DNA of 64,000 nucleotides, taken from NCBI GenBank assembly GCA_021735645.1, contig JAIPGP010000007.1:36-64035 (forward strand). The letters run 5' to 3'. A program made the translations under genes and the position numbers. A model generated the notes under the pieces. That model saw only the letters and a program-made list of their open reading frames with translations, was not told where the DNA came from and ran no database searches. The stretch comes from Candidatus Cloacimonadota bacterium. GTDB taxonomy: Bacteria; Cloacimonadota; Cloacimonadia; Cloacimonadales; TCS61. Positions 1 through 64,000 of the stretch are shown piece after piece. Each line of letters begins with the position of its first letter. Position 1 is the first letter of the stretch.

Positions 1-365
1 AATAAGTGGATTAAGCTATAATGTAAACCTTTTTGGTTCTGGCTTGTCCAGGTTAGGATTTCACAAATAGCACCAAGTTTCTGGCACAGAATAAGATAGA
101 AAATAATAATAAATATAAAAAATATTCACTGATCATTTTCTAACTTCTCTGTACTCAGAACCTTAGCACTCTATGCAAAAGCCTACTGCATAAAATGGGT
201 TTATTTGATATAACAAAAATTTTAATAAAGCAGAAAGTGTCTATAAATAATAACCGGCAGATAGATAATTCAGATTAGCGTTACGCAGCTGAATCAATCA
301 GACCGAATTTCAGTCAGCAGACGGACTAATCAATTAGTTAACAGGCGATTAAGCAAAGAAAAGTA

Positions 366-394
366 TTGACATATTTGCCGGTATAAACTATCAA
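366..394 (+). promoter_or_regulatory. candidate sigma70-like promoter (TTGACA-17 nt-TATCAA) for the LruC-domain gene
   Basis: TTGACA lies at 366-371, then a 17-nt spacer, then TATCAA at 389-394. This is about 30 nt upstream of the GGAGA Shine-Dalgarno (416-420) and ATG 425. The promoter consensus of this lineage is unknown. Confidence 0.3.
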
Positions 395-424
395 GTATTA
401 GTAGTAATATTACATGGAGAAAAA

Positions 425-1753
425 ATGATAAAAAAAATGAGATTAGTAGTGTTTTTGGCAGCAATTATGCTGATTTTTGGTTGTACATCAAATGATCCGA
501 TGCCATCTTCACAAGCACAAAACATGGAAGATCTGGAAATACCAGATGGATTTGACTGGGACTTCACAAAAATTGTAGAAGTAGAACTTTTTGCCCATGA
601 CACTGAGAATAATCCAGTTCAGGGAGTAGAAGTATCTCTTTATAAGACCCAGAATAATCTGGCATTCAAAATGTCAACTAACCCCATTGGAAGATTAAAG
701 ACCAGTATCACGATGCCGGAGTCAGACAATTCAGTAATTCTGGAATTTGACGGGCAGCAGGTATCCGTGCCAGTGACAGGGAATTCAGTTTATTATGAAA
801 TGACAGTGAATCCAGTAAGAGAGAACCGCGATCGTGGTGGTGACGTGTATGTACCTGGCTATACTTCGGTTTATACTTTGATGTTTGAAGATAACTGGCC
901 AGTCAAGGGAGATTATGATTTCAATGATATGGTAGTGGAATCCAAGTGTCATTTACGCTATGAAGGTTCCGGGGCAACCAATTATCTGAATTATATCGAA
1001 GCAGAAGCAACAGTAATAGCATCAGGTGCCACTTATCATAATGGCTTCAATATCATCTTTGAGACCACAGCTTTTCCGGATATTTCGTTAGGTGATATAA
1101 TAACCTATAGCGCTTATGATTCAGAAGGGCAATTACCAATGACTTCTGAAGAAGTAACTGCTGCTTATGGCACAGAGTTGATCTGGGGTATGGGTACCTC
1201 TGATCATATGCAGTTTAAATTTTTTGATGATATAAATGACGTAATGTCTCCTCCTCAAGGCTATCTGGCAATGAATACTGATAGTAGAGCTCCCTGGGTA
1301 AATCCCATCAAAATCAAGATGAAAATCGACTATGCCGAAACACATCTTATACTATATTCAAATGAAGTAATTGATTTAACTCAATTAAATCCCTATATCA
1401 CAGTTGATAATAATCCTGGCTACGAGATTCACCTTCCAGGTGAATTTGTTACAGACAATTTTAGTCAATCGGCATTATTTGGCACTGGAGATGATTTCGG
1501 TGGATCCTTTACCACAGCAGAAGGATATTCCTGGGGTTTGAAGCTGGAAGGAATACTGGAGTATCCCAAAGAACAGGTAGATATAATCCAGGCATATCCA
1601 CGACTTGCTCAATATTTCGCCGGGGAACTGAGCATATTTGAGAAATGGTGGAGACCTCATCCAGACCCAGATCACTTAGAAGGGAAAGTTTATGATCGAG
1701 GCGATATGACAGCAGATGATCAAGAGAATTATGATTATCATCCACCGGAATAA
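425..1753 (+). CDS. LruC domain-containing lipoprotein (DUF4842-type)
   Basis: 442-aa ORF with a GGAGA SD upstream of the ATG. The N-terminus MIKKMRLVVFLAAIMLIFGC carries a lipobox (IFG|C). FEDNWPVKGDYDFNDMVV matches the signature I recall for LruC-domain proteins. A strong terminator follows. Confidence 0.75.
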   Translation: MIKKMRLVVFLAAIMLIFGCTSNDPMPSSQAQNMEDLEIPDGFDWDFTKIVEVELFAHDTENNPVQGVEVSLYKTQNNLAFKMSTNPIGRLKTSITMPESDNSVILEFDGQQVSVPVTGNSVYYEMTVNPVRENRDRGGDVYVPGYTSVYTLMFEDNWPVKGDYDFNDMVVESKCHLRYEGSGATNYLNYIEAEATVIASGATYHNGFNIIFETTAFPDISLGDIITYSAYDSEGQLPMTSEEVTAAYGTELIWGMGTSDHMQFKFFDDINDVMSPPQGYLAMNTDSRAPWVNPIKIKMKIDYAETHLILYSNEVIDLTQLNPYITVDNNPGYEIHLPGEFVTDNFSQSALFGTGDDFGGSFTTAEGYSWGLKLEGILEYPKEQVDIIQAYPRLAQYFAGELSIFEKWWRPHPDPDHLEGKVYDRGDMTADDQENYDYHPPE

Positions 1754-1775
1754 ATAAAAGAATTTATCACAAAAT

Positions 1776-1806
1776 AAAAAACCCGCTTTGGCGGGTTTTT
1801 TATTTT
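1776..1806. terminator. bidirectional intrinsic terminator between convergent genes
   Basis: The sequence is aaaaaACCCGC-tttg-GCGGGTtttttatttt. A GC stem is flanked by an A-run on one side and a T-run on the other. It sits between the stop of 425..1753 (+) and the stop of 1828..2451 (-). Confidence 0.8.
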
Positions 1807-1827
1807 GTACTTATTTTTTTTATCTGT

Positions 1828-2451
1828 CTAAATGATCCGGGTAATAATATCCATTAATGAGAACCCTATCTGAGGTGGTAAACTGGAATCGTGATTGATC
1901 CTCATGCTGCGGGGCAATTCTATATGCAGGGTATTCCAGCGTTTATCAGTAACCGTTTTAGAGTATTGTGCCGTGAAATATATCTTTTCATAATCACCGG
2001 ATATAGTCAGGTGTGCCAGTTCCGGCACTTTTGATGTTTCAGCGAGCAGTTTTTCGGCAAAAACTTTGCCAAATTCGGGGTTATAGGGCCCCGAAGAGAT
2101 TTCAATATCAAAGGCGGCATTTCTGGAGCCATGTCCATGAACTTCAATTACTAGATCAGGGTTCATGCTTTCTATAAAGCGAAAATAATCTGAACCTTCT
2201 TCTTTATTCGGGTCAAAGAAATAGCGGCTGGCAATAATGCATGAACATTGGAGTTCCTGAGCCAGATAACTGCCGAGAAAGCCGGCATTTTCATCAGCAT
2301 TTCTATCACAAAGCATCCGCAATATGCCTCTGGGAGCATGATGAGGAACAGCTACTACAATATTACTGTCGGATACAATATCGGTCAGCAGGAGAGGGTT
2401 CAATTTATCACTAAGATAATTAGCCCATTTATAATTAAATTTATTATTCAA
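1828..2451 (-). CDS. putative zinc amidohydrolase of the N-formylglutamate amidohydrolase / PghP-like fold (candidate gamma-glutamyl hydrolase)
   Basis: 207-aa ORF, the last gene of the pgs operon, starting 8 nt after the preceding stop. Motifs VPHHAPRG, DENAG, SRYFFDPNK and IEVHGHGS resemble the His/Asp(Glu)/His metal site and D-x-N-[RK] motif of FGase-type hydrolases. The assignment is from memory of those families. The ORF itself is solid; the function is tentative. Confidence 0.55.
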   Translation of the reverse strand: MNNKFNYKWANYLSDKLNPLLLTDIVSDSNIVVAVPHHAPRGILRMLCDRNADENAGFLGSYLAQELQCSCIIASRYFFDPNKEEGSDYFRFIESMNPDLVIEVHGHGSRNAAFDIEISSGPYNPEFGKVFAEKLLAETSKVPELAHLTISGDYEKIYFTAQYSKTVTDKRWNTLHIELPRSMRINHDSSLPPQIGFSLMDIITRII

Positions 2452-2459
2452 AACATTCC

Positions 2460-3494
2460 TTATTTTAGATGAATATCATACAAGAAGGTGATACCGGTTT
2501 TCCAGAAACTGTATTCCTTATCATCAATAACTGATGGGACAGGTGATTCAGTGTTTCGGAAACCATATTCAGCTTTCAGGACAAGAGCCAGATTCTTATG
2601 CAGTGATTTATATATACTGGTCTTAATGGAATGAATATAATCATTGCGTCCGTAATGATAAGTATCAATTTCATACTCGGAGTCAAAATATCGGGTTTCA
2701 AGCTGGTAACTGAGATTTAAAGTAGTTTTTAAGGGCATTTTTTTAAATTTGAGATCGCAACTATAAATATTTGACTGATAGGACGCATCCTTGATCACAT
2801 CTATCAGCTCTGGTTCGGCAAAAGCCTCTTCTGCATCAGCATCAGAGAGCCTCCAGCCATACCGGCAAAGCAGCTCAAACCTGCTTACAGGCTGCCAGTT
2901 CATATAAATATTAGAAGTGATGATGCCAGCATCATACTCAGTGAACCACTTATTGAAAAATAATTGTGAATATTGCAGTCCATACCTGAAGGTAAGATTT
3001 TTATGCATATCCCACTTAAGATCAGCAGTATAATAATTCTTACTATACTCAAATTTGTGATATTCATCATCAATTACACTATGATATTGTCTGACATAAA
3101 TCTGCGGGTAATAGTAATATTTAAAGCTCAGGTCCAGCTTCCGGTTAAAATACTGCCTGATCCCGAATGAGAGATAGCCAGTATCTTTGACGGAATTTTC
3201 CAGATATTTATCAAAACTGAGTCTTAGTTCATCAATCTGAGTATGACCATTAAAGAAGTAGTTTTTTAATTTAAATGAATAAGTCATATTCATGATCATA
3301 TCGTCAAGAGCTGAGATCAGATATTTTTCCGGATTATCATTATTGAGAAATTCGTCCTGATCATCCCCGGATAGCAGGACCACATTACTATCATACTCGA
3401 ATCCAATATCAATTCCACTATCAAGAGTGATCTTGCGAGACCATAAAGAGATCATGGTTAAAAGTATCAGAGTAACTAAAAGAAATCTTTTCAT
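2460..3494 (-). CDS. secreted Tyr-rich protein, probable outer-membrane beta-barrel
   Basis: 344-aa ORF with signal peptide MKRFLLVTLILLTMISLWS. It has an N-proximal FEYDSNV motif, an alternating aromatic/polar pattern throughout, and many Y/N/D residues. It starts 1 nt after the upstream stop, so it is probably co-transcribed with the pgs genes. Confidence 0.55.
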   Translation of the reverse strand: MKRFLLVTLILLTMISLWSRKITLDSGIDIGFEYDSNVVLLSGDDQDEFLNNDNPEKYLISALDDMIMNMTYSFKLKNYFFNGHTQIDELRLSFDKYLENSVKDTGYLSFGIRQYFNRKLDLSFKYYYYPQIYVRQYHSVIDDEYHKFEYSKNYYTADLKWDMHKNLTFRYGLQYSQLFFNKWFTEYDAGIITSNIYMNWQPVSRFELLCRYGWRLSDADAEEAFAEPELIDVIKDASYQSNIYSCDLKFKKMPLKTTLNLSYQLETRYFDSEYEIDTYHYGRNDYIHSIKTSIYKSLHKNLALVLKAEYGFRNTESPVPSVIDDKEYSFWKTGITFLYDIHLK

Positions 3495-3495
3495 A

Positions 3496-4362
3496 CTATT
3501 TTTTTCCTACAGCTGATTTTGAGATATATAATCTGTATAATATTCCTTGAGGCTGTGAATCCACTATTTTTACGGTATGCTTACCTTTAGGGATATTGAT
3601 GATATTAATTTTACCCTGGGTCACAATGCTGCTGCTGTCAGCGAGGCAGGAAGTGGAATAAGGCAGAGAATCCGCTGCTTCCAGAATTTCTTTATCATCC
3701 AGGTATGCTTTCCAATTAAAGGAAAGATTTTCTACTTTATCAACGATTAACCGATTAATGATCTTAAGATTAAGCGGTCCCTGGAGATCAAGAGCAATGC
3801 CATTATAGTTACCCTGATAATAGGTATAAACCTTGTCATTTACCAGGATATCGAGGCTGTTATCATAATAATCTGGCGGATAGGCAATGTAATCTGTATC
3901 TGTTTTATGTTTTTTTACCTTCCTGGTATCAGGATTAACTTTAACGAGCATCGGATGACCTGAGGAATTATTGATAACCAGTTTTTTTCCTGGTAAGGTA
4001 AGATAAAATCTATAACTGTTCCAGGACGAAACCTTATCTCCATTAACTCCCCGGGAAATATTACTGAATCTAATATTCCTGCTAACCTTATGTGATTCTC
4101 CGTCATAAACTGCATCATAAAAATACTGGGAATCAGCGACGGCATTTGTGATGAGACGGCTGATGACAGTAATGCTGTCTGGAGCTGATGTTTCCCAGCT
4201 ATATTTCTCACCCGGCATTAGTTTTATGTATTTATAAAGCTTTCCACTGGATGAATTAAATACATAATACTTTTTTTGTTTTTGGCTGGCATTTACAACC
4301 ATGATCACCATCAAAACAAAAATCAATAGAAATATTACTTTTTCTCTGGTTATATTTTTCAT
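3496..4362 (-). CDS. hypothetical signal-anchored/secreted protein of the pgs operon
   Basis: The ORF track gives 3496..4386, overlapping the upstream gene by 23 nt. I prefer ATG 4362 (MKNITREKVIFLLIFVLMVIMVVNA|SQ), which is 1 nt after the upstream TGA and has GAGG upstream. I recognised no domain. Confidence 0.6.
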   Translation of the reverse strand: MKNITREKVIFLLIFVLMVIMVVNASQKQKKYYVFNSSSGKLYKYIKLMPGEKYSWETSAPDSITVISRLITNAVADSQYFYDAVYDGESHKVSRNIRFSNISRGVNGDKVSSWNSYRFYLTLPGKKLVINNSSGHPMLVKVNPDTRKVKKHKTDTDYIAYPPDYYDNSLDILVNDKVYTYYQGNYNGIALDLQGPLNLKIINRLIVDKVENLSFNWKAYLDDKEILEAADSLPYSTSCLADSSSIVTQGKINIINIPKGKHTVKIVDSQPQGILYRLYISKSAVGKK

Positions 4363-4363
4363 A

Positions 4364-5464
4364 TCAGGCATTAACCTCATCATCACGTAATTTCATCTGA
4401 CTATGATCAAAAATGATCACAATTGAGATAAGAGCTATCAATATAAACAGCGAAATGATAGCTATTGTAACATTATACCTTTCATCCACAAACATGCTTC
4501 CGATTCCAACTTCAGGAATTGGCACCGGTGCCTGAGGTAATTCATAACTGCGGGCTATCCTGGTTACATCAGCCAAATGAATGATGGGTGTGCCATTTTC
4601 AGCGAATTCAAACATGGTGCCCTTGCGAGGAATATTATTATTATGAATATTCCTGTGATAGCCATCAGTGATCAATCTGCCATTAATAGAAGACCCGATT
4701 GAGGATAATCCACCACCGATATTTATATAGGCATCATATTTTTTATAACTTTCACGATAAATATCCATCTTTTTCCTGATATTTCCATCCAGATCATTTT
4801 CACGAACCAGGGTTACTCCGTTTCTTTCAATAGCCTTCAAGATCATATCTCTACCCAGGACATTCAATCCCCTTCCCAGGTCTCTGCCACCACCTATCGA
4901 GGCAGCTTTTGTCTTATAGGGGAAAATTCCCTCATTATATAGAAATGACTCCATATCCAGCCAGGTGAATTCCGGGTCAGTTGCCCCAAACATGGAAGCT
5001 CCTACAGAATTGATGCTTACAACTTTTAATCCTAATACCTTTGCCGCCGAATAAATGGCAATATTGATAGCAGGATACGAGCTGGTGGAACTAACGGCGA
5101 TTCGATCACCTTCAGAAAGTTTAGCCTTTTTGAATAAGGAAATAATCACCGCCGCATAATTAGGGTTCAAGCTGGTTAATTTACCTTCCAGGGAACCTCT
5201 ATCAGTAGTAATCGGTGTTTCTTTGAGACCAATAATACCACTTTGATTGGGATCATTTTCCGGGTCACAATAAGCTCCACAAAAAGTACGATATTCACTT
5301 AGAGCATCTGTAGCCTGCTTCATCAGCTGGGCTGCTTCCATCTTTTCTGAATAATCCTTCTCTTTGATGAACATGCGTGAGTTATTTACCCAGATAAACA
5401 ACAAGATGGAAATAATAAATAAAATTATTAAACTTAAATTAGACTTTGCACTTGGTACAAACAT
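4364..5464 (-). CDS. poly-gamma-glutamate system protein (non-PgsA third component), bitopic membrane protein
   Basis: 366-aa ORF starting 10 nt after pgsC. An N-terminal TM (LSLIILFIISILLFIWV) and a C-terminal TM (VTIAIISLFILIALISIVIIF) flank a ~300-aa domain. It occupies the PgsA/CapA slot but lacks the GD..GR, NNH, HWG.E and GHHPH motifs I recall for PgsA. This fits the family named 'poly-gamma-glutamate system protein'. The family call is by position and topology only. Confidence 0.55.
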   Translation of the reverse strand: MFVPSAKSNLSLIILFIISILLFIWVNNSRMFIKEKDYSEKMEAAQLMKQATDALSEYRTFCGAYCDPENDPNQSGIIGLKETPITTDRGSLEGKLTSLNPNYAAVIISLFKKAKLSEGDRIAVSSTSSYPAINIAIYSAAKVLGLKVVSINSVGASMFGATDPEFTWLDMESFLYNEGIFPYKTKAASIGGGRDLGRGLNVLGRDMILKAIERNGVTLVRENDLDGNIRKKMDIYRESYKKYDAYINIGGGLSSIGSSINGRLITDGYHRNIHNNNIPRKGTMFEFAENGTPIIHLADVTRIARSYELPQAPVPIPEVGIGSMFVDERYNVTIAIISLFILIALISIVIIFDHSQMKLRDDEVNA

Positions 5465-5474
5465 ATTCCTGCCC

Positions 5475-5930
5475 TTACATTATTGAAATTAATTCACCGC
5501 CAAAGACAATATTGATCATTAATCTAACCAATACTGCGGCGACAAACATAACGGTTAAAGTTCTGGTGATGCCCTGTTTTGCCATGGCATTTGCTATCAA
5601 TCCCGGGATAATATAACCAATTACATTCACGGAGTAATCTGCCGGAATTCCCGAATAAATTCCATAAGTTCGCACCAGCCAGCCAAATATAAAGCCCAGC
5701 AGGATAGAGATCACCATACGGCGGCGCCCATATATGAACATGACCTTTCCCAGCAGTTTAACTATCAGATATACGGCAAAACTTATTATCAGAGTCCCCA
5801 GTATCGTCCAGGGCTGATGTAAAAACATGGCAATATATCCCGCAACTACTATACCTCCGGCTGTTGTACCAAAGGTTTCCAGAAAGAATAAACTTACTAA
5901 TACTCCTAAACCAATAGCAGCTTCAAACAT
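5475..5930 (-). CDS. pgsC: poly-gamma-glutamate biosynthesis membrane protein PgsC/CapC
   Basis: 151-aa polytopic membrane ORF. The N-terminus (GLGVLVSLFFLETFG..AGGIVVAGYIAMFLHQP) and GYIIPGLIANAMAKQG align by eye with B. subtilis PgsC (149 aa, ...GIIVPGLIANTIQRQG...). It starts 2 nt after pgsB. Confidence 0.85.
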   Translation of the reverse strand: MFEAAIGLGVLVSLFFLETFGTTAGGIVVAGYIAMFLHQPWTILGTLIISFAVYLIVKLLGKVMFIYGRRRMVISILLGFIFGWLVRTYGIYSGIPADYSVNVIGYIIPGLIANAMAKQGITRTLTVMFVAAVLVRLMINIVFGGELISIM

Positions 5931-5932
5931 TA

Positions 5933-7093
5933 TTAATTACTCCTCTCTTTGAAATAATCGACAATTGGACCTCCATTACCGCCAATATTACCTATACCGA
6001 AAACCAGAATCTTTTCTGGCTCTAAAGTACATATTTCTTTAACCAGTTCATCACCCTTACACCAGCCCAGTGGGAAAATCTTTTCGGCAGGAATCCCATG
6101 CCCGGTGGCGTAATTGTGAATCGTCAGTTCCTGATCACCAATCAGGAATAAACCATTAAACTTATGTGTACCCAGCATTTCCGTAAGCTGCCGGGAACGG
6201 TACATACGGTCTGCTCTCGTATTCAGTACAATAGCGACACCCGGAACCTCAGAATGAATTTTATGGATATATTCCATAAGAACGAAAGTGGATTCGGGAT
6301 CATTGGCAGCAAAGGAATGAGCAAAGTATAATTCTTTACCATTCACTTTATATTTAAAAATCTCCGTTGCTCCAATATCGGGAATGGAATTATACATTCC
6401 CTTTATCGCAACTTCTTTTTCTACTCCACAGCGTCGGCATACTTCCAGAGATAATGCCAGATTATCCTTATGCTCTATCCACTTGAAACCACGCATATCT
6501 TCATCTGTGATATTTTCTTTGCTCACATACTCAAATTCCGTATGTCGGTGGTCTGCCACTTTTTTCATCAGCGGGAATACTTTATTTTCAGAAGTTAAGA
6601 TAATCCCGTGATCAGGAATTGTATTACACATTGATAATGTAACATTTCTTAAACCGGGACCCATCACATCCAGATGATCCGGCCGTGAATTTGTGATCAC
6701 TCCGATGGTGGATTTCACCATCTTGTGCTCAGTTGTCCACTGATACTCAGGCGTAACTGCCATACATTCCAGCACCAGGTAATCAATATTCCTTTTGGCG
6801 GCAAATTTGATGATCTTCAATTGTTCCCTGATATTTGCCCCAAATAGACGCACAATTGCCCTTTCTCTGCCACTGGGATAAATTATCCGTGGTGCTGAAC
6901 CGGTAGTTTTAGCAATCACGCGATAGTTCCCGGCTCGCAGTCCGGCAGCAATCAAACGGGTAACGCTTGATTTTCCACGTGTTCCATTCACATGGATTAT
7001 CTGGGGAATTTTTTTCCGGTTTCGCCTGTGATCCCAGTACTCATGTACACCCCAGCCAATGAGAAGCAATAATCCGATAATTAAACCTAACAT
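5933..7093 (-). CDS. pgsB: poly-gamma-glutamate synthase PgsB/CapB (Mur-ligase-like amide ligase)
   Basis: 386-aa ORF. An N-terminal membrane helix is followed by the P-loop HVNGTRGKSSVTRLIAAGL, typical of PgsB/CapB and Mur/FolC ligases. Its length is close to B. subtilis PgsB, and pgsC follows directly. Confidence 0.85.
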   Translation of the reverse strand: MLGLIIGLLLLIGWGVHEYWDHRRNRKKIPQIIHVNGTRGKSSVTRLIAAGLRAGNYRVIAKTTGSAPRIIYPSGRERAIVRLFGANIREQLKIIKFAAKRNIDYLVLECMAVTPEYQWTTEHKMVKSTIGVITNSRPDHLDVMGPGLRNVTLSMCNTIPDHGIILTSENKVFPLMKKVADHRHTEFEYVSKENITDEDMRGFKWIEHKDNLALSLEVCRRCGVEKEVAIKGMYNSIPDIGATEIFKYKVNGKELYFAHSFAANDPESTFVLMEYIHKIHSEVPGVAIVLNTRADRMYRSRQLTEMLGTHKFNGLFLIGDQELTIHNYATGHGIPAEKIFPLGWCKGDELVKEICTLEPEKILVFGIGNIGGNGGPIVDYFKERSN

Positions 7094-7107
7094 ACTTCCT
7101 TTTTTAT

Positions 7108-7139
7108 TCAGCAGGGGAAAGCCAGCTTTCCCCTGCTGA
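7108..7139 (-). terminator. perfect 14-bp GC-rich hairpin after C25 paralog A (terminator/attenuator-like, no U-tract)
   Basis: TCAGCAGGGGAAAG-ccag-CTTTCCCCTGCTGA lies 7 nt below the stop at 7146. On the minus-strand transcript it is followed by AAUAAAAAAGG (the pgsB SD region), not a U-run. Confidence 0.35.
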
Positions 7140-7145
7140 GATTAT

Positions 7146-10100
7146 TTATTTCATTAATACGCATTTCTTAGTAGTAGTGTGCCGCTTAGATTTCAGTTTA
7201 TAGAAATATACGCCACTACTAACTTGATTATTATTTTCGTCTCTGCCATTCCAGACCCTGTCATAACTCCCTACCTGCAGATAACAGGCAACTATTGTCT
7301 TCACCTTAGCTCCCTTAATATTATATACTGCCAGTTCTATTTCAGCAGCCTGCGGCAGTGAGAAACTGAACATGGTCTCAGGGTTAAATGGGTTAGGATA
7401 ATTTGCCCTGAGTATGGGCATTCCCGCAATAAGGTCAGCTTCATCAGTTCCTGTGAAACTATCAGGAGGTTCTGTGGTGTATTTAATAGCCAGACCAGCC
7501 TGCAGAGGAGTTGCAGAAGCAGGATAAAGACTGGCATGAGAATATAATACACCATCTTCCTGGTGAGGTCCTTCTATACCAATTGTACAGAAATTATCAT
7601 CATAATCAGGGTTATTAACTGTGTTATAATTCACCTGAATAATGCCATTACCGCTATCAGTGGGATAGCCCGTCGGGTCATAGAGCACGATTTCAAAGAG
7701 TTCTACAGAAAGACTATCTTCACGGTTTACCGCATTACTCCATTCTATCACGAAATAGTCTGCAGCAGTATTATAATAGTAGCAAAGCCGTATATCTTCC
7801 ACTCCATCACCGGCACCGATCAGATCATCCCAGTAGGCACATACCTGAGCATCTGCGCCCAGCGCACTCGGTATGATCCAGTTACGGAAATAATGCTGCC
7901 AGGTTGTCTTAAAGGAAATCCAGCCATTTGAACATACCGTTAAACTGTCATACACTTCGCCAAAATAAGTGAAATCAAAAGGAATATCAATATTATTAGA
8001 CTGATCGTCGCTCATTAAGATCACATCTCCCGGTCCACCTTCATCAGGATCAATCTCTTCCCAGAAATATACCGGGGCTTCATTATAAGCAGTATCAAAA
8101 CTGTCATAAGCATAATATCCGCCCAGACATGGTCCGGTGGGGTCTGTATTGGTTACTACACCTATTGTAATATAGAAAGTAGTTTCATATATTCTGCCGG
8201 CCTCATCTTCCAGATGCAGATATATTCCAGCATCTCTGCCATTGAAACCATCCGCTTCAGCAGTGAGATTAAATACTGCTTCAGCACTCGCTCCAGCAGC
8301 CAGATCATTCAAAGAGGCAGTAGCATTATTTACCGTTAAAGCAGTAGTGGCAGAAGTGATCGTAGCTGTCAGGTTAGTAGCTGTCACGCTGCTGGTATTG
8401 GCAATTGTCACTGTAATATCAGAAGTTTCTCCTGGTTCCAGCACGCCATTAGCATCATTAACCACAATTTGACCTGGTATTAAGACAAAATTGGCAACTG
8501 TAAGCGGGAATTTTATCACATTATCAATACCGTCAAATGTCATAAAGAAGGATAATTCATAGCCATTCAGGCATTCACCGGAGATAAGCATCTCAACCGA
8601 TACAGTTGCTGAAGAGCCGGGGTCAAGAGTCCCGAATTCAAAGTCTTCGGAAAGAATCTCTGCCATACCGGTCAATTCAGAGAGTTCTGCCAGGAAAGGA
8701 CTGCTTTCGCTGCCTTGATTAGTAAGAGTAATATCCACAGTAACTGAAGAACCAGCTAAGATTTCGCTGGCAGGCACAACAGCCGTGATCACCGGGTCTA
8801 TAGCTGCTTCTGATACTTCCACACTGGCAAATAATGGCAGATGGTTTACAGCGGTTACCGTTACATCAATATTCCCTTCTGTCTCTGCATTAAAATATAA
8901 TGTAGCAGAATGATCTCTCACAAATTCTGTGACCAGAAATTCATCACCTTTACGTGCCGTTACCATTCCATTGGCTATTTCAGGAATATATATGTCCAGG
9001 TAGCCCTGACCCAGGCAGATTTCTGCTGGCAGGTCACAGCTCATTGGGGCAGGAGTTTTTGTCCACATGCACAAAGACGGGTCTCCGAGAATATTATAGA
9101 CATAAAAATAGAATTCCACAAAATCACCAGTGCCATGAATCAAAGGAAAGCTTTCATAAAGCTCCATTTTTCCACGCAGCACTGCTGTACCAAAGGTATG
9201 AATACCTTCGTCCAGCAAACCTTGATAAAACCCGCCAAATATGGCATTATTATATTTAGTTTTTGTATTTAGATCAGAAGGCCCTACAAATACCACACCA
9301 CCCTTAGGATTAGAGGTATTTCCCGCCGTCAGCCAGAGCTCTCCAAAGCAGGGGTCCACGTTTACATTGGCAAAATCTCCCGTATTACAGACAATAGAAG
9401 TCATCACAGGGAGATACAAGCCGTTTGTGAGTTCTAATATATTTTCAGTATGGAAATAAGGATAGTTCCAGCCCCAGACATTACCCCAGCCACGGTAGGT
9501 TACTATACCCGCACCAGCATTAATAGCATTTTTAATTTCTGTTGTACCGGGGTAAGTGGGATAGTCTGGCCACCAGTAATATATTTCCGTTATATCATCA
9601 TAGCCATAATCGGCAGCTTTTTCTGCCAGCCACATACTGGTAGTCACTGGGGTTTCAGGAATAATATAATCACCATAGTTTCCTGCTACCACTACCATTC
9701 TCTCAAACCAGCCCGGATCATCCATATACGGTGTTTTTTCATAGAGGAGAACCTTGGAAATAATGGTATTCAAATTATCTGCCTGGTCAATAGAGAAGCG
9801 TCCCACTATCATTTCAGGGAAATAATCATCGCCATCCAGTAAAGTGTAGGGATGATCAGTCACATCATTTTCGGATGAGTGATAATAAGAAGGAACCGCA
9901 AATACCCCACTCACGTCACCGATTATCAGCAGATAATCCGGCGGGTGTTCTTCAGTGTCATATACATTCTGAATATAGTTTTTTATCTCAGTTACAGAAT
10001 TGCCAATATCACTCTTCAATACTACTTCGGTGGCAATACCGCGCTCATTTTTCCAGTTCGTAAAATAGCTCAGATTATTCAGCCCTGTATGCGAAATGAT

Positions 10101-10607
10101 CAGCATTTTGGCAGGCATCTCGCTCAGGTTGCGTAAATATGATGTTTCATAATTATCTACAATTTTACTATACAAAGGGGCAAAAACAGAAGATATTGAG
10201 TCAAAAGTCTCTATTTCGCCTTCTGCCTGCAATCTGATTACAGCATTATCAAGTACAAAATTATTCCCTGCTTCTTCGCCTCTCGTTTCTATACGGATAC
10301 GGTGCATGATCAAATCACGCATCACCATGGTTTCTTCCAGCTCGATTCTCCCGGAGGCCAGGCTGAGTCCACTTTCTAGCAGATTGCCGGTATTATCAAA
10401 CAGGCTCACATTAGAATTGAGCAATTCCAGACTCACTTCCCGGGCAGGAAATGCCACGGTGCTGTAATATACTCCATTTTCGGCAGAAAATTCACTGCTG
10501 TTTGTGAGGTGAATATCAAGATGATCAAGGGCAGGTTCATAACTAATTGCTGCATTCATGTAGAATGCCAGCATTAGAAGAAATATAATAATGAAATTCC
10601 GCTTCAC
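7146..10607 (-). CDS. peptidase C25 (gingipain) family protein with T9SS C-terminal sorting domain, paralog A
   Basis: 1153-aa ORF with a GTG start and AAGGAG SD. Signal peptide MKRNFIIIFLLMLAFYMNA. The core VTYRGWGNVWGW...LPVMTSIVCNTGDF...NILGDPSL aligns by eye with the RgpB catalytic region. The C-terminus NYPNPFNPETMFSF..AVYNIKGAKV..GVYFYKLK..KKCVLMK is a type-A T9SS CTD. Confidence 0.8.
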   Translation of the reverse strand: MKRNFIIIFLLMLAFYMNAAISYEPALDHLDIHLTNSSEFSAENGVYYSTVAFPAREVSLELLNSNVSLFDNTGNLLESGLSLASGRIELEETMVMRDLIMHRIRIETRGEEAGNNFVLDNAVIRLQAEGEIETFDSISSVFAPLYSKIVDNYETSYLRNLSEMPAKMLIISHTGLNNLSYFTNWKNERGIATEVVLKSDIGNSVTEIKNYIQNVYDTEEHPPDYLLIIGDVSGVFAVPSYYHSSENDVTDHPYTLLDGDDYFPEMIVGRFSIDQADNLNTIISKVLLYEKTPYMDDPGWFERMVVVAGNYGDYIIPETPVTTSMWLAEKAADYGYDDITEIYYWWPDYPTYPGTTEIKNAINAGAGIVTYRGWGNVWGWNYPYFHTENILELTNGLYLPVMTSIVCNTGDFANVNVDPCFGELWLTAGNTSNPKGGVVFVGPSDLNTKTKYNNAIFGGFYQGLLDEGIHTFGTAVLRGKMELYESFPLIHGTGDFVEFYFYVYNILGDPSLCMWTKTPAPMSCDLPAEICLGQGYLDIYIPEIANGMVTARKGDEFLVTEFVRDHSATLYFNAETEGNIDVTVTAVNHLPLFASVEVSEAAIDPVITAVVPASEILAGSSVTVDITLTNQGSESSPFLAELSELTGMAEILSEDFEFGTLDPGSSATVSVEMLISGECLNGYELSFFMTFDGIDNVIKFPLTVANFVLIPGQIVVNDANGVLEPGETSDITVTIANTSSVTATNLTATITSATTALTVNNATASLNDLAAGASAEAVFNLTAEADGFNGRDAGIYLHLEDEAGRIYETTFYITIGVVTNTDPTGPCLGGYYAYDSFDTAYNEAPVYFWEEIDPDEGGPGDVILMSDDQSNNIDIPFDFTYFGEVYDSLTVCSNGWISFKTTWQHYFRNWIIPSALGADAQVCAYWDDLIGAGDGVEDIRLCYYYNTAADYFVIEWSNAVNREDSLSVELFEIVLYDPTGYPTDSGNGIIQVNYNTVNNPDYDDNFCTIGIEGPHQEDGVLYSHASLYPASATPLQAGLAIKYTTEPPDSFTGTDEADLIAGMPILRANYPNPFNPETMFSFSLPQAAEIELAVYNIKGAKVKTIVACYLQVGSYDRVWNGRDENNNQVSSGVYFYKLKSKRHTTTKKCVLMK

Positions 10608-10656
10608 ATTTACTCCTTAGTTTCTCTGATCATGATATCCATTTCACTTTATTATC

Positions 10657-10685
10657 CAGCAGGGGAAAGCTGGTTTCCCCTGCTG
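10657..10685 (-). terminator. 12-bp GC-rich hairpin after C25 paralog B (copy of the 7108 hairpin)
   Basis: CAGCAGGGGAAA-gctgg-TTTCCCCTGCTG lies 8 nt below the stop at 10693. It has the same stem as 7108..7139, so it belongs to the duplicated unit. There is no U-tract. Confidence 0.35.
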
Positions 10686-10692
10686 AGATTAT

Positions 10693-13600
10693 TTATTTCA
10701 TCAATACGCATTTCTTGGTAGTAGTATGCCGCTCAGTTTTCAGTTTATAAAAATACACGCCACTACTTACCTGGTTATTACTTTCATCTCTGCCATTCCA
10801 GACCTTGTCATGATTTCCAGCTTCCAGATATCCTGAAACAATGGTTTTCACTTTTGCTCCCTTGATATTATAAACTGCCAGTTCAATATTGGCAGCCTGG
10901 GGCAGTGAGAAACTGAAAGTAGTTTCAGGATTAAAAGGATTAGGATAATTCGCCATTAGAACAGGCATTTCAGGTAACAGATTTTCATCTTCACCGGTAA
11001 AATCATCCGGAGCTTCTGTAGTATATTTAATTGCCAGTCCGTTTTGCAGCGGAGTAGCTGATGCCGGATAAAGATCGGCATGAGAATATAATACACCATC
11101 TTCCTGATGAGGTCCTTCTATACCTATGGTAGAGTAATTATCATCATTATCAGGATTATTAATAGTATGATAATTCACCTGAATAATACCATTTCCACTA
11201 GTGGTTTGATGTTCTGCCGGATCATAAAGCACTATTTCAAAAAGCTCAACTGAAAGATTATCTTCGCGGTTCACTGCATTGCTCCATTCAATCACGAAAT
11301 AATTTTCAGCAGTATTATAATAATAGCAAAGCCGTATATCTTCCACACCTCCGCCAACACCGATCAGATCATCCCAGTAGGCACATACCTGAGCATTTGC
11401 ACCCAGTGCGCTCGGTATGATCCAGTTACGGAAATAACTCTGCCAGGTTGTCTCAAAAGATATCCAGCCATTAGAACATACCGTTAAACTGTCATATACT
11501 TCGCCAAAGTAAGTGAAATCAAAAGGAATATCAATATTATTGGACTGATCATCCGTCATTAATATCACTTCTCCCAGACCACCTTCTTCGGGATCAATCT
11601 CTTCCCAGAAATATTCCGGGGCTTCATTATAAGCAGTATCAAAACTGTCATAAGCATAATATCCGCCCAGACATGGTCCGGTGGGGTCTGCATTGGTTAC
11701 TACACCTATTGTTAAATAAAAAGTAGTTTCATATATTCTGCCGGCATCATCTTCCAGATGCAGATAGACTCCAGCATCCCTGCCATTAAAGCCACCAGCT
11801 TGGGCAGTAAGATTAAATACTGCCTCAGCACTTGCTCCACCCGTCAGATCACCCAGAGAGGCAGTAGCATTATTAACCGATAAAGCAGTAGTGGCAGAAG
11901 TGATCGTAGCTGTCAGGTTAGTAGCTGTCACGCTGCTGGTATTGGCAATTGTCACTGTAATATCAGAAGTTTCTCCTGGTTCCAGGACGCCATTAGCATC
12001 ATTAACCACAATTTGACCTGGCATTAAGACAAAATTATCAACAGTAAGCGGGAATTTAATCTCATTATCAATGCCGTCAAATGTCATAAAGAAAGATAAT
12101 TCATAGCCATTCAGGCATTCACCCGAGATAAGTAAATCTACCGATACAGTTGCCGAGGAGCCGGGGTCAAGAGTCCCGAATTCAAGGTCTTCTGTAAGTA
12201 TTTCTGCCATACCGGTCAATTCAGAGAGTTCTGCCAGGAAAGGGCTGCTTTCGCTGCCTTGATTAGCAAGGGTAATATCCACAGAAACTGAAGAGCCAGC
12301 TAATATTTCGCTGTCAGGCACAACAGCCGTGATCACCGGATCGATGGCTGCTTCTGATACTTCCACACTGGCAAATAGTGGCAGGTGATTTACAGCGGTT
12401 ACCGTTACATCTATATTTCCTTCTGTCTCTGCATTAAAATATAATGTAGCAGAATGATCTCTCACAAATTCTGTTACCAGAAATTCATCGCCTTTACGTG
12501 CCGTTACCATCCCATTGGCTATTTCAGGAACATATATATCCAGATAGCCTTGACCCAGACTGATTTCTGCTGGCAGGTCACAGCTCATTGGAGTGGGAGT
12601 CTTAGTCCATATACTCAAAGAAGGGTCTCCCAGAATATTATAGACATAATAATAGAATTCCACATTATCACCCGCACCATGGTTCAAAGGGAAGCTTTTA
12701 TAAAGTTCTGTTTTTCCGCGCAGCACCGCAGTACCAAAGGTATGAATACCTTCGTCCAGCAAGCCTTGATAAAACCCGCCAAAAATAGCATTATTATATC
12801 TGGTTTTAGTATGCAGATCAGAAGGACCTACAAATACCACACCACCCTTGGGATTAGAGGTGTTACCGGCGGTCAGCCAGAGTTCTCCAAAGCAGGGGTC
12901 CACATTAGCATTGGCAAAATCCCCCGTATTACAGACAATAGAAGTCATCACAGGGAGATACAAGCCGTTTGTGAGTTCTAATATATTTTCAGTATGGAAA
13001 TAAGGATAGTTCCAGCCCCAGGCATTACCCCAGCCACGGTAGGTTACTATACCCGCACCAGCATTAATAGCATTTTTAATTTCTGTTGTACCGGGGTAAG
13101 TGGGATAGTCTGGCCACCAGTAATATATTTCCGTTATATCATCATAGCCATAATCAGCAGCTTTTTCAGCCAGCCACATACTGGTTGTTACTGGAGTAGT
13201 AGGAGGAGGTGGAGTATCGCTATAGTTCCCAGCTACTATAACCATCCGCTCAAACCATCCTGGGTCTGTCATATATGGTGTTTTTTCATAATGGAGAACC
13301 TTGGAAACAATAGTATTCAAATTATCTGACTGGTCAATAGAGAAGCGTCCCACTATCATTTCAGGGAAATAATCATCGCCATCCAGTAAAGTGTAGGGAT
13401 GATCAGTCACATCATTTTCGGACGAATGATAATACGAAGGGACAGCAAATGCCCCATTCACGTCACCGATTATCAGCAGATAATCCGGCGGGTGTTCTTC
13501 AGTGTCATAAATATTCTGAACATAGTCTTTTATCTCAGATACTGTATTGCCAATATCGCTTTTCATCACTACTTCCGTAGCAATACCACGCTCATTTTTC

Positions 13601-14154
13601 CAATTTGTAAAATAGCTGAGATTATTCAATCCGGTATGCGAAATAATCAGCATCTTGGCTGGCATCTCGCTCAGGTTGCGTAAATAAGAGGTATCATAAT
13701 TATCTACAATTTTACTATATAAAGGGGCAAACACAGAAGAAACTGTTTCAAAAGTCTCAATTTCGCCTTCTGCCTGCAATCTGATTACAGCATTATCAAG
13801 AACAAAATTATTCCTGGCTTCTTCGCCTCTTGTTTCTATACGGATACGGTGCATGATCAAATCACGCATCACCATGGTTTCTTCCAGCTCAATTCTCCCG
13901 GAAGCCAGGCTGAGTCCACTTTCTATCAGATTGCCGGTATTATCAAACAGACTCACTTCAGAATTGAGCACTTCCAGGTTGACTTCCCGGGCAGGAAATG
14001 CCACTGTACAGTAATATACTCCGTTTTCGGTTGCCAATTCGCTGCCGTTTGTGAGTTGAATATCAAGATGATCAAGGGCATTTTCATAGCTGACAGCAGC
14101 ATTAAGCATGCCTGCCAGTACCAGCATAACTATTATAAATAACTTATGTTTCAT
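10693..14154 (-). CDS. peptidase C25 (gingipain) family protein with T9SS C-terminal sorting domain, paralog B
   Basis: 1153-aa ORF with an ATG start and AAGGAGA SD. It is collinear with paralog A along its full length with high identity by eye. It has the same RGWG / IVCNTGDF / LGDPSL motifs and the same kind of T9SS CTD. Confidence 0.8.
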   Translation of the reverse strand: MKHKLFIIVMLVLAGMLNAAVSYENALDHLDIQLTNGSELATENGVYYCTVAFPAREVNLEVLNSEVSLFDNTGNLIESGLSLASGRIELEETMVMRDLIMHRIRIETRGEEARNNFVLDNAVIRLQAEGEIETFETVSSVFAPLYSKIVDNYDTSYLRNLSEMPAKMLIISHTGLNNLSYFTNWKNERGIATEVVMKSDIGNTVSEIKDYVQNIYDTEEHPPDYLLIIGDVNGAFAVPSYYHSSENDVTDHPYTLLDGDDYFPEMIVGRFSIDQSDNLNTIVSKVLHYEKTPYMTDPGWFERMVIVAGNYSDTPPPPTTPVTTSMWLAEKAADYGYDDITEIYYWWPDYPTYPGTTEIKNAINAGAGIVTYRGWGNAWGWNYPYFHTENILELTNGLYLPVMTSIVCNTGDFANANVDPCFGELWLTAGNTSNPKGGVVFVGPSDLHTKTRYNNAIFGGFYQGLLDEGIHTFGTAVLRGKTELYKSFPLNHGAGDNVEFYYYVYNILGDPSLSIWTKTPTPMSCDLPAEISLGQGYLDIYVPEIANGMVTARKGDEFLVTEFVRDHSATLYFNAETEGNIDVTVTAVNHLPLFASVEVSEAAIDPVITAVVPDSEILAGSSVSVDITLANQGSESSPFLAELSELTGMAEILTEDLEFGTLDPGSSATVSVDLLISGECLNGYELSFFMTFDGIDNEIKFPLTVDNFVLMPGQIVVNDANGVLEPGETSDITVTIANTSSVTATNLTATITSATTALSVNNATASLGDLTGGASAEAVFNLTAQAGGFNGRDAGVYLHLEDDAGRIYETTFYLTIGVVTNADPTGPCLGGYYAYDSFDTAYNEAPEYFWEEIDPEEGGLGEVILMTDDQSNNIDIPFDFTYFGEVYDSLTVCSNGWISFETTWQSYFRNWIIPSALGANAQVCAYWDDLIGVGGGVEDIRLCYYYNTAENYFVIEWSNAVNREDNLSVELFEIVLYDPAEHQTTSGNGIIQVNYHTINNPDNDDNYSTIGIEGPHQEDGVLYSHADLYPASATPLQNGLAIKYTTEAPDDFTGEDENLLPEMPVLMANYPNPFNPETTFSFSLPQAANIELAVYNIKGAKVKTIVSGYLEAGNHDKVWNGRDESNNQVSSGVYFYKLKTERHTTTKKCVLMK

Positions 14155-14167
14155 ATTTTCTCCTTGT

Positions 14168-16456
14168 TTATCTGATCAGGATCATTTTACGGTTTATAAT
14201 TTCTGAATCGGTTTTTAACTGATAGAAATATACACCGCTGGCTGTTGTCTGTCCGGCATTGTTTCTACCGTCCCAGCTTATAGTATATTTTCCGGCAGGT
14301 ACAGTTTCTGATACCAGTGAGCGGACCTTTTGTCCCCTCAGGTTATAGACACTAAGTTCCACTTCACCAGCCTGAGAAATAGAATAATCTATTTTACAAG
14401 TTCCTATTCTGCTATTATTTGCATAAAATGGATTAGGATAACTCACGCCCAGGGCAGTTACTGCCGGCAATTCACTTTCCTGCTGGTCAACTGCTGTAGC
14501 AGAAACCAGCTTCATCTCGCCTATCCACCAGCCGGGATCATCAAGGCTGTCATCTGTGCTCAGCCTAAAGCGTATCCGTGAATATGTATCCACATAATCA
14601 CTCAGATCAATGTAATCATACTTCCAGCTTCTCACACCGGACAGGGTTTTCACCTGCTGCCATATATCACTGCCGTCAGGTTTGATCTCAATATAGCAGA
14701 AATCATAACCGTGCTCTGTATGATAGTTGTTCATAACCTTCAAACTCAGTTCACTGGCACCATGCAAATTGAAGAAGCCTTCAATTTCCAAAGTGCTTTC
14801 TGATGAATTTTGATAAAAACGGTTGGGTGTATCTTTTGCGGCAGGAACGCCATAAATAGGATCTGCACCAATATACCAGTCACCATCCACAACCCACTGT
14901 GAGAAATCACCGCTCCAGTCCTCGCTGAACAGCACTACTTCCGGCTCCATAACAATATTATAATTATTCTCACCTGCTGCCAGATCAATACTGACAAATT
15001 TAGTGGTATAGCCTTCTGCACTTAGCACAAATTCTGCTGTTCCTTCCCACCAGTCGATTTCATAATTCTGCTCATCTACCGCAACACCAAATATTTCATC
15101 ACCCATTTCATGAAGAACTATAATAGACAAGGGTGTTGGTGTTCCAGAAAACGATACTGACCCGGATAAAGTTGCATCTGCCAAAGGCTGCAAAGCCACA
15201 TCACGGACTGTCTGTACCATATTGCTCACATAGACTGATTGAACATTATCTGCATAACCTTTCTTGCGGACATGCAAAGTATAACTTCTCGCTGCACAAA
15301 TCCACCAGTAGCGCCCATAAAGTTCATCACTAAAACGGGGAGTGAAGGAAGGGGCATTTCTTTCTTCAATTATATATTCTGCCTGAAGAGGTTCTCCAGT
15401 TACAGCATCAGTGATAATACCCTTAAGCAGGGCTTTATCGTCGGATTGATAACCCAATACCCGGTTCATCATATGATAAGGTGCCACCTTGCAGCGCTCA
15501 ATGGTATCCAGCAGAATCTCGGGTCCCGGCTGCAAATTAGAGGTTCCCGCCTCAATCTCAAACTGCAAAGTGCCATATTCATTATAAAACCAGTCATGAG
15601 CTTTGGAATTTCTGCCTTCGGTCGGAAAGGGCTGGTAATATCCCGAACCGGTCTGATTTTCAATCATATAAGCTATTGTAGCAGCATAGGCAGCATTAAA
15701 TTCCAAATCCACGCAAGGCTTCTGTTGCTCCCAGTTCCAGGGATAATATACCTTCTCGGAAAGATTACCCGTTCGCGATGAATGCCAGGCTATTGAAAGG
15801 ATAAAGTGCTGCTCATCTGCGAGTTGTTTCACATACTGCGCTTCCGGTTCTGAAAAGGGTGAAGGTCCCCGGTAGTAATCATAAAGTTCATTACCGCCAG
15901 GAGTATATAATGTATCACTGTGTACCCAGTTGAAGTCATAATTCCGGTTCAGGTCCACTCCATCAACATCATGTCCGACACCTACCACAAAATCAAATAT
16001 GCCATTGTTATTTGTATCAGACTTATTCTTACGGTATGATGTATCCCATTCATCGGTTACCACCTGTAATCCTTCGGGATTATGGGTCGGTACTATCCAG
16101 ATTTCTATATTATTTATCAATGTAGTGTAATAGGTAGTATTGTGGTATAACAGCATTTCATGGATCATAGCCATACAGATTTCCACACCCATAACTTCTT
16201 CGGCATGGCACTGTCCCAAAAACAGGACTGCGGGTTCATCTTCATCTACTGTCACGTTATCAGATATCTTCACAGCTAATACGGGCAACCCATCTGTGGC
16301 AGTCACACCCAGTTCACGTACCATCATTATATCGGGATACTGCTGCTGCAGCGAATCCAGTTCAGCAGCAATTTCTGCATTATTATGATATATCGGGTCA
16401 AGTCCCCAGATATTCAGGACTGCCAGCAATATCATCAGCAATATTATTCTTTTCAT
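14168..16456 (-). CDS. M14 family zinc carboxypeptidase with T9SS C-terminal sorting domain
   Basis: 762-aa ORF with a signal peptide. It has the HxxE zinc motif (GQCHAEEVMG), NPEG, NRNYDFNW, and IAWHSS (the third zinc ligand region). A carboxypeptidase-regulatory-like segment follows (GIITDAVTGEPL). The C-terminus SYPNPF...LSVYNLRGQKV...GVYFYQLK is a CTD. Confidence 0.8.
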   Translation of the reverse strand: MKRIILLMILLAVLNIWGLDPIYHNNAEIAAELDSLQQQYPDIMMVRELGVTATDGLPVLAVKISDNVTVDEDEPAVLFLGQCHAEEVMGVEICMAMIHEMLLYHNTTYYTTLINNIEIWIVPTHNPEGLQVVTDEWDTSYRKNKSDTNNNGIFDFVVGVGHDVDGVDLNRNYDFNWVHSDTLYTPGGNELYDYYRGPSPFSEPEAQYVKQLADEQHFILSIAWHSSRTGNLSEKVYYPWNWEQQKPCVDLEFNAAYAATIAYMIENQTGSGYYQPFPTEGRNSKAHDWFYNEYGTLQFEIEAGTSNLQPGPEILLDTIERCKVAPYHMMNRVLGYQSDDKALLKGIITDAVTGEPLQAEYIIEERNAPSFTPRFSDELYGRYWWICAARSYTLHVRKKGYADNVQSVYVSNMVQTVRDVALQPLADATLSGSVSFSGTPTPLSIIVLHEMGDEIFGVAVDEQNYEIDWWEGTAEFVLSAEGYTTKFVSIDLAAGENNYNIVMEPEVVLFSEDWSGDFSQWVVDGDWYIGADPIYGVPAAKDTPNRFYQNSSESTLEIEGFFNLHGASELSLKVMNNYHTEHGYDFCYIEIKPDGSDIWQQVKTLSGVRSWKYDYIDLSDYVDTYSRIRFRLSTDDSLDDPGWWIGEMKLVSATAVDQQESELPAVTALGVSYPNPFYANNSRIGTCKIDYSISQAGEVELSVYNLRGQKVRSLVSETVPAGKYTISWDGRNNAGQTTASGVYFYQLKTDSEIINRKMILIR

Positions 16457-16497
16457 AGTCTCACCTGTTCCCTGTCTTTTGTACGTTAGGACTGTGA

Positions 16498-19400
16498 TTA
16501 CTTCATCCTGATCATTTTTTTAGCTGTACTGGTAAAGTGCTTATTACTGAATTGATACATATAGATTCCACTTGCTGCCAGTTTACCATTCTTATCACAA
16601 CCATCCCAGTACACACGATTTGAAGTAGCTTCGAGGCTTCTCACTTTCTGACCCTTCACGTTGAATATCTCCACTTTGGCATCCTGAAGCAGGTTTCTGT
16701 TCAGTTCAAAGCTGAGAATTGTTCCATTACGGAAAGGATTTGGATAATTAGTCAGGTTAATGTCAATCATTTCATCAATTTCATTAATGTCCTGAGCATT
16801 ACCACCTGTCTGATCAAGTTTCTGGGCATAGATATTATAAATATCGGTTTTACCAGAAGAGCGGAAATCGCTCCAGATCACATAGGAATAGCGATTACCA
16901 TCAGTAACTGCTACCGGATTCTGCTGATTCTTGATAGCCGCACAGATCACTAAACCATCATTGGACCAGCCTGCCGCTAAATTTCCATCCAGATCATACT
17001 TTTTGGCAAATAGATTTATGTCATTTTCCTGTACTACATCATCCCAATAAACCATAATCGTATTGTCCAGGAAACTGAAAGCTGGATTTGCCTGCTGATT
17101 TGGCTTCACTGCTACCGGCACGCCTCCTGCTTCCCATTGCTCATTACCATCCAGATCATATTTCTGCATATAAATATCATAATCAAGGCTGTCTCGCATA
17201 TCATTCCAGATCAGATATATGTAATCATTATAATACTCCATCTGGAAACCAGACTGGTCATGTATTTCCTCTACAAAAGGAATCCCATCGGCTTCCCATA
17301 ATATTTCACCATCAGAATTGATCATCTGACCATAAATATCGCCATCTACTCCAGTTCTCAGGTCTTCCCACATCACCAGCAATCCGTTTGGTGTCATCAC
17401 TCCCTGAGGATTTAACTGATTTGCAGCTGCACCACAAATCCGAATACCGTTTTCTGCCCAGTTTTCTGAAATCTCACCATCATCATTCAGCTTATTTACA
17501 TAAATATCATAATCGGGAAACGCCTGAAGCTCCCAGATAAAATAATTTTCTACGATATCGCGCAGGACATCATCGCCATCGTTTTCGCCAACTACTACTC
17601 CTTCCTCATCCCACTGAATTACTCCGTCAATTACCTTCTGGGCACATACCTGGAATACAGGATTCATGAAATCTTCATTCTCATCTGACCAGCCATAATA
17701 TACGGCATCTCCCATCACGGATAAATGAGCATCATGATGATTTGTATCAAATACACTTAACTGAACTCCCATATCTCCCCAAAGATGATTCCCTGCGGCA
17801 TCTACCAACTGTGTATAGGTTTTCAGCATTTCACCACGTAACTCTTCCCAGACTAAAACTGCATTATCTCCCATCAGTTCACACTGCATAAATTCCTGAT
17901 TTGCTCCTGTCATCTCTGTGATCGGAATACCATCTTCGATTAAGCCAAAACTACCATCATTATTCATAATTTGAACATAAATCTGACTGGCTACTACAGA
18001 TTTCCGCGTGTCTTTCCAGAAAAGCATCCGGCTGTCTGGCTTGCCCAGCATCCGGTAATTTGTGCCATCACCGCAAAGCCCGTAAAACACTTCTGCTCCA
18101 TTAGCTTCCAAAAGCATATTGCCATCACCATCTACTAACTGCTGACGGATACCTACAGAACCGGTACGCTCATCACTCCAGATCAGATATATTTGATTGT
18201 TAGCATCTTTTTTGATCAATGGTGCACTCTGGAGACCAAAAGCATCGCATACAATGCGTCCATTAGTTTCCAGCAAAGCATCACCACTGCCATTAAAATG
18301 CTGAATATAGATGTTTTCCTGAGGGTGATCTGCTTCCCTGCCATCATCCCAGATGATCCAGCAGCCTCCGCTTTCATCGCCCACCAGACGGGGATTCAAT
18401 TGATGATAATCTTCCATACAGACTACTTCCCCGCTGGGGTCCCACATAAGTGTGCCATCTAAACTTACCTTCTGGACATATAAATCGGCATAATCACCAT
18501 TATTACGCATATCTTCCCAGGTTATCAGTGCTCCGCCATCGGAAGCTGTTGTGATCCGTGGATTAGTCTGATCTGCGGCACCTGCATATATCTCTACATC
18601 TTCAGCCCAAAGTATACTACCGGCTAAATTTATCCGGTTCGCATAAATATCTCCACCTTCATCCTGACGACGGTCCCGCCATGTTACGATAAATCCGCCT
18701 GTTCCATCAGGAGCTATTTTGGCACTTTCCTGTATCGCCGGTGCATCGCATAATACCGTTCCATTGTTATCCCAAAGATAACTGCCATCTGCCGCTATAC
18801 GCTGCATATAAAGATTTTGATTGTTTGGCTCCCGCTCATCATGCCATACACAGATTGCTCCACCTTCACCGTCTTCCCAGAATGTATGCTGCGTCTGAGC
18901 TCCGTTTGCTGATATTATGGGATTGCCATCTACTTCCCAGCCTGCTGCTATACTGCCATCTGCCAAGATATGTGTTCCGAATATATCAGAACCACCCTGA
19001 ATCCGGTCATCGAGCCAGATTATATAAGCTCCGCCATCTGTATCACTTACAATATTCAATGAAATCTGGATTTCTTCTGCCAGACATAAGGGCACGCCAT
19101 CTTCCGCCCACATTAAATTCCCGTCACCATCCAGTTTCTGGGCATAAATATCACCGGCAATCTCATTCCGGAAATCGACCCAGGCAAATATAGTCTCATC
19201 ATCTGCGCCATTCATTACTACAATGTCTTCCTGACGGTCTATCACGCCATTGATCAATACACCGCCATTACCCCACATGAGGTTACCATCACTATCTACT
19301 CTCTGGGCAAATACATCACGGTCACCCCGGCGGGTATCACTCCAGGTATATACACAGCCACCATCCGGCAGCGTGATAGCGCTCCTGAACCACTCGATAT

Positions 19401-19503
19401 TTACTCCCTGGCGCACAGGAACTCCATCTTCCTGCCATTCTATCTGGCCAAACAATGTCGCCAGACCTATCAATATTACCACTATTAAAAATGCTTTTCT
19501 CAT
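16498..19503 (-). CDS. secreted repeat protein (16 x ~57-aa propeller-like repeats) with T9SS C-terminal sorting domain
   Basis: 1001-aa ORF with a signal peptide. I counted 16 occurrences of the unit W.[DE].R..(3-8)..[DN][IL][YF].Q[KR][ILV]...G...W...G. The C-terminus NYPNPFRNGTILSF..IFNVKGQKV..GIYMYQF is a CTD. Confidence 0.7.
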   Translation of the reverse strand: MRKAFLIVVILIGLATLFGQIEWQEDGVPVRQGVNIEWFRSAITLPDGGCVYTWSDTRRGDRDVFAQRVDSDGNLMWGNGGVLINGVIDRQEDIVVMNGADDETIFAWVDFRNEIAGDIYAQKLDGDGNLMWAEDGVPLCLAEEIQISLNIVSDTDGGAYIIWLDDRIQGGSDIFGTHILADGSIAAGWEVDGNPIISANGAQTQHTFWEDGEGGAICVWHDEREPNNQNLYMQRIAADGSYLWDNNGTVLCDAPAIQESAKIAPDGTGGFIVTWRDRRQDEGGDIYANRINLAGSILWAEDVEIYAGAADQTNPRITTASDGGALITWEDMRNNGDYADLYVQKVSLDGTLMWDPSGEVVCMEDYHQLNPRLVGDESGGCWIIWDDGREADHPQENIYIQHFNGSGDALLETNGRIVCDAFGLQSAPLIKKDANNQIYLIWSDERTGSVGIRQQLVDGDGNMLLEANGAEVFYGLCGDGTNYRMLGKPDSRMLFWKDTRKSVVASQIYVQIMNNDGSFGLIEDGIPITEMTGANQEFMQCELMGDNAVLVWEELRGEMLKTYTQLVDAAGNHLWGDMGVQLSVFDTNHHDAHLSVMGDAVYYGWSDENEDFMNPVFQVCAQKVIDGVIQWDEEGVVVGENDGDDVLRDIVENYFIWELQAFPDYDIYVNKLNDDGEISENWAENGIRICGAAANQLNPQGVMTPNGLLVMWEDLRTGVDGDIYGQMINSDGEILWEADGIPFVEEIHDQSGFQMEYYNDYIYLIWNDMRDSLDYDIYMQKYDLDGNEQWEAGGVPVAVKPNQQANPAFSFLDNTIMVYWDDVVQENDINLFAKKYDLDGNLAAGWSNDGLVICAAIKNQQNPVAVTDGNRYSYVIWSDFRSSGKTDIYNIYAQKLDQTGGNAQDINEIDEMIDINLTNYPNPFRNGTILSFELNRNLLQDAKVEIFNVKGQKVRSLEATSNRVYWDGCDKNGKLAASGIYMYQFSNKHFTSTAKKMIRMK

Positions 19504-19515
19504 TTCATTACTCCT

Positions 19516-20571
19516 TTATAAATTCACTATTTTATATTTATATATACCGTAGCGCGTGCCAGCATAGAGATAGTTTCCATGGATTTTGACCTTATAAGTA
19601 TATCCTATCTCACTATCATCTATCCGCTGTAAACGCCTGATTTCTCCCTGGGGTCCATTAAATAAATAAATTCCACCGCTTGTGGATGCCAGGGCAAATA
19701 CATTCAACTCCGTATTTACTACTATATCTGATGCCAGTCCTGTTGTATCATAATTAAAAAGCTCTACCGGATTATTTATATCCGCAATATCGAATACCTG
19801 AATACCCTCTTCCCGGTTCCCTAAATAGGCAATATTGTCAACAACCTTGACAGCAATTGTTTGTCCAATTGTGCCTACACTGCCAATCGGTGGAAATGTA
19901 ATAATATTTCCTTCTATATCTTTTTCCACTACCTGCAATCCTAATTGATAACTGGCGCAATATATACTACCGGTCTCATAATCTTCGTTAAAATCCGCTA
20001 CATCATTAGCAAAATCACCTGAACTCTCGCCTACGAAATTCCAGAACGCTCCTCCACCTGCAGAGACAAATCTACCAGTATAATACAGAGTCTCCTGATT
20101 TAACCAGTGAAATCTGAATTGTGTACTGTCAATAGAGGTTACATTTAAAACTGTTATACCATTAGAATTACCAGAATGCCACCATTTTTCTACCGGGTTA
20201 CTTTTATCTGCTATGTTATATAACAGGATTCCTGCGTGAGTTCCATATCTATTGTACACAAGCAACCCATTACTGGCTTCATCAACAGCTATCAGTCTAA
20301 AATTTATAGATATATCTTCTGTATAGCGAGTTATTAACACATCAGTAGCATTATCCCAGATTGAAAACCCTGCTTCATCCTCGGCTACATATACATAGCC
20401 ATCTGTTACCTGTAGATCACTTACATAGCCATCTGTGGGGTAAACTGCCTGCAATTCCAGATATACCGGATCATCATCTGCTGTCTCAGGGTCATTTGGC
20501 TGTGCACACCCCGTAAACAGCACTAATATCATGCATATCAACACCAGCAAAAATAAAATTCTGAACTTCAT
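19516..20571 (-). CDS. LVIVD-repeat beta-propeller lipoprotein
   Basis: 351-aa ORF with lipobox LFTG|C. Repeated motifs such as GYVYVAEDEAGFSIWD, IAYLGNREEGIQVFDIADINNPVEL and YLYAGTRYGIYKYKI are of the LVIVD-repeat type. Its stop is 12 nt from the next gene's start. Confidence 0.65.
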   Translation of the reverse strand: MKFRILFLLVLICMILVLFTGCAQPNDPETADDDPVYLELQAVYPTDGYVSDLQVTDGYVYVAEDEAGFSIWDNATDVLITRYTEDISINFRLIAVDEASNGLLVYNRYGTHAGILLYNIADKSNPVEKWWHSGNSNGITVLNVTSIDSTQFRFHWLNQETLYYTGRFVSAGGGAFWNFVGESSGDFANDVADFNEDYETGSIYCASYQLGLQVVEKDIEGNIITFPPIGSVGTIGQTIAVKVVDNIAYLGNREEGIQVFDIADINNPVELFNYDTTGLASDIVVNTELNVFALASTSGGIYLFNGPQGEIRRLQRIDDSEIGYTYKVKIHGNYLYAGTRYGIYKYKIVNL

Positions 20572-20673
20572 TTCTATCTATCCTCCAACTTTATCCTGTT
20601 TTTCTTTTAATACTATCAAGCATTATCTATTCCAATAATCAAAATAATTCTAACCGCTGGAGATTCACGTCTT

Positions 20674-22491
20674 TTAATCCCTCTCGACCTTCAATACTTC
20701 CAGAAATGCCTCTTGAGGAACCTGCACGCTGCCTATCTCTTTCATCCGCTTCTTGCCTTCTTTCTGCTTCTCCAGAAGTTTGCGTTTTCTCGTAATATCA
20801 CCGCCATAGCATTTTGCGGTTACATCTTTTCTTACTGGATTGATCGTGCTTCGCGCTATAATCTTGGAGCCAATGCTTGCCTGTAGTGCTACTTTATATA
20901 ACTGTCGAGGGATTACTTCCTGCAGTTTCTCAGTTACGCTCTTACCCCAGCTGTAGGCTTTGCTTTCATGGCAGATAAAACTCATGGCATCCACTTTCTC
21001 GCTGTTGATCAAAATATCCACTTTCACCACTGCTGACCGCTGATACCTTTTAAATTGATAGTCCAGCGAGGCATAACCGCGGCTCACGGATTTCAATTTA
21101 TCATAAAAATCAAAGATGATCTCTATCAAAGGCAGATCATATTTCAATGATAACCGCTTCTCGTCTATGTACTGCAAATCAGTCTGCACACCTCGCCGTT
21201 CCTGGCAAAGCTTCATGATATTGCCCACATATTCCGCAGGTACTATGATCTCCACGTCCATTATAGGCTCTTCTATAAAATTCACCCGCACCAGGTCAGG
21301 CATATCAATGGGATTATAAATAATTATTTTCTCACCATTGGTCAGATGAATATTAAACCGCACACTGGGTGTGGTTGCTATTATCTGCACATTGAATTCT
21401 CTATATAATCGCTCTTTGAATATCTCCAGATGCAGCATTCCCAGGAACCCGCAGCGGAATCCAAAGCCTAACGCTAAAGAACTTTCCGGCTCATAAGTTA
21501 AGGCATAATCATTTAATTTCAGTTTGGCTATGCTGTCCCGCAGATCACCGTAATCCTCCTTGTCCAAAGGGAATATGCCGGAATATACCATCGGCTTCGG
21601 CTCTTCAAAACCCGGTAATGCCTCAGAGCAGCCACCCTTCTGAGTAGTTATCGTATCGCCTACCCGGGCATCTGCCACCTCCTTGATCCCGGAAATTATG
21701 TAACCCACTTCTCCAGCGGTTAAAAATGTCTGCTCTTCGAATTTTATTCCCAGATAACCAATTTCTTCTATTTTAAATTCTTTTTTATTAGAGAACAGCC
21801 GGATCATATCGCCCCGGCGTAGCCTGCCGTCAAACACCCTCACCAGCACCACTACACCCCGGTAGGGATCAAAGTAGGAGTCAAAGATTAGTGCTTTCGC
21901 CGGAGCATCTATTGTGCCCTTAGGCTGAGGTATTTTTTCCACTACCCCACGTAATAACTCATCTATTCCGATGCCCTGTTTGGCGCTTATGCGAAATATT
22001 TCGGATTTGGTTACGCCCATTGTCTCTTCTATTTCATGGGAAGTGCCATCTACATCTGCTTTGGGTAAGTCTACCTTATTGATCACTGGAATTATCTCCA
22101 GATTGTTCTCCAGTGCCAGATACATATTGCTCATCGTCTGTGCCTCAATCCCCTGTGCTGCATCTACCAGTAACAATGCCCCTTCACAGGAAGATAAACT
22201 CCGCGAAACTTCATAAGAAAAATCTACATGACCCGGTGTATCTATCAGATTTAAGATATATGTTTTACCCTCATATTTATAAGGAAGCCGGATAGCATGT
22301 GACTTGATCGTGATTCCGCGTTCCCGCTCCAGATCCATGTCATCAAGCACCTGATCCAGCTGCTTGCCATGCACAATTACACCTGTCTCCTCCAGCATCC
22401 GGTCTGCCAAAGTAGATTTTCCATGATCAATGTGAGCGATTATGCAAAAATTCCGTATCCGCTCCTGAGCTATCTCTATGTTCTTTGCCAA
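20674..22491 (-). CDS. lepA: translation elongation factor 4 (LepA)
   Basis: 605-aa ORF with a TTG start and AAGGAG SD 7 nt upstream. It has the GTPase motifs IIAHIDHGKSTL, DTPGHVDF and NKVD. Length and C-terminal region are typical of LepA. Confidence 0.95.
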   Translation of the reverse strand: MAKNIEIAQERIRNFCIIAHIDHGKSTLADRMLEETGVIVHGKQLDQVLDDMDLERERGITIKSHAIRLPYKYEGKTYILNLIDTPGHVDFSYEVSRSLSSCEGALLLVDAAQGIEAQTMSNMYLALENNLEIIPVINKVDLPKADVDGTSHEIEETMGVTKSEIFRISAKQGIGIDELLRGVVEKIPQPKGTIDAPAKALIFDSYFDPYRGVVVLVRVFDGRLRRGDMIRLFSNKKEFKIEEIGYLGIKFEEQTFLTAGEVGYIISGIKEVADARVGDTITTQKGGCSEALPGFEEPKPMVYSGIFPLDKEDYGDLRDSIAKLKLNDYALTYEPESSLALGFGFRCGFLGMLHLEIFKERLYREFNVQIIATTPSVRFNIHLTNGEKIIIYNPIDMPDLVRVNFIEEPIMDVEIIVPAEYVGNIMKLCQERRGVQTDLQYIDEKRLSLKYDLPLIEIIFDFYDKLKSVSRGYASLDYQFKRYQRSAVVKVDILINSEKVDAMSFICHESKAYSWGKSVTEKLQEVIPRQLYKVALQASIGSKIIARSTINPVRKDVTAKCYGGDITRKRKLLEKQKEGKKRMKEIGSVQVPQEAFLEVLKVERD

Positions 22492-23050
22492 TTACATTCT
22501 CCTTCGTTCAATTCTGAACCTTTCAAATTTTATTCAAGTTCTCTCCTGTCAATCTAAATTATTCTCTGACACAAAATTATGGCATTGCTACAATTTAATC
22601 ATGTAGCTTAATCCTCCCGGATTAAGCATTAGGTTCCATCAAACTGGAAAGTTTGATCTACTTAGATGTATGCCTGATATACGTACTATATAGATATTGT
22701 AGTCCTGATAGAGCTAATATAAGTAGTAACTCTGTTCCATACTCCTGTAACCCACAGGGAAGCCACTCGGATGCTACAGGGAGAGTATAGTGGACTGAAT
22801 ATTTACGTAGGATATTTATTTGCAGTTTAATATGCTTTTATAGCCTCAAAAAAAGGAGGATTTTTTATTTTGGAACGACTTGGACAATATTTATCGTCGA
22901 AGAAAACGTATTTTATATTAAGTAACAATAGTTCTAATTATCAGATGTTTAATGGTTTAATAAGTGAGAGGAAGTCAGCTTATTTCAAATATTTTCTTAA
23001 TCTGATATATTAAATAAATTATTTCTTGTGCCAATAAGTATTTTAGAATG

Positions 23051-23322
23051 CCAGACCAGGGATGGTCTGGATACGTAGAAACTCAGACCAGGGATGGTCT
23101 GGATATGCAGAAACTCAGACCAGGGATGGTCTGGATACGTAGAAACTCAGACCAGGGATGGTCTGGATATGCAGAAACCCAGACCAGGGATGGTCTGGAT
23201 ACGCAGAAACCCAGACCAGGGATGGTCTGGATACGTAGAAACCCAGACCAGGGATGGTCTGGATACGTAGAAACTCAGACCAGGGATGGTCTGGATACGC
23301 AGAAATCCAGACCAGGGATGGA
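23051..23322. repeat. 32-bp tandem repeat, 8 full + 1 truncated unit, each carrying the hairpin CCAGACC-agggat-GGTCTGG
   Basis: The CAGACC register falls at 23052, 23084, 23116, 23148, 23180, 23212, 23244, 23276 and 23308. The 19-nt hairpin core is identical in all units. The 13-nt linker (atacgtagaaact) varies at 4 positions, always by transitions. Confidence 0.95.
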
Positions 23323-23496
23323 TAGGCACACCCGCCACTGAGTCCACCATGTCCACTGCGTCTTGTTTAGTTCTGGAATGGAAATTGCATTGTATTCATT
23401 TTAGATGGGGTATGGGTACAAAATAGAGGCTTTATCGTATAAAACCTGTAATTATTTTTGACAATGGGAGATAATATGTTAACGGAGGCTGCTAGT

Positions 23497-26352
23497 ATGA
23501 AAACAAAAATCACAATATTATTTTTCCTTGTGTTACTTTCTTATGCCCTGAATGCCCAATTGCAGTGGCAGACTGGCGGAATGCCGGTGAATGTGGATTA
23601 TCCTCTTTACTGGTATGATGAAAGTGGAGCAGTAGTTGATGAGATCAGTTATTATGTCTGGAGTGAATCACAAACAGGGGATCCTGATCTTTATATGCAG
23701 GCTTATAATGTTAATGGTGTGGCAATCTGGCAATCTGATCTGCTGATCTGTGAGGCAGCCAAATATCAAGGTCGGAGTCAAGTGATAGCAGCCAGTGATG
23801 GTAATCTAATAGTTGGCTGGCATGATACACGCAATATTCCGGGGTTATATTTTGGCGATGGTTATGAGATTTATCTGCAAAAGGTGAGTCCCGCCGGTGA
23901 AATTTTGTGGGGTGCAAACGGAGTATGTGTGTCAGATTGCTACCCTTATACTTATCGGCTGATCAGCGATGACCAAGGCGGTTGTTATCTGAGCTTTCGC
24001 TGTGGAGACGGCAATGGGAATTACATCAATTTCTGGCATTATAACTCTGAAGGAGTCTGCTGTCCGAATTGGGAAACAGGGATCTCACTTGATGTAGAAT
24101 TTTATGATTATGAAATGATCACGGATGGCAATGGCAATCTGGTGATCTACTACCCTGAGGAATCTGTTAACAAATTAACCAAGCTTTCACCTTTAGGTGA
24201 ATTTATCTGGGAAGGAATTATAATTACAGATTATTATGCTTCTAAAACTTATCTTTTTCAGCAGGGTGATACTCTGGACATGATCTTTAGGGTAAGTAAT
24301 GAAATCTTCCTGCAAAAGATAGATCTAACCGGTTCAGCAGTTTTTGATGAACCTCTTTTACTTTTGAGCAGTCCTATCTATATCAGTTCCTTCATAGTAA
24401 CTTCGTCTATTGACAGCTATTATATCTATTTCTATCAATATGATACAGGTAACACAGTAATAAAAATTGATTCTGCAGGAGAAGAGCTCTGGAGTAATTA
24501 TCTGAATTCTGATTATAGCTATAGTGGCATTTATGGCATGGGAAATGGTAATTTTCGTCTTTGGCGTCGAGGTTCAATTACTGTCACTCTTTGGGAGTAT
24601 GACAGTGACGGAGAATTATACAGTCCTGAAGAAGGCTGGTGGGATTATGAGAGTGAGACAAATACCTGGGGCTGCATGTTCGGGGTATTTTCAGGCGGAA
24701 ATATCACCAGTTGCGGTTGGCGGCTGATGAATGATGACCCTGAGAATGAAATACTCACCTGCCAGATAATCAATGAATCCGGACAGGCAGTTTGCGGAGA
24801 AGAAGGCAGTGAAATCAGCCGGGGACGGAATAGCAGTCTGTTCTGCGAGAATGTGTATAAGGTAAATGATCTGGAAGCAGTATTTTTGGAATCATACTAT
24901 TTGAATGAAAGGCGAATGGTGATGAAGCTGTTTAACGAGGACGGCAATGTTGTGGGTGCTTCCGCAGGAATGCAGATATCATCACCTGAGGCGGATTATA
25001 GTCAAACTCTGGGTGTTATTGAAGAGAGGATTTATTTTGTAATGGAAGTTCCTGACCCGGAGACTTCCGGTCCTGAATTCCTATATTTGAATGCTGTGGA
25101 TTTCAGTGTAGAGCCGGAACTGGTTTGGGGTGAGGATGGAATATTTTTAGGAGAAGGTGAATTCATTAATACAAATATCAATATGACGACAATTCCTGAT
25201 GAGGACAATGCTCTGCTCTTTACCTGGAATCTGGATAGTCCCCATGGATATGCCCGAGTCCAGAAAATGGTTAATGATGAGTTTGTTTGGGAAGAGGGAG
25301 GAATTATTTATCCCTGGGCAAATTCTGATACACACTGGATAGTCGCTTATCATGACTATATTTTCCGGATGACCAGTTGGGGAAGCGGTTATTTCCTGAG
25401 CCGGGTTGATGAAAATGGAGAGATGATGTGGGATGAAGAAGTTCCATTCAATATTACGGCAATGGCTGATTATCCTACAGGTATTCCTCAGACAGATGGC
25501 AATATGCTTTTTCTAGTGGCAGAGCATACAACTTTTGGCATGCAACTGCTGGAATATCGTATTACCCCTGAAGGAGAAAATCTATCCAGCGACATGGGTG
25601 ATATTGTCTCCTTTTTGCAGGAAGCAGATGAACTTACGATCACTGATTTAGGGGATAGTTATGCCATCTTTACCAGGCAGGATGATGATAATATGAAGTT
25701 CCGCAGATTTAATTATGACGGCACAGCCCTCAACCATCCTGTAGACATTCCCGGCTATGAATATTACGATATAGATGACGTGCGGATATTGAATGAACAT
25801 CTGCTGATATTCTCGCACCTGCAATGGGGAGCTCAACAGATCACAGTGGTTGATTTTGAGGGTATAGCCAGCGAACTGCTGCCCCAGAACCCTTATCAAT
25901 ACCTGGAATATAGTAATTACTGGCTTGGCTCTTTTACCTGCATAGATGGAGATGACATCTATTTCTGCTGGATAGACGGCAAAGCCTCAGAAAGACCTGA
26001 TGAAGGTGAATACGGCATGAGCTGGTATATGCAAAAGTTACGCATTCCCACAACGGTCACTTCTGAAGATGAAATCCAGTCAACCATCAAATTGCAGTTA
26101 TCACCAAATCCTTTTAATCCGGACTTAAAAATTTCCTGGGACACAATAAATATGAAAGAAGAAAAAGTAAAAGTAGCTGTTTATAACGTGAAAGGACAGC
26201 AGATCAGAACCTGGCAAACAGATTCTGCCAGAGACAATATCACCTGGGATGGGAAAAACCAGCGGGGACTCTCCTGCTCAACAGGTATTTATTTTGTACG
26301 CATAATATCTGGCAGAAAAAGCGTCAGCAACAAAGCAGTGCTGCTCAAATAG
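23497..26352 (+). CDS. secreted repeat protein with T9SS C-terminal sorting domain (divergent paralog of 16498..19503)
   Basis: The ORF track starts at TTG 23458. I prefer ATG 23497 (MKTKITILFFLVLLSYALNA|Q), which has GGAGG 7-8 nt upstream. The N-terminal repeats (VWSESQTGDPDLYMQAYNVNGVAIW, GWHDTRN..YEIYLQKVSPAGEILW) match the repeat family of the 1001-aa protein. The C-terminus LSPNPFNPDLKISW..VAVYNVKGQQI..GIYFVRI is a CTD. Confidence 0.75.
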   Translation: MKTKITILFFLVLLSYALNAQLQWQTGGMPVNVDYPLYWYDESGAVVDEISYYVWSESQTGDPDLYMQAYNVNGVAIWQSDLLICEAAKYQGRSQVIAASDGNLIVGWHDTRNIPGLYFGDGYEIYLQKVSPAGEILWGANGVCVSDCYPYTYRLISDDQGGCYLSFRCGDGNGNYINFWHYNSEGVCCPNWETGISLDVEFYDYEMITDGNGNLVIYYPEESVNKLTKLSPLGEFIWEGIIITDYYASKTYLFQQGDTLDMIFRVSNEIFLQKIDLTGSAVFDEPLLLLSSPIYISSFIVTSSIDSYYIYFYQYDTGNTVIKIDSAGEELWSNYLNSDYSYSGIYGMGNGNFRLWRRGSITVTLWEYDSDGELYSPEEGWWDYESETNTWGCMFGVFSGGNITSCGWRLMNDDPENEILTCQIINESGQAVCGEEGSEISRGRNSSLFCENVYKVNDLEAVFLESYYLNERRMVMKLFNEDGNVVGASAGMQISSPEADYSQTLGVIEERIYFVMEVPDPETSGPEFLYLNAVDFSVEPELVWGEDGIFLGEGEFINTNINMTTIPDEDNALLFTWNLDSPHGYARVQKMVNDEFVWEEGGIIYPWANSDTHWIVAYHDYIFRMTSWGSGYFLSRVDENGEMMWDEEVPFNITAMADYPTGIPQTDGNMLFLVAEHTTFGMQLLEYRITPEGENLSSDMGDIVSFLQEADELTITDLGDSYAIFTRQDDDNMKFRRFNYDGTALNHPVDIPGYEYYDIDDVRILNEHLLIFSHLQWGAQQITVVDFEGIASELLPQNPYQYLEYSNYWLGSFTCIDGDDIYFCWIDGKASERPDEGEYGMSWYMQKLRIPTTVTSEDEIQSTIKLQLSPNPFNPDLKISWDTINMKEEKVKVAVYNVKGQQIRTWQTDSARDNITWDGKNQRGLSCSTGIYFVRIISGRKSVSNKAVLLK

Positions 26353-27035
26353 TAAAAAGAATATTGAGACAGCAGGCAGAATTGACTTAAGCTTTTTTGA
26401 GGTTGGCGGGTAAGTCGCTTAAGTCAATCCAATGAGTACATTCAGAACACCTGACCTCAAAGATATTAAAATGACCCCAATTTTACAATAATCTTTAACT
26501 CAATTTTACCAAAGACTACTGCTAAAAAAATATTAAAATAATGGGTATGTATTTGCAAAAAAGGGGCGAAAATGTAATTTAATGAGTTAAAAGCATGCTA
26601 AACAATAAAATAAGACGTTACATTTGGGTCACATTTTATTTGAGAACTGTAATGTGTTATTTAAGAGTGAATAGTGAAGAAATAATTGTAGAAAGATGCT
26701 TTTTTTTAATAATATAAATAGTAGGGGTAATCTTCAAAAAACGCAAAAAGAGTAAGATTTAGTTGTAATTAATATTATTGCAGGGAGTTATGATCTTACT
26801 CTTTTCTATCTATAACAAGCTGGAAGTTTTTCTTTAAGCAGCACAAAGCATCTTTCGACATATCTTTGATGGATTGTTAAGCATTACCTCATAAACATCT
26901 GTGACTTTTAACTTGTTCTTTTAAGTTCTATCTGCGTTGTTCATCGCTTCAATATCAACGGATATTTAAGCTCTTCACATCTTGATATAATTCAACCCAC
27001 TTTATGCAGTAGGATTTCACAAAGTGGGTTTAAAG

Positions 27036-27055
27036 CCAGACCTGTGATGGTCTGG
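27036..27055. repeat. orphan copy of the CCAGACC-N6-GGTCTGG hairpin
   Basis: CCAGACC-tgtgat-GGTCTGG has the same 7-bp arms and loop length as the 23051 array, with a different loop sequence. A 10-bp-stem hairpin precedes it (AACCCACTTT...AAAGTGGGTT, 26994..27030). Confidence 0.7.
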
Positions 27056-27176
27056 AGCCAATGGGGAATAGGGCAGTTTGATAAAATATTTAGAAAAAAA
27101 CTTTACAAAAAAAAGTCTCTTGGCAAAGAGGCACTATGTCGTCCGGACAATAAAGACATAAAAGAAGGAGGTAATT

Positions 27177-27344
27177 ATGGCAGTAAAAATAAGTGATGAT
27201 TGCGTTGGATGCGGAGCATGCGTGGCAGTGTGCCCGGTTGAAGCATTATCGATCGAAGATGATGTAGCAGTATGTGATGGAGATACATGTGTAGATTGCG
27301 GAGCCTGCGTAGGCGAATGCCCTGTAGAGGCTATTAGTTTATAG
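27177..27344 (+). CDS. 2x[4Fe-4S] ferredoxin (55 aa)
   Basis: My own translation is MAVKISDDCVGCGACVAVCPVEALSIEDDVAVCDGDTCVDCGACVGECPVEAISL*. It has two CxxCxxCxxxCP motifs, an AAGGAGG SD at 27164-27170, and a terminator directly downstream. The listed 27134..27355 (-) ORF is its antisense shadow. Confidence 0.9.
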   Translation: MAVKISDDCVGCGACVAVCPVEALSIEDDVAVCDGDTCVDCGACVGECPVEAISL

Positions 27345-27367
27345 TCTTTTTCCAATGCGAAATGATG

Positions 27368-27397
27368 GAGCCGGCTTTGTGCCGGCTCTTTTTTTTT
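27368..27397. terminator. intrinsic terminator between the convergent ferredoxin and M42 peptidase genes
   Basis: GAGCCGGC-tttgt-GCCGGCTC is followed by a run of nine T. It lies 24 nt after the ferredoxin stop and immediately before the M42 gene stop at 27400. Confidence 0.8.
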
Positions 27398-27399
27398 AA

Positions 27400-28425
27400 C
27401 TATTTCAGATAGGCAGCCAGCAGTTTCAGGGTATTTTCCACAGCTTTAATATGAGAGCGTTCATAGCCGTGTGAAGCAGCTACTCCTGGACCTATCAGAG
27501 CATGTCTAAGGTCATATCCTGCCCTCAGGGATGCTTCCACGTCACTACCGTAATAGGGATAAATATCTACGGCAAAATCCAGTTTGTTTTCTTCTGCCAC
27601 TTCTATCAGCTTACTGGTGATATCATAGTCATAAGGACCGCCGGAGTCTTTGGCACAAATAGAAACAACCAGTTCATCTGTGGAAAGGTCATCACCAACA
27701 GCACCCATATCAACTGAAATCATTTCCTGCACGTCAGCAGGTAATCCGCTGCTGCCACCATGCCCGACTTCTTCGTAGGAAGTAAAGAGCAGAGAAAGCT
27801 TGCGTTTGAGCTTAAATTCTCCATCAATTATCATTTTTGCCAGAGCCAGCAGGATAGCTGCAGACAGTTTATCATCCAGATGACGGGATTTGATAAAGCC
27901 GGATTCTGTAACGCGGGTACGCGGATCAAAGGAGATAAAATCACCGGCAGAAATGCCCAGCTTTTGCGTTTCTTCGGCTGATTTCACAATTTCATCAATC
28001 ACAAGTTCCACTGTGCTGTCATTCCGTTTTTCAGTAGCAAGGTCTTTATTTACATGAGCAGCAGGCTCACAGAGATGCATTGTACCGGAAAATTCTTTTC
28101 CTTTACGGGTATGGATAGTCACATTTTCATTTTCGATATTCTGGAAAGGGAAGCCGCCAATAGTGGTGAGCCGGAGTCTGCCATTAGGTTTCACTGCTCT
28201 AACCATACCGCCCAGGGTGTCTATATGGGCAGCCAGCACCAGATGGTCGCCTTCCCCACCTAAAGTTACCAGCACGGAACCTTTATTGGTTTTATGAGGA
28301 ATATAGCCCAGATCAGTGATAGTACCCAGCAAGTATTCCGTAACTTTTGCCGTGAAGCCGGAAGGACTGGGAATAGAGCAAAGAGCTTTCATTTGCTCAA
28401 CAGCGTAATCGGTAAAAGAATTCAT
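27400..28425 (-). CDS. M42 family metallopeptidase (glutamyl aminopeptidase / FrvX-YsdC type)
   Basis: 341-aa ORF. Motifs LAAHIDTLGGMV, SRHLDDK, YEEVGHGG and ISVDMG, plus the length and layout, are typical of the M42 family. Confidence 0.8.
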   Translation of the reverse strand: MNSFTDYAVEQMKALCSIPSPSGFTAKVTEYLLGTITDLGYIPHKTNKGSVLVTLGGEGDHLVLAAHIDTLGGMVRAVKPNGRLRLTTIGGFPFQNIENENVTIHTRKGKEFSGTMHLCEPAAHVNKDLATEKRNDSTVELVIDEIVKSAEETQKLGISAGDFISFDPRTRVTESGFIKSRHLDDKLSAAILLALAKMIIDGEFKLKRKLSLLFTSYEEVGHGGSSGLPADVQEMISVDMGAVGDDLSTDELVVSICAKDSGGPYDYDITSKLIEVAEENKLDFAVDIYPYYGSDVEASLRAGYDLRHALIGPGVAASHGYERSHIKAVENTLKLLAAYLK

Positions 28426-28438
28426 GATTATTCTCCTT

Positions 28439-30616
28439 TTAATTTACTTCTATAATGCTATTAATTTTAAGAAGTGAGTTTTTTAGTCTTTTTAGCTGGT
28501 TTCTATCTTTGATTTCCAGCAGTAATTCCATTTCTTCATGGTCACCGGATAGTTGTGAAGAACTGGTGAGGGTAGTGATCTTAAATTTTGCCAGGAGGGA
28601 AGTGATCTCATAATTCAATTTTGGTCGCGGCAGGGCAATAATTGATAGTCTGGCAACCATAAAATCCTTTTCATTAGAGCCTTTCTGCCAGTGCAGGTGC
28701 ATGAGTCTTTCCGGCTCTCTTTGGCAGAGTTGAATAAAAGCAGGATTAGGGCAATCCTTTTTATGCACACTAAGTCCACGTCCCCGGGTGATATAGCCGA
28801 TTATATCGTCGCCGGGCAGGGGGTTGCAGCAACGGGCAAAATGAACCATGAGATTCTCCAGACCTTCTATCTCAATAAATGACTTTGAAGATTCACTGGA
28901 ATACTTCCGGTCGAGACCAGGTAAAGTGGTGCTTTGCGGAGGTTCTTTGTCCGGTGATAGAATATCCAGCACCTTTTCCATCATCAGATTACCCTGTCCC
29001 AGATCGGCGAATAAGTTTTTCTGCCCGGAATATTTCAGCTTAACGGCTAATTCATTTACCGCCTGCTCATTCAGCTTGAAATCATTTTTTTTGATTTCTT
29101 TCTCAAAGATGCTTTTTCCCAGAGAAATAGCATCTTCCGTTTCCTGTTTACGAAACCAGGAGCGAACCCGTTGTCTGGCTCGAGGAGAACTGAGAATTTC
29201 TATCCAGTCGCGGCTGGGTTTCACATTTCTGGCAGTTTTTATTTCCACCAGATCACCATCATTCAATTGCTGGCGCAGGGAAGCATGCTTGCCATTTACT
29301 CTGGCAGACAGGCAGTGCAGTCCAATATCTGTGTGAACAGCGAAAGCAAAATCAAGTGGAGTAGAGCCTATAGGCAATTCCACATATTCATCAGCAGGTG
29401 TTTTCACGATTATCTTATCACGAAAGAATTTTTCTTTCAGGACATTAATAAATTCTTCGGGCTGCTCCTGCTGGTAAAGGTTCAATAAATCCCTCAGCCA
29501 GTTAACCTGTTCCTCATATTCTTTATCCGGTTTAATCACAGAGAGTTTTTCCGGGTTTTGCGAATCAATAAATCCTTTATATTTCCAGTGAGCTGCGGAA
29601 CCTTCTTCTGCCTCAAAGTGCATCTTTTCAGTCCTGATCTGAACTTCAATTTTACTACCCTCAGCGGCGACAATTACCTGATGCAGGGAGCTGTAGCCAT
29701 TTGGTTTTGGCTGTGTAATATAATCTTTATAGGTGTTTGCCAAAGGTTGATAATGAGTATTGATCAGTCCTAAAACGGAAAAGCAGTCTTCAACACTACT
29801 GGTGATAATCCTGATGGCATAATAATCATTAATCTCGTTATAATTGATATTAAGCTGCACTTTTTTACGGAAAATCGACCAGAAATGTTTACTGCGTCCA
29901 AATATCCGGGCAGAAAGATTTTCGTCTGCCAATAATGTCTGAACCTCCTGTACAAAGGCTTCAATATATGCATCACGGATAGATTTTTTTTCATTAATCA
30001 TGGCTTGAAGTTCATGATATATATCAGGATAGAGATATTTCAGGCAAAGGTCTTCCAGTTCACGCTTAATATTCTGCAAACCAAAGCGGATCGCCAGGGG
30101 AATATATATTTCCAGAGTTTCCTGAGCAATCTCTATCTGCTTGTGTTCATTCAGATGCTGCAGAGTCCGCATATTATGCAGCCGGTCAGCAATTTTGATA
30201 AACACAACGCGCACATCATTTGTGATAGCAAGCAGCAGTTTACGGTAGTTTTCCGCTTTCTGGAAAGATTTCCCTGTTGAATAGGGCAGATAGCCAATTT
30301 TAGTGACTGCATCCACCAGATAGCTGATTTCACTGCCAAACTCATTAGTGATGTCAGCAGCAGTTATATCCGTATCTTCGACAACATCATGCAAAATACC
30401 AGTACAAACAGCCGAGGCGTCCAATCCCAGACCGGCAATGATCACAGCTACAGTGAGAGGATGAATGATATAATTTTCTCCAGATTCGCGTTTCTGGTTT
30501 TGGTGTGCCTTACCTGCCAGCAGAACAGCTTTCCTGATAGCCGTCAGATCAAGCTGAGGATTAACTGCCGCTAAAACATTATAAAAATTCTCACTGTTTA
30601 TTTTCTGGTATTCCAT
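28439..30616 (-). CDS. rel: bifunctional (p)ppGpp synthetase/hydrolase (RelA/SpoT homolog)
   Basis: 725-aa ORF. It has the HD hydrolase motif HPLTVAVI...ILHDVVEDT, the synthetase region with GYSSLHQVIV, a TGS-like segment (VKTPADEYVELPIGSTPLDFAFAVHTDIG) and a C-terminal ACT-like region. Confidence 0.92.
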   Translation of the reverse strand: MEYQKINSENFYNVLAAVNPQLDLTAIRKAVLLAGKAHQNQKRESGENYIIHPLTVAVIIAGLGLDASAVCTGILHDVVEDTDITAADITNEFGSEISYLVDAVTKIGYLPYSTGKSFQKAENYRKLLLAITNDVRVVFIKIADRLHNMRTLQHLNEHKQIEIAQETLEIYIPLAIRFGLQNIKRELEDLCLKYLYPDIYHELQAMINEKKSIRDAYIEAFVQEVQTLLADENLSARIFGRSKHFWSIFRKKVQLNINYNEINDYYAIRIITSSVEDCFSVLGLINTHYQPLANTYKDYITQPKPNGYSSLHQVIVAAEGSKIEVQIRTEKMHFEAEEGSAAHWKYKGFIDSQNPEKLSVIKPDKEYEEQVNWLRDLLNLYQQEQPEEFINVLKEKFFRDKIIVKTPADEYVELPIGSTPLDFAFAVHTDIGLHCLSARVNGKHASLRQQLNDGDLVEIKTARNVKPSRDWIEILSSPRARQRVRSWFRKQETEDAISLGKSIFEKEIKKNDFKLNEQAVNELAVKLKYSGQKNLFADLGQGNLMMEKVLDILSPDKEPPQSTTLPGLDRKYSSESSKSFIEIEGLENLMVHFARCCNPLPGDDIIGYITRGRGLSVHKKDCPNPAFIQLCQREPERLMHLHWQKGSNEKDFMVARLSIIALPRPKLNYEITSLLAKFKITTLTSSSQLSGDHEEMELLLEIKDRNQLKRLKNSLLKINSIIEVN

Positions 30617-30732
30617 TATAACCTCAACGTCCAGCCATAATATTCAAATTTCTCAGTCAAGTAATATAAAAAAATATAATTTTTCTTGCCTGCTGGCGTG
30701 TAATTTGAAATATATCGAAACGACAGATTTAA

Positions 30733-31845
30733 ATGCTGATAATCAGAAAAGACAAGGAGGCAATGGTGAGTGTATTTAGGAAAAAGCCAGTGCAAAAGCG
30801 AAGTATATGGCAGAAGTTATGGAAAAAGCAGATACCGGAAAACCTGATCATTGAAATTAATAACCTGCTGGCAGAGAAATCGATAATGGAAGCCTCTCAA
30901 TTAGATATAAAAGCAATCTGCCAGCGTTATGATGCCGTTACGCTGGCAAAAACTCAACGCCGGCTACTGGGCTATTATCATCTCTATCTTCAGGAATGCC
31001 TGGACGATAAAAAACTCACTGACCAGGAAATTGCTGAGCTTGCCAGACTGAAACTGCTTTTGGGTCTATCAGACCGGATGATCAAAGAAATCCATTCTGC
31101 AGTAGTGACCAGGCTATTCAGTAAGGAAGTAGGTCGCAGTCTCAGTGATGGCACATTAGATGAGGATGAGCAGAATTTTTTGGATAAACTGAGTGAGAAT
31201 CTGCTGCTTTCCAAAGAGAGAACAGATGAGATACTTGCCAGCCAGGCGAATAAGAAAATTGGTGAAAAGCTGGAAGAGATCATGGAAGATGGCAGAATTA
31301 CCCCGGAAGAAGAGGACGAATTTAAAGTATTAATCCAAAATCTGGGTTTACAGCCGGAAATGACTGCTCAGACTCAGGAAGCCTATGAAAGATACAAAAT
31401 CTACTGGCAGTTAGAAAATGAGCCTTTACCCCAGATAACAATTGATATTCAACTGCGTAACAAAGAGACTGCCTGCTTTACTGCACCGGCAAAATGGTTT
31501 GAATCTTCTAAAAAGACCCGGGATAAAAACTTTAATATGCTCTCTGGTCAAATCAAGCTTCCGGGCAAGGAATCCTGGGAAACCGGCTATCTGGGAGAAG
31601 TAGAAGATACCGACGAAAACTGGGTTTTGGTAGATACCGGAAAAATGATACTGACAAATCTGCACCTTATCTTTATCGGAAAAGATGGACGTAAGTCTAT
31701 GGAAATTAAAGATATAACAAATTTTGTGCCCTATTCTAATGGAATGAGGATAGAGCGTGAAAAAGCGATTTCTGTTATTCTGGAAATGCCTAAACGGTCA
31801 GACTTCCTGGCTGTGATCCTAAACCGAGTGATCAGCGAATTATAA
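30733..31845 (+). CDS. hypothetical protein (E/K-rich helical N-half, small beta-rich C-terminal domain)
   Basis: 370-aa ORF. AAGGAGG at 30754-30760 suggests the real start may be ATG 30763 or GTG 30766. I did not confidently recognise any domain. Confidence 0.5.
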   Translation: MLIIRKDKEAMVSVFRKKPVQKRSIWQKLWKKQIPENLIIEINNLLAEKSIMEASQLDIKAICQRYDAVTLAKTQRRLLGYYHLYLQECLDDKKLTDQEIAELARLKLLLGLSDRMIKEIHSAVVTRLFSKEVGRSLSDGTLDEDEQNFLDKLSENLLLSKERTDEILASQANKKIGEKLEEIMEDGRITPEEEDEFKVLIQNLGLQPEMTAQTQEAYERYKIYWQLENEPLPQITIDIQLRNKETACFTAPAKWFESSKKTRDKNFNMLSGQIKLPGKESWETGYLGEVEDTDENWVLVDTGKMILTNLHLIFIGKDGRKSMEIKDITNFVPYSNGMRIEREKAISVILEMPKRSDFLAVILNRVISEL

Positions 31846-31860
31846 ATAAATGGAGACCGT

Positions 31861-33519
31861 GTGAAGAATAATATAAACCCGACCGAAACTTCCTCCTGGC
31901 AGAAACTGCATTTGCATTTTCAGTCGATGAAAGATTTCGATATGCGAAGCGAATTTAACCGTGATCAAGACAGGTTCCAGAAATTCTCTTTAAGCTGGAA
32001 TGATCTGCTGCTGGATTTTTCCAAGAATCTGATAACATCAGAAACCATGAGCCTTCTTGTTAACCTGGCAAATGAATGCCAGCTAAAAGATGCTATTGAA
32101 GAAATGTTTACAGGTGAACGCATAAATGTAACCGAGAACAGGGCAGTGCTGCATACAGCTTTGCGAAACCAGGATACAGAACCGGTGTATGTGGATGGAA
32201 AAGATGTGATGCCACAAATTAACAGTGAATTAGCCAAAATGAAAATATTCGCTGATAAAATCTACTCCGTAACCTGGCTGGGCTGTAGTGGAAAACCAGT
32301 TACAGACCTGGTAAATATCGGGATTGGCGGTAGTGATCTTGGTCCCAAAATGGTCTGCGAAGCACTAAGGTTCTTTGGAAATCCTCAGTTAGAAGTGCAC
32401 TTTATCTCCAATATTGACGGCACACACATAACAGAAACGCTTAAAAAACTGAATCCGGAAACCACACTTTTTATGATAGCTTCCAAAACGTTCACAACTC
32501 AGGAAACCATGACAAATGCTCAGACTGCCCGAAGCTGGTTCCTGCAGAATGAGCGTACTGAAGCTGATATTGCCCGTCATTTTGTGGCTATTTCCACGAA
32601 TAAACGAGCTGTGCATGACTTTGGCATAGACCCTGCCAACATGTTTGAATTCTGGGATTGGGTTGGCGGCAGATACTCGCTCTGGTCAGCTATTGGCTTA
32701 CCTGTAATGTGCTATACCGGTTATGATAATTTCAGCGAATTACTAAGGGGCGGCTGGCAGATGGATAAGCATTTTCGTCAGACAGAATTTGCAGCTAATA
32801 TCCCCGTGATCTTAGCCCTGATCAGCATCTGGTATAACAATTTTTATGGAGCGGAAACTGAAGCAGTGCTGCCCTATGAACAATATCTGCATCGTTTTCC
32901 AGCTTATCTTCAGCAGAGCAATATGGAAAGTAACGGCAAGGAATGTGACCGCAATGGCAATAGCATCAGCTATAAAACCGGACCAATTATCTGGGGCGAA
33001 CCCGGCACTAACGGGCAGCATGCCTTTTATCAATTGATCCATCAGGGTACCAGATTGATACCCTGCGATTTCCTGGCTGGAGCGGAATCAAACAATCCTA
33101 TTGGTGATCATCACCTCAAGCTGCTGGCTAATTTCTTTGCCCAGACAGAAGCCCTACTGATGGGAAAATCACCTGCTGAAGTGAAAACTGAGCTGCTGGC
33201 TCAAGGCAAAACAACAGCAGAAATCAAAGCTCTCCTGCCCTTTAAGGTCTTCAAAGGCAATAAACCCACTAATTCCATAATATATAAAAAATTAACTCCC
33301 AGAGTCCTGGGCAATCTCATTGCCATGTATGAACATAAGATATTTGTGCAGGGCATTATCTGGAATATCTACAGCTTTGACCAGTGGGGCGTGGAACTGG
33401 GCAAACAACTCGCCGGCAGGATCTTACCAGAACTGCGGACTGACGAAAACGTCACTAATCACGACAGCTCCACAAATAGCCTGATAAATGCCTGCCGAGC
33501 GATGAGAAAAGAGGAATAA
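31861..33519 (+). CDS. pgi: glucose-6-phosphate isomerase
   Basis: 552-aa ORF with a GTG start. It has the signature motifs [10 protein letters not shown] and SKTFTTQET, and the C-terminal region with [17 protein letters not shown]. Confidence 0.95.
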
Positions 33520-33530
33520 ATTATTAGAAG

Positions 33531-35861
33531 ATGATTATCCGGGCAGCTCCCTGCACTTTGTTACTGCCGGTTCTGGGTTGGGTTGCGGGTCTGATTGCCG
33601 GACAATACTTTCATATTCCAGTTTCCGGACTTATCATTCTGATCTGCCTGAATATTATTATTCTATATCTCTTAAAATACAATTCCAGACTGCTGCTGCT
33701 GCTCATCTTCCTGCTTGCTGTCCTGCGTCTGCAGATTGCAGAGACAAAGCCTTCCAATCATCTTGATAAGATCATGGCACCCTATTCTCAGGTAGAAACA
33801 TCACTTACCGGCACAATTTCCCGGCTTGTTTCTACTAATTATTCATCCTATTTATACCTGCTGAAAGTGAAAACCATTGATAATTCACCTGTGCATGGCT
33901 CTATCTACCTGCAAACTGACAGCAGATTTATGCCCGGGGACTGGATAAAAGGTGATGTGAAGATAGAAAAGATAGAAGGACCACGCAATCCGGGACAGCC
34001 AGATAAAAGAAACTCATATAAATATCGACGTATCAGTGGCAGGGGAACAGTCAACGGGGAAATGCAATTGCTGACAGAACATAAGCCCGGGATCTTCCCT
34101 AAACTGGCAAATGCTATAGAAAGAAGACTGCAAAAACGCTTAGGCACAGCAGCAGAATATGCCCTTGCTGTCACCCTGGGAAAAACAGGTGAAACAGACT
34201 GGCAATTCCGGAAATCAGTCCGCAGAGCAGGACTCAGTCATTTATTTGCAGTAAGCGGCTTACATATCGGCATGGCAGCTTTGCTGTTTATCGGTCTTCT
34301 CACACTCATCTTTCCGCGCCGTCCAGCCCGTATCATTCTTATTTTTCTACTGATAATCTACGGCTTTTTATGTCAGTGGACGCCCTCTGTTTCCCGCGCT
34401 ATTCTCATGCTTGCGTTTTACATCATCTGCCAGCTTCTGGAAAGGCCAGTGAACCTGAACCAGATCCTCCTCTTCAGCCTGCTGGTGATTACTCTGACAG
34501 ACCCGTTTCAGATATTTTCTGCCGGCTTGCAGCTCAGCTTTGCAGCTACGCTCGTACTCGTGAACCTTTCCCCTATCCTGGAGCAAAAATTATTCCGCAA
34601 TCACCTCAATCGGTTCAAGACACTCATTCGCAGATTAGGGCAAACCCTCCTGCTCACTATTTCCGTTATCCTGTTCATAGCTCCGCTAAGTCTGGCAAAT
34701 TTCGGGGAATTCTCCGGTAATGCCATCTTTACGCTTATCCCGGCATCAATAATCTTTGCTCTACTCCTGCCGCTTTCCTTTATTCTGATCATTCTACCCT
34801 GGGGCTGGCAGCCTTTTGCCCAGAGCTTCAAATTTTTCCTCTTCCTCTTCGATAAATGGCTGGAGCTGACCGCCAGTCTCCCTCTGTATCTGCAAAACAT
34901 AAATTTGAAATTCTGGCAGGTTTTCTGCCTTTACTTACTACTGCTGCTCATTATCCTGTTCCTCAAACGCCGCTCAAAAGTGCAGGCAGTTCTCTGCCTC
35001 CTCCTCATTCCTGCGGTATTTATCTTGCCCAAATTCCACACCGAAAATAGCAGTTCCCTCAAAATAAGCTGCCTGGATTGCGGGCAGGGAGACCTCTGCC
35101 TGATGGAACTTCCCAGTGGCGAGAAACTGCTGATAGACACAGGACCTCCCGTTGATCAGGGTGGCAATGCCTCATTGAGTCTTCTACCCTGGCTGGCTGA
35201 GCGGGCGATCGGCGAGCTTGATCAGGTGATCATAACGCATGCCCATGATGATCATTATGGCGGGTTGCTGGCGATATTTGACGCCTTGAACGTGAAATCT
35301 GTTGTCACAGGCAAAGACTTCTGGCAGGACATTGATGATATTGAGATATATTCTGCTTTTCAAAATGAAAAATCACGCTATATTACTATCAGAGATACTA
35401 TGAGTATTTACTACGGCGAAACCAGGCTGCAGTTCCTGCATCCCGATTCCTTATTTGGCACAACGAAGCAAAATAATAAGTCACTGGTAGTCAAACTTAC
35501 CTATCATGATTTCACTGCCTTATTCACAGGTGACATCGAAACTGAAGCAGAAGACTGGCTGCTCTGCCACTATCGGCAGTATCTGGACTGTGATTTTTTG
35601 AAAGTTCCGCATCATGGCAGCATTTCTTCCAGCGGCTCAGAATTTATTGATGCTGTAAGTCCTGTCCTTTGTTTTATCCCTGCCGGAAAAGGCAACCGTT
35701 TCCAATTTCCTCATCAAACAGTAGTAAACCGCTACAAATTCCTGGGGGATAAACTGCTAATTGCTGCTAATGATGGTGCTATGCTATTGCAAACTGACGG
35801 CTTCCAGATCCGCTGCCAGATCATGCTCCGAGACTCTACTATCCACCTCAATTGTCAATAA
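33531..35861 (+). CDS. comEC: DNA internalization-related competence protein ComEC/Rec2
   Basis: 776-aa polytopic membrane ORF. It has the competence-domain motif GLSHLFAVSGLHIG and a C-terminal metallo-beta-lactamase domain (ITHAHDDHYGG ... KVPHHGS). Confidence 0.9.
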   Translation: MIIRAAPCTLLLPVLGWVAGLIAGQYFHIPVSGLIILICLNIIILYLLKYNSRLLLLLIFLLAVLRLQIAETKPSNHLDKIMAPYSQVETSLTGTISRLVSTNYSSYLYLLKVKTIDNSPVHGSIYLQTDSRFMPGDWIKGDVKIEKIEGPRNPGQPDKRNSYKYRRISGRGTVNGEMQLLTEHKPGIFPKLANAIERRLQKRLGTAAEYALAVTLGKTGETDWQFRKSVRRAGLSHLFAVSGLHIGMAALLFIGLLTLIFPRRPARIILIFLLIIYGFLCQWTPSVSRAILMLAFYIICQLLERPVNLNQILLFSLLVITLTDPFQIFSAGLQLSFAATLVLVNLSPILEQKLFRNHLNRFKTLIRRLGQTLLLTISVILFIAPLSLANFGEFSGNAIFTLIPASIIFALLLPLSFILIILPWGWQPFAQSFKFFLFLFDKWLELTASLPLYLQNINLKFWQVFCLYLLLLLIILFLKRRSKVQAVLCLLLIPAVFILPKFHTENSSSLKISCLDCGQGDLCLMELPSGEKLLIDTGPPVDQGGNASLSLLPWLAERAIGELDQVIITHAHDDHYGGLLAIFDALNVKSVVTGKDFWQDIDDIEIYSAFQNEKSRYITIRDTMSIYYGETRLQFLHPDSLFGTTKQNNKSLVVKLTYHDFTALFTGDIETEAEDWLLCHYRQYLDCDFLKVPHHGSISSSGSEFIDAVSPVLCFIPAGKGNRFQFPHQTVVNRYKFLGDKLLIAANDGAMLLQTDGFQIRCQIMLRDSTIHLNCQ

Positions 35862-35867
35862 CCCGGC

Positions 35868-35939
35868 AATAACCCAGAACAACAAAGCACATACCCACAT
35901 TTTATTGTGAGATTGTGCTTTGTTGTTCTGGGTTATTGG
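35868..35939. repeat. perfect 25-bp inverted repeat (long hairpin, 22-nt loop) immediately after comEC
   Basis: CAATAACCCAGAACAACAAAGCACA (35868-35892) is the exact reverse complement of TGTGCTTTGTTGTTCTGGGTTATTG (35915-39). No U-tract follows. The 9-mer CAATAACCC also occurs at 35857 and spans the comEC stop. Confidence 0.85.
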
Positions 35940-35973
35940 TGGTATGGGAGCTAAGTAATTGGGGATTATGGGA

Positions 35974-36007
35974 CTTATAGGTCTTATAGGTCTTATAGGA
36001 CTTATAT
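35974..36007. repeat. 9-bp microsatellite CTTATAGG[T/A] x ~3.7
   Basis: The sequence is cttataggt cttataggt cttatagga cttatat, preceded by a degenerate copy (gattatggga). It is intergenic, between comEC and the end of the giant-protein operon. Confidence 0.85.
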
Positions 36008-36050
36008 TTGCTGGTAGCGAGAAAATGGATTGTTACAGGGAACCCTTTTC

Positions 36051-36084
36051 ATAAAAAAGAAAAGCCGGAACTATAGTTCCGGCT
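36051..36084 (-). terminator. intrinsic terminator of the giant-protein/OmpA operon
   Basis: On the minus strand, AGCCGGAA-cuauag-UUCCGGCU is followed by UUUCUUUUUUAU. It lies 24 nt after the stop of 36108..38402. Confidence 0.85.
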
Positions 36085-36107
36085 CTTCAATCTCTCTCAC
36101 TCAAGCA

Positions 36108-38402
36108 TTACTGCTGCAGGATTTTGATTTCAATCCTTCGATTTTTAGCTCTGCCTTCAAAGGTATCATTTTTAGCGATAGGATTAGCGGAGCCATATCC
36201 TGTAGCAATCAGTCTATCTTCGGAAATACCAGCTGAGATCAGGTATGTGATAACTGCCTCAGCGCGTCTTTGCGAAAGATCAATATTATCGGTTTCGTTA
36301 CCGGTATTATCTGTGTAGCCGCAGATTTCGAGTTTCATTTTAGGATTAGCGATCATTTGAGCAGCCAGTTTGTTCAGTGATGGGTATGATTCGCGGGAGA
36401 GCACGGCTATGCCGGATTCGAAAAAGATATTTTCGAGAATACCGGTTTTCATACTTTCAACTTCCAGAATTTTGATTTCGATACGGCGGTTTTTCTCTCT
36501 ACCTTCCTTAGTATCGTTAGAAGCTATAGGATTAGCTTCTCCATAACCTTTTGCTCTAAGAACAGTAGGGTCAATATCTTTATTAATCAGATAATCGACA
36601 ACAGACTGAGCTCTTTTCTGTGAAAGCATAATATTATTGATTTCATCACCTACATTATCAGTAAAGGCAGCGATTTCTATTTTGACCGCGGGGTTATTGT
36701 TGAGCAGTTCTGCGAGCATATCGAGGCAAGCTTTACTGTAGGAGTTGATATCAACTTTCCCGGAAGCGAAGCCAACACATCCCAGCACGCCCTCTTTTAT
36801 AGAGCCGCTTTCCAGAATTTTAAGCTCAATCCGGCGATTCTTAGCGCGTCCTTCATCTGTTTTGTTAGTGGCAATCGGATAATCATATCCATACCCGACA
36901 GCATGTATATTTTCCGCCGGAATTCCCTTATTAACAATATAATTTTTAACAGCTTCAGCTCTGTAAAGAGAAAGCTTTCTATTGTACTGTTCTTCGCCGG
37001 TAATATCGGAGTGTCCTGCAATTTCGATTTTTGTGTCACCATATTCGGCGAGTACAGCAGCTACATTATCCAGAGTGCTATATGATTCCGGTTTAATAAC
37101 AGAACTATCATAATCAAAATTGATACTGAAGCGAGCGAAATCCAGCTTTGTGAGCATGATATTGAAATCAGTGATATCGTCTTCGCCGACATCCAGATAG
37201 CCCTTTTCAACAAAATAGTCATCAGCATTTACCAGATATTCATAAGTTTCACCCTTTTCCAGGTAGACTTCGAAGTAGCCATCAGCGTCAGTTATTACAG
37301 ACTCAGAATAGTCTTCTTCACCAACCATTTTCCAGTCGAGACGGGCAGAAACGGGTTTTCCCATTTCGTCCATCAGGTTGCCGGAAATCATAACGATAGT
37401 AACTTCCTCAGGAATAACTTCCGGTTCAATATAAGCAGTATCAATTATGGTCTCATAGATAATGACAGGTTCCGGAGCGGGTCTTTGTTCATCATCCCAG
37501 GGTCGGAAAACAAATGAGAACTGGTGTGTATCATTGAAAAGCTCATCATATTCTTCATTAATATAGGCATAATTAAACTCAATCCAGCGAATTTTAAGAC
37601 CAAAGCCAGCGGTAAAATGACCATTTCTAAGTCCGAGTCGGAGACCACCTTTAGTATTATTCAGGAAGCTGTCTTCTTCGTAAACCGGCATTATCCAGTT
37701 CCAGTATTCAGTACCCAGAGCGAGATTGAGTTTTTCGCCAGTTTCACCATACAGATCGGCAGCAACGGTTAGGTATTCATAAGGCATCCAGGCAGAGCCG
37801 ATATTATACTGCATTGGCACAGCCTCGCCGGCTATTTCAGATGAATAGAGGTCGCGCATCATTAGAGCGATTTTGAGGTTATATTTGGCAATCATATAGT
37901 TAAATCCCAGATCAATGCCAAATCCTGACTCAGTATCTTCATCAATAGTCGAAAGATAATATTTGAGTGTGATTCCGGCGTTAACACCTTTATAGGCATT
38001 TGCGTAACTGAGAGCCAGATTATTTTCACCGCTATTGAAATCGCCAGTAAAGTTATCAAATTCATCATAGCCTTCCAGGTCATTAAGACCGGCACTCATC
38101 CAGCTCAGGGCAATAGCCCCGAAATCGTATTTTTGTCCGAGGGCAAAATAACTGAGGCTGCGGTCAAGACCCAGATCATTCATAGTCGTGGCAAATTCAT
38201 AGGTATTCAGGAAGTTCAGGTTAGCGGGATTCCAGTAGGCGGAATTCACATTATCGAGACTGGCAGTAACGGCCCCTGCCATACCCATAGCTTTAGCATC
38301 AGTACCCATTTTCAAATATGAGGCTGCGTGATTATTATCAGCAGAAAGCATCCATGAAACCATCAGGATAACGAAGATAATTATTGTTGTCTTTTTCATC
38401 AT
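36108..38402 (-). CDS. outer-membrane protein: FadL/PorV-like beta-barrel + carboxypeptidase-regulatory-like domain + three OmpA-family peptidoglycan-binding domains
   Basis: 764-aa ORF with a signal peptide. The N-terminal motif GTDAKAMGMAGAVTASLDNVNSAYWNPANL is of the FadL/PorV barrel type. The C-terminus has three OmpA_C-like units, each ending NRRIE[LI]KIL (...GHSDITGEEQYNRKLSLYRAEAV..., ...FTDNVGDEINNIMLSQKRAQSV..., ...GYTDNTGNETDNIDLSQRRAEAV...). It starts 8 nt after the upstream stop. Confidence 0.8.
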   Translation of the reverse strand: MMKKTTIIIFVILMVSWMLSADNNHAASYLKMGTDAKAMGMAGAVTASLDNVNSAYWNPANLNFLNTYEFATTMNDLGLDRSLSYFALGQKYDFGAIALSWMSAGLNDLEGYDEFDNFTGDFNSGENNLALSYANAYKGVNAGITLKYYLSTIDEDTESGFGIDLGFNYMIAKYNLKIALMMRDLYSSEIAGEAVPMQYNIGSAWMPYEYLTVAADLYGETGEKLNLALGTEYWNWIMPVYEEDSFLNNTKGGLRLGLRNGHFTAGFGLKIRWIEFNYAYINEEYDELFNDTHQFSFVFRPWDDEQRPAPEPVIIYETIIDTAYIEPEVIPEEVTIVMISGNLMDEMGKPVSARLDWKMVGEEDYSESVITDADGYFEVYLEKGETYEYLVNADDYFVEKGYLDVGEDDITDFNIMLTKLDFARFSINFDYDSSVIKPESYSTLDNVAAVLAEYGDTKIEIAGHSDITGEEQYNRKLSLYRAEAVKNYIVNKGIPAENIHAVGYGYDYPIATNKTDEGRAKNRRIELKILESGSIKEGVLGCVGFASGKVDINSYSKACLDMLAELLNNNPAVKIEIAAFTDNVGDEINNIMLSQKRAQSVVDYLINKDIDPTVLRAKGYGEANPIASNDTKEGREKNRRIEIKILEVESMKTGILENIFFESGIAVLSRESYPSLNKLAAQMIANPKMKLEICGYTDNTGNETDNIDLSQRRAEAVITYLISAGISEDRLIATGYGSANPIAKNDTFEGRAKNRRIEIKILQQ

Positions 38403-38410
38403 GCACCCCC

Positions 38411-41400
38411 TTATTCCTTAATCGCCAGTTTGACGATTTTCTCCAGGGCTTTAGCCCCGACATCATCTTTTCCGGTTATATGTGCGAAATACACCCCTCG
38501 AGCCAGCTTAGTACCGGCGGTGGAGCCATTCCAGCCTTTAGTATAACCCATCCAGTTAATCTCATTAACACCTCTTCCCTGGAAATCTTTTGAGCATACT
38601 TTTCTACCGGCAAAGTCATAAATATCAATTGAAATATCAGCTAAAGGCGTAATAGTATTAATCACAAAATTTGTGCCTGTAACTGTGTTCATCGGGTTAG
38701 GATAGCAGTGAATATCATCGCTGCCGAGGTAAACAATGCTGACATTGAAAACCTGCATGGTAGAATCAGACGGGTCATAAGCGGTAATTTCAAAGTTATT
38801 GGTACCTGTCCAATCAGGCAGTCCCGAGAAAGTAGCAGTTTTAAGATCCGGCAGGAAAGTAAATGGGATGAGTTGAATATCAGGATCGCTGATATCGGTA
38901 GTATTTTCAATATTGATAGTAACTTCAGTTACCACGTTATTATCCACATCAGTGATGAAATCATTGAAATCAACCTCAAGCTGGTTATCGCCAACAATCT
39001 GGAAATCATTAAAAATGGAGATGACAGGAGCATCATTAACGGGATAAACTTCAACCAGGAAAGTATCTCGAACAGAATACAGATATCGATCATAGCAAAC
39101 AATGATAACTGGAGAGACCTGCATAGTGTAACTATTGGGGATAGAGATAATATTCATGATACTATCAGAAATAGCCACGGCAAAATTTTGTGAAGAAGAG
39201 CTGATACTGTATTCGAGATTACTTTGAGGAGTGTTGTCAATGAAATATGAATTAAGATTAAAGCTTTGGATCGGGAAATCTTCCTCCAAGGTCTGATCGA
39301 GCATGATAAGAGAATCATTAAGAGATGGGAAATCATTATTAACCGTACCGGAGAAAACAGCAGGGAAGAAGTTACCGCCTGGGGAATGGAATTCGAATTC
39401 ATCGAGTTCAACCACATCCTGTTCATATTCAGTAGAAACATATTTAAATTCAATGTTAATCAACGAGCCAATACCAAAAAGAGGATTAGTAAAATCATGT
39501 TCTATATAAATAGACCTCTCACCAGCAACCACTCTGGTAGTATCCCCGAGAGTACCTTCAAAATTAAAACCGAGGAATTCCAAAACAGTTGGATCAAAAT
39601 TTAACCAGAACTCGAAACCATAAATTTCCCAGTTTTCCAGAAGGATATTGACATTAACGGGAACAAGGAATTCTTCGCCCGGTTCAAGACCATCCAGGAA
39701 GGGAAGAGTGATAACTACATCGCCTATATCTGGAAAGCCTTCTTCAGGTATCAAAGTAATATTAACAATATCTGAACTGACAATTATCCCATCAGTAACA
39801 TGGAAGGCAACATTTTCATTTACATTCCAGGAGTCATCCACAATAGTAATAGTTAATCCATCAACAATAAAATCATTAATCAAATCATTTCCATCCACAT
39901 ATAGAGTAAGTGAATCACCATCAACATCATAGATATAACTGCTCAGGTCAAAAGTTTCCTGACTATTTTCAAGTCCGATAATACTGGGTGGAAGGTTGAT
40001 AAAGGGAGGATCATTAACCGGTTGTACAACGATGAGAACGGAATCAGTAGCTGTGAGACGCGTTGCATTATCATCTACAGTGAAATAGATCACTTCTTCA
40101 CCATTCCAGTTCATGTAACCTGCCATAATCACAGACAGACCTTGAATATATACCTGGATATTCTGATTACCGGTAACAGTAAGCGTGAGTGGGTCGTTAT
40201 CCACATCAGTAATATACTGAGCCAGATTAAAAGAGCTAACTTCATCTTCCACAAGCAGGAACTGATCTGGAAGAGTAATAAGTGGAGGATCATTAACAGG
40301 ATTAATAACCACTCTCATATTATCGATATTGCTGAGCAGTAGATCATGGACGGTAAATTCTACAAATTCGTAGCCCGTCCAGTCAGTTTCAGCGAGGATA
40401 GTAACATTCAGACCATCAGTTTCAACAATCAGGTGATCGCTGCCCTCCGAAGTTATATAAAGATCAGAATAATCATTATCAACATCATTGACGTAATTTG
40501 TGAAATCCAGAAGCAAAGAGTCACCCTCATTAACATTGACGCTGACAGGTAAATTGATGGTGGGGGCATCATTAACGGAATTAACAATCACCAGAACATC
40601 ATCGGAATCCTGCAGTCTGGCACCATCTTCATAAACAGTGAACGTGAGATTTTCTGTCCCGAACCAGTTTGCTATTGCTGAGAAGGTTACTTCAAGATCA
40701 ATAATATCAGCAATAATATTGGTATTTCCGGAAACCATAAGTGACAGGTCTTCTAAAGGAGTATCAATATCAGAAATATATGATGAGAAATCTCTTTCAT
40801 GAGTATTATCTTCATTAAATCTGAATTGAACAGGTAAATTAATCACAGGGGCATCGTTGATCGGCGTAACAATCACATTCACTTCATCATCATCAGTAGC
40901 CCGTGTTATCTGGTCGCTGACATAGAATGTGATGTCTTCATTACCATTCCAGTTAGCACCAGCAGTGAATGTAACCATGTACTGATTATAGGTGATATTG
41001 ATATTAACCGCATTTTGTGAAGAAAGCATGAGATTATCACCATCAACATCATTAATATACTGTCCGAAATCAACCACCAGACTTAAATCTTCACCAAAAC
41101 TGAAAGAATCAGGAAGATCTATTGTGGGGGCATCATTTACAGCAGCAACAATAAGATTCACATTATCAGAATCAATGCCACCGGCATTATCATTAATCTG
41201 GAATGAAATATTTACTGTGCCATTGAAATTAGGAACAGGAGTAAATGTAACCTGAGTTCCAGTGATATTGATGCCTACATTAGGATAGGTTCCCACAGAA
41301 GTGATTGTAATATCATCAATGACATTATCAATCAGAGTAATATATTCAGTGAAATCAACTACAAGAGCAGTATCTTCCACCGCATTGAAAGCATCAGGAA

Positions 41401-44400
41401 ATTCCAATACTGGCGGGTCATTTACAGGTGTAAAACTAACTTGAGCATCTTCAGAAGCATAATACTGACCGTCAGCAACAGTGAATTCATGTGGTTCCGA
41501 GCCAAACCAGTTGAGATTTGGAATAAAAGTAACCTGATATTCGTTCACAATAATCTGGACATTATCTCCTTCAGAGACAATGATTATAAGGTCTTCGGAA
41601 TCAATATCTGAGATGTAGGGTGTGAAATCAACGACCCCTTGCATGTCTTCCAGGAATGAGAAACCTCCAACAGGCAAATTAATCTGAGGCGGATCATTTA
41701 CAGCGGCTACATTCACGAGCACGGAATCTGAGTCGAGTAAACGTCCGGTCTGGTCACTCACATAGAAAGTAACCATTTCGGCACCGAACCAGTTTTCATC
41801 GCCAATAATATGAACTTCCAGAGGGTCAGTTACGCCATAAGAAATATTCAGGAATTGGGTATCATCATTTAAGATTATGATAACATCATTATCATAATCG
41901 CTGGCATAATTGCTGAAATCAGAGATAAATTCAACATCTTCCTGTAATAGAAATTCAGGAGGCAACAGCAATTGAGGAGGATCATTAACGGGAGTAACAT
42001 TGACCACAAAACCCTGTGAAACTGTTTGAGATTCGGGGTCATTGGCAATGATAATAATTCCAGCCTGTCCATACCAGTTCAAGAGAGAAGAAATCGTCAG
42101 GATAGAATCATCAATTTGAGCAATAACCTGAGCTGAATCATACTGGGCAGTATATTGCAGAGGGTCACCATCCTGATCATAGAAATATTCATTAAGATCA
42201 AAGGAGAAATCGGCGAAATCCTCGAGTTTATTAAAATCAGGGATATCCTGAATAACTACCGGGGGATAATTAACAGAAATCACGGTGATCAGCGTAGAAT
42301 CAACAGCAGTTAGTCCGCCATTATCAGTAGCATAGAAGAAGACAGTTTTTTCACCGAACCAGTTTTGGGCAGGCATGATAGTGACCACGCCATTCAAGAT
42401 GGAAATATTAAAGTTATTTTCTCCAGGTTCCAGAAATGAATAAACCAGAAAATCTGTGACTGTCAGGTTTAATTCCGGATCGGTATCATAATCAGCGAAT
42501 ACATTATTCAAGTTAATGGAACTATCTGAGCTGTTTTCCATGATTTCCAGATCAGGCAGTGGATTTTGCACATATGGTGGAGTATTAACAGGGGTTACAT
42601 AAACCATCACGGTATCAATATCAATAGCCCTTCCTACCATATCATTCACAGAGAACACGAGGGCTTCATAGCCATTCCAATTTGGTAAAGCGCTCAAATT
42701 AACCATTGTCCCGGCAATTTGAGGGAAGATATAATCAGTTTCATTAACGAGATTTATAGTTAAAATATCAAAGTCAATATCAAAAATGAACTGACTGAAA
42801 TCTATAGCCAGGTCAGAATTTTCCGGGAAAGAGAAGCCTTCATCAGGGAGATTAATACTGGGAGTATCATTAACTGGGATGACTGTAACATTAAAGACTT
42901 CTTCCACAAAAATAGCTCCATCATTAACAGAGATAGTAAACTGTTCCGTACCGTTCCAGTTTTGAGGTGCAGTAAATGTGGCGATTCCATTGATAAAGAC
43001 GGCATTGATATTAGGTACTGGAGCATTGGCATTCAAACTGATAAACAGGGAGTCACTATCGATATCGGAGATATAACCATTTCCCAGATTGAAATTAACC
43101 ATCAGAGAAGCATCTTCCAGGAAAGAGAAGCCTTCATAAGGTAGATTAATCACTGGAGCGTCATTAACGGAATTAACAATAACTACTGTACTGTCAGAAT
43201 TATAATAGTCATATCCGGGAGCATAAATAGTGAAAGTGATAGTTTCTGAGCCAAACCAGTTGGCAGCAGCCGATAAAGCTACTTGATTAGTAAGAGAATC
43301 AATCTGAACAATCACGTTTTGATTTCCCTCAGCAGAAAGATAGACCTGAATATTACTATCATTATAGATGTATTGATTGAAATCAACATTAATTGAGCTG
43401 TCTTCATTGAAAGAGAAGGAAGCTGGCAAATAGATAACCGGCATCGTAGTATCATCAGTAACAATGATATCTACCGCATCATCAGAAGTATCTTGTCCAT
43501 CATCTACCGTGAAAGTGATTCTTTCCACTCCCAGCCATTCATTAGTGGTAAATGTAACCTGCAAGCCATTAATTACAACACCAACATTCACATTACCCGA
43601 ATATGATAAAGAAAGTGGATCACCATCGAGATCAAAGACATAATTAATAAAATTGACATTATAGCTCTGGTTAGGATTGAAAACAAATTCCAGAGGCAGA
43701 TTTATCTGGGGAGGGTCATTGATGGGGATGACGCTGACATTAACATTATCTTCTGCGATAAACTCACCATCTGAAACATAAAAAGTCATAACTTCAAAAC
43801 CGTTCCAGTTATAATCTGGGGTAAAAGTAACCATCAATCCCTCAATACTGACATCAATATTTTCATTTCCTGCAACTGACAAGAAGAGAGAATCGCTGTC
43901 ATCGGTTATATACTGGTTGAAATCGCGCGTTAGTATTTGATCTTCATTAAAGGAGATCACAGGAGGAAGCTCAATCACAGGAGGGTCATTCGCGGGCAGC
44001 ACGAAAACTTCAGTAGTATCAGAGACAATTGCTCTTCCCTGGTTATCGTCAGCGGAGAAAACGAGTATTTCGGAACCAAACCAGTTTTCTAATGCACTGA
44101 AAGTGACCATAAGCTGATCAATATCCACAATTACATTTTGATTACCTGATACAGAAAGAGTAATTGTATCCAGGTCAATATCAAAAATATACGGGGCAAA
44201 GTCAACTTGCAGGGACTGATCTTCATGCAATGTATAGGAATCCTCAATATCCATAACAGGGGGATCATTTAAAGGATAAACGATGATCTCGACTTCATCA
44301 TCAGACATTTGGGTTTCATCATAAACTGTGAAAGTGATCATTTCTGAGCCATTCCAATCAGGCAGTGGCACAAATTCAACAACCAGACCAGTAATATTAA

Positions 44401-46108
44401 CCTGAACATTAATACCTTCCGCAGCCAGGTTCAGGATTTCACTATCAACGTCATACACGTATCCTTCAGCTTCAAAATCTACAGTGATACTGGTATCTTC
44501 ATCTAACTCGAAATAATCTGGTAACTGGATAACCGGTGCATCAGGCACAGAAATTACATTAATAGTAACGTCATCGGAATCAGAAAGACCCGAAGTATCC
44601 ATAACAGTGAAAGTGATCAGCTCTGATCCGAACCAGTTTTGCGGGGCAGTGATATTAAAAACAGCTGGAGCAATAGTAAAGAAATTCAATTCGATATTGC
44701 CAGAGAAGTAGATATTAAGCTCAGAATCATCAACATCGCTGATAAAATCAGTTAAATCCAGCATCAGGTTTTCATCTTCATTAAAGTGATACTCATCCTG
44801 GGGGATATTGATAACCGGGGCGTCATTTTCAGGTTCTATCACAATTTCCACAAAATCATTATCGGTAAGGCGTGACATTTCATCTGAAATAACAAAATTA
44901 AGCACTTCCGAGCCAAACCAGTTATCATCCGGGATCAGAGTCACGGAAAAGCCGTCAATTTCGACAGATATATTATCATTATCGGTGACAGTAAGAGTAA
45001 GCTCAAGATTATCAATATCAGAAATATACTGAGCTAGATCAAGAGTTTCCGGATTATCTTCTGTCATAAAATACTGCGTAAAGGGGATATCAATCACAGG
45101 TGCATCATTTACCGAGTTCACAGTAACCAGCACCTCCTGAGTAGAACTTGCGCCAAACACATCAGTAGCCTCAAAAGTGACCGTTTCTGAACCATACCAG
45201 TTGGCGGGAGCAGAGAATTGCACAACTAAGCCGGCAATTTCAATGATGACATCTTCAGTCTGATAGGCAGAAAGAACATCAATCATATCTCCTTCGGGAT
45301 CAGAGATGTAATTAGAAAAGTATTCGATAAGATCCTGATCCTCATCAAAGTTGAAGCCCAGAGGAGGGAACAGAAATACAGGAGGATCATTGACGGGTTC
45401 CACAGTAATGGTAACCAGTGTTTCTTCTCCGTTAAGCACGCCATCTGAAGCCTGATAGGAGAAGTAATCCACACCAAAGAAATTGGTATCAGGCTGATAG
45501 GTGAAAGCGCCATCACTATTAAACAGTAATACACCATGAACAGCATCAGTGATCAGAAGAGCCGTTAGATTGAGACCATCTGGATCGAAGTCATTAGCCA
45601 GGACGCCATTTTCAGCATCAATACTAAGTAACATATCTTCTGAAACAGTATAATCATCGGGTTGTGAGACGGGTGGCAAATCCGCCGGAGCATATAGCTG
45701 ATATGGCTCATAAAGCGAACCTGCAGCCGAATTATCTGCGAAATAAACCAGTGAATCACCTTCGCATTCATATACTAAATCTGTGTCAGCATCATAGATC
45801 ATAAAACTGATAATTTCCTGAGCCGAAGATTCAGCATTACTGCGGACAGTAAGATACCACATAGCATACGGACCTACCTGGTCCCAGACAGCAATAGCAC
45901 GACAATCACTAACACCACCGGGTCCAAATGCTGCCAGAATGTTTTCGGGATTATCGCGATTAAACTCTTGCTCATATAAGGAAACTTCAGCATAGACCTG
46001 CATATTGTACTGATTACCTGTCATTGGAGTCCAAATTGGTGGATCAGCAAACATCAGGCAGGTAAGTACTAAAGCAAAAGCAAATAATAATATTTTTTGT
46101 TTATACAT
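38411..46108 (-). CDS. giant surface protein: N-terminal shared module, ~20 tandem-95/cadherin-like repeats, cohesin-like domain, variant T9SS C-terminal domain
   Basis: 2565-aa ORF with signal peptide MYKQKILLFAFALVLTCLMFA. There are about 20 repeat boundaries of the V-N-D-[AP]-P-[VQTLF]-[IL] type at ~95-100 aa spacing. A cohesin-like segment sits at nt ~39340-39733. The C-terminus CYPNPMN...IDIYDFAGRKV...GVYFAHI is CTD-like. Confidence 0.8.
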   Translation of the reverse strand: MYKQKILLFAFALVLTCLMFADPPIWTPMTGNQYNMQVYAEVSLYEQEFNRDNPENILAAFGPGGVSDCRAIAVWDQVGPYAMWYLTVRSNAESSAQEIISFMIYDADTDLVYECEGDSLVYFADNSAAGSLYEPYQLYAPADLPPVSQPDDYTVSEDMLLSIDAENGVLANDFDPDGLNLTALLITDAVHGVLLFNSDGAFTYQPDTNFFGVDYFSYQASDGVLNGEETLVTITVEPVNDPPVFLFPPLGFNFDEDQDLIEYFSNYISDPEGDMIDVLSAYQTEDVIIEIAGLVVQFSAPANWYGSETVTFEATDVFGASSTQEVLVTVNSVNDAPVIDIPFTQYFMTEDNPETLDLAQYISDIDNLELTLTVTDNDNISVEIDGFSVTLIPDDNWFGSEVLNFVISDEMSRLTDNDFVEIVIEPENDAPVINIPQDEYHFNEDENLMLDLTDFISDVDDSELNIYFSGNIELNFFTIAPAVFNITAPQNWFGSELITFTVMDTSGLSDSDDVTINVISVPDAPVIQLPDYFELDEDTSITVDFEAEGYVYDVDSEILNLAAEGINVQVNITGLVVEFVPLPDWNGSEMITFTVYDETQMSDDEVEIIVYPLNDPPVMDIEDSYTLHEDQSLQVDFAPYIFDIDLDTITLSVSGNQNVIVDIDQLMVTFSALENWFGSEILVFSADDNQGRAIVSDTTEVFVLPANDPPVIELPPVISFNEDQILTRDFNQYITDDSDSLFLSVAGNENIDVSIEGLMVTFTPDYNWNGFEVMTFYVSDGEFIAEDNVNVSVIPINDPPQINLPLEFVFNPNQSYNVNFINYVFDLDGDPLSLSYSGNVNVGVVINGLQVTFTTNEWLGVERITFTVDDGQDTSDDAVDIIVTDDTTMPVIYLPASFSFNEDSSINVDFNQYIYNDSNIQVYLSAEGNQNVIVQIDSLTNQVALSAAANWFGSETITFTIYAPGYDYYNSDSTVVIVNSVNDAPVINLPYEGFSFLEDASLMVNFNLGNGYISDIDSDSLFISLNANAPVPNINAVFINGIATFTAPQNWNGTEQFTISVNDGAIFVEEVFNVTVIPVNDTPSINLPDEGFSFPENSDLAIDFSQFIFDIDFDILTINLVNETDYIFPQIAGTMVNLSALPNWNGYEALVFSVNDMVGRAIDIDTVMVYVTPVNTPPYVQNPLPDLEIMENSSDSSINLNNVFADYDTDPELNLTVTDFLVYSFLEPGENNFNISILNGVVTIMPAQNWFGEKTVFFYATDNGGLTAVDSTLITVISVNYPPVVIQDIPDFNKLEDFADFSFDLNEYFYDQDGDPLQYTAQYDSAQVIAQIDDSILTISSLLNWYGQAGIIIIANDPESQTVSQGFVVNVTPVNDPPQLLLPPEFLLQEDVEFISDFSNYASDYDNDVIIILNDDTQFLNISYGVTDPLEVHIIGDENWFGAEMVTFYVSDQTGRLLDSDSVLVNVAAVNDPPQINLPVGGFSFLEDMQGVVDFTPYISDIDSEDLIIIVSEGDNVQIIVNEYQVTFIPNLNWFGSEPHEFTVADGQYYASEDAQVSFTPVNDPPVLEFPDAFNAVEDTALVVDFTEYITLIDNVIDDITITSVGTYPNVGINITGTQVTFTPVPNFNGTVNISFQINDNAGGIDSDNVNLIVAAVNDAPTIDLPDSFSFGEDLSLVVDFGQYINDVDGDNLMLSSQNAVNINITYNQYMVTFTAGANWNGNEDITFYVSDQITRATDDDEVNVIVTPINDAPVINLPVQFRFNEDNTHERDFSSYISDIDTPLEDLSLMVSGNTNIIADIIDLEVTFSAIANWFGTENLTFTVYEDGARLQDSDDVLVIVNSVNDAPTINLPVSVNVNEGDSLLLDFTNYVNDVDNDYSDLYITSEGSDHLIVETDGLNVTILAETDWTGYEFVEFTVHDLLLSNIDNMRVVINPVNDPPLITLPDQFLLVEDEVSSFNLAQYITDVDNDPLTLTVTGNQNIQVYIQGLSVIMAGYMNWNGEEVIYFTVDDNATRLTATDSVLIVVQPVNDPPFINLPPSIIGLENSQETFDLSSYIYDVDGDSLTLYVDGNDLINDFIVDGLTITIVDDSWNVNENVAFHVTDGIIVSSDIVNITLIPEEGFPDIGDVVITLPFLDGLEPGEEFLVPVNVNILLENWEIYGFEFWLNFDPTVLEFLGFNFEGTLGDTTRVVAGERSIYIEHDFTNPLFGIGSLINIEFKYVSTEYEQDVVELDEFEFHSPGGNFFPAVFSGTVNNDFPSLNDSLIMLDQTLEEDFPIQSFNLNSYFIDNTPQSNLEYSISSSSQNFAVAISDSIMNIISIPNSYTMQVSPVIIVCYDRYLYSVRDTFLVEVYPVNDAPVISIFNDFQIVGDNQLEVDFNDFITDVDNNVVTEVTINIENTTDISDPDIQLIPFTFLPDLKTATFSGLPDWTGTNNFEITAYDPSDSTMQVFNVSIVYLGSDDIHCYPNPMNTVTGTNFVINTITPLADISIDIYDFAGRKVCSKDFQGRGVNEINWMGYTKGWNGSTAGTKLARGVYFAHITGKDDVGAKALEKIVKLAIKE

Positions 46109-46193
46109 CCCGTACCTCCAAATTTATTTTTTTCTTCATTTTTATTCCTTTATCTAATAATTCACTTCTAACCTTTTATAATAATTTTATCTG

Positions 46194-46224
46194 TGTCCGG
46201 GCTGCTTTTTGGGCAGCCCGGACA
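46194..46224 (-). terminator. GC-rich hairpin between giant genes (attenuator-like, no U-tract)
   Basis: tgTCCGGGCTGC-tttttgg-GCAGCCCGGAca lies 18 nt after the stop at 46242. An A/U-rich sequence follows, not a U-run. Confidence 0.3.
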
Positions 46225-46241
46225 ATCTGGTGAATGAGCAA

Positions 46242-49200
46242 TTACTTGATCATCACCATTTTACGGGTCGCTGAATACTGAGAGGTACTAATCGAATAGA
46301 AATAGATGCCACTGGCGACCTGATTTCCATTGTCATTAGTTCCGTCCCAGACGACAGAATATGATCCAGCTTCCCTTGGTTCTCTCACGAGAGCCTTTAT
46401 CTTCTCTCCTCTCAAATTGAAGATATTTAAGGTAACGTAATCCTGAGCAGCTAATTCAAAGCAGATAGTAGTTTCAGGATTAAACGGATTAGGATAGTTT
46501 TGATTAAGGGCATTTACGGGAACAATCTCATGTTCCTCTTCCTCAACTGGATAGAAAACAGCCAGATAAGGTTCAAAGGGAGATCCGATCTTAGAATCAG
46601 CCTGGAATGTAATCATATCAAGACTTGTGTTTTCGATATTGTTTTCATCCAGAAGGCGAATATAGAGAGGATCACCGGCATTATCACCTACAATAGTGAA
46701 ATACCAGAAGCCCTGATCAAGATATTCACTTTCCTGCCAGATACCATGAGCCCGGCAGTTATCATCAGCATCGAAAATTCCCATGGCTCTTCCTTCAGCC
46801 CATTCAAATGTTTCGTCATTATATTCAGCCGATAGCATGAGGATCATGTTATCCGAATTTCCAGGAATAATTTCCCATTCAGCGGGTGAATTATCCGGCA
46901 TAGAAATAGAATAGTTCTGGTTTCTGGTAACAACCGGATAGAGAGGATAAACCAGGACATCCGGGTTTTCCATCTGAATCTTGTAGCCAATACCAGGTGC
47001 CATGGTTTGAAGATCACCAAACCAGATGCCATTACCTACTTCTGGGAAGTATTCAGCTGATTGGGTTTGATTTTTAACGATTTGGACATTATCGAGAATT
47101 GAGAAGAGTGCTGAAGACAAAGAATCTATTTCAGGTGGATAATACGCAATCCAGTTCCAGTCAGCGATCATCTCAATAGGAGTATCAGACATAATGCGGT
47201 TACCAGTTAGCGAGAATCCTGGAGCAGGGTCAGTTACATTCACCAGGTAACCTCCGCCATCGATAATAAACTCTAAATCACCAAACCAGCCATATAAATC
47301 AGGATAGTAGTCAGCAGACTCAGTTTGATATTTTACGGTGTTAACATTATCACCTAAAGGTCCAAATACATATCCCAGGGAATAATCTTCCGGCTGAACA
47401 TAGAAAGAAATCCAGTTCCACATGACATTAAGATCAAGGTATTGAGTAATAGTGTAGGTAATATCAACCAGGAATGTATCAGAGACGGTGGCACGATTGA
47501 CGTTATCATCTGCCGTAACGATTACCTGAGAAACGCCATACCAGTTTATAATCGAAGATATAGAGAGCAATCCATCTGATTCAGTAGCGCTAATTTCCTG
47601 ATCATTGAAATCAACATAGTAGGTTAACATATCTCCATCAACGTCATAGAAATGATCTGAAAGCACAATATCAAATGGAGCGAAATTGATTTCTACATAC
47701 TGATCAGGGATTGGAGTCTGGACTACAGGAGCATCATTAACTGGAATAATCTGGAAATTCACAATATCAGAAGTACTAGCCATGTAAGAATCATAGACAG
47801 TGAAAGTGATATTTTCATCGCCATTCCAATCAGGATATGGAGCAGTTACCGTAGCAAAGTGAGTAACCGGATTGATATCAACATTCAAGTCCACATTTCC
47901 TGAATACTCCCAGATCAGGGTAGGATCGGGATCATCAACATCAGTGATATAATAATTCAGATTAATCGGATTAAAGAGGTTTCCTTCCAGTATCTGCTGG
48001 TCAGGGATGAGGAACTGGAAGAATGGTACATCATTAACAGGATTCACAACAACATTGACAGTGTCATAGACAACAAATCTTGATTCATCGGTCAGTGAGA
48101 AAGTGATAATCTCTGTACCAAACCAGTTCACATCAGCCGAGAAAGTAACAATCGTGCCCACAATGTCAATAATGACATGATTTGCACCTAAGGCATTCAG
48201 TTCCAATTCCTCTGGAGGAGTATCTATATCACAAACACAACCTTCATCAATTAAGTCAATAACCAGGGAAGTATCTTCGTCAAAATCGTACTGGGGAGGT
48301 AGCATTAAAAGAGGTGGATCATTCACTGGAGAAACATTCATAATAAAGATATCAGAGGCTGAAAGACGATTATAACCATCCTCAGCAACAACAGTGATTT
48401 CGGTATTTCCATTCAGGTTAAGAATACTGCTAATCTCGAGCAGATTATCCTGAATATCCAGCATCACGATAGAATCCGCAGCAGTGGCGGAATAAGAGAG
48501 TAAGTCCCCATCGACATCAGCAAAATACAGATTTAGATCAATGGAATACGTCTCAAAATCCTCATCACGGAATTGATCAGAAATGTTGCTAACAAGATAG
48601 GGAGGATCATTTACTCCATTAACTGTTACCAGGAAAGTATCAGTAACAACTAACCTGCAAAGCTGATCTGAGGCAAATATCGTTACTTCTGTGACACCAG
48701 TCCAATCCGGAACTGAATGAATCAGCATTTCTGAGCCATTTAGCATCAGGGCAATATGCAGATTATTAAAGGTAGCATTATAAAACAATTGATCACATTC
48801 AATATCACCAAAGTTTTGAGCCAAATCATAAGAATAAGGTGCAAAATCTTCAGTAAATTCCAGATCATCCAATGGAGTTATAATATATGGAGGATCATTG
48901 ACGGGCATAACGACTACATGGATAGTATCAGTAACAACAGCTCTACCCATCAGGTCATCTGCTGTGATATAAGCATCAAAAGGACCAAACCAGTTTTCAA
49001 CAGCCGTAACGGTCATTATATTGCCAGCAATATTCACAATGCCATTCGGGTCAGAGACCATAGCAGAATATGAAAGTAAATCTCCATCAACATCGAAGAA
49101 CTTTGTATCCAGATCAACAGGGTCTGAGACAGTATCCTCATTAATTATGATATCTTCCAAAGCGGTTAAAACCACAGGAGCATCATTAACCGGATAAACA

Positions 49201-52200
49201 GTAACAACAAACTCATCAGTAACAAAAGCTCTGAGCTGCTGATCATTTGCTGTTACCGAGATAATTGTCTCACCATTCCAGTTATCAATTGAAGTTATTT
49301 CCAGGAGATTTCCGATGACATTAGCAGTAATTTCCGAAGCTGTATAATCAACAGAATATACTAAGCCATTATCATCATCGGCAAAGTATTCATTCAGATT
49401 GATGTATTGATTATCGAAGTCTTCAAAATAGAACCTGTCAGGGAGCGGAACAGCAATATAAGGAGGGTCATTAACAGGATTAACCGTTAACTGGAATTGA
49501 TCAGTAACAGAAAGTCTGTCATGACCGTCATTTGCTGTGACGCTAATATTAGTGAGACCATTCCAGTTAAGCACTGGAGCGATCTCGAGAACTGTACCAT
49601 TCAAAACCACATCGACATTATCTGAATTGAAGTCTATACTATATTCAAGTACAGCATCATCAACATCGGCAAAATAACCAGCGAAATCGATAGTGAAGGG
49701 CTGGAAATCTTCATCTCTGGTAATATCATCAAAATAATTGACGATATATGGCGGATCGTTAACAGGTTCCACAATCACATCAAATACATCAGAAACAAGA
49801 TAACGATAATCATCCTGAGCACTAACCGTAATTGGTGTTGTGCCATACCAGTTTTCTTGAGGAGTAAAATACAAGTTTGGATAAGAAATAGTCACAACAA
49901 TATTTTGAGTTTCATAAGAGGCAGAATACTGCAGAACATCGCCATCTACATCAGCAAAATAATCATTCAAGTTGATAACTTGAGTAGGAGCATCCTCCAG
50001 AATATACTGGTCAGGAATAGGAGTAACTGTAGGTGCATCATTCACAGGATTAACAATCACATTCACATAATCATTAGAGAATTCGGGACCATTGGCATTG
50101 GAAACGATGAAATTGATCATTTCTGAACCATTCCAGTTGGGATAAGCTCCCAAAGTAACATTTAAACCGCTGACATCAACCGTAATCATGCTATTATCTT
50201 CAGCGGTAACTACCAGGTCAAAGCCATCTGGATTACTGATATATGATGCAAAATTAACATCAAGAGTTTCATCTTCATCAAAAGAGAAAGAAGTCGGAAG
50301 AGTGATTGTGAGAGCGTCTGCTTCTGGCAGAACTATAACCGTAACCATATCTTCGGCATTATACTCACCATCGAAAACATTGAAAGTAACAAATTCGGTG
50401 CCATTCCAGTTTTCAAGATTTGAGAAAGTAACCATCAGCCCATCAATATCAATCAAGACATTAGTATTACCATTAGCAGTTAATATAAGTATATCACTAT
50501 CTACATCAGTGATATACTGGTCAAAATCAATTACCAGAATATTATCTTCATAGAACGCGATAGAGTCAGGTAAGGCGATAGTTGGAGGGTCATTTACGGG
50601 CTGAATATTTACCCAGAATGCATCCTGCGCAGTGGCTCTGACGCCATCATCGGCAGTTACAGTTATTTCGACATTACCGGACACGTTGGGCAGGGGAGAA
50701 ATATATAAAGTTCCATAAGAAATATAAGCCTGAATGATATTAGCATCTAATTCAACTGAGAATGACAGAGTATTATCATAATCATAGAAATGTGCATTAA
50801 GATTTATATCGAAAGCAGTAAAATCTTCAAAAACATTATAATCATCTATAGGATCAGACACAAATGGCGGATCATTAACCGGCTGAACAATGATCAGGAA
50901 AGTATCAGAAGCGGGATCATTTAAGGGGACATTGTCAGAAGCATAAACAGTAACCGAGGCATTGCCATTCCAGTTAAAGACAGAATTAACGGTCATTACG
51001 TTTCCAACGATAGAAATACCTATCTGACTGGAATTATAATCTGCCGTGTATGTTAAAAGATCATTTTCCGGATCAGAGAAGTAAGTGCTCAGATCAATAT
51101 CGAAAGGTATAAAATCCTCAAGTTTATTATAATCATCCATAGGTGAAACCAGAACTGGAGGGTCATTAACCGGCATAACTTCAATCGTAAATGTATCAGA
51201 AGCTGTCAACCTCAGACCGAATTCATCCTGAGCAGTTACCGTGACATCAACCAAACCATTCCATTGAGGTACGGAAGAAATTGTCATGATCTCATCAACG
51301 ATATTAATAACGACAGTATTTTGAGTACTCAGAGAAGCTGAAAATGATAATATATCATTATCGACATCAGCAAAATAATCATATAAGTTCAGACTGAAAT
51401 CAGCAAAACCTTCTTCTTTTAACTGATCCGGGATAAACTCATACACATATGGAGGGTCGTTAACAGGGTTAACTATAGCATTAAAAGTATCAGAAATTTC
51501 ACCGTAGGCATCTGCTGCGATAACGGTAATTGGTGAAGTTCCAAACCAGTTCGTAACTGGCTGGAAATAGAGCATATTATCAACGATCCAGGCATTCATT
51601 TGCATATTATTGAATTGAACAGTATAAACCAGAGGGTCATTATCATAGTCATAGAAGAAATTATTCAGGTTTCTGCTGATAGCAGCTGCGTCTTCCTGCA
51701 TAGGAGTATCTGGTAAAGGGGTGATAACAACTGGAGGGTCATTAACTTCCGAGACAGTGATCTGGAAATTATCACTGGTAGTAAAGCGGGTGAAATCATC
51801 ACTTGCTGAAACAACAACGTTGGTGGTGCCTGTCCAGTTTGGCACAGAGTTGATAGTCAATAATGTATCAACAATAGAAATGAGAACATGATCATTATTG
51901 AACTGAACGCTATAAGTAAGGGAAACATTATCAACATCCGTGAAATAATCCAATAAATTGATCTGATAATCTACGAAATCTTCTGTTAAGAAAAGATCGG
52001 GGAATTCAATAATCAATTCAGGAGGATCATTAACAGGATTAACTGTAACATTAACAGTGTCATAAACCGTATATTCCGCATCACTGGCAGAGAAAATTAT
52101 CGTCTCAGTACCAAACCAGTTTGGCTGATTGGTGATAGTAACAAGACCATATCCATCAATAGCTATATTTAGATTGATATTATTTGAGAATCCATATTCT

Positions 52201-53297
52201 AATACATCTCCATCCGGATCAGAAAAAATATAGCCCAGGCTGAGATGTTCATCTGATGTATCCTCATTAAACGAGAAATCAGGAATTGGATTTGCCACAA
52301 CAGGTGGATCATTTACGGAAGTAACTTCCACAGGGACAGTATCTGAAGCAATTGCTCTGGCAGTATTATCATTAATAGTAAATGTGATGTATTCAATTCC
52401 ATTGAATCCGCTCTGGGGGGTGAAAGTTACATTATATCCGGTAATAGAAACCTGAATTTGCTGATTATTAGAATATGACAAGGTCAGGATAGTATTATCG
52501 ACATCAAATATATATTCTGTGAAATCAACCTGATAGACAGTATCTTCCTGGAAGGAGAAACCTTCATCCGGTAAGTTAATAGTCGGTGGATCATTCACCG
52601 GCTGTACTTGGATTTCCACAAGAGCATTTGAAGTTTCATAATCACCATCGGTAGCATAATATTCAAAGAAATCATTACCGAAATAATTTAGATTCGGCTG
52701 ATAAGTAAAAGAGCCGTCATCATTGAAGTTAAGCACGCCATTATCGACATCAGCAGCAAGTACGACCCAGAATTCGTCCAGATAATCCAAGTTAATATAA
52801 TCATTGATAAGCACTCCAGATTCCGTAGAGATATAAAGGAGTGAATCTTCATAAGCGCCATACATATCATCAATGACATATGGTATGGTAAGCAGGAAAG
52901 TATCATCATAAGAGCCAATAACAATATTATCGACAAACATTGAACTTTCCCGGCAATCCAGAACCTGATCACCTGCCGCATCATAGATTTTGTAAGTAAT
53001 GATTTCATTATCTCCGGGTTCAGCATTGCTGACGATAGTCATGTACCAGAGCTGGTACTGGTTATATTCATTCCAAAAGGCAATAGCCCGGCAATCACTT
53101 TCACCACCAGGACCAAAGGCAGCAACGATATTTTCCGGATTTGAGTTTGTGAAATACTGAGCCATGAAATCAACTTGAGAATAGACCTGCATGCTATACT
53201 GAGTTCCAGGAATTACCTCCCATTCTGGAGCTACAGCAGCTAAACTCACAAACAAGACCAAAAAAACGACTAAACCAACGCATTTTAACATTTTCAT
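46242..53297 (-). CDS. giant surface protein: N-terminal shared module, ~18 tandem-95/cadherin-like repeats, duplicated NWNWI domain, C-terminal shared module, T9SS C-terminal sorting domain
   Basis: 2351-aa ORF with a signal peptide. There are about 18 VNDPP/VNDAP repeat boundaries. The C-terminus NYPNPFNPETTICF..LNIFNLRGEKI..GIYFYSIS..KMVMIK is a CTD. Confidence 0.8.
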   Translation of the reverse strand: MKMLKCVGLVVFLVLFVSLAAVAPEWEVIPGTQYSMQVYSQVDFMAQYFTNSNPENIVAAFGPGGESDCRAIAFWNEYNQYQLWYMTIVSNAEPGDNEIITYKIYDAAGDQVLDCRESSMFVDNIVIGSYDDTFLLTIPYVIDDMYGAYEDSLLYISTESGVLINDYINLDYLDEFWVVLAADVDNGVLNFNDDGSFTYQPNLNYFGNDFFEYYATDGDYETSNALVEIQVQPVNDPPTINLPDEGFSFQEDTVYQVDFTEYIFDVDNTILTLSYSNNQQIQVSITGYNVTFTPQSGFNGIEYITFTINDNTARAIASDTVPVEVTSVNDPPVVANPIPDFSFNEDTSDEHLSLGYIFSDPDGDVLEYGFSNNINLNIAIDGYGLVTITNQPNWFGTETIIFSASDAEYTVYDTVNVTVNPVNDPPELIIEFPDLFLTEDFVDYQINLLDYFTDVDNVSLTYSVQFNNDHVLISIVDTLLTINSVPNWTGTTNVVVSASDDFTRFTTSDNFQITVSEVNDPPVVITPLPDTPMQEDAAAISRNLNNFFYDYDNDPLVYTVQFNNMQMNAWIVDNMLYFQPVTNWFGTSPITVIAADAYGEISDTFNAIVNPVNDPPYVYEFIPDQLKEEGFADFSLNLYDYFADVDNDILSFSASLSTQNTVVINIVDEIMTISSVPQWNGLVDVTVTAQDEFGLRLTASDTFTIEVMPVNDPPVLVSPMDDYNKLEDFIPFDIDLSTYFSDPENDLLTYTADYNSSQIGISIVGNVMTVNSVFNWNGNASVTVYASDNVPLNDPASDTFLIIVQPVNDPPFVSDPIDDYNVFEDFTAFDINLNAHFYDYDNTLSFSVELDANIIQAYISYGTLYISPLPNVSGNVEITVTADDGVRATAQDAFWVNIQPVNDPPTIALPDSIAFYEDNILVIDFDQYITDVDSDILILTANGNTNVLIDIDGLMVTFSNLENWNGTEFVTFNVFDGEYNAEDMVTVIVLPEADALTITLPTSFSFDEDETLDVNFASYISNPDGFDLVVTAEDNSMITVDVSGLNVTLGAYPNWNGSEMINFIVSNANGPEFSNDYVNVIVNPVNDAPTVTPIPDQYILEDAPTQVINLNDYFADVDGDVLQYSASYETQNIVVTISYPNLYFTPQENWYGTTPITVSAQDDYRYLVSDVFDVIVEPVNDPPYIVNYFDDITRDEDFQPFTIDFAGYFADVDDAVLEYSIDFNSDNVDVVLNGTVLEIAPVLNWNGLTNISVTANDGHDRLSVTDQFQLTVNPVNDPPYIAVPLPDRFYFEDFDNQYINLNEYFADDDNGLVYSVDYTASEITANVIGNLLEITSIDNWNGETIISVTANDQQLRAFVTDEFVVTVYPVNDAPVVLTALEDIIINEDTVSDPVDLDTKFFDVDGDLLSYSAMVSDPNGIVNIAGNIMTVTAVENWFGPFDAYITADDLMGRAVVTDTIHVVVMPVNDPPYIITPLDDLEFTEDFAPYSYDLAQNFGDIECDQLFYNATFNNLHIALMLNGSEMLIHSVPDWTGVTEVTIFASDQLCRLVVTDTFLVTVNGVNDPPYLVSNISDQFRDEDFETYSIDLNLYFADVDGDLLSYSATAADSIVMLDIQDNLLEISSILNLNGNTEITVVAEDGYNRLSASDIFIMNVSPVNDPPLLMLPPQYDFDEDTSLVIDLIDEGCVCDIDTPPEELELNALGANHVIIDIVGTIVTFSADVNWFGTEIITFSLTDESRFVVYDTVNVVVNPVNDVPFFQFLIPDQQILEGNLFNPINLNYYITDVDDPDPTLIWEYSGNVDLNVDINPVTHFATVTAPYPDWNGDENITFTVYDSYMASTSDIVNFQIIPVNDAPVVQTPIPDQYVEINFAPFDIVLSDHFYDVDGDMLTYYVDFNDQEISATESDGLLSISSIINWYGVSQVIVTADDNVNRATVSDTFLVDITYTITQYLDLNVMWNWISFYVQPEDYSLGYVFGPLGDNVNTVKYQTESADYYPDLYGWFGDLEFIIDGGGYLVNVTDPAPGFSLTGNRIMSDTPIEMIADWNWIAYYPPEIDSLSSALFSILDNVQIVKNQTQSAEYFPEVGNGIWFGDLQTMAPGIGYKIQMENPDVLVYPLYPVVTRNQNYSISMPDNSPAEWEIIPGNSDNMILMLSAEYNDETFEWAEGRAMGIFDADDNCRAHGIWQESEYLDQGFWYFTIVGDNAGDPLYIRLLDENNIENTSLDMITFQADSKIGSPFEPYLAVFYPVEEEEHEIVPVNALNQNYPNPFNPETTICFELAAQDYVTLNIFNLRGEKIKALVREPREAGSYSVVWDGTNDNGNQVASGIYFYSISTSQYSATRKMVMIK

Positions 53298-53334
53298 TTC
53301 AATAAACCCCCTCGATTGAGTTAATTTTCATCAA

Positions 53335-53361
53335 GCTGATAGCCCTGTATGGGCTATCAGC
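53335..53361 (-). terminator. GC-rich hairpin between giant genes (attenuator-like, no U-tract)
   Basis: GCTGATAGCCC-tgtat-GGGCTATCAGC lies 12 nt after the stop at 53373. The SD (GAGGGGG) and start of the next gene follow it. Confidence 0.3.
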
Positions 53362-53372
53362 CAATAATATTA

Positions 53373-56300
53373 TTATTTTATGATGATCAATTTACGATGC
53401 AATGAAGTACCAGCCGATTTAAGGTGATAGAAATATAGACCAGCAGCAACTGAATTTCCCTTGCTGTCAGTTCCATCCCATTCAGCCACATGGAAACCAG
53501 CATCTTGAACTTCATTAACAATATCACACACTTTTTGTCCCTTAATGTTATAAAGAGACAATACTATTTGACCTGTAACGGGTAAACCATACCTGAAACT
53601 GGTACAGTAATCTCTATCCCCAGTTTTCAGACTAAACGGATTAGGATAGTTTTGATTTAGAATATAACTGTCTGGCACATCCAGGTCTTCACCACCTTCA
53701 GTAATATTGAATTCAATTGAGAGCAGATTATAAGGATTACCTAACTTAGTATCAGCATTAAAAATCAGCTCATATTCACTAATATGTTCAAAACCTTCAG
53801 AGTCATAATAAACAAAGTGAAGTGGTTCATTTTCTATATTACCTACAATAGTGAAGTACCAGAAACCATAATTCAGTTGCGGCACAAATTGCCAGTATCC
53901 ATTGCTTCGACAATTACCATTAATATCAAATACAGCACAGGAGACATCATTCAATGGCATAATATTACCAGAAGGGGTTGTCATCTGAGCCATAGCGATC
54001 ATGTTATCTTCCGTACCGGGCATAATCTCCCAGCGTAAAGAAGAATTCTGAATTTTGAATTTTGAATTTTGAGAGCTTCCATCCTGTGCATTTCGAGTCA
54101 CCAGTGCAGGATATATGAGCTCATCGGATTGGGTTAATTTTACTTTATAACCTACTCCGGGCTGCATAGTATCAAGGTCACCGAGCCAGAGATCCCAATC
54201 TGGATAGTAATCGGCAGAATGCTGTTGATCTTTCACGGTTTCCACATTATCCAGAATTGAAGCAAGTGCATTACTTAAGCTGTCTGGTGAATGCGGATAA
54301 TACGCTATCCAGTTCCAGTCCTCTAACATCTCAATTGGAGTGGAAGCAGGTATAACAGAGCCGTTTACAACGAATTCCTGGAATCCCTGGTTCATTTGAA
54401 CCAGATATCCCTCTCCATCAGTTACATAATCCAGATCACCCATCCAATCATTATATTCAGGAATGTACAGGGAAGATTGGGTCTGGTTTTTAACTACGTT
54501 AACATTATCACTTAAAGGATCAAAGACTCCATTTAAACTTGTATCTTCCGGATGAACATTAAATGAAATCCAGTTCCAGTTTTCAATCAGGTCAAATACC
54601 TGCATACCGCCCATAGCTACATAAACCATAAAAGTATCACTAACTGCAGAACGATATATACCATCTTCAGCAGTTACCACAACTTCGGTTTCACCATACC
54701 AGTTAAGAACAGAAGAAATTGTCAGTAATTCCTGGTTGATCAATGCTGAAATCTGGAGAGGCTCGTAATCTACCATATAGGTTAATTCATTATCCACATC
54801 CTGGAAGTAATCACTAAGATTGACATCGAATGGATCGAAATCTTCTATAAGATAATAATCGGGTATCTCCTGAACTAGCACGGGATCATCGTTAACTGAA
54901 TTTACAATAACATTCACGCTATCAGTAGCTGTTAACCTTGTTTGCATATCATCTACAGTGAAATAGATAACTTCATTTCCATACCAGTTTTCCGGTGCTG
55001 AGAAAGTTACTACCAGTTGATCAATAACAATATTGATATTCACATTGCCATCTACATACAGCTGTAATTCCGGTGAATCAACATCGGAAATGTATGATGC
55101 AAAGTCTTCGATCAATTGCTCATCTTCATTAAAAGTGAAGAAATCTGGTAAAACAATCTCTGGTGGATCATTAACATTTATTACTTCGATAGTAACTGTA
55201 ACTGCTGGTGAATTGACATCACCATCATAAGCCATATACTCAAAATAGTCAAAGCCGACAAAGCCTGGGTCTGGAGCATAAATAAACGCACCAGAAGCCT
55301 GCAGACTAAGAGTTCCATTAGTTACGTCACCATTCGGTGCTAATACAGCAGTGAGAAGTAAAGGATAATTATCATCAGTATCATTAGCAAGAACTCCCAT
55401 ATCAGTATTAATAATCAGGATACTATCTTCTAATACAGTATAAGCATCAGGTAAAGCAACAGGAGTCAGATTTCCATAGGAAGCTACGCTAACTACGGTA
55501 CTGTCACGATTGCTTGCACCTTGATTATCTGTAACGGTTAAAGTAACTGGAGTCGTGCCAGCTGGGAATGAAGCTGCTACTATTTCACCTTCAGCAGTTT
55601 CTCTATTTCTATCTCTGGAAGTAGTGCCGGAATCCCAGCTCCATAGCCAGGATACAATTTCACCATCCAGATCATAAGATCCGCTGCCATCAAGAGTGAT
55701 TATGGCTGTATCTGTGGTATCAGCAACTCCATTATAAGTACCACCAGCATCAGCTACAGGATTATCATTAACTGAGTTAATTATGATATCTGCATAAGTG
55801 ATCCCGGAATAAGTCTCCCCGTCAAAGGCAGTGTAACTGAATTGGTCAGTACCAAAATAGTTTAGCTGAGGAATATACTCAAATGAGCCATCAGAATTCA
55901 GACTAACCAGACCATGCAGAGTGCCGTCTATTAATACTGCTGTCAATGTTTCAGGATAATCGTCATCAGTATCATTAGCAAGAACTCCCAGATCAGCGGA
56001 AATAGTTAATATGACATCTTCATCTGTTTCGTATTGATCAGATACAGATACAGGTAACTGATTATTATAAGAAGCGACTCCTACTAAGGCTGTATCTGTG
56101 TCAATTGCCCCTTCAGAATCAGTTACAGTAAGAGTAACGATAGTAGTGTTAACCGGGAAACTAATTGTAACAATTTCGCCTTCGGCTGAACCATCTGACC
56201 ATGACCACTGATAACTGACAATCGAGTTTTCCACATCATAACTTCCGGAGGCGTCTAAAGTGATCAGAGCAGTGTCAGATTGATCTGCCTGGCCATTGTA

Positions 56301-59300
56301 TGGACCTCCAGCATCCGCAACCGGTTCATCGTTGATGGAATTAATCGTGATCACTACTTGAGTAAGTGGTGATAAAGTCTGTCCATCATAAGCTGCATAA
56401 GTGAAAGTATCTGTTCCATTGAAATTGCTTTCAGGAGTATAGATAAAGGAACCATCAGAATTCAGTATCAAGGTTCCATTTGCTGGATCATCAAGCAGAA
56501 CTGCCTGCAGAGCTTCGGGGAAATCGTCATCAGTATCATTTGCCAAAACTCCCATTTCGGCATCTACATTCAGGATATCATCCTCATTTGTCTCATAAGC
56601 ATCATTAATTGCAACAGGTATTTGATTATTATACTGAGCAACTCCCACCAGGGCAGTGTCTGTATCCGAATCTCCACTATCATCTACTACTGTCAAAGTA
56701 ACAATCGTAGTACCAACCGGGAATACCGCTTCCAGGATCATACCTGTAGCGATATTGTTTCCACCCCAGGTCCACTGGTAAAGGACGATAGAGCCATCAA
56801 GATCATAACTTGAGCTGGCATCGATAGTTACTGTGGCATAACCATTATTATCTGCCGTTGTCTGATAAGGACCTCCAGCGTCAGCAACTGGTAGATCATT
56901 GACGGATTCAACGTTGATAGTTACTAATACTACATTAGAGAAGGTTTGACCATCATACAGGTAGTAGGCAAATTGATCAACGCCATTAAAATTGGTGTCA
57001 GGAATGTAAGTGAAAGCTCCATCCCAACCATCTACATCGTAGATCAAAGTACCATTTGAAGTACTATCCGCTAAAACAGCCACTAACCTTCCCGGGTAAC
57101 CATCGTCAGTATCGTTAATCATGATACCCATTGATGTGCTAACAACCAGACTTTGATCCTCCATTGTATAGAAAGAATCCGCAACGGCTATAGGAGCGAT
57201 ATTAATATAATCAGAAATTCCCACAGGGCTGGAATCTGTATCAGTGGCACCATTATTATCAGTAACTGTAAGATACACAATAGTTGGGCCAAATGGGAAT
57301 ATTCCAGTTGCCGTAACTCCTGAAGCTGTGATGGTATCATTCCAGGTCCACAGATAAGAGATTATCTCTCCATCCAGATCATAAGAACCAGATCCGTCCA
57401 GGGTGATTTCTGCAAACCCGGAAACATCTATTTGCCCGGAATAGGGACCATTTGCATCTGCAACAGGCGGGTCATTTACTGGAATAATATTTATAAGAAC
57501 TAATGCTTCTTCAGAATAATCGATCCCATCGTAAGCCATATATCGGAATCTATCCTGACCAGAGTAGTTTTGCACTGGAGTATATATGAATGAACCATCA
57601 GCATTGAATTCAAGGCTACCATGTATCACATTATCTGTAAGTACAGCACTAAGTGAATCTGGCCAGCCACCCGGGACAGTATCAATGTCATTAATCAATA
57701 CTCCATTAACTGTGGTAACAAGTAATTGATTATCTTCATCAATTTCATAATTATCACCAATTGCTACAGGGGGTTCATTTTCCATGGAGATAACTTCAAC
57801 AGTAAATTCCGAGGAACCAATTCCACCGTCATCATCTGTTACAACAAGAGTTACAGTTTGGAGACCTACTTCAAAGGCATAAGTAAATAGCTCTGCCTCA
57901 GAAATTACATTACTGTTAAATATCCACTGGTAAGAAACAATCTCTCCATCAAAGTCATAAGAACCGGAACCATCCAGCGTCACGTCTGCCAGGCCAGTTA
58001 AATCTGCCTGAGCAATATAAGGTCCTCCAGGAACAGCTACAGGTAACATATTAGTATAGGCATTTATGGTTAGATAAAGAGTATCACCTGGAGCTGAATA
58101 TGTATATTCATGAACATAGCACATGAAATCAGCACTTTCATCCCATACTGCGAAATAAATGACCTCAGGGTAATCACCCAAAATATTAAAGGTGGTAAGT
58201 CCCAGAGAGCCATTGTATGTAACTTCGCCTTCACCTCGAGGAATTCCATTCAAGTCAAATGCCCCAACCATATCACCAGTAGCCGCAGGCAGGTCATCAA
58301 TAAAGACAGTGCAAACAGCAGTAGTGAAATCATCCCAGATGTTTGGATTTATATACCAGGGATAATCTGGCAGATTGGGTCTGGGATATCGAGTAGCTGC
58401 TATTGGTAATTCATCAGGCGGGTAACCAATATCAAAACCAGGATTTGTATATGTGCTAAAAGCTACGCTAAGCACTTCATCTGCACTGGCATCCCAAACA
58501 GCAAAGCGAACCAATTCTACCACTTCTCCCTGAATGTTCATAGTTACATGAGCACTGATTTCGCGTTGTCTGCCATCATCAATATGATATACACTGGCAA
58601 CAGCTCTACACTGATTACCCACAAAAGCAGCCACTTCATCACCTACAGCTGCCGGCTCTTCGTCTATTGTCACAATACCATAAGCTACTGTACTATTTGA
58701 ATAAGTAACAACCTCCCAAGGTCTTGGGAAGATGTGTGGAGGTTGAGCCTGAGCACCCACAGTTACAATTGCTTCATCCGAATCAGTCGCTCCGGCATTA
58801 TCTGTAACCGTAAGATCAACATTATATATCCCAATTGGGAATACAACGGTCACCATTTCACCAATTGCAGAAAGTCTGGATCTGGCAAATGAAGAAGCAT
58901 TGATCTGCAATTCATTGGGCGGATAACCTATGTCTCCCCCAGGATCTGTCATATAGGTATTGCCTACAGAGTAAACCTGGTCATTACTGTAATCCCAAAC
59001 GGCAAACTGAACCTGCTCTACTGCTTCACCTTGAATATTAAGAGTAACTCGGGAAATTAAGTCTCTCGTGTTTTTGGATCTGACTCTTCTACTTGTATCA
59101 AGAGTGACATTTGCGACACCACGACATTCATTACCTACAAAGGCAGCAACCTGATCGCCAGCACCTGCCGGTTCACCATCTATTGTGACTATTCCATAAG
59201 CTATTGTGCTATTAGTGTATACTACAGGAGTCCACGGTCTTGGGAATATAACGACACCGCCGCCCTCCCAGTTCCAGTAATAGCTCACAATATCACCGTC

Positions 59301-62300
59301 CATATCATAAGAACCGGAGCCATCGAGTGTAACTTCCGCATAACCATCCTGTGCCTGTTCAAAATAATCCTCACCAGCATCAGCTACCGGAGGAATGTTT
59401 TCAGATAAAATAGTAACTATTGTGACATCTGAAGCTGTATCGCCATCATTATCAGTTACTGTCAAAGTAACTTCATATTCTCCAGGCAGGAAATCATAAC
59501 TGGGGGATTCACCATAAATACAGATTTCATCTGTTGATTCAGAATAAGCAGCAATGGGCAACAAGTTGGGCGGATACCCAATATCATAGCCAGGATTTGT
59601 CATAGTAGTGTAATACACGGATACCACTTCATCCTCACTGACATCATATACGGCAAATTGCACCAGTTCTACAGATTCACCCTGAATATTTATACTTACA
59701 ATAGAGGTTCGTGCATCGTCAGTAACGTAACCTATCCCTCTACATTCATAGTTTACAAATGCTCCCACTTCGTCACCCGGTGAAGCCGGATTACCATTAA
59801 TGGTAACTTCACCATAAGCAAGTGTAGTATTTGTATAAATTACTTCATTCCATGGTCTTGGAAATTCTGTTCTCATAGCGATAGTTTTACTAGCCCTGCT
59901 GTTGGAAACAGCAGCGATTGGTAATAAATCAGGAGGATAACCAATATCATAACCAGGATTGGTCATAGTAGTGTAATATACAGATACTACTTCTGCTTCA
60001 CTGGCATCATATACAGCAAAATGCACCAGTTCTACAGATTCACCCTGAATATTTAAACTTACAATAGAGGTTCGTGCATCGTCAGTAACATAACCGATTC
60101 CTCTACATTCACCATCTACAAACGCTCCCACTTCATCACCTGGTGAAGCTGGATTACCATTAATAGTTACTTCACCATAAGCAAGTGTAGTATTTGTATA
60201 AATTACTTCATTCCATGGACGCGGGAAACTACTTCCTGTTCCAGGAGTTCCTCCCCAACACCATTCATAGTTAACAATCTCACCATCAATATCATAACTG
60301 CCGGAGCCATCAAAATTGACTGTTGCTATTCCTGTTTCGATTGAAGCAATTTCTTCATAAGGTCCTCCAGCATCTGCTACTGGCGGATAATTGTATTCGG
60401 TAACTGTCACGGTTGTCAAATCTGAATCAGTTGCACCTCTATCATCAGTTACAGTAAGAGTAACAAAATAAGTACCTACAGGATAGTAAACCAGGGGATT
60501 AACTCCGGTAACACAATTATAGTTTGTCACAGTTGAAGCTGCAATAGGTAATAAGTCTGGAGGTAAACCAATATCGCCGCCAGGATGAGTTTGAGTAGTA
60601 AATGTTACGCTTAGCACTTCATCTTCACTGGCATCATAAACTGCAAAATTGACAGTTTCTACAGATTCACCCTGAATATTCATGCTAACTATTGATAAAC
60701 CTTCATTCATGGCAACATCCCCAACACCACGGCATTGATTATTAATAAATGCACCTACCTGATCTTCTAAATCAGCATTAGCACCATCAATAGTAACTCT
60801 TCCATAAGCTACAGTGCTATTAGTATAATACACTGGTTGCCAGGGTCTTGGGAAACTTCTGCTGCGGCTTAGACCCATATCAAGCCGATTGCTTGAAAGA
60901 GCAGCCAAAGGAATCAAATCTGGCGGGAATCCAATATCGCCCCCAGGATCTGTTTGAGTATAATAATTAACTCCATATACAGCATTTGCACTTTGATCAT
61001 AGACAGCAAAATGTACTGTCTCAATGGTTTCACCCTGAATATTGAGTGTCACAATAGACTCTGTCCTATTAAGTGTAACAAACCCGACGCCGCGGCATTC
61101 ATTGTTAATAAATGCACAAACTTCGTCTTCTTCTGCAGCCATCAATCCATCAATTGTCACTCTTCCGTAAGCTACAGTGCTATTAGTGTAATTTACAACA
61201 TTCCAGGGTCTCGGGAAAGCATAAGAATAAGACCCGTTGGTAGATACGGCATTAATTGGCAGGAAATCCGGAGGATAGCCTATATCATTACCTGGATTAG
61301 TCTGAGTATAATATGAAACAGACCAAACCTGATTTTCGCTATAATCAAAGACAGCAAAGTTCACTGTTTCTTCAATTTCTCCCTGGATATTGAAAGTTGA
61401 ATATGAATGATTATTATCAATAAAAACTGATCCAATTGCCCTGCATTCACTTCCAACAAAAGCACCAACCTGATCACGAATTGTCGCGTTTTCACCATCA
61501 ATTGTTACACGGGAATAAGCTACTGTGCTGTTAGTGTAATTCACAACAGTCCATGGACGTGGGAATATTGCACTTCCACCACCCAGCCAGCACCATTCAT
61601 AATTTACAATAGAGCCATCCAGATCATAAGAACCACTGCCATCAAGTTGTACACCAGCTACACCACCAGTTTCTGCTACAGCTTCATAAGGACCATTGGC
61701 ATCTGCTACTGGAATGTAGTTATAATCATTAATAGTTACTGTTGTTTGATCAGTAGCTACTGCTCCATCATCATCTGTTACCGTCAAGGTTACTTCGTAA
61801 GTTCCGGTTGGGAAATAGACATCAACATATTCACCTTGAACACAATTTAAGATATCAGATTGTATTTCACTTGATGCGGCAATTGGTAATAGATTCGGAG
61901 GATATCCGATATCATGTCCCGGATTAGTCATCGTGGTATATACTACCTGCAATACTTCATTCTCACTTTCATCCCAGACAGCAAAATTCACTATTTCAAC
62001 GGTTTCACCCTGAATATTCAAACTCACTATAGAGGTTCGAACATCATCTGTGACAGTTCCTGTGCCACGGCATTCATCGCCTACAAAAGCTCCTACTTCA
62101 TCACCAGGAGATGCCGGGAAACCATTTATAGTTACTTCTCCATAAGCTACTGTGCTATTGGTATAATTAACAACAGCCCAGGGACGCGGGAATTCATTAC
62201 GATTTAAGGAGCCGGAAGCAGCTATAGGCAGAAGATCTGGCGGGTAACCAATGTTATATCCCGGATTAGTGAAAGTGCTGAATGAAACACCTGCAATCTC

Positions 62301-64000
62301 TCCTACGCTGGCATCCCATACTGCAAAATTTACTAATTCAACTGATTCTCCCTGAATGTTCATGGATACTATTGACTGACCATCATTATCAACCACATAA
62401 CCTACTGATCTACATTCACCATCAACGAAAGCTCCCACTTCATCTCCAGGAGATGCCGGGATTCCATCTATAGTTACTTCCCCATATGCCACAGTACTAT
62501 TTGTATAATTAACAACATTCCATGGACGTGGGAAGACCTGAACACCTTGTGAATAACCAGATGTATAAGAAGCAATTGGTAATAAATCCGGTGGATAACC
62601 AATATCATTTCCCGGGTCTGTTTGTGTATAGTATGAAACCTGACAGATTTCATCTTCACTAACATCATACACGGCAAAATGAACTATTTCTGGTTCTTCA
62701 CCCTGAATATTCATAGTTACCAATCCATCGCTATTCTGGATATTTACATATCCTATACCTCTGCATTCACCATTAATAAATGCACCTACTTCATCATATT
62801 CTGCTGCATTTTCACCATCAATAGTGACAACGCCATAAGCTATGGTACTATTGGAATATACTACCGGTAGCCAAGGTCTCGGATAAAATTCTGACCCTTG
62901 ACCATACCAGCACCATTCATAATTTACTATCTCGCCATCCAAATCATAAGACCCGCTACCATCAAGGTTAATAAGTCCCAGTCCATTGAAATCCGCATCT
63001 TCCTGATATGGGCCATCTGCATCCGCAACAGGTGCATAATTATGTTCTATTACAGTTACAACTGTAGTTTCACTATCAGTGGCTCCATCATCGTCTGTTA
63101 CGGTCAATGTCACTTCATATTCGCCTATCGGGAACAATACATCCAGAGTTTCACCTGTAAAACAATTGGCAAGTACTGGTATTATCTCCGTTGCTGCTGC
63201 AATTGGCAGTAAATTCGGAGGATAACCAAGATCATTACCAGGACTGGTCATTGTAGTATAAGAGACTCCGATCACTTCATCTACACTACTGTCATAGACG
63301 GCAAAGTGGACTGTCTCGGCTAGTTCGCCCTGGATATTCATACTGCTGATCGATTGACCTTCAATAAGCTCTATGTAACCTATTCCTCGACATTCTGTCC
63401 CGACAAAAACGCCTACCTGATCTTCCACTGCAGCTAATTCACCATCTATGGTTACATTACAATAAGCTACTGTGCTGTTGGTGTAATTTACTACACTCCA
63501 GGGACGTGGAAATTCGGTGCGTGAATGTGATAATTCTAATCCTCTGGAACTGCTGGCATGTACAGGAAGCAAATTGGGAGGATATCCAAGATTTCCACCT
63601 GGCATAGTTTGGGTTGTAAAAGCTACATTATAAACTGCATCCATACTGGCATCATAAACTGCAAAATTGACTGTCTCAATGCTTTCACCCTGAATATTCA
63701 TTGTTGTAATTGTGATTCCATCATTTAATACAATGCTTCCAGTACCTCTACATTCTGAACCTACAAAAACACCAACTTCATCATTTACTGATGCTGAAAC
63801 CCCATCTATTGTTACTTCACAATATGCTACTGTGGTATTAGTATAGGTTACTACATCCCAGGGACGCGGGAATCCACCTGGTATTGTTCCACCACTACTG
63901 ATTGCTGCTATGGGCAGCATATCAGGTGGATAGCCGATATCATTACCCGGATTGCTCATGGTGCTATAGGATACTCCATATACGGCATTAGCACTCAGAT
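53373..64000 (-). CDS. giant surface protein, 5'-truncated by the window edge: >=14 FPRPW...CRG modules interleaved with PKD-like domains, alternating PKD/cadherin-like pairs, tandem-95 repeats, duplicated NWNWI domain, C-terminal shared module, T9SS C-terminal sorting domain
   Basis: The ORF track starts at Met 63959. The frame stays open to nt 64000 and reads ...LSANAVYGVSYSTMSNPGNDIGYPP, which is the tail of a further repeat module. So the true start is outside the window and the protein exceeds 3541 aa. The C-terminus NYPNPFSLK...LSLYNIKGQKV...GLYFYHLK...KLIIIK is a CTD. Confidence 0.85.
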   Translation of the reverse strand, partial: LSANAVYGVSYSTMSNPGNDIGYPPDMLPIAAISSGGTIPGGFPRPWDVVTYTNTTVAYCEVTIDGVSASVNDEVGVFVGSECRGTGSIVLNDGITITTMNIQGESIETVNFAVYDASMDAVYNVAFTTQTMPGGNLGYPPNLLPVHASSSRGLELSHSRTEFPRPWSVVNYTNSTVAYCNVTIDGELAAVEDQVGVFVGTECRGIGYIELIEGQSISSMNIQGELAETVHFAVYDSSVDEVIGVSYTTMTSPGNDLGYPPNLLPIAAATEIIPVLANCFTGETLDVLFPIGEYEVTLTVTDDDGATDSETTVVTVIEHNYAPVADADGPYQEDADFNGLGLINLDGSGSYDLDGEIVNYEWCWYGQGSEFYPRPWLPVVYSNSTIAYGVVTIDGENAAEYDEVGAFINGECRGIGYVNIQNSDGLVTMNIQGEEPEIVHFAVYDVSEDEICQVSYYTQTDPGNDIGYPPDLLPIASYTSGYSQGVQVFPRPWNVVNYTNSTVAYGEVTIDGIPASPGDEVGAFVDGECRSVGYVVDNDGQSIVSMNIQGESVELVNFAVWDASVGEIAGVSFSTFTNPGYNIGYPPDLLPIAASGSLNRNEFPRPWAVVNYTNSTVAYGEVTINGFPASPGDEVGAFVGDECRGTGTVTDDVRTSIVSLNIQGETVEIVNFAVWDESENEVLQVVYTTMTNPGHDIGYPPNLLPIAASSEIQSDILNCVQGEYVDVYFPTGTYEVTLTVTDDDGAVATDQTTVTINDYNYIPVADANGPYEAVAETGGVAGVQLDGSGSYDLDGSIVNYEWCWLGGGSAIFPRPWTVVNYTNSTVAYSRVTIDGENATIRDQVGAFVGSECRAIGSVFIDNNHSYSTFNIQGEIEETVNFAVFDYSENQVWSVSYYTQTNPGNDIGYPPDFLPINAVSTNGSYSYAFPRPWNVVNYTNSTVAYGRVTIDGLMAAEEDEVCAFINNECRGVGFVTLNRTESIVTLNIQGETIETVHFAVYDQSANAVYGVNYYTQTDPGGDIGFPPDLIPLAALSSNRLDMGLSRSRSFPRPWQPVYYTNSTVAYGRVTIDGANADLEDQVGAFINNQCRGVGDVAMNEGLSIVSMNIQGESVETVNFAVYDASEDEVLSVTFTTQTHPGGDIGLPPDLLPIAASTVTNYNCVTGVNPLVYYPVGTYFVTLTVTDDRGATDSDLTTVTVTEYNYPPVADAGGPYEEIASIETGIATVNFDGSGSYDIDGEIVNYEWCWGGTPGTGSSFPRPWNEVIYTNTTLAYGEVTINGNPASPGDEVGAFVDGECRGIGYVTDDARTSIVSLNIQGESVELVHFAVYDASEAEVVSVYYTTMTNPGYDIGYPPDLLPIAAVSNSRASKTIAMRTEFPRPWNEVIYTNTTLAYGEVTINGNPASPGDEVGAFVNYECRGIGYVTDDARTSIVSINIQGESVELVQFAVYDVSEDEVVSVYYTTMTNPGYDIGYPPNLLPIAAYSESTDEICIYGESPSYDFLPGEYEVTLTVTDNDGDTASDVTIVTILSENIPPVADAGEDYFEQAQDGYAEVTLDGSGSYDMDGDIVSYYWNWEGGGVVIFPRPWTPVVYTNSTIAYGIVTIDGEPAGAGDQVAAFVGNECRGVANVTLDTSRRVRSKNTRDLISRVTLNIQGEAVEQVQFAVWDYSNDQVYSVGNTYMTDPGGDIGYPPNELQINASSFARSRLSAIGEMVTVVFPIGIYNVDLTVTDNAGATDSDEAIVTVGAQAQPPHIFPRPWEVVTYSNSTVAYGIVTIDEEPAAVGDEVAAFVGNQCRAVASVYHIDDGRQREISAHVTMNIQGEVVELVRFAVWDASADEVLSVAFSTYTNPGFDIGYPPDELPIAATRYPRPNLPDYPWYINPNIWDDFTTAVCTVFIDDLPAATGDMVGAFDLNGIPRGEGEVTYNGSLGLTTFNILGDYPEVIYFAVWDESADFMCYVHEYTYSAPGDTLYLTINAYTNMLPVAVPGGPYIAQADLTGLADVTLDGSGSYDFDGEIVSYQWIFNSNVISEAELFTYAFEVGLQTVTLVVTDDDGGIGSSEFTVEVISMENEPPVAIGDNYEIDEDNQLLVTTVNGVLINDIDTVPGGWPDSLSAVLTDNVIHGSLEFNADGSFIYTPVQNYSGQDRFRYMAYDGIDYSEEALVLINIIPVNDPPVADANGPYSGQIDVSGFAEITLDGSGSYDLDGEIISYLWTWNDTITASGVTATGIFPFGPTIVYLTVTDNNGATDTDSSPVGISDYINIAPIAVADSFYTMEDQSLVVSTSMGIMINDTDDGYPGRLVAVLADSTSNGTLIYDVDGWDGAFTYIPDTNFNGVDQFAYYLYDGQTFSNVVLVTINVESVNDLPVADAGGPYQTTADNNGYATVTIDASSSYDLDGSIVLYQWTWGGNNIATGMILEAVFPVGTTIVTLTVVDDSGDSDTDTALVGVAQYNNQIPVAINDAYETNEDDILNVDAEMGVLANDTDDDFPEALQAVLLDDPANGTLILNSDGSFIYTPESNFNGTDTFTYAAYDGQTLSPLTQVVITINSINDEPVADAGGPYNGQADQSDTALITLDASGSYDVENSIVSYQWSWSDGSAEGEIVTISFPVNTTIVTLTVTDSEGAIDTDTALVGVASYNNQLPVSVSDQYETDEDVILTISADLGVLANDTDDDYPETLTAVLIDGTLHGLVSLNSDGSFEYIPQLNYFGTDQFSYTAFDGETYSGITYADIIINSVNDNPVADAGGTYNGVADTTDTAIITLDGSGSYDLDGEIVSWLWSWDSGTTSRDRNRETAEGEIVAASFPAGTTPVTLTVTDNQGASNRDSTVVSVASYGNLTPVALPDAYTVLEDSILIINTDMGVLANDTDDNYPLLLTAVLAPNGDVTNGTLSLQASGAFIYAPDPGFVGFDYFEYMAYDGDVNSPAVTVTIEVINVNDPPEIVLPDFFTFNEDEQLIEDFASYISDVDSPELQLYVDGNVNINIVIDQLVVTFSAPENWYGNEVIYFTVDDMQTRLTATDSVNVIVNSVNDDPVLVQEIPDYYLIEDFDPFDVNLSDYFQDVDNELTYMVDYEPLQISALINQELLTISSVLNWYGETEVVVTAEDGIYRSAVSDTFMVYVAMGGMQVFDLIENWNWISFNVHPEDTSLNGVFDPLSDNVNVVKNQTQSSLYIPEYNDWMGDLDYVTDGEGYLVQMNQGFQEFVVNGSVIPASTPIEMLEDWNWIAYYPHSPDSLSNALASILDNVETVKDQQHSADYYPDWDLWLGDLDTMQPGVGYKVKLTQSDELIYPALVTRNAQDGSSQNSKFKIQNSSLRWEIMPGTEDNMIAMAQMTTPSGNIMPLNDVSCAVFDINGNCRSNGYWQFVPQLNYGFWYFTIVGNIENEPLHFVYYDSEGFEHISEYELIFNADTKLGNPYNLLSIEFNITEGGEDLDVPDSYILNQNYPNPFSLKTGDRDYCTSFRYGLPVTGQIVLSLYNIKGQKVCDIVNEVQDAGFHVAEWDGTDSKGNSVAAGLYFYHLKSAGTSLHRKLIIIK

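Follow-up and report, generated by a model that had tools for sequence, protein, structure and literature searches.

A giant T9SS cargo gene occupies one end of the window, the 64,000-nucleotide stretch of DNA that was analyzed. The gene lies on the minus strand (53373..64000, stop codon 53373-53375, from the ORF list and translation), as do all of its features and all of the module copies given below. The listed ORF, 53373..63959, contains all of its repeat copies. The reading frame is still open where the window ends; the gene therefore lacks its 5′ end here, and at least 3,541 aa of the protein are visible. A T9SS type A C-terminal sorting domain (CTD) of the FlgD_ig/Por_Secre_tail kind is found at the extreme C-terminus, as in T9SS type A cargo (53376..53648; aa 3451-3541 of 3541). 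It was matched by TIGR04183 (23.9 bits, cutoff 23) and by PF13860 FlgD_ig (27.4 bits, cutoff 27), both barely over the cutoff. The same tail is present in seven further cargo genes within the window. The whole protein gave Pfam matches to PKD_4 (12 times), Big_9 and Cadherin_4/5, and NCBIfam matches to tandem-95 and Por_Secre_tail. The Pfam and NCBIfam searches gave no match to RTX/HemolysinCabind. Ahead of the sorting domain is a stalk, identified with Pfam, NCBIfam and a PKD HMM, in which tandem-95/Big_9/cadherin-like domains alternate with five canonical PKD domains that are not split (55179..58043; aa 1986-2940). The closest relatives of the gene are in Candidatus Cloacimonadota MAGs.

Both adjoining genes are giant, paralogous T9SS genes, the next encoding 2,351 aa (46242-53297) and the third 2,565 aa (38411-46108). 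Each has a signal-peptide-like N-terminus, followed directly by one copy of the repeated module described below, then a Big_9/cadherin stalk and the CTD. The module copy of the next gene lies at 52890..53234 (family HMM iE 4.7e-8; hhalign 96.1%, E 3e-9), and that of the third at 45695..46042 (family HMM iE 7e-6; hhalign 94.7%, E 6e-8). With the same family HMM, no module was detected in five further genes of the window that also encode T9SS cargo (two C25 peptidases, an M14 peptidase, a GH43-like protein and a 964-aa protein).

The preliminary description had reported a module repeated at least 14 times in the giant protein, and this count was reproduced. A regular expression gave 12 [FY]PRPW starts; ten of these copies are exactly 106 aa long, one is 117 aa and one 112 aa. 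When these 12 copies were made into an HMM, it recovered each of them at E 1e-49 to 1e-56. At 3e-15 it also recovered a degenerate copy (aa 1884-1974, nt ~58062-58358), and at 7e-10 the tail of a copy cut by the window edge (63903..63995, aa 2-32; HMM positions 76-106). These scores put the repetition far beyond chance. Pairwise comparison of the ten 106-aa copies showed protein identities of 52-93% and DNA identities of 58-88%, and no DNA-level array was seen across the repeats with TRF. On this divergence and the absence of a TRF array, we conclude from the sequences that the copies are old, diverged protein repeats rather than an assembly artefact. The conserved positions are W5, T14, D31/V33/F36, R42, N59/I60/G62/E66, F70/A71/V72/D74 and P91/G92. 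Thus, the motif residues that had been called invariant (W5, T14, D31 onward) are borne out, but a single Cys is not a constant feature, since copies 1, 2, 3 and 7 have extra Cys.

The copies occur in runs of at least 3, then 3, 3, 2, 1 and 2, and tandem copies are joined by short linkers of 8-15 aa. It had been proposed that PKD-like domains separate these runs. PKD domains are present among the runs, but they are split instead of whole, and most of the runs sit within them. For most copies, the order is the N-terminal half of a PKD domain, one to three modules, and the C-terminal half. With our own PKD HMM, positions 1-45 match ahead of the runs and positions of about 45-85 after them. From one run to the next, the sequence passes through the C-half of one PKD domain and then the N-half of another, with no whole PKD domain in between. 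The point of insertion is the PKD loop after the Y-x-W-x-W strand.

The first visible run, with the edge tail and copies 1-2 (63195..63872; aa 43-148 and 163-268, E 1e-52 and 9e-55), closes into the C-terminal half of PKD-a (63048..63158; aa 281-317, HMM positions 49-85, E 1e-10). In PKD-b (61731..63032), the N-half at aa 323-367 and the C-half at aa 720-756, matching HMM positions 1-45 and 48-84, enclose copies 3-5 (aa 372-708). PKD-c (60399..61712) has its N-half at aa 763-809, copies 6-8 at aa 812-1154, and its C-half at aa 1169-1200. The corresponding parts of PKD-d (59406..60383) are aa 1206-1251, copies 9-10 at aa 1258-1484, and aa 1500-1531; copies 9 and 10 are 93% identical to each other. 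PKD-e (58758..59390) encloses the single copy 11 (aa 1585-1701), which bears an 11-aa basic loop insert, between an N-half at aa 1537-1580 and a C-half at aa 1708-1747. Copy 12 and the degenerate copy 13 (58062..58730; aa 1757-1868 and 1881-1979, E 1e-50 and 3e-15) are not nested but are placed between PKD-e and the first canonical PKD domain. The family HMM raises copy 13 to 1e-24. A divergent extra copy just upstream of the sorting domain (53709..53939; aa 3354-3430) is tentative, with a family HMM iE of 2e-3 and an hhalign probability of 79% (E 1.5e-5).

A construct of the PKD-e N-half, copy 11 and the C-half was modeled with AF2 at a pLDDT of 90.8. When this 215-residue model was searched with Foldseek, the solved PKD structures 4aqo, 4jrw, 4tn9 and 7wqp_R aligned over its full span with probability 1.00 and target-normalised TM of 0.69-0.79. 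The hosts are identified as PKD by the Pfam PKD_4 matches (E 1e-63, 12 stretches) and by the halves, which jointly form a PKD fold in the AF2 model. Thus, on the sequence matches and the model, the module runs are inserted inside PKD domains and are not merely separated by them. A Cys pair around the insertion (YEWCW ... [NI]-C-x-x-G) was seen only in PKD hosts with two or three modules. The sequences suggest that this pair could be a disulfide staple, which we offer as a hypothesis because few independent events lie behind it.

The AF2 model of copy 5 is all-beta, with eight strands (pLDDT 95.8, pTM 0.87). The module is therefore predicted to be an autonomous beta-sandwich domain of ~106 residues, the fold that the preliminary description had guessed. 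A Foldseek search of this model against the PDB gave no significant match to any solved structure. The top neighbors were CBM20, an intradiol dioxygenase beta-sandwich, a CnaB-type pilin domain and the C-domain of A. fulgidus lipase, all below significance (best E 0.03, TM 0.34-0.47, 9-14% identity), and all of which we take to belong to the SCOP prealbumin-like fold. The CBM20 matches (1cqy, 8x8k_C and the beta-amylase CBM20) are weak, with E of 0.03-0.11 and TM of 0.34-0.39. CBM20 and other such domains resemble the module as small all-beta sandwiches of ~100 aa, but differ from it in having no sequence-profile match to it. The sole significant structural neighbor found was BFVD A0A0F7L4H0 (E 1.2e-4, TM 0.71, rmsd 2.5 Å over 100 columns, 15% identity). 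This is the predicted structure of an unannotated, uncharacterised 136-aa protein from an uncultured marine virus.

The earlier statement that the module could not be assigned to a named family also stands. No family covering it was found in Pfam-A (2025 copy) or NCBIfam r20, whether the query was the 13 window copies (with E allowed up to 10), the whole giant protein, 26 homologues or 53 more; the best stray matches were inconsistent, at E of 0.02-0.2. Against the PDB sequences, nothing aligned over the module, whether single copies, the whole protein or two profiles, A1 (the 13 window copies) and A2 (87 sequences), were used as queries. The names given to homologues by NCBI are only "hypothetical", "PKD domain-containing" and "tandem-95 repeat protein". 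A word-indexed homologue search found merely 8 fragments. By contrast, the exhaustive profile search retrieved 1,495 cluster representatives with a threshold of E≤1e-3, of which 358 reach E≤1e-10, mostly T9SS cargo; the representatives are clusters at 50% identity, and 1,495 is a lower bound on the family. Thus, judged by profile similarity, the module is not private to the giant protein but is a member of a family with at least 1,495 cluster representatives. Named sources of homologues include Cloacimonadota and an Ignavibacteriales bacterium. A scan of genome contigs with A1, which samples the FPRPW subtype only, found this subtype encoded by a Ca. Stygibacter frigidus MAG.

Domain architectures were compared in 155 proteins, comprising the 150 best family matches of the 1,495 and the fragments from the word-indexed search. 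The module is directly behind a signal-peptide-like start in 63 of the 155, and 87 have a T9SS CTD; in 33 of these 87, the gap between module and CTD is ≤30 aa. An N-terminal module combined with a C-terminal T9SS anchor would put the module at the distal tip. Two minimal proteins, P0078 (209 aa) and P0083 (204 aa), are signal peptide, module and CTD alone, and P0033 is two modules and a CTD. Other homologues have up to 10 copies, with 8 consecutive in P0009. The partner domains are BACON, PKD, Big_9, cadherin, Laminin_G_3 and dockerin (the last in 4 of 53 family members), and P0025 has a cohesin domain. The few partner enzymes are all cell-wall hydrolases (M23, CHAP and Amidase_3). The gene neighborhoods of P0078, P0033 and P0020 contained just other T9SS cargo or nothing informative, and gave no functional hint. 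Recovery by the HMM, folding of the isolated copy in AF2 and occurrence alone between signal peptide and CTD all agree that the module is genuine and autonomous.

Across the family, R42 is conserved in 99% of sequences, D31, E66 and Y10 in 92%, E40 in 91% and D74 in 86%. The Cys is conserved in 83%, compared with 99% for the adjoining Arg. Several aromatic residues are also conserved (W5, Y10, Y17 and W/Y73). This pattern is, as far as the alignment goes, unusually polar for a spacer, although some of the conserved charges may be structural or Ca2+-binding. We considered whether the conserved N-S-T might be a glycosylation site but dropped this idea, since the expected sequon features are lacking. 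It does not have the acidic −2 residue that is presumably required in a Campylobacter-type sequon, nor is there at this site the D-[ST]-x that we take to be the Bacteroidota O-glycosylation motif.

What, then, does the module do? We suggest, with about as much belief as doubt, that it is the multivalent ligand-binding element of a T9SS-anchored fibrillar adhesin. The region would encode the cell-distal, N-terminal half of this giant adhesin, which would be exported and anchored via its C-terminal T9SS sorting domain. The module copies, most of them inserted in the PKD loop one, two or three at a time, would be adhesive, lectin- or CBM-like elements. At least 14 copies would then give avidity-based multivalent attachment to a repetitive target, e.g., particulate polysaccharide or another cell's envelope. 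We infer binding from the architecture, and the ligand could be carbohydrate or protein. An adhesive role is suggested by the position of the module at the signal-peptide-proximal tip, where adhesive domains sit. Ligand binding is also consistent with the nesting in split PKD domains, as in RTX adhesins, with the polar and aromatic conservation (R42, D31, E66, Y10, E40, D74), with the starch-binding CBM20 among the weak structural neighbors, and with partner domains of adhesin or binding type.

The strongest competitor, possible but less probable, is a structural role: the module would be a rigid extender bead that makes the protein longer and pushes it out from the cell surface, with acidic residues binding junctional Ca2+ and without a ligand. 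Stalk and extender domains, too, are typically strung head to tail in long arrays with linkers of 7-15 aa, as are the modules of P0009 and the runs of three here, and this counts against a binding role. Furthermore, four acidic positions are conserved, and the beta-sandwich fold is a generic one that matches no known binding module significantly. However, a bare spacer would have no purpose in the minimal proteins of signal peptide, module and CTD. The module prefers the extreme N-terminal tip, ahead of the Big_9, cadherin and PKD stalk domains, and in the giant protein it buds from stalk domains instead of standing in line with them. The conserved polar and aromatic residues also persist across lineages, which include Cloacimonadota and an Ignavibacteriales bacterium.

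Rather improbable, in our opinion, is a cohesin-like protein-protein docking unit that recruits secreted proteins into a cellulosome-like surface complex. Such a complex has been proposed for some Cloacimonadota. For Ca. Stygibacter, a MAG of which encodes the FPRPW subtype, the presence of a cohesin/dockerin system has been inferred (PMC8542988); the dockerin and cohesin domains found in family members also fit this idea. However, Pfam Cohesin (PF00963) misses every module, and the cohesin match in P0025 (aa 1317-1416) lies outside its modules (579-689 and 876-986). There is no cohesin among the top 50 Foldseek matches to the isolated module, which has 106 aa and 8 strands, compared with 139 positions in the Pfam Cohesin model, and no partner motif was identified. 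We find it very hard to believe that the module is an N-terminal secretion or anchoring element, for folding, quality control or attachment of T9SS cargo. Its tight association with T9SS cargo, often right after the signal peptide or within ≤30 aa of the CTD, would suit such a role. However, this role gives no rationale for at least 14 internal copies or nested arrays in one protein, the module is missing from five T9SS cargo genes elsewhere in the window, and hhalign finds module and CTD unrelated (probability 5.7%). Finally, the idea that the module is no domain in its own right, but a diverged PKD/Ig repeat or a wrongly delimited piece of some larger known fold, is effectively refuted: MAFFT once placed whole PKD domains on the module via a shared V-T-[IL]-D-G motif, but the hhalign probability of module profile against PKD profile is 1.5%, the module folds alone and is found alone between signal peptide and CTD, and in the nested model, with its full-span Foldseek matches, the PKD fold is completed from the flanking halves without the module, so that the proposed modularity withstood this check. 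The MAFFT likeness of PKD domains and C-halves to the module is, by hhalign, not homology, and the PKD rows were dropped.

Whichever role applies, a family of ~1,500 representatives without a Pfam or NCBIfam model or a solved-structure match, which is the sole passenger of some T9SS cargo, leaves a concrete annotation gap in the T9SS lineages that bear it. With its clean boundaries and confident model, the module is ready to be turned into an HMM and into expression constructs. If the ligand-binding reading is correct and the module binds glycans or envelopes, this would bear on the means by which uncultured Cloacimonadota become attached to particles or partners.

The multivalent adhesin proposed here can be compared with two known systems. 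With the SprB-type fibrillar adhesins of the FCB group, the giant protein would share the plan of signal peptide, tip domain, long stalk and T9SS CTD, as well as the stalk domains PKD, Big_9/tandem-95 and cadherin-like. It differs in that its tip or branch domain is outside Pfam-A and NCBIfam and has been amplified into nested arrays. In the RTX (T1SS) fibrillar adhesins AhLap, FrhA and MpIBP, ligand-binding domains bud from "split" Ig-like domains (PMC12077191, PMC10865825), and it is by projecting from these that they are recognised; one bud of AhLap is a beta-sandwich CBM, and a CBM that projects in this way binds fucosylated glycans (PMC12077191). The likeness lies in the great size and repetitive make-up of the surface protein, in a stalk built from Ig-like extender domains, and in cell-distal extra domains that are inserted in an extender loop and project off axis. 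By sequence and in the model, the giant protein has such extra domains inside an Ig-like extender loop. However, its anchor is a C-terminal T9SS domain, so that the distal end is N-terminal, and RTX repeats and a T1SS signal are absent. The host domain is PKD, and the buds are not single, as in the RTX adhesins (PMC12077191), but number up to three tandem modules per host, in at least five hosts serially. The module itself, a putative ligand-binding domain, is unrelated in sequence to the RTX buds. Thus, by its architecture, the giant protein resembles the RTX adhesins without being a member of them, and to argue from split domains is to reason by analogy with proteins that use another secretion system. 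More speculatively, the modules may form a new glycan- or cell-envelope-binding family across T9SS bacteria, whose adhesins would have independently evolved split-domain display in the form of a bottle-brush, with at least five PKD hosts of one to three modules each. For Cloacimonadota, for which a metabolic interaction with methanogens has been proposed (PMC8542988), such a bottle-brush could allow high-avidity attachment to organic particles or partner cells. The nested arrays would extend the budding of ligand-binding domains from split domains beyond RTX/T1SS adhesins, and this rule could then help to locate the adhesive domains in T9SS megaproteins.

The repeated copies of the module lie in one minus-strand ORF, listed as 53373..63959, whose frame is open up to the window edge, so the gene is cut at its 5′ end; the translation gives 3,541 visible aa, to which all residue numbers below refer. 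A regular-expression search found 12 [FY]PRPW starts in this giant protein. Ten of the copies are exactly 106 aa long, and copies 11 and 12 have 117 and 112 aa. An HMM built from these 12 recovered each of them at E 1e-49 to 1e-56, together with a degenerate copy at aa 1884-1974 (nt ~58062-58358, E 3e-15) and the tail of another at the window edge (aa 2-32, E 7e-10). The count, coordinates, and motifs of the preliminary description are right, but its "single Cys" in the module was too strong a claim. The ten 106-aa copies share 52-93% identity at the protein level and 58-88% at the DNA level, and no DNA-level tandem array was found by TRF. The copies are old protein repeats under selection, rather than an artefact. 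In the β4-β5 loop of copy 11 (58896-59246, minus strand) there is a basic insert of 11 aa (RRVRSKNTRDL), and copy 12 (58395-58730, minus strand) has a 6-aa insert near this site. An orthologue of the giant protein with the same layout is found in L002, a Candidatus Cloacimonadota MAG, with a longer insert at the site matching that of copy 11.

A search of Pfam-A gave no family for the module, even at E up to 10; NCBIfam had no matching family, and no PDB chain matched by sequence profile. When 26 and then 53 further homologues were scanned against domain libraries, there was likewise no family covering the module. Such a family would have headed the table for the 53 homologues. The names given to homologues by NCBI are only "hypothetical", "PKD domain-containing", and "tandem-95 repeat protein". 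Hence, as we had supposed from the sequence, the module has no named domain family and, as far as the tools show and within reach of the searches made, is not a known domain. The family is large all the same: when 1.84 billion cluster representatives were searched exhaustively with its profile, 1,495 matched at E≤1e-3, 358 of them at E≤1e-10. The FPRPW subtype was detected only in Candidatus Cloacimonadota MAGs in the genome collection searched.

The AlphaFold2 model of the module, from an alignment of 87 sequences, is all-beta with eight strands (pLDDT 95.8, pTM 0.87). Foldseek found zero matches to this model in the PDB at E≤1e-3; the best had E values of 0.03-0.5 and TM scores of 0.34-0.47. 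The top weak neighbours are CBM20 starch-binding domains, the intradiol-dioxygenase beta-sandwich, the A. fulgidus lipase C-domain, and CnaB-type pilin, all of which we take to be prealbumin-like folds in SCOP. The fold class is plausible for the predicted module, but no relative can be demonstrated. The only significant structural neighbour is a 136-aa protein of an uncultured marine virus in BFVD, A0A0F7L4H0 (E 1.2e-4, TM 0.71, rmsd 2.5 Å, 15% identity), which hints that the modelled fold also occurs in viral proteins. In the model of the split PKD that hosts copy 11 (below), the β4-β5 insert loop has reduced confidence and a short helix. It is the module's one hypervariable loop, with a possible role in specificity.

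A PKD HMM was built from the five canonical PKDs of the giant protein. In the N-terminal half of the protein, it matched the ~100-aa segments between the module runs as half-domains only, not as entire PKDs. The C-halves (profile ~45-85) are at aa 281-317, 720-756, 1169-1200, 1500-1531, and 1708-1747, and the N-halves (profile 1-45) at aa 323-367, 763-809, 1206-1251, and 1537-1580. The order is invariably PKD N-half, one to three modules, PKD C-half, showing that the module runs are inserted in the PKD loop behind the Y-x-W-x-W strand. Our previous proposal that PKD-like domains separate the runs was right in placing PKD sequence there but imprecise, because only halves flank the nested runs. 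The model of the single-module split PKD (aa 1536-1750) has a pLDDT of 90.8. Solved PKDs, from ColG/ColH (4aqo, 4jrw, 4tn9, 4u6t) and AAVR (7wqp_R, 6nz0_Z), span all 215 residues of it with probability 1.00 and target-normalised TM 0.69-0.79. Since they align across the whole construct, the halves are predicted to reassemble into one PKD, and the module forms an excursion from it. The module profile has no relation to PKD (hhalign probability 1.5%) or to the T9SS C-terminal sorting domain (CTD; 5.7%). We therefore rejected the idea that the module boundaries are an artefact of a larger fold, and the modularity proposed earlier survives.

The PKD is likewise split at genome loci L002 and L005 and in the family homologues P0007 and P0034. 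The split is not universal in the family: homologue P0009 has eight plain tandem modules, and many homologues have an intact PKD beside the module. A Cys pair, YEWCW (aa 364-366, 804-806, and 1247-1249) and [NI]-C-x-x-G (aa 279, 719, 1162, and 1493), brackets the insertion only in hosts with two or three modules, as it does in L002. Canonical unsplit PKDs lack the pair, as does the single-module host (YYWNW ... SAIGE). This pattern weakly suggests that a disulfide may staple the bud at its base.

On the 3′ side of the module copies, the five canonical PKDs alternate with tandem-95/Big_9/cadherin-like domains. The C-terminus matches FlgD_ig and Por_Secre_tail, the T9SS type A sorting domain, with both scores barely exceeding the cutoffs. 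Directly ahead of it is a tentative, divergent further copy of the module (iE 2e-3 with the A2 profile HMM, made from 87 family sequences; hhalign 79%). Between the stalk and this last divergent module are two Trp-rich repeats of ~75 aa (aa 3133-3288; 54135-54602, minus strand), with the motifs ..ENWNWISFNV...GEGYLVQM.. and ..EDWNWIAYYP...GVGYKVKL.., and neither has a match among the Pfam and NCBIfam matches listed for the giant protein.

The next two genes on the minus strand, at 46242-53297 and 38411-46108, also encode giants with Big_9/cadherin domains and a C-terminal T9SS-type sorting-domain match, weaker in the latter. The A2 profile and the N-terminal sequences place one module copy in each, immediately behind the signal peptide (HMM iE 5e-8 and 7e-6; hhalign probability against the family 96% and 95%, respectively). 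Directly downstream of the three giant adhesin genes on the same strand, the 764-aa product of 36108-38402 combines three OmpA domains with a DUF748-like stretch and may be an envelope anchor partner. There are eight T9SS cargo genes in the 64 kb, the three giants and five others. Two adjoining minus-strand paralogues at 7146-10607 and 10693-14154 encode gingipain-like Peptidase_C25 proteins of exactly 1,153 aa with T9SS sorting tails. Beside this pair, 14168-16456 encodes an M14 carboxypeptidase that has a T9SS tail and 16498-19503 a weakly GH43-like T9SS cargo of 1,001 aa; the last cargo gene is at 23458-26352 on the plus strand. PGI is encoded at 31861-33519 (plus strand) and matches exactly on a Logan contig of 22 kb from run SRR12088349, which may point to the originating sample; the region also has the housekeeping genes ComEC, RelA/SpoT, LepA, and M42 peptidase nearby.

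What is the function of the module? T9SS cargo is known to be held at the C-terminal end, which puts the N-terminal half distal to the cell. Among 155 proteins (the best 150 of the 1,495 matches, plus fragments), 87 have a T9SS CTD, and in 63 the module is at the distal tip, right behind a signal-peptide-like start. Three homologues, P0078, P0083, and P0033, have nothing but the module between signal peptide and CTD, so it must have some function of its own. Many of the conserved positions are polar or aromatic: R42 is conserved at 99%, D31, E66, and Y10 at 92%, E40 at 91%, and D74 at 86%, and W5, Y17, and W/Y73 are further conserved aromatics. The domains that accompany the module are adhesin- or binding-type ones, and no polysaccharide-degrading glycoside hydrolase is among the 25 most frequent of the 51 co-occurring families. 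The only catalytic partners seen are the peptidoglycan hydrolases Peptidase_M23, CHAP, and Amidase_3 (in P0018, P0025, and one further A5 member). In RTX adhesins, ligand-binding domains can be told by their projection from split Ig-like domains, and one of these buds is a CBM that binds fucose (PMC12077191). Taken together, the distal position, the sole-passenger cases, the RTX parallel, the conserved residues, and the partner domains favour a putative ligand-binding module, displayed multivalently, to which we give about an even chance. The peptidoglycan-hydrolase partners hint weakly that its target could be a bacterial cell envelope. The main rival, that the module is purely a spacer, is possible but rather doubtful; short-linker tandem arrays are just as typical of extender domains. 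A cohesin-like docking unit is quite improbable: dockerin or cohesin domains accompany the module in a few family members, and a cohesin/dockerin system has been proposed in Ca. Stygibacter (PMC8542988), but the module has no link to the cohesin sequence family, and cohesin is absent from the top structural matches of the isolated module.

Fibrillar, T9SS-anchored adhesins with a beta-sandwich module are already known as a general kind. What is new is a widespread module family with no Pfam or NCBIfam model, no solved relative, and no name in the sources consulted, and the series of split PKDs with one to three nested copies apiece. The split PKDs of the giant protein parallel the split-domain display of RTX adhesins; however, the giant protein uses a different secretion system and multi-copy buds.
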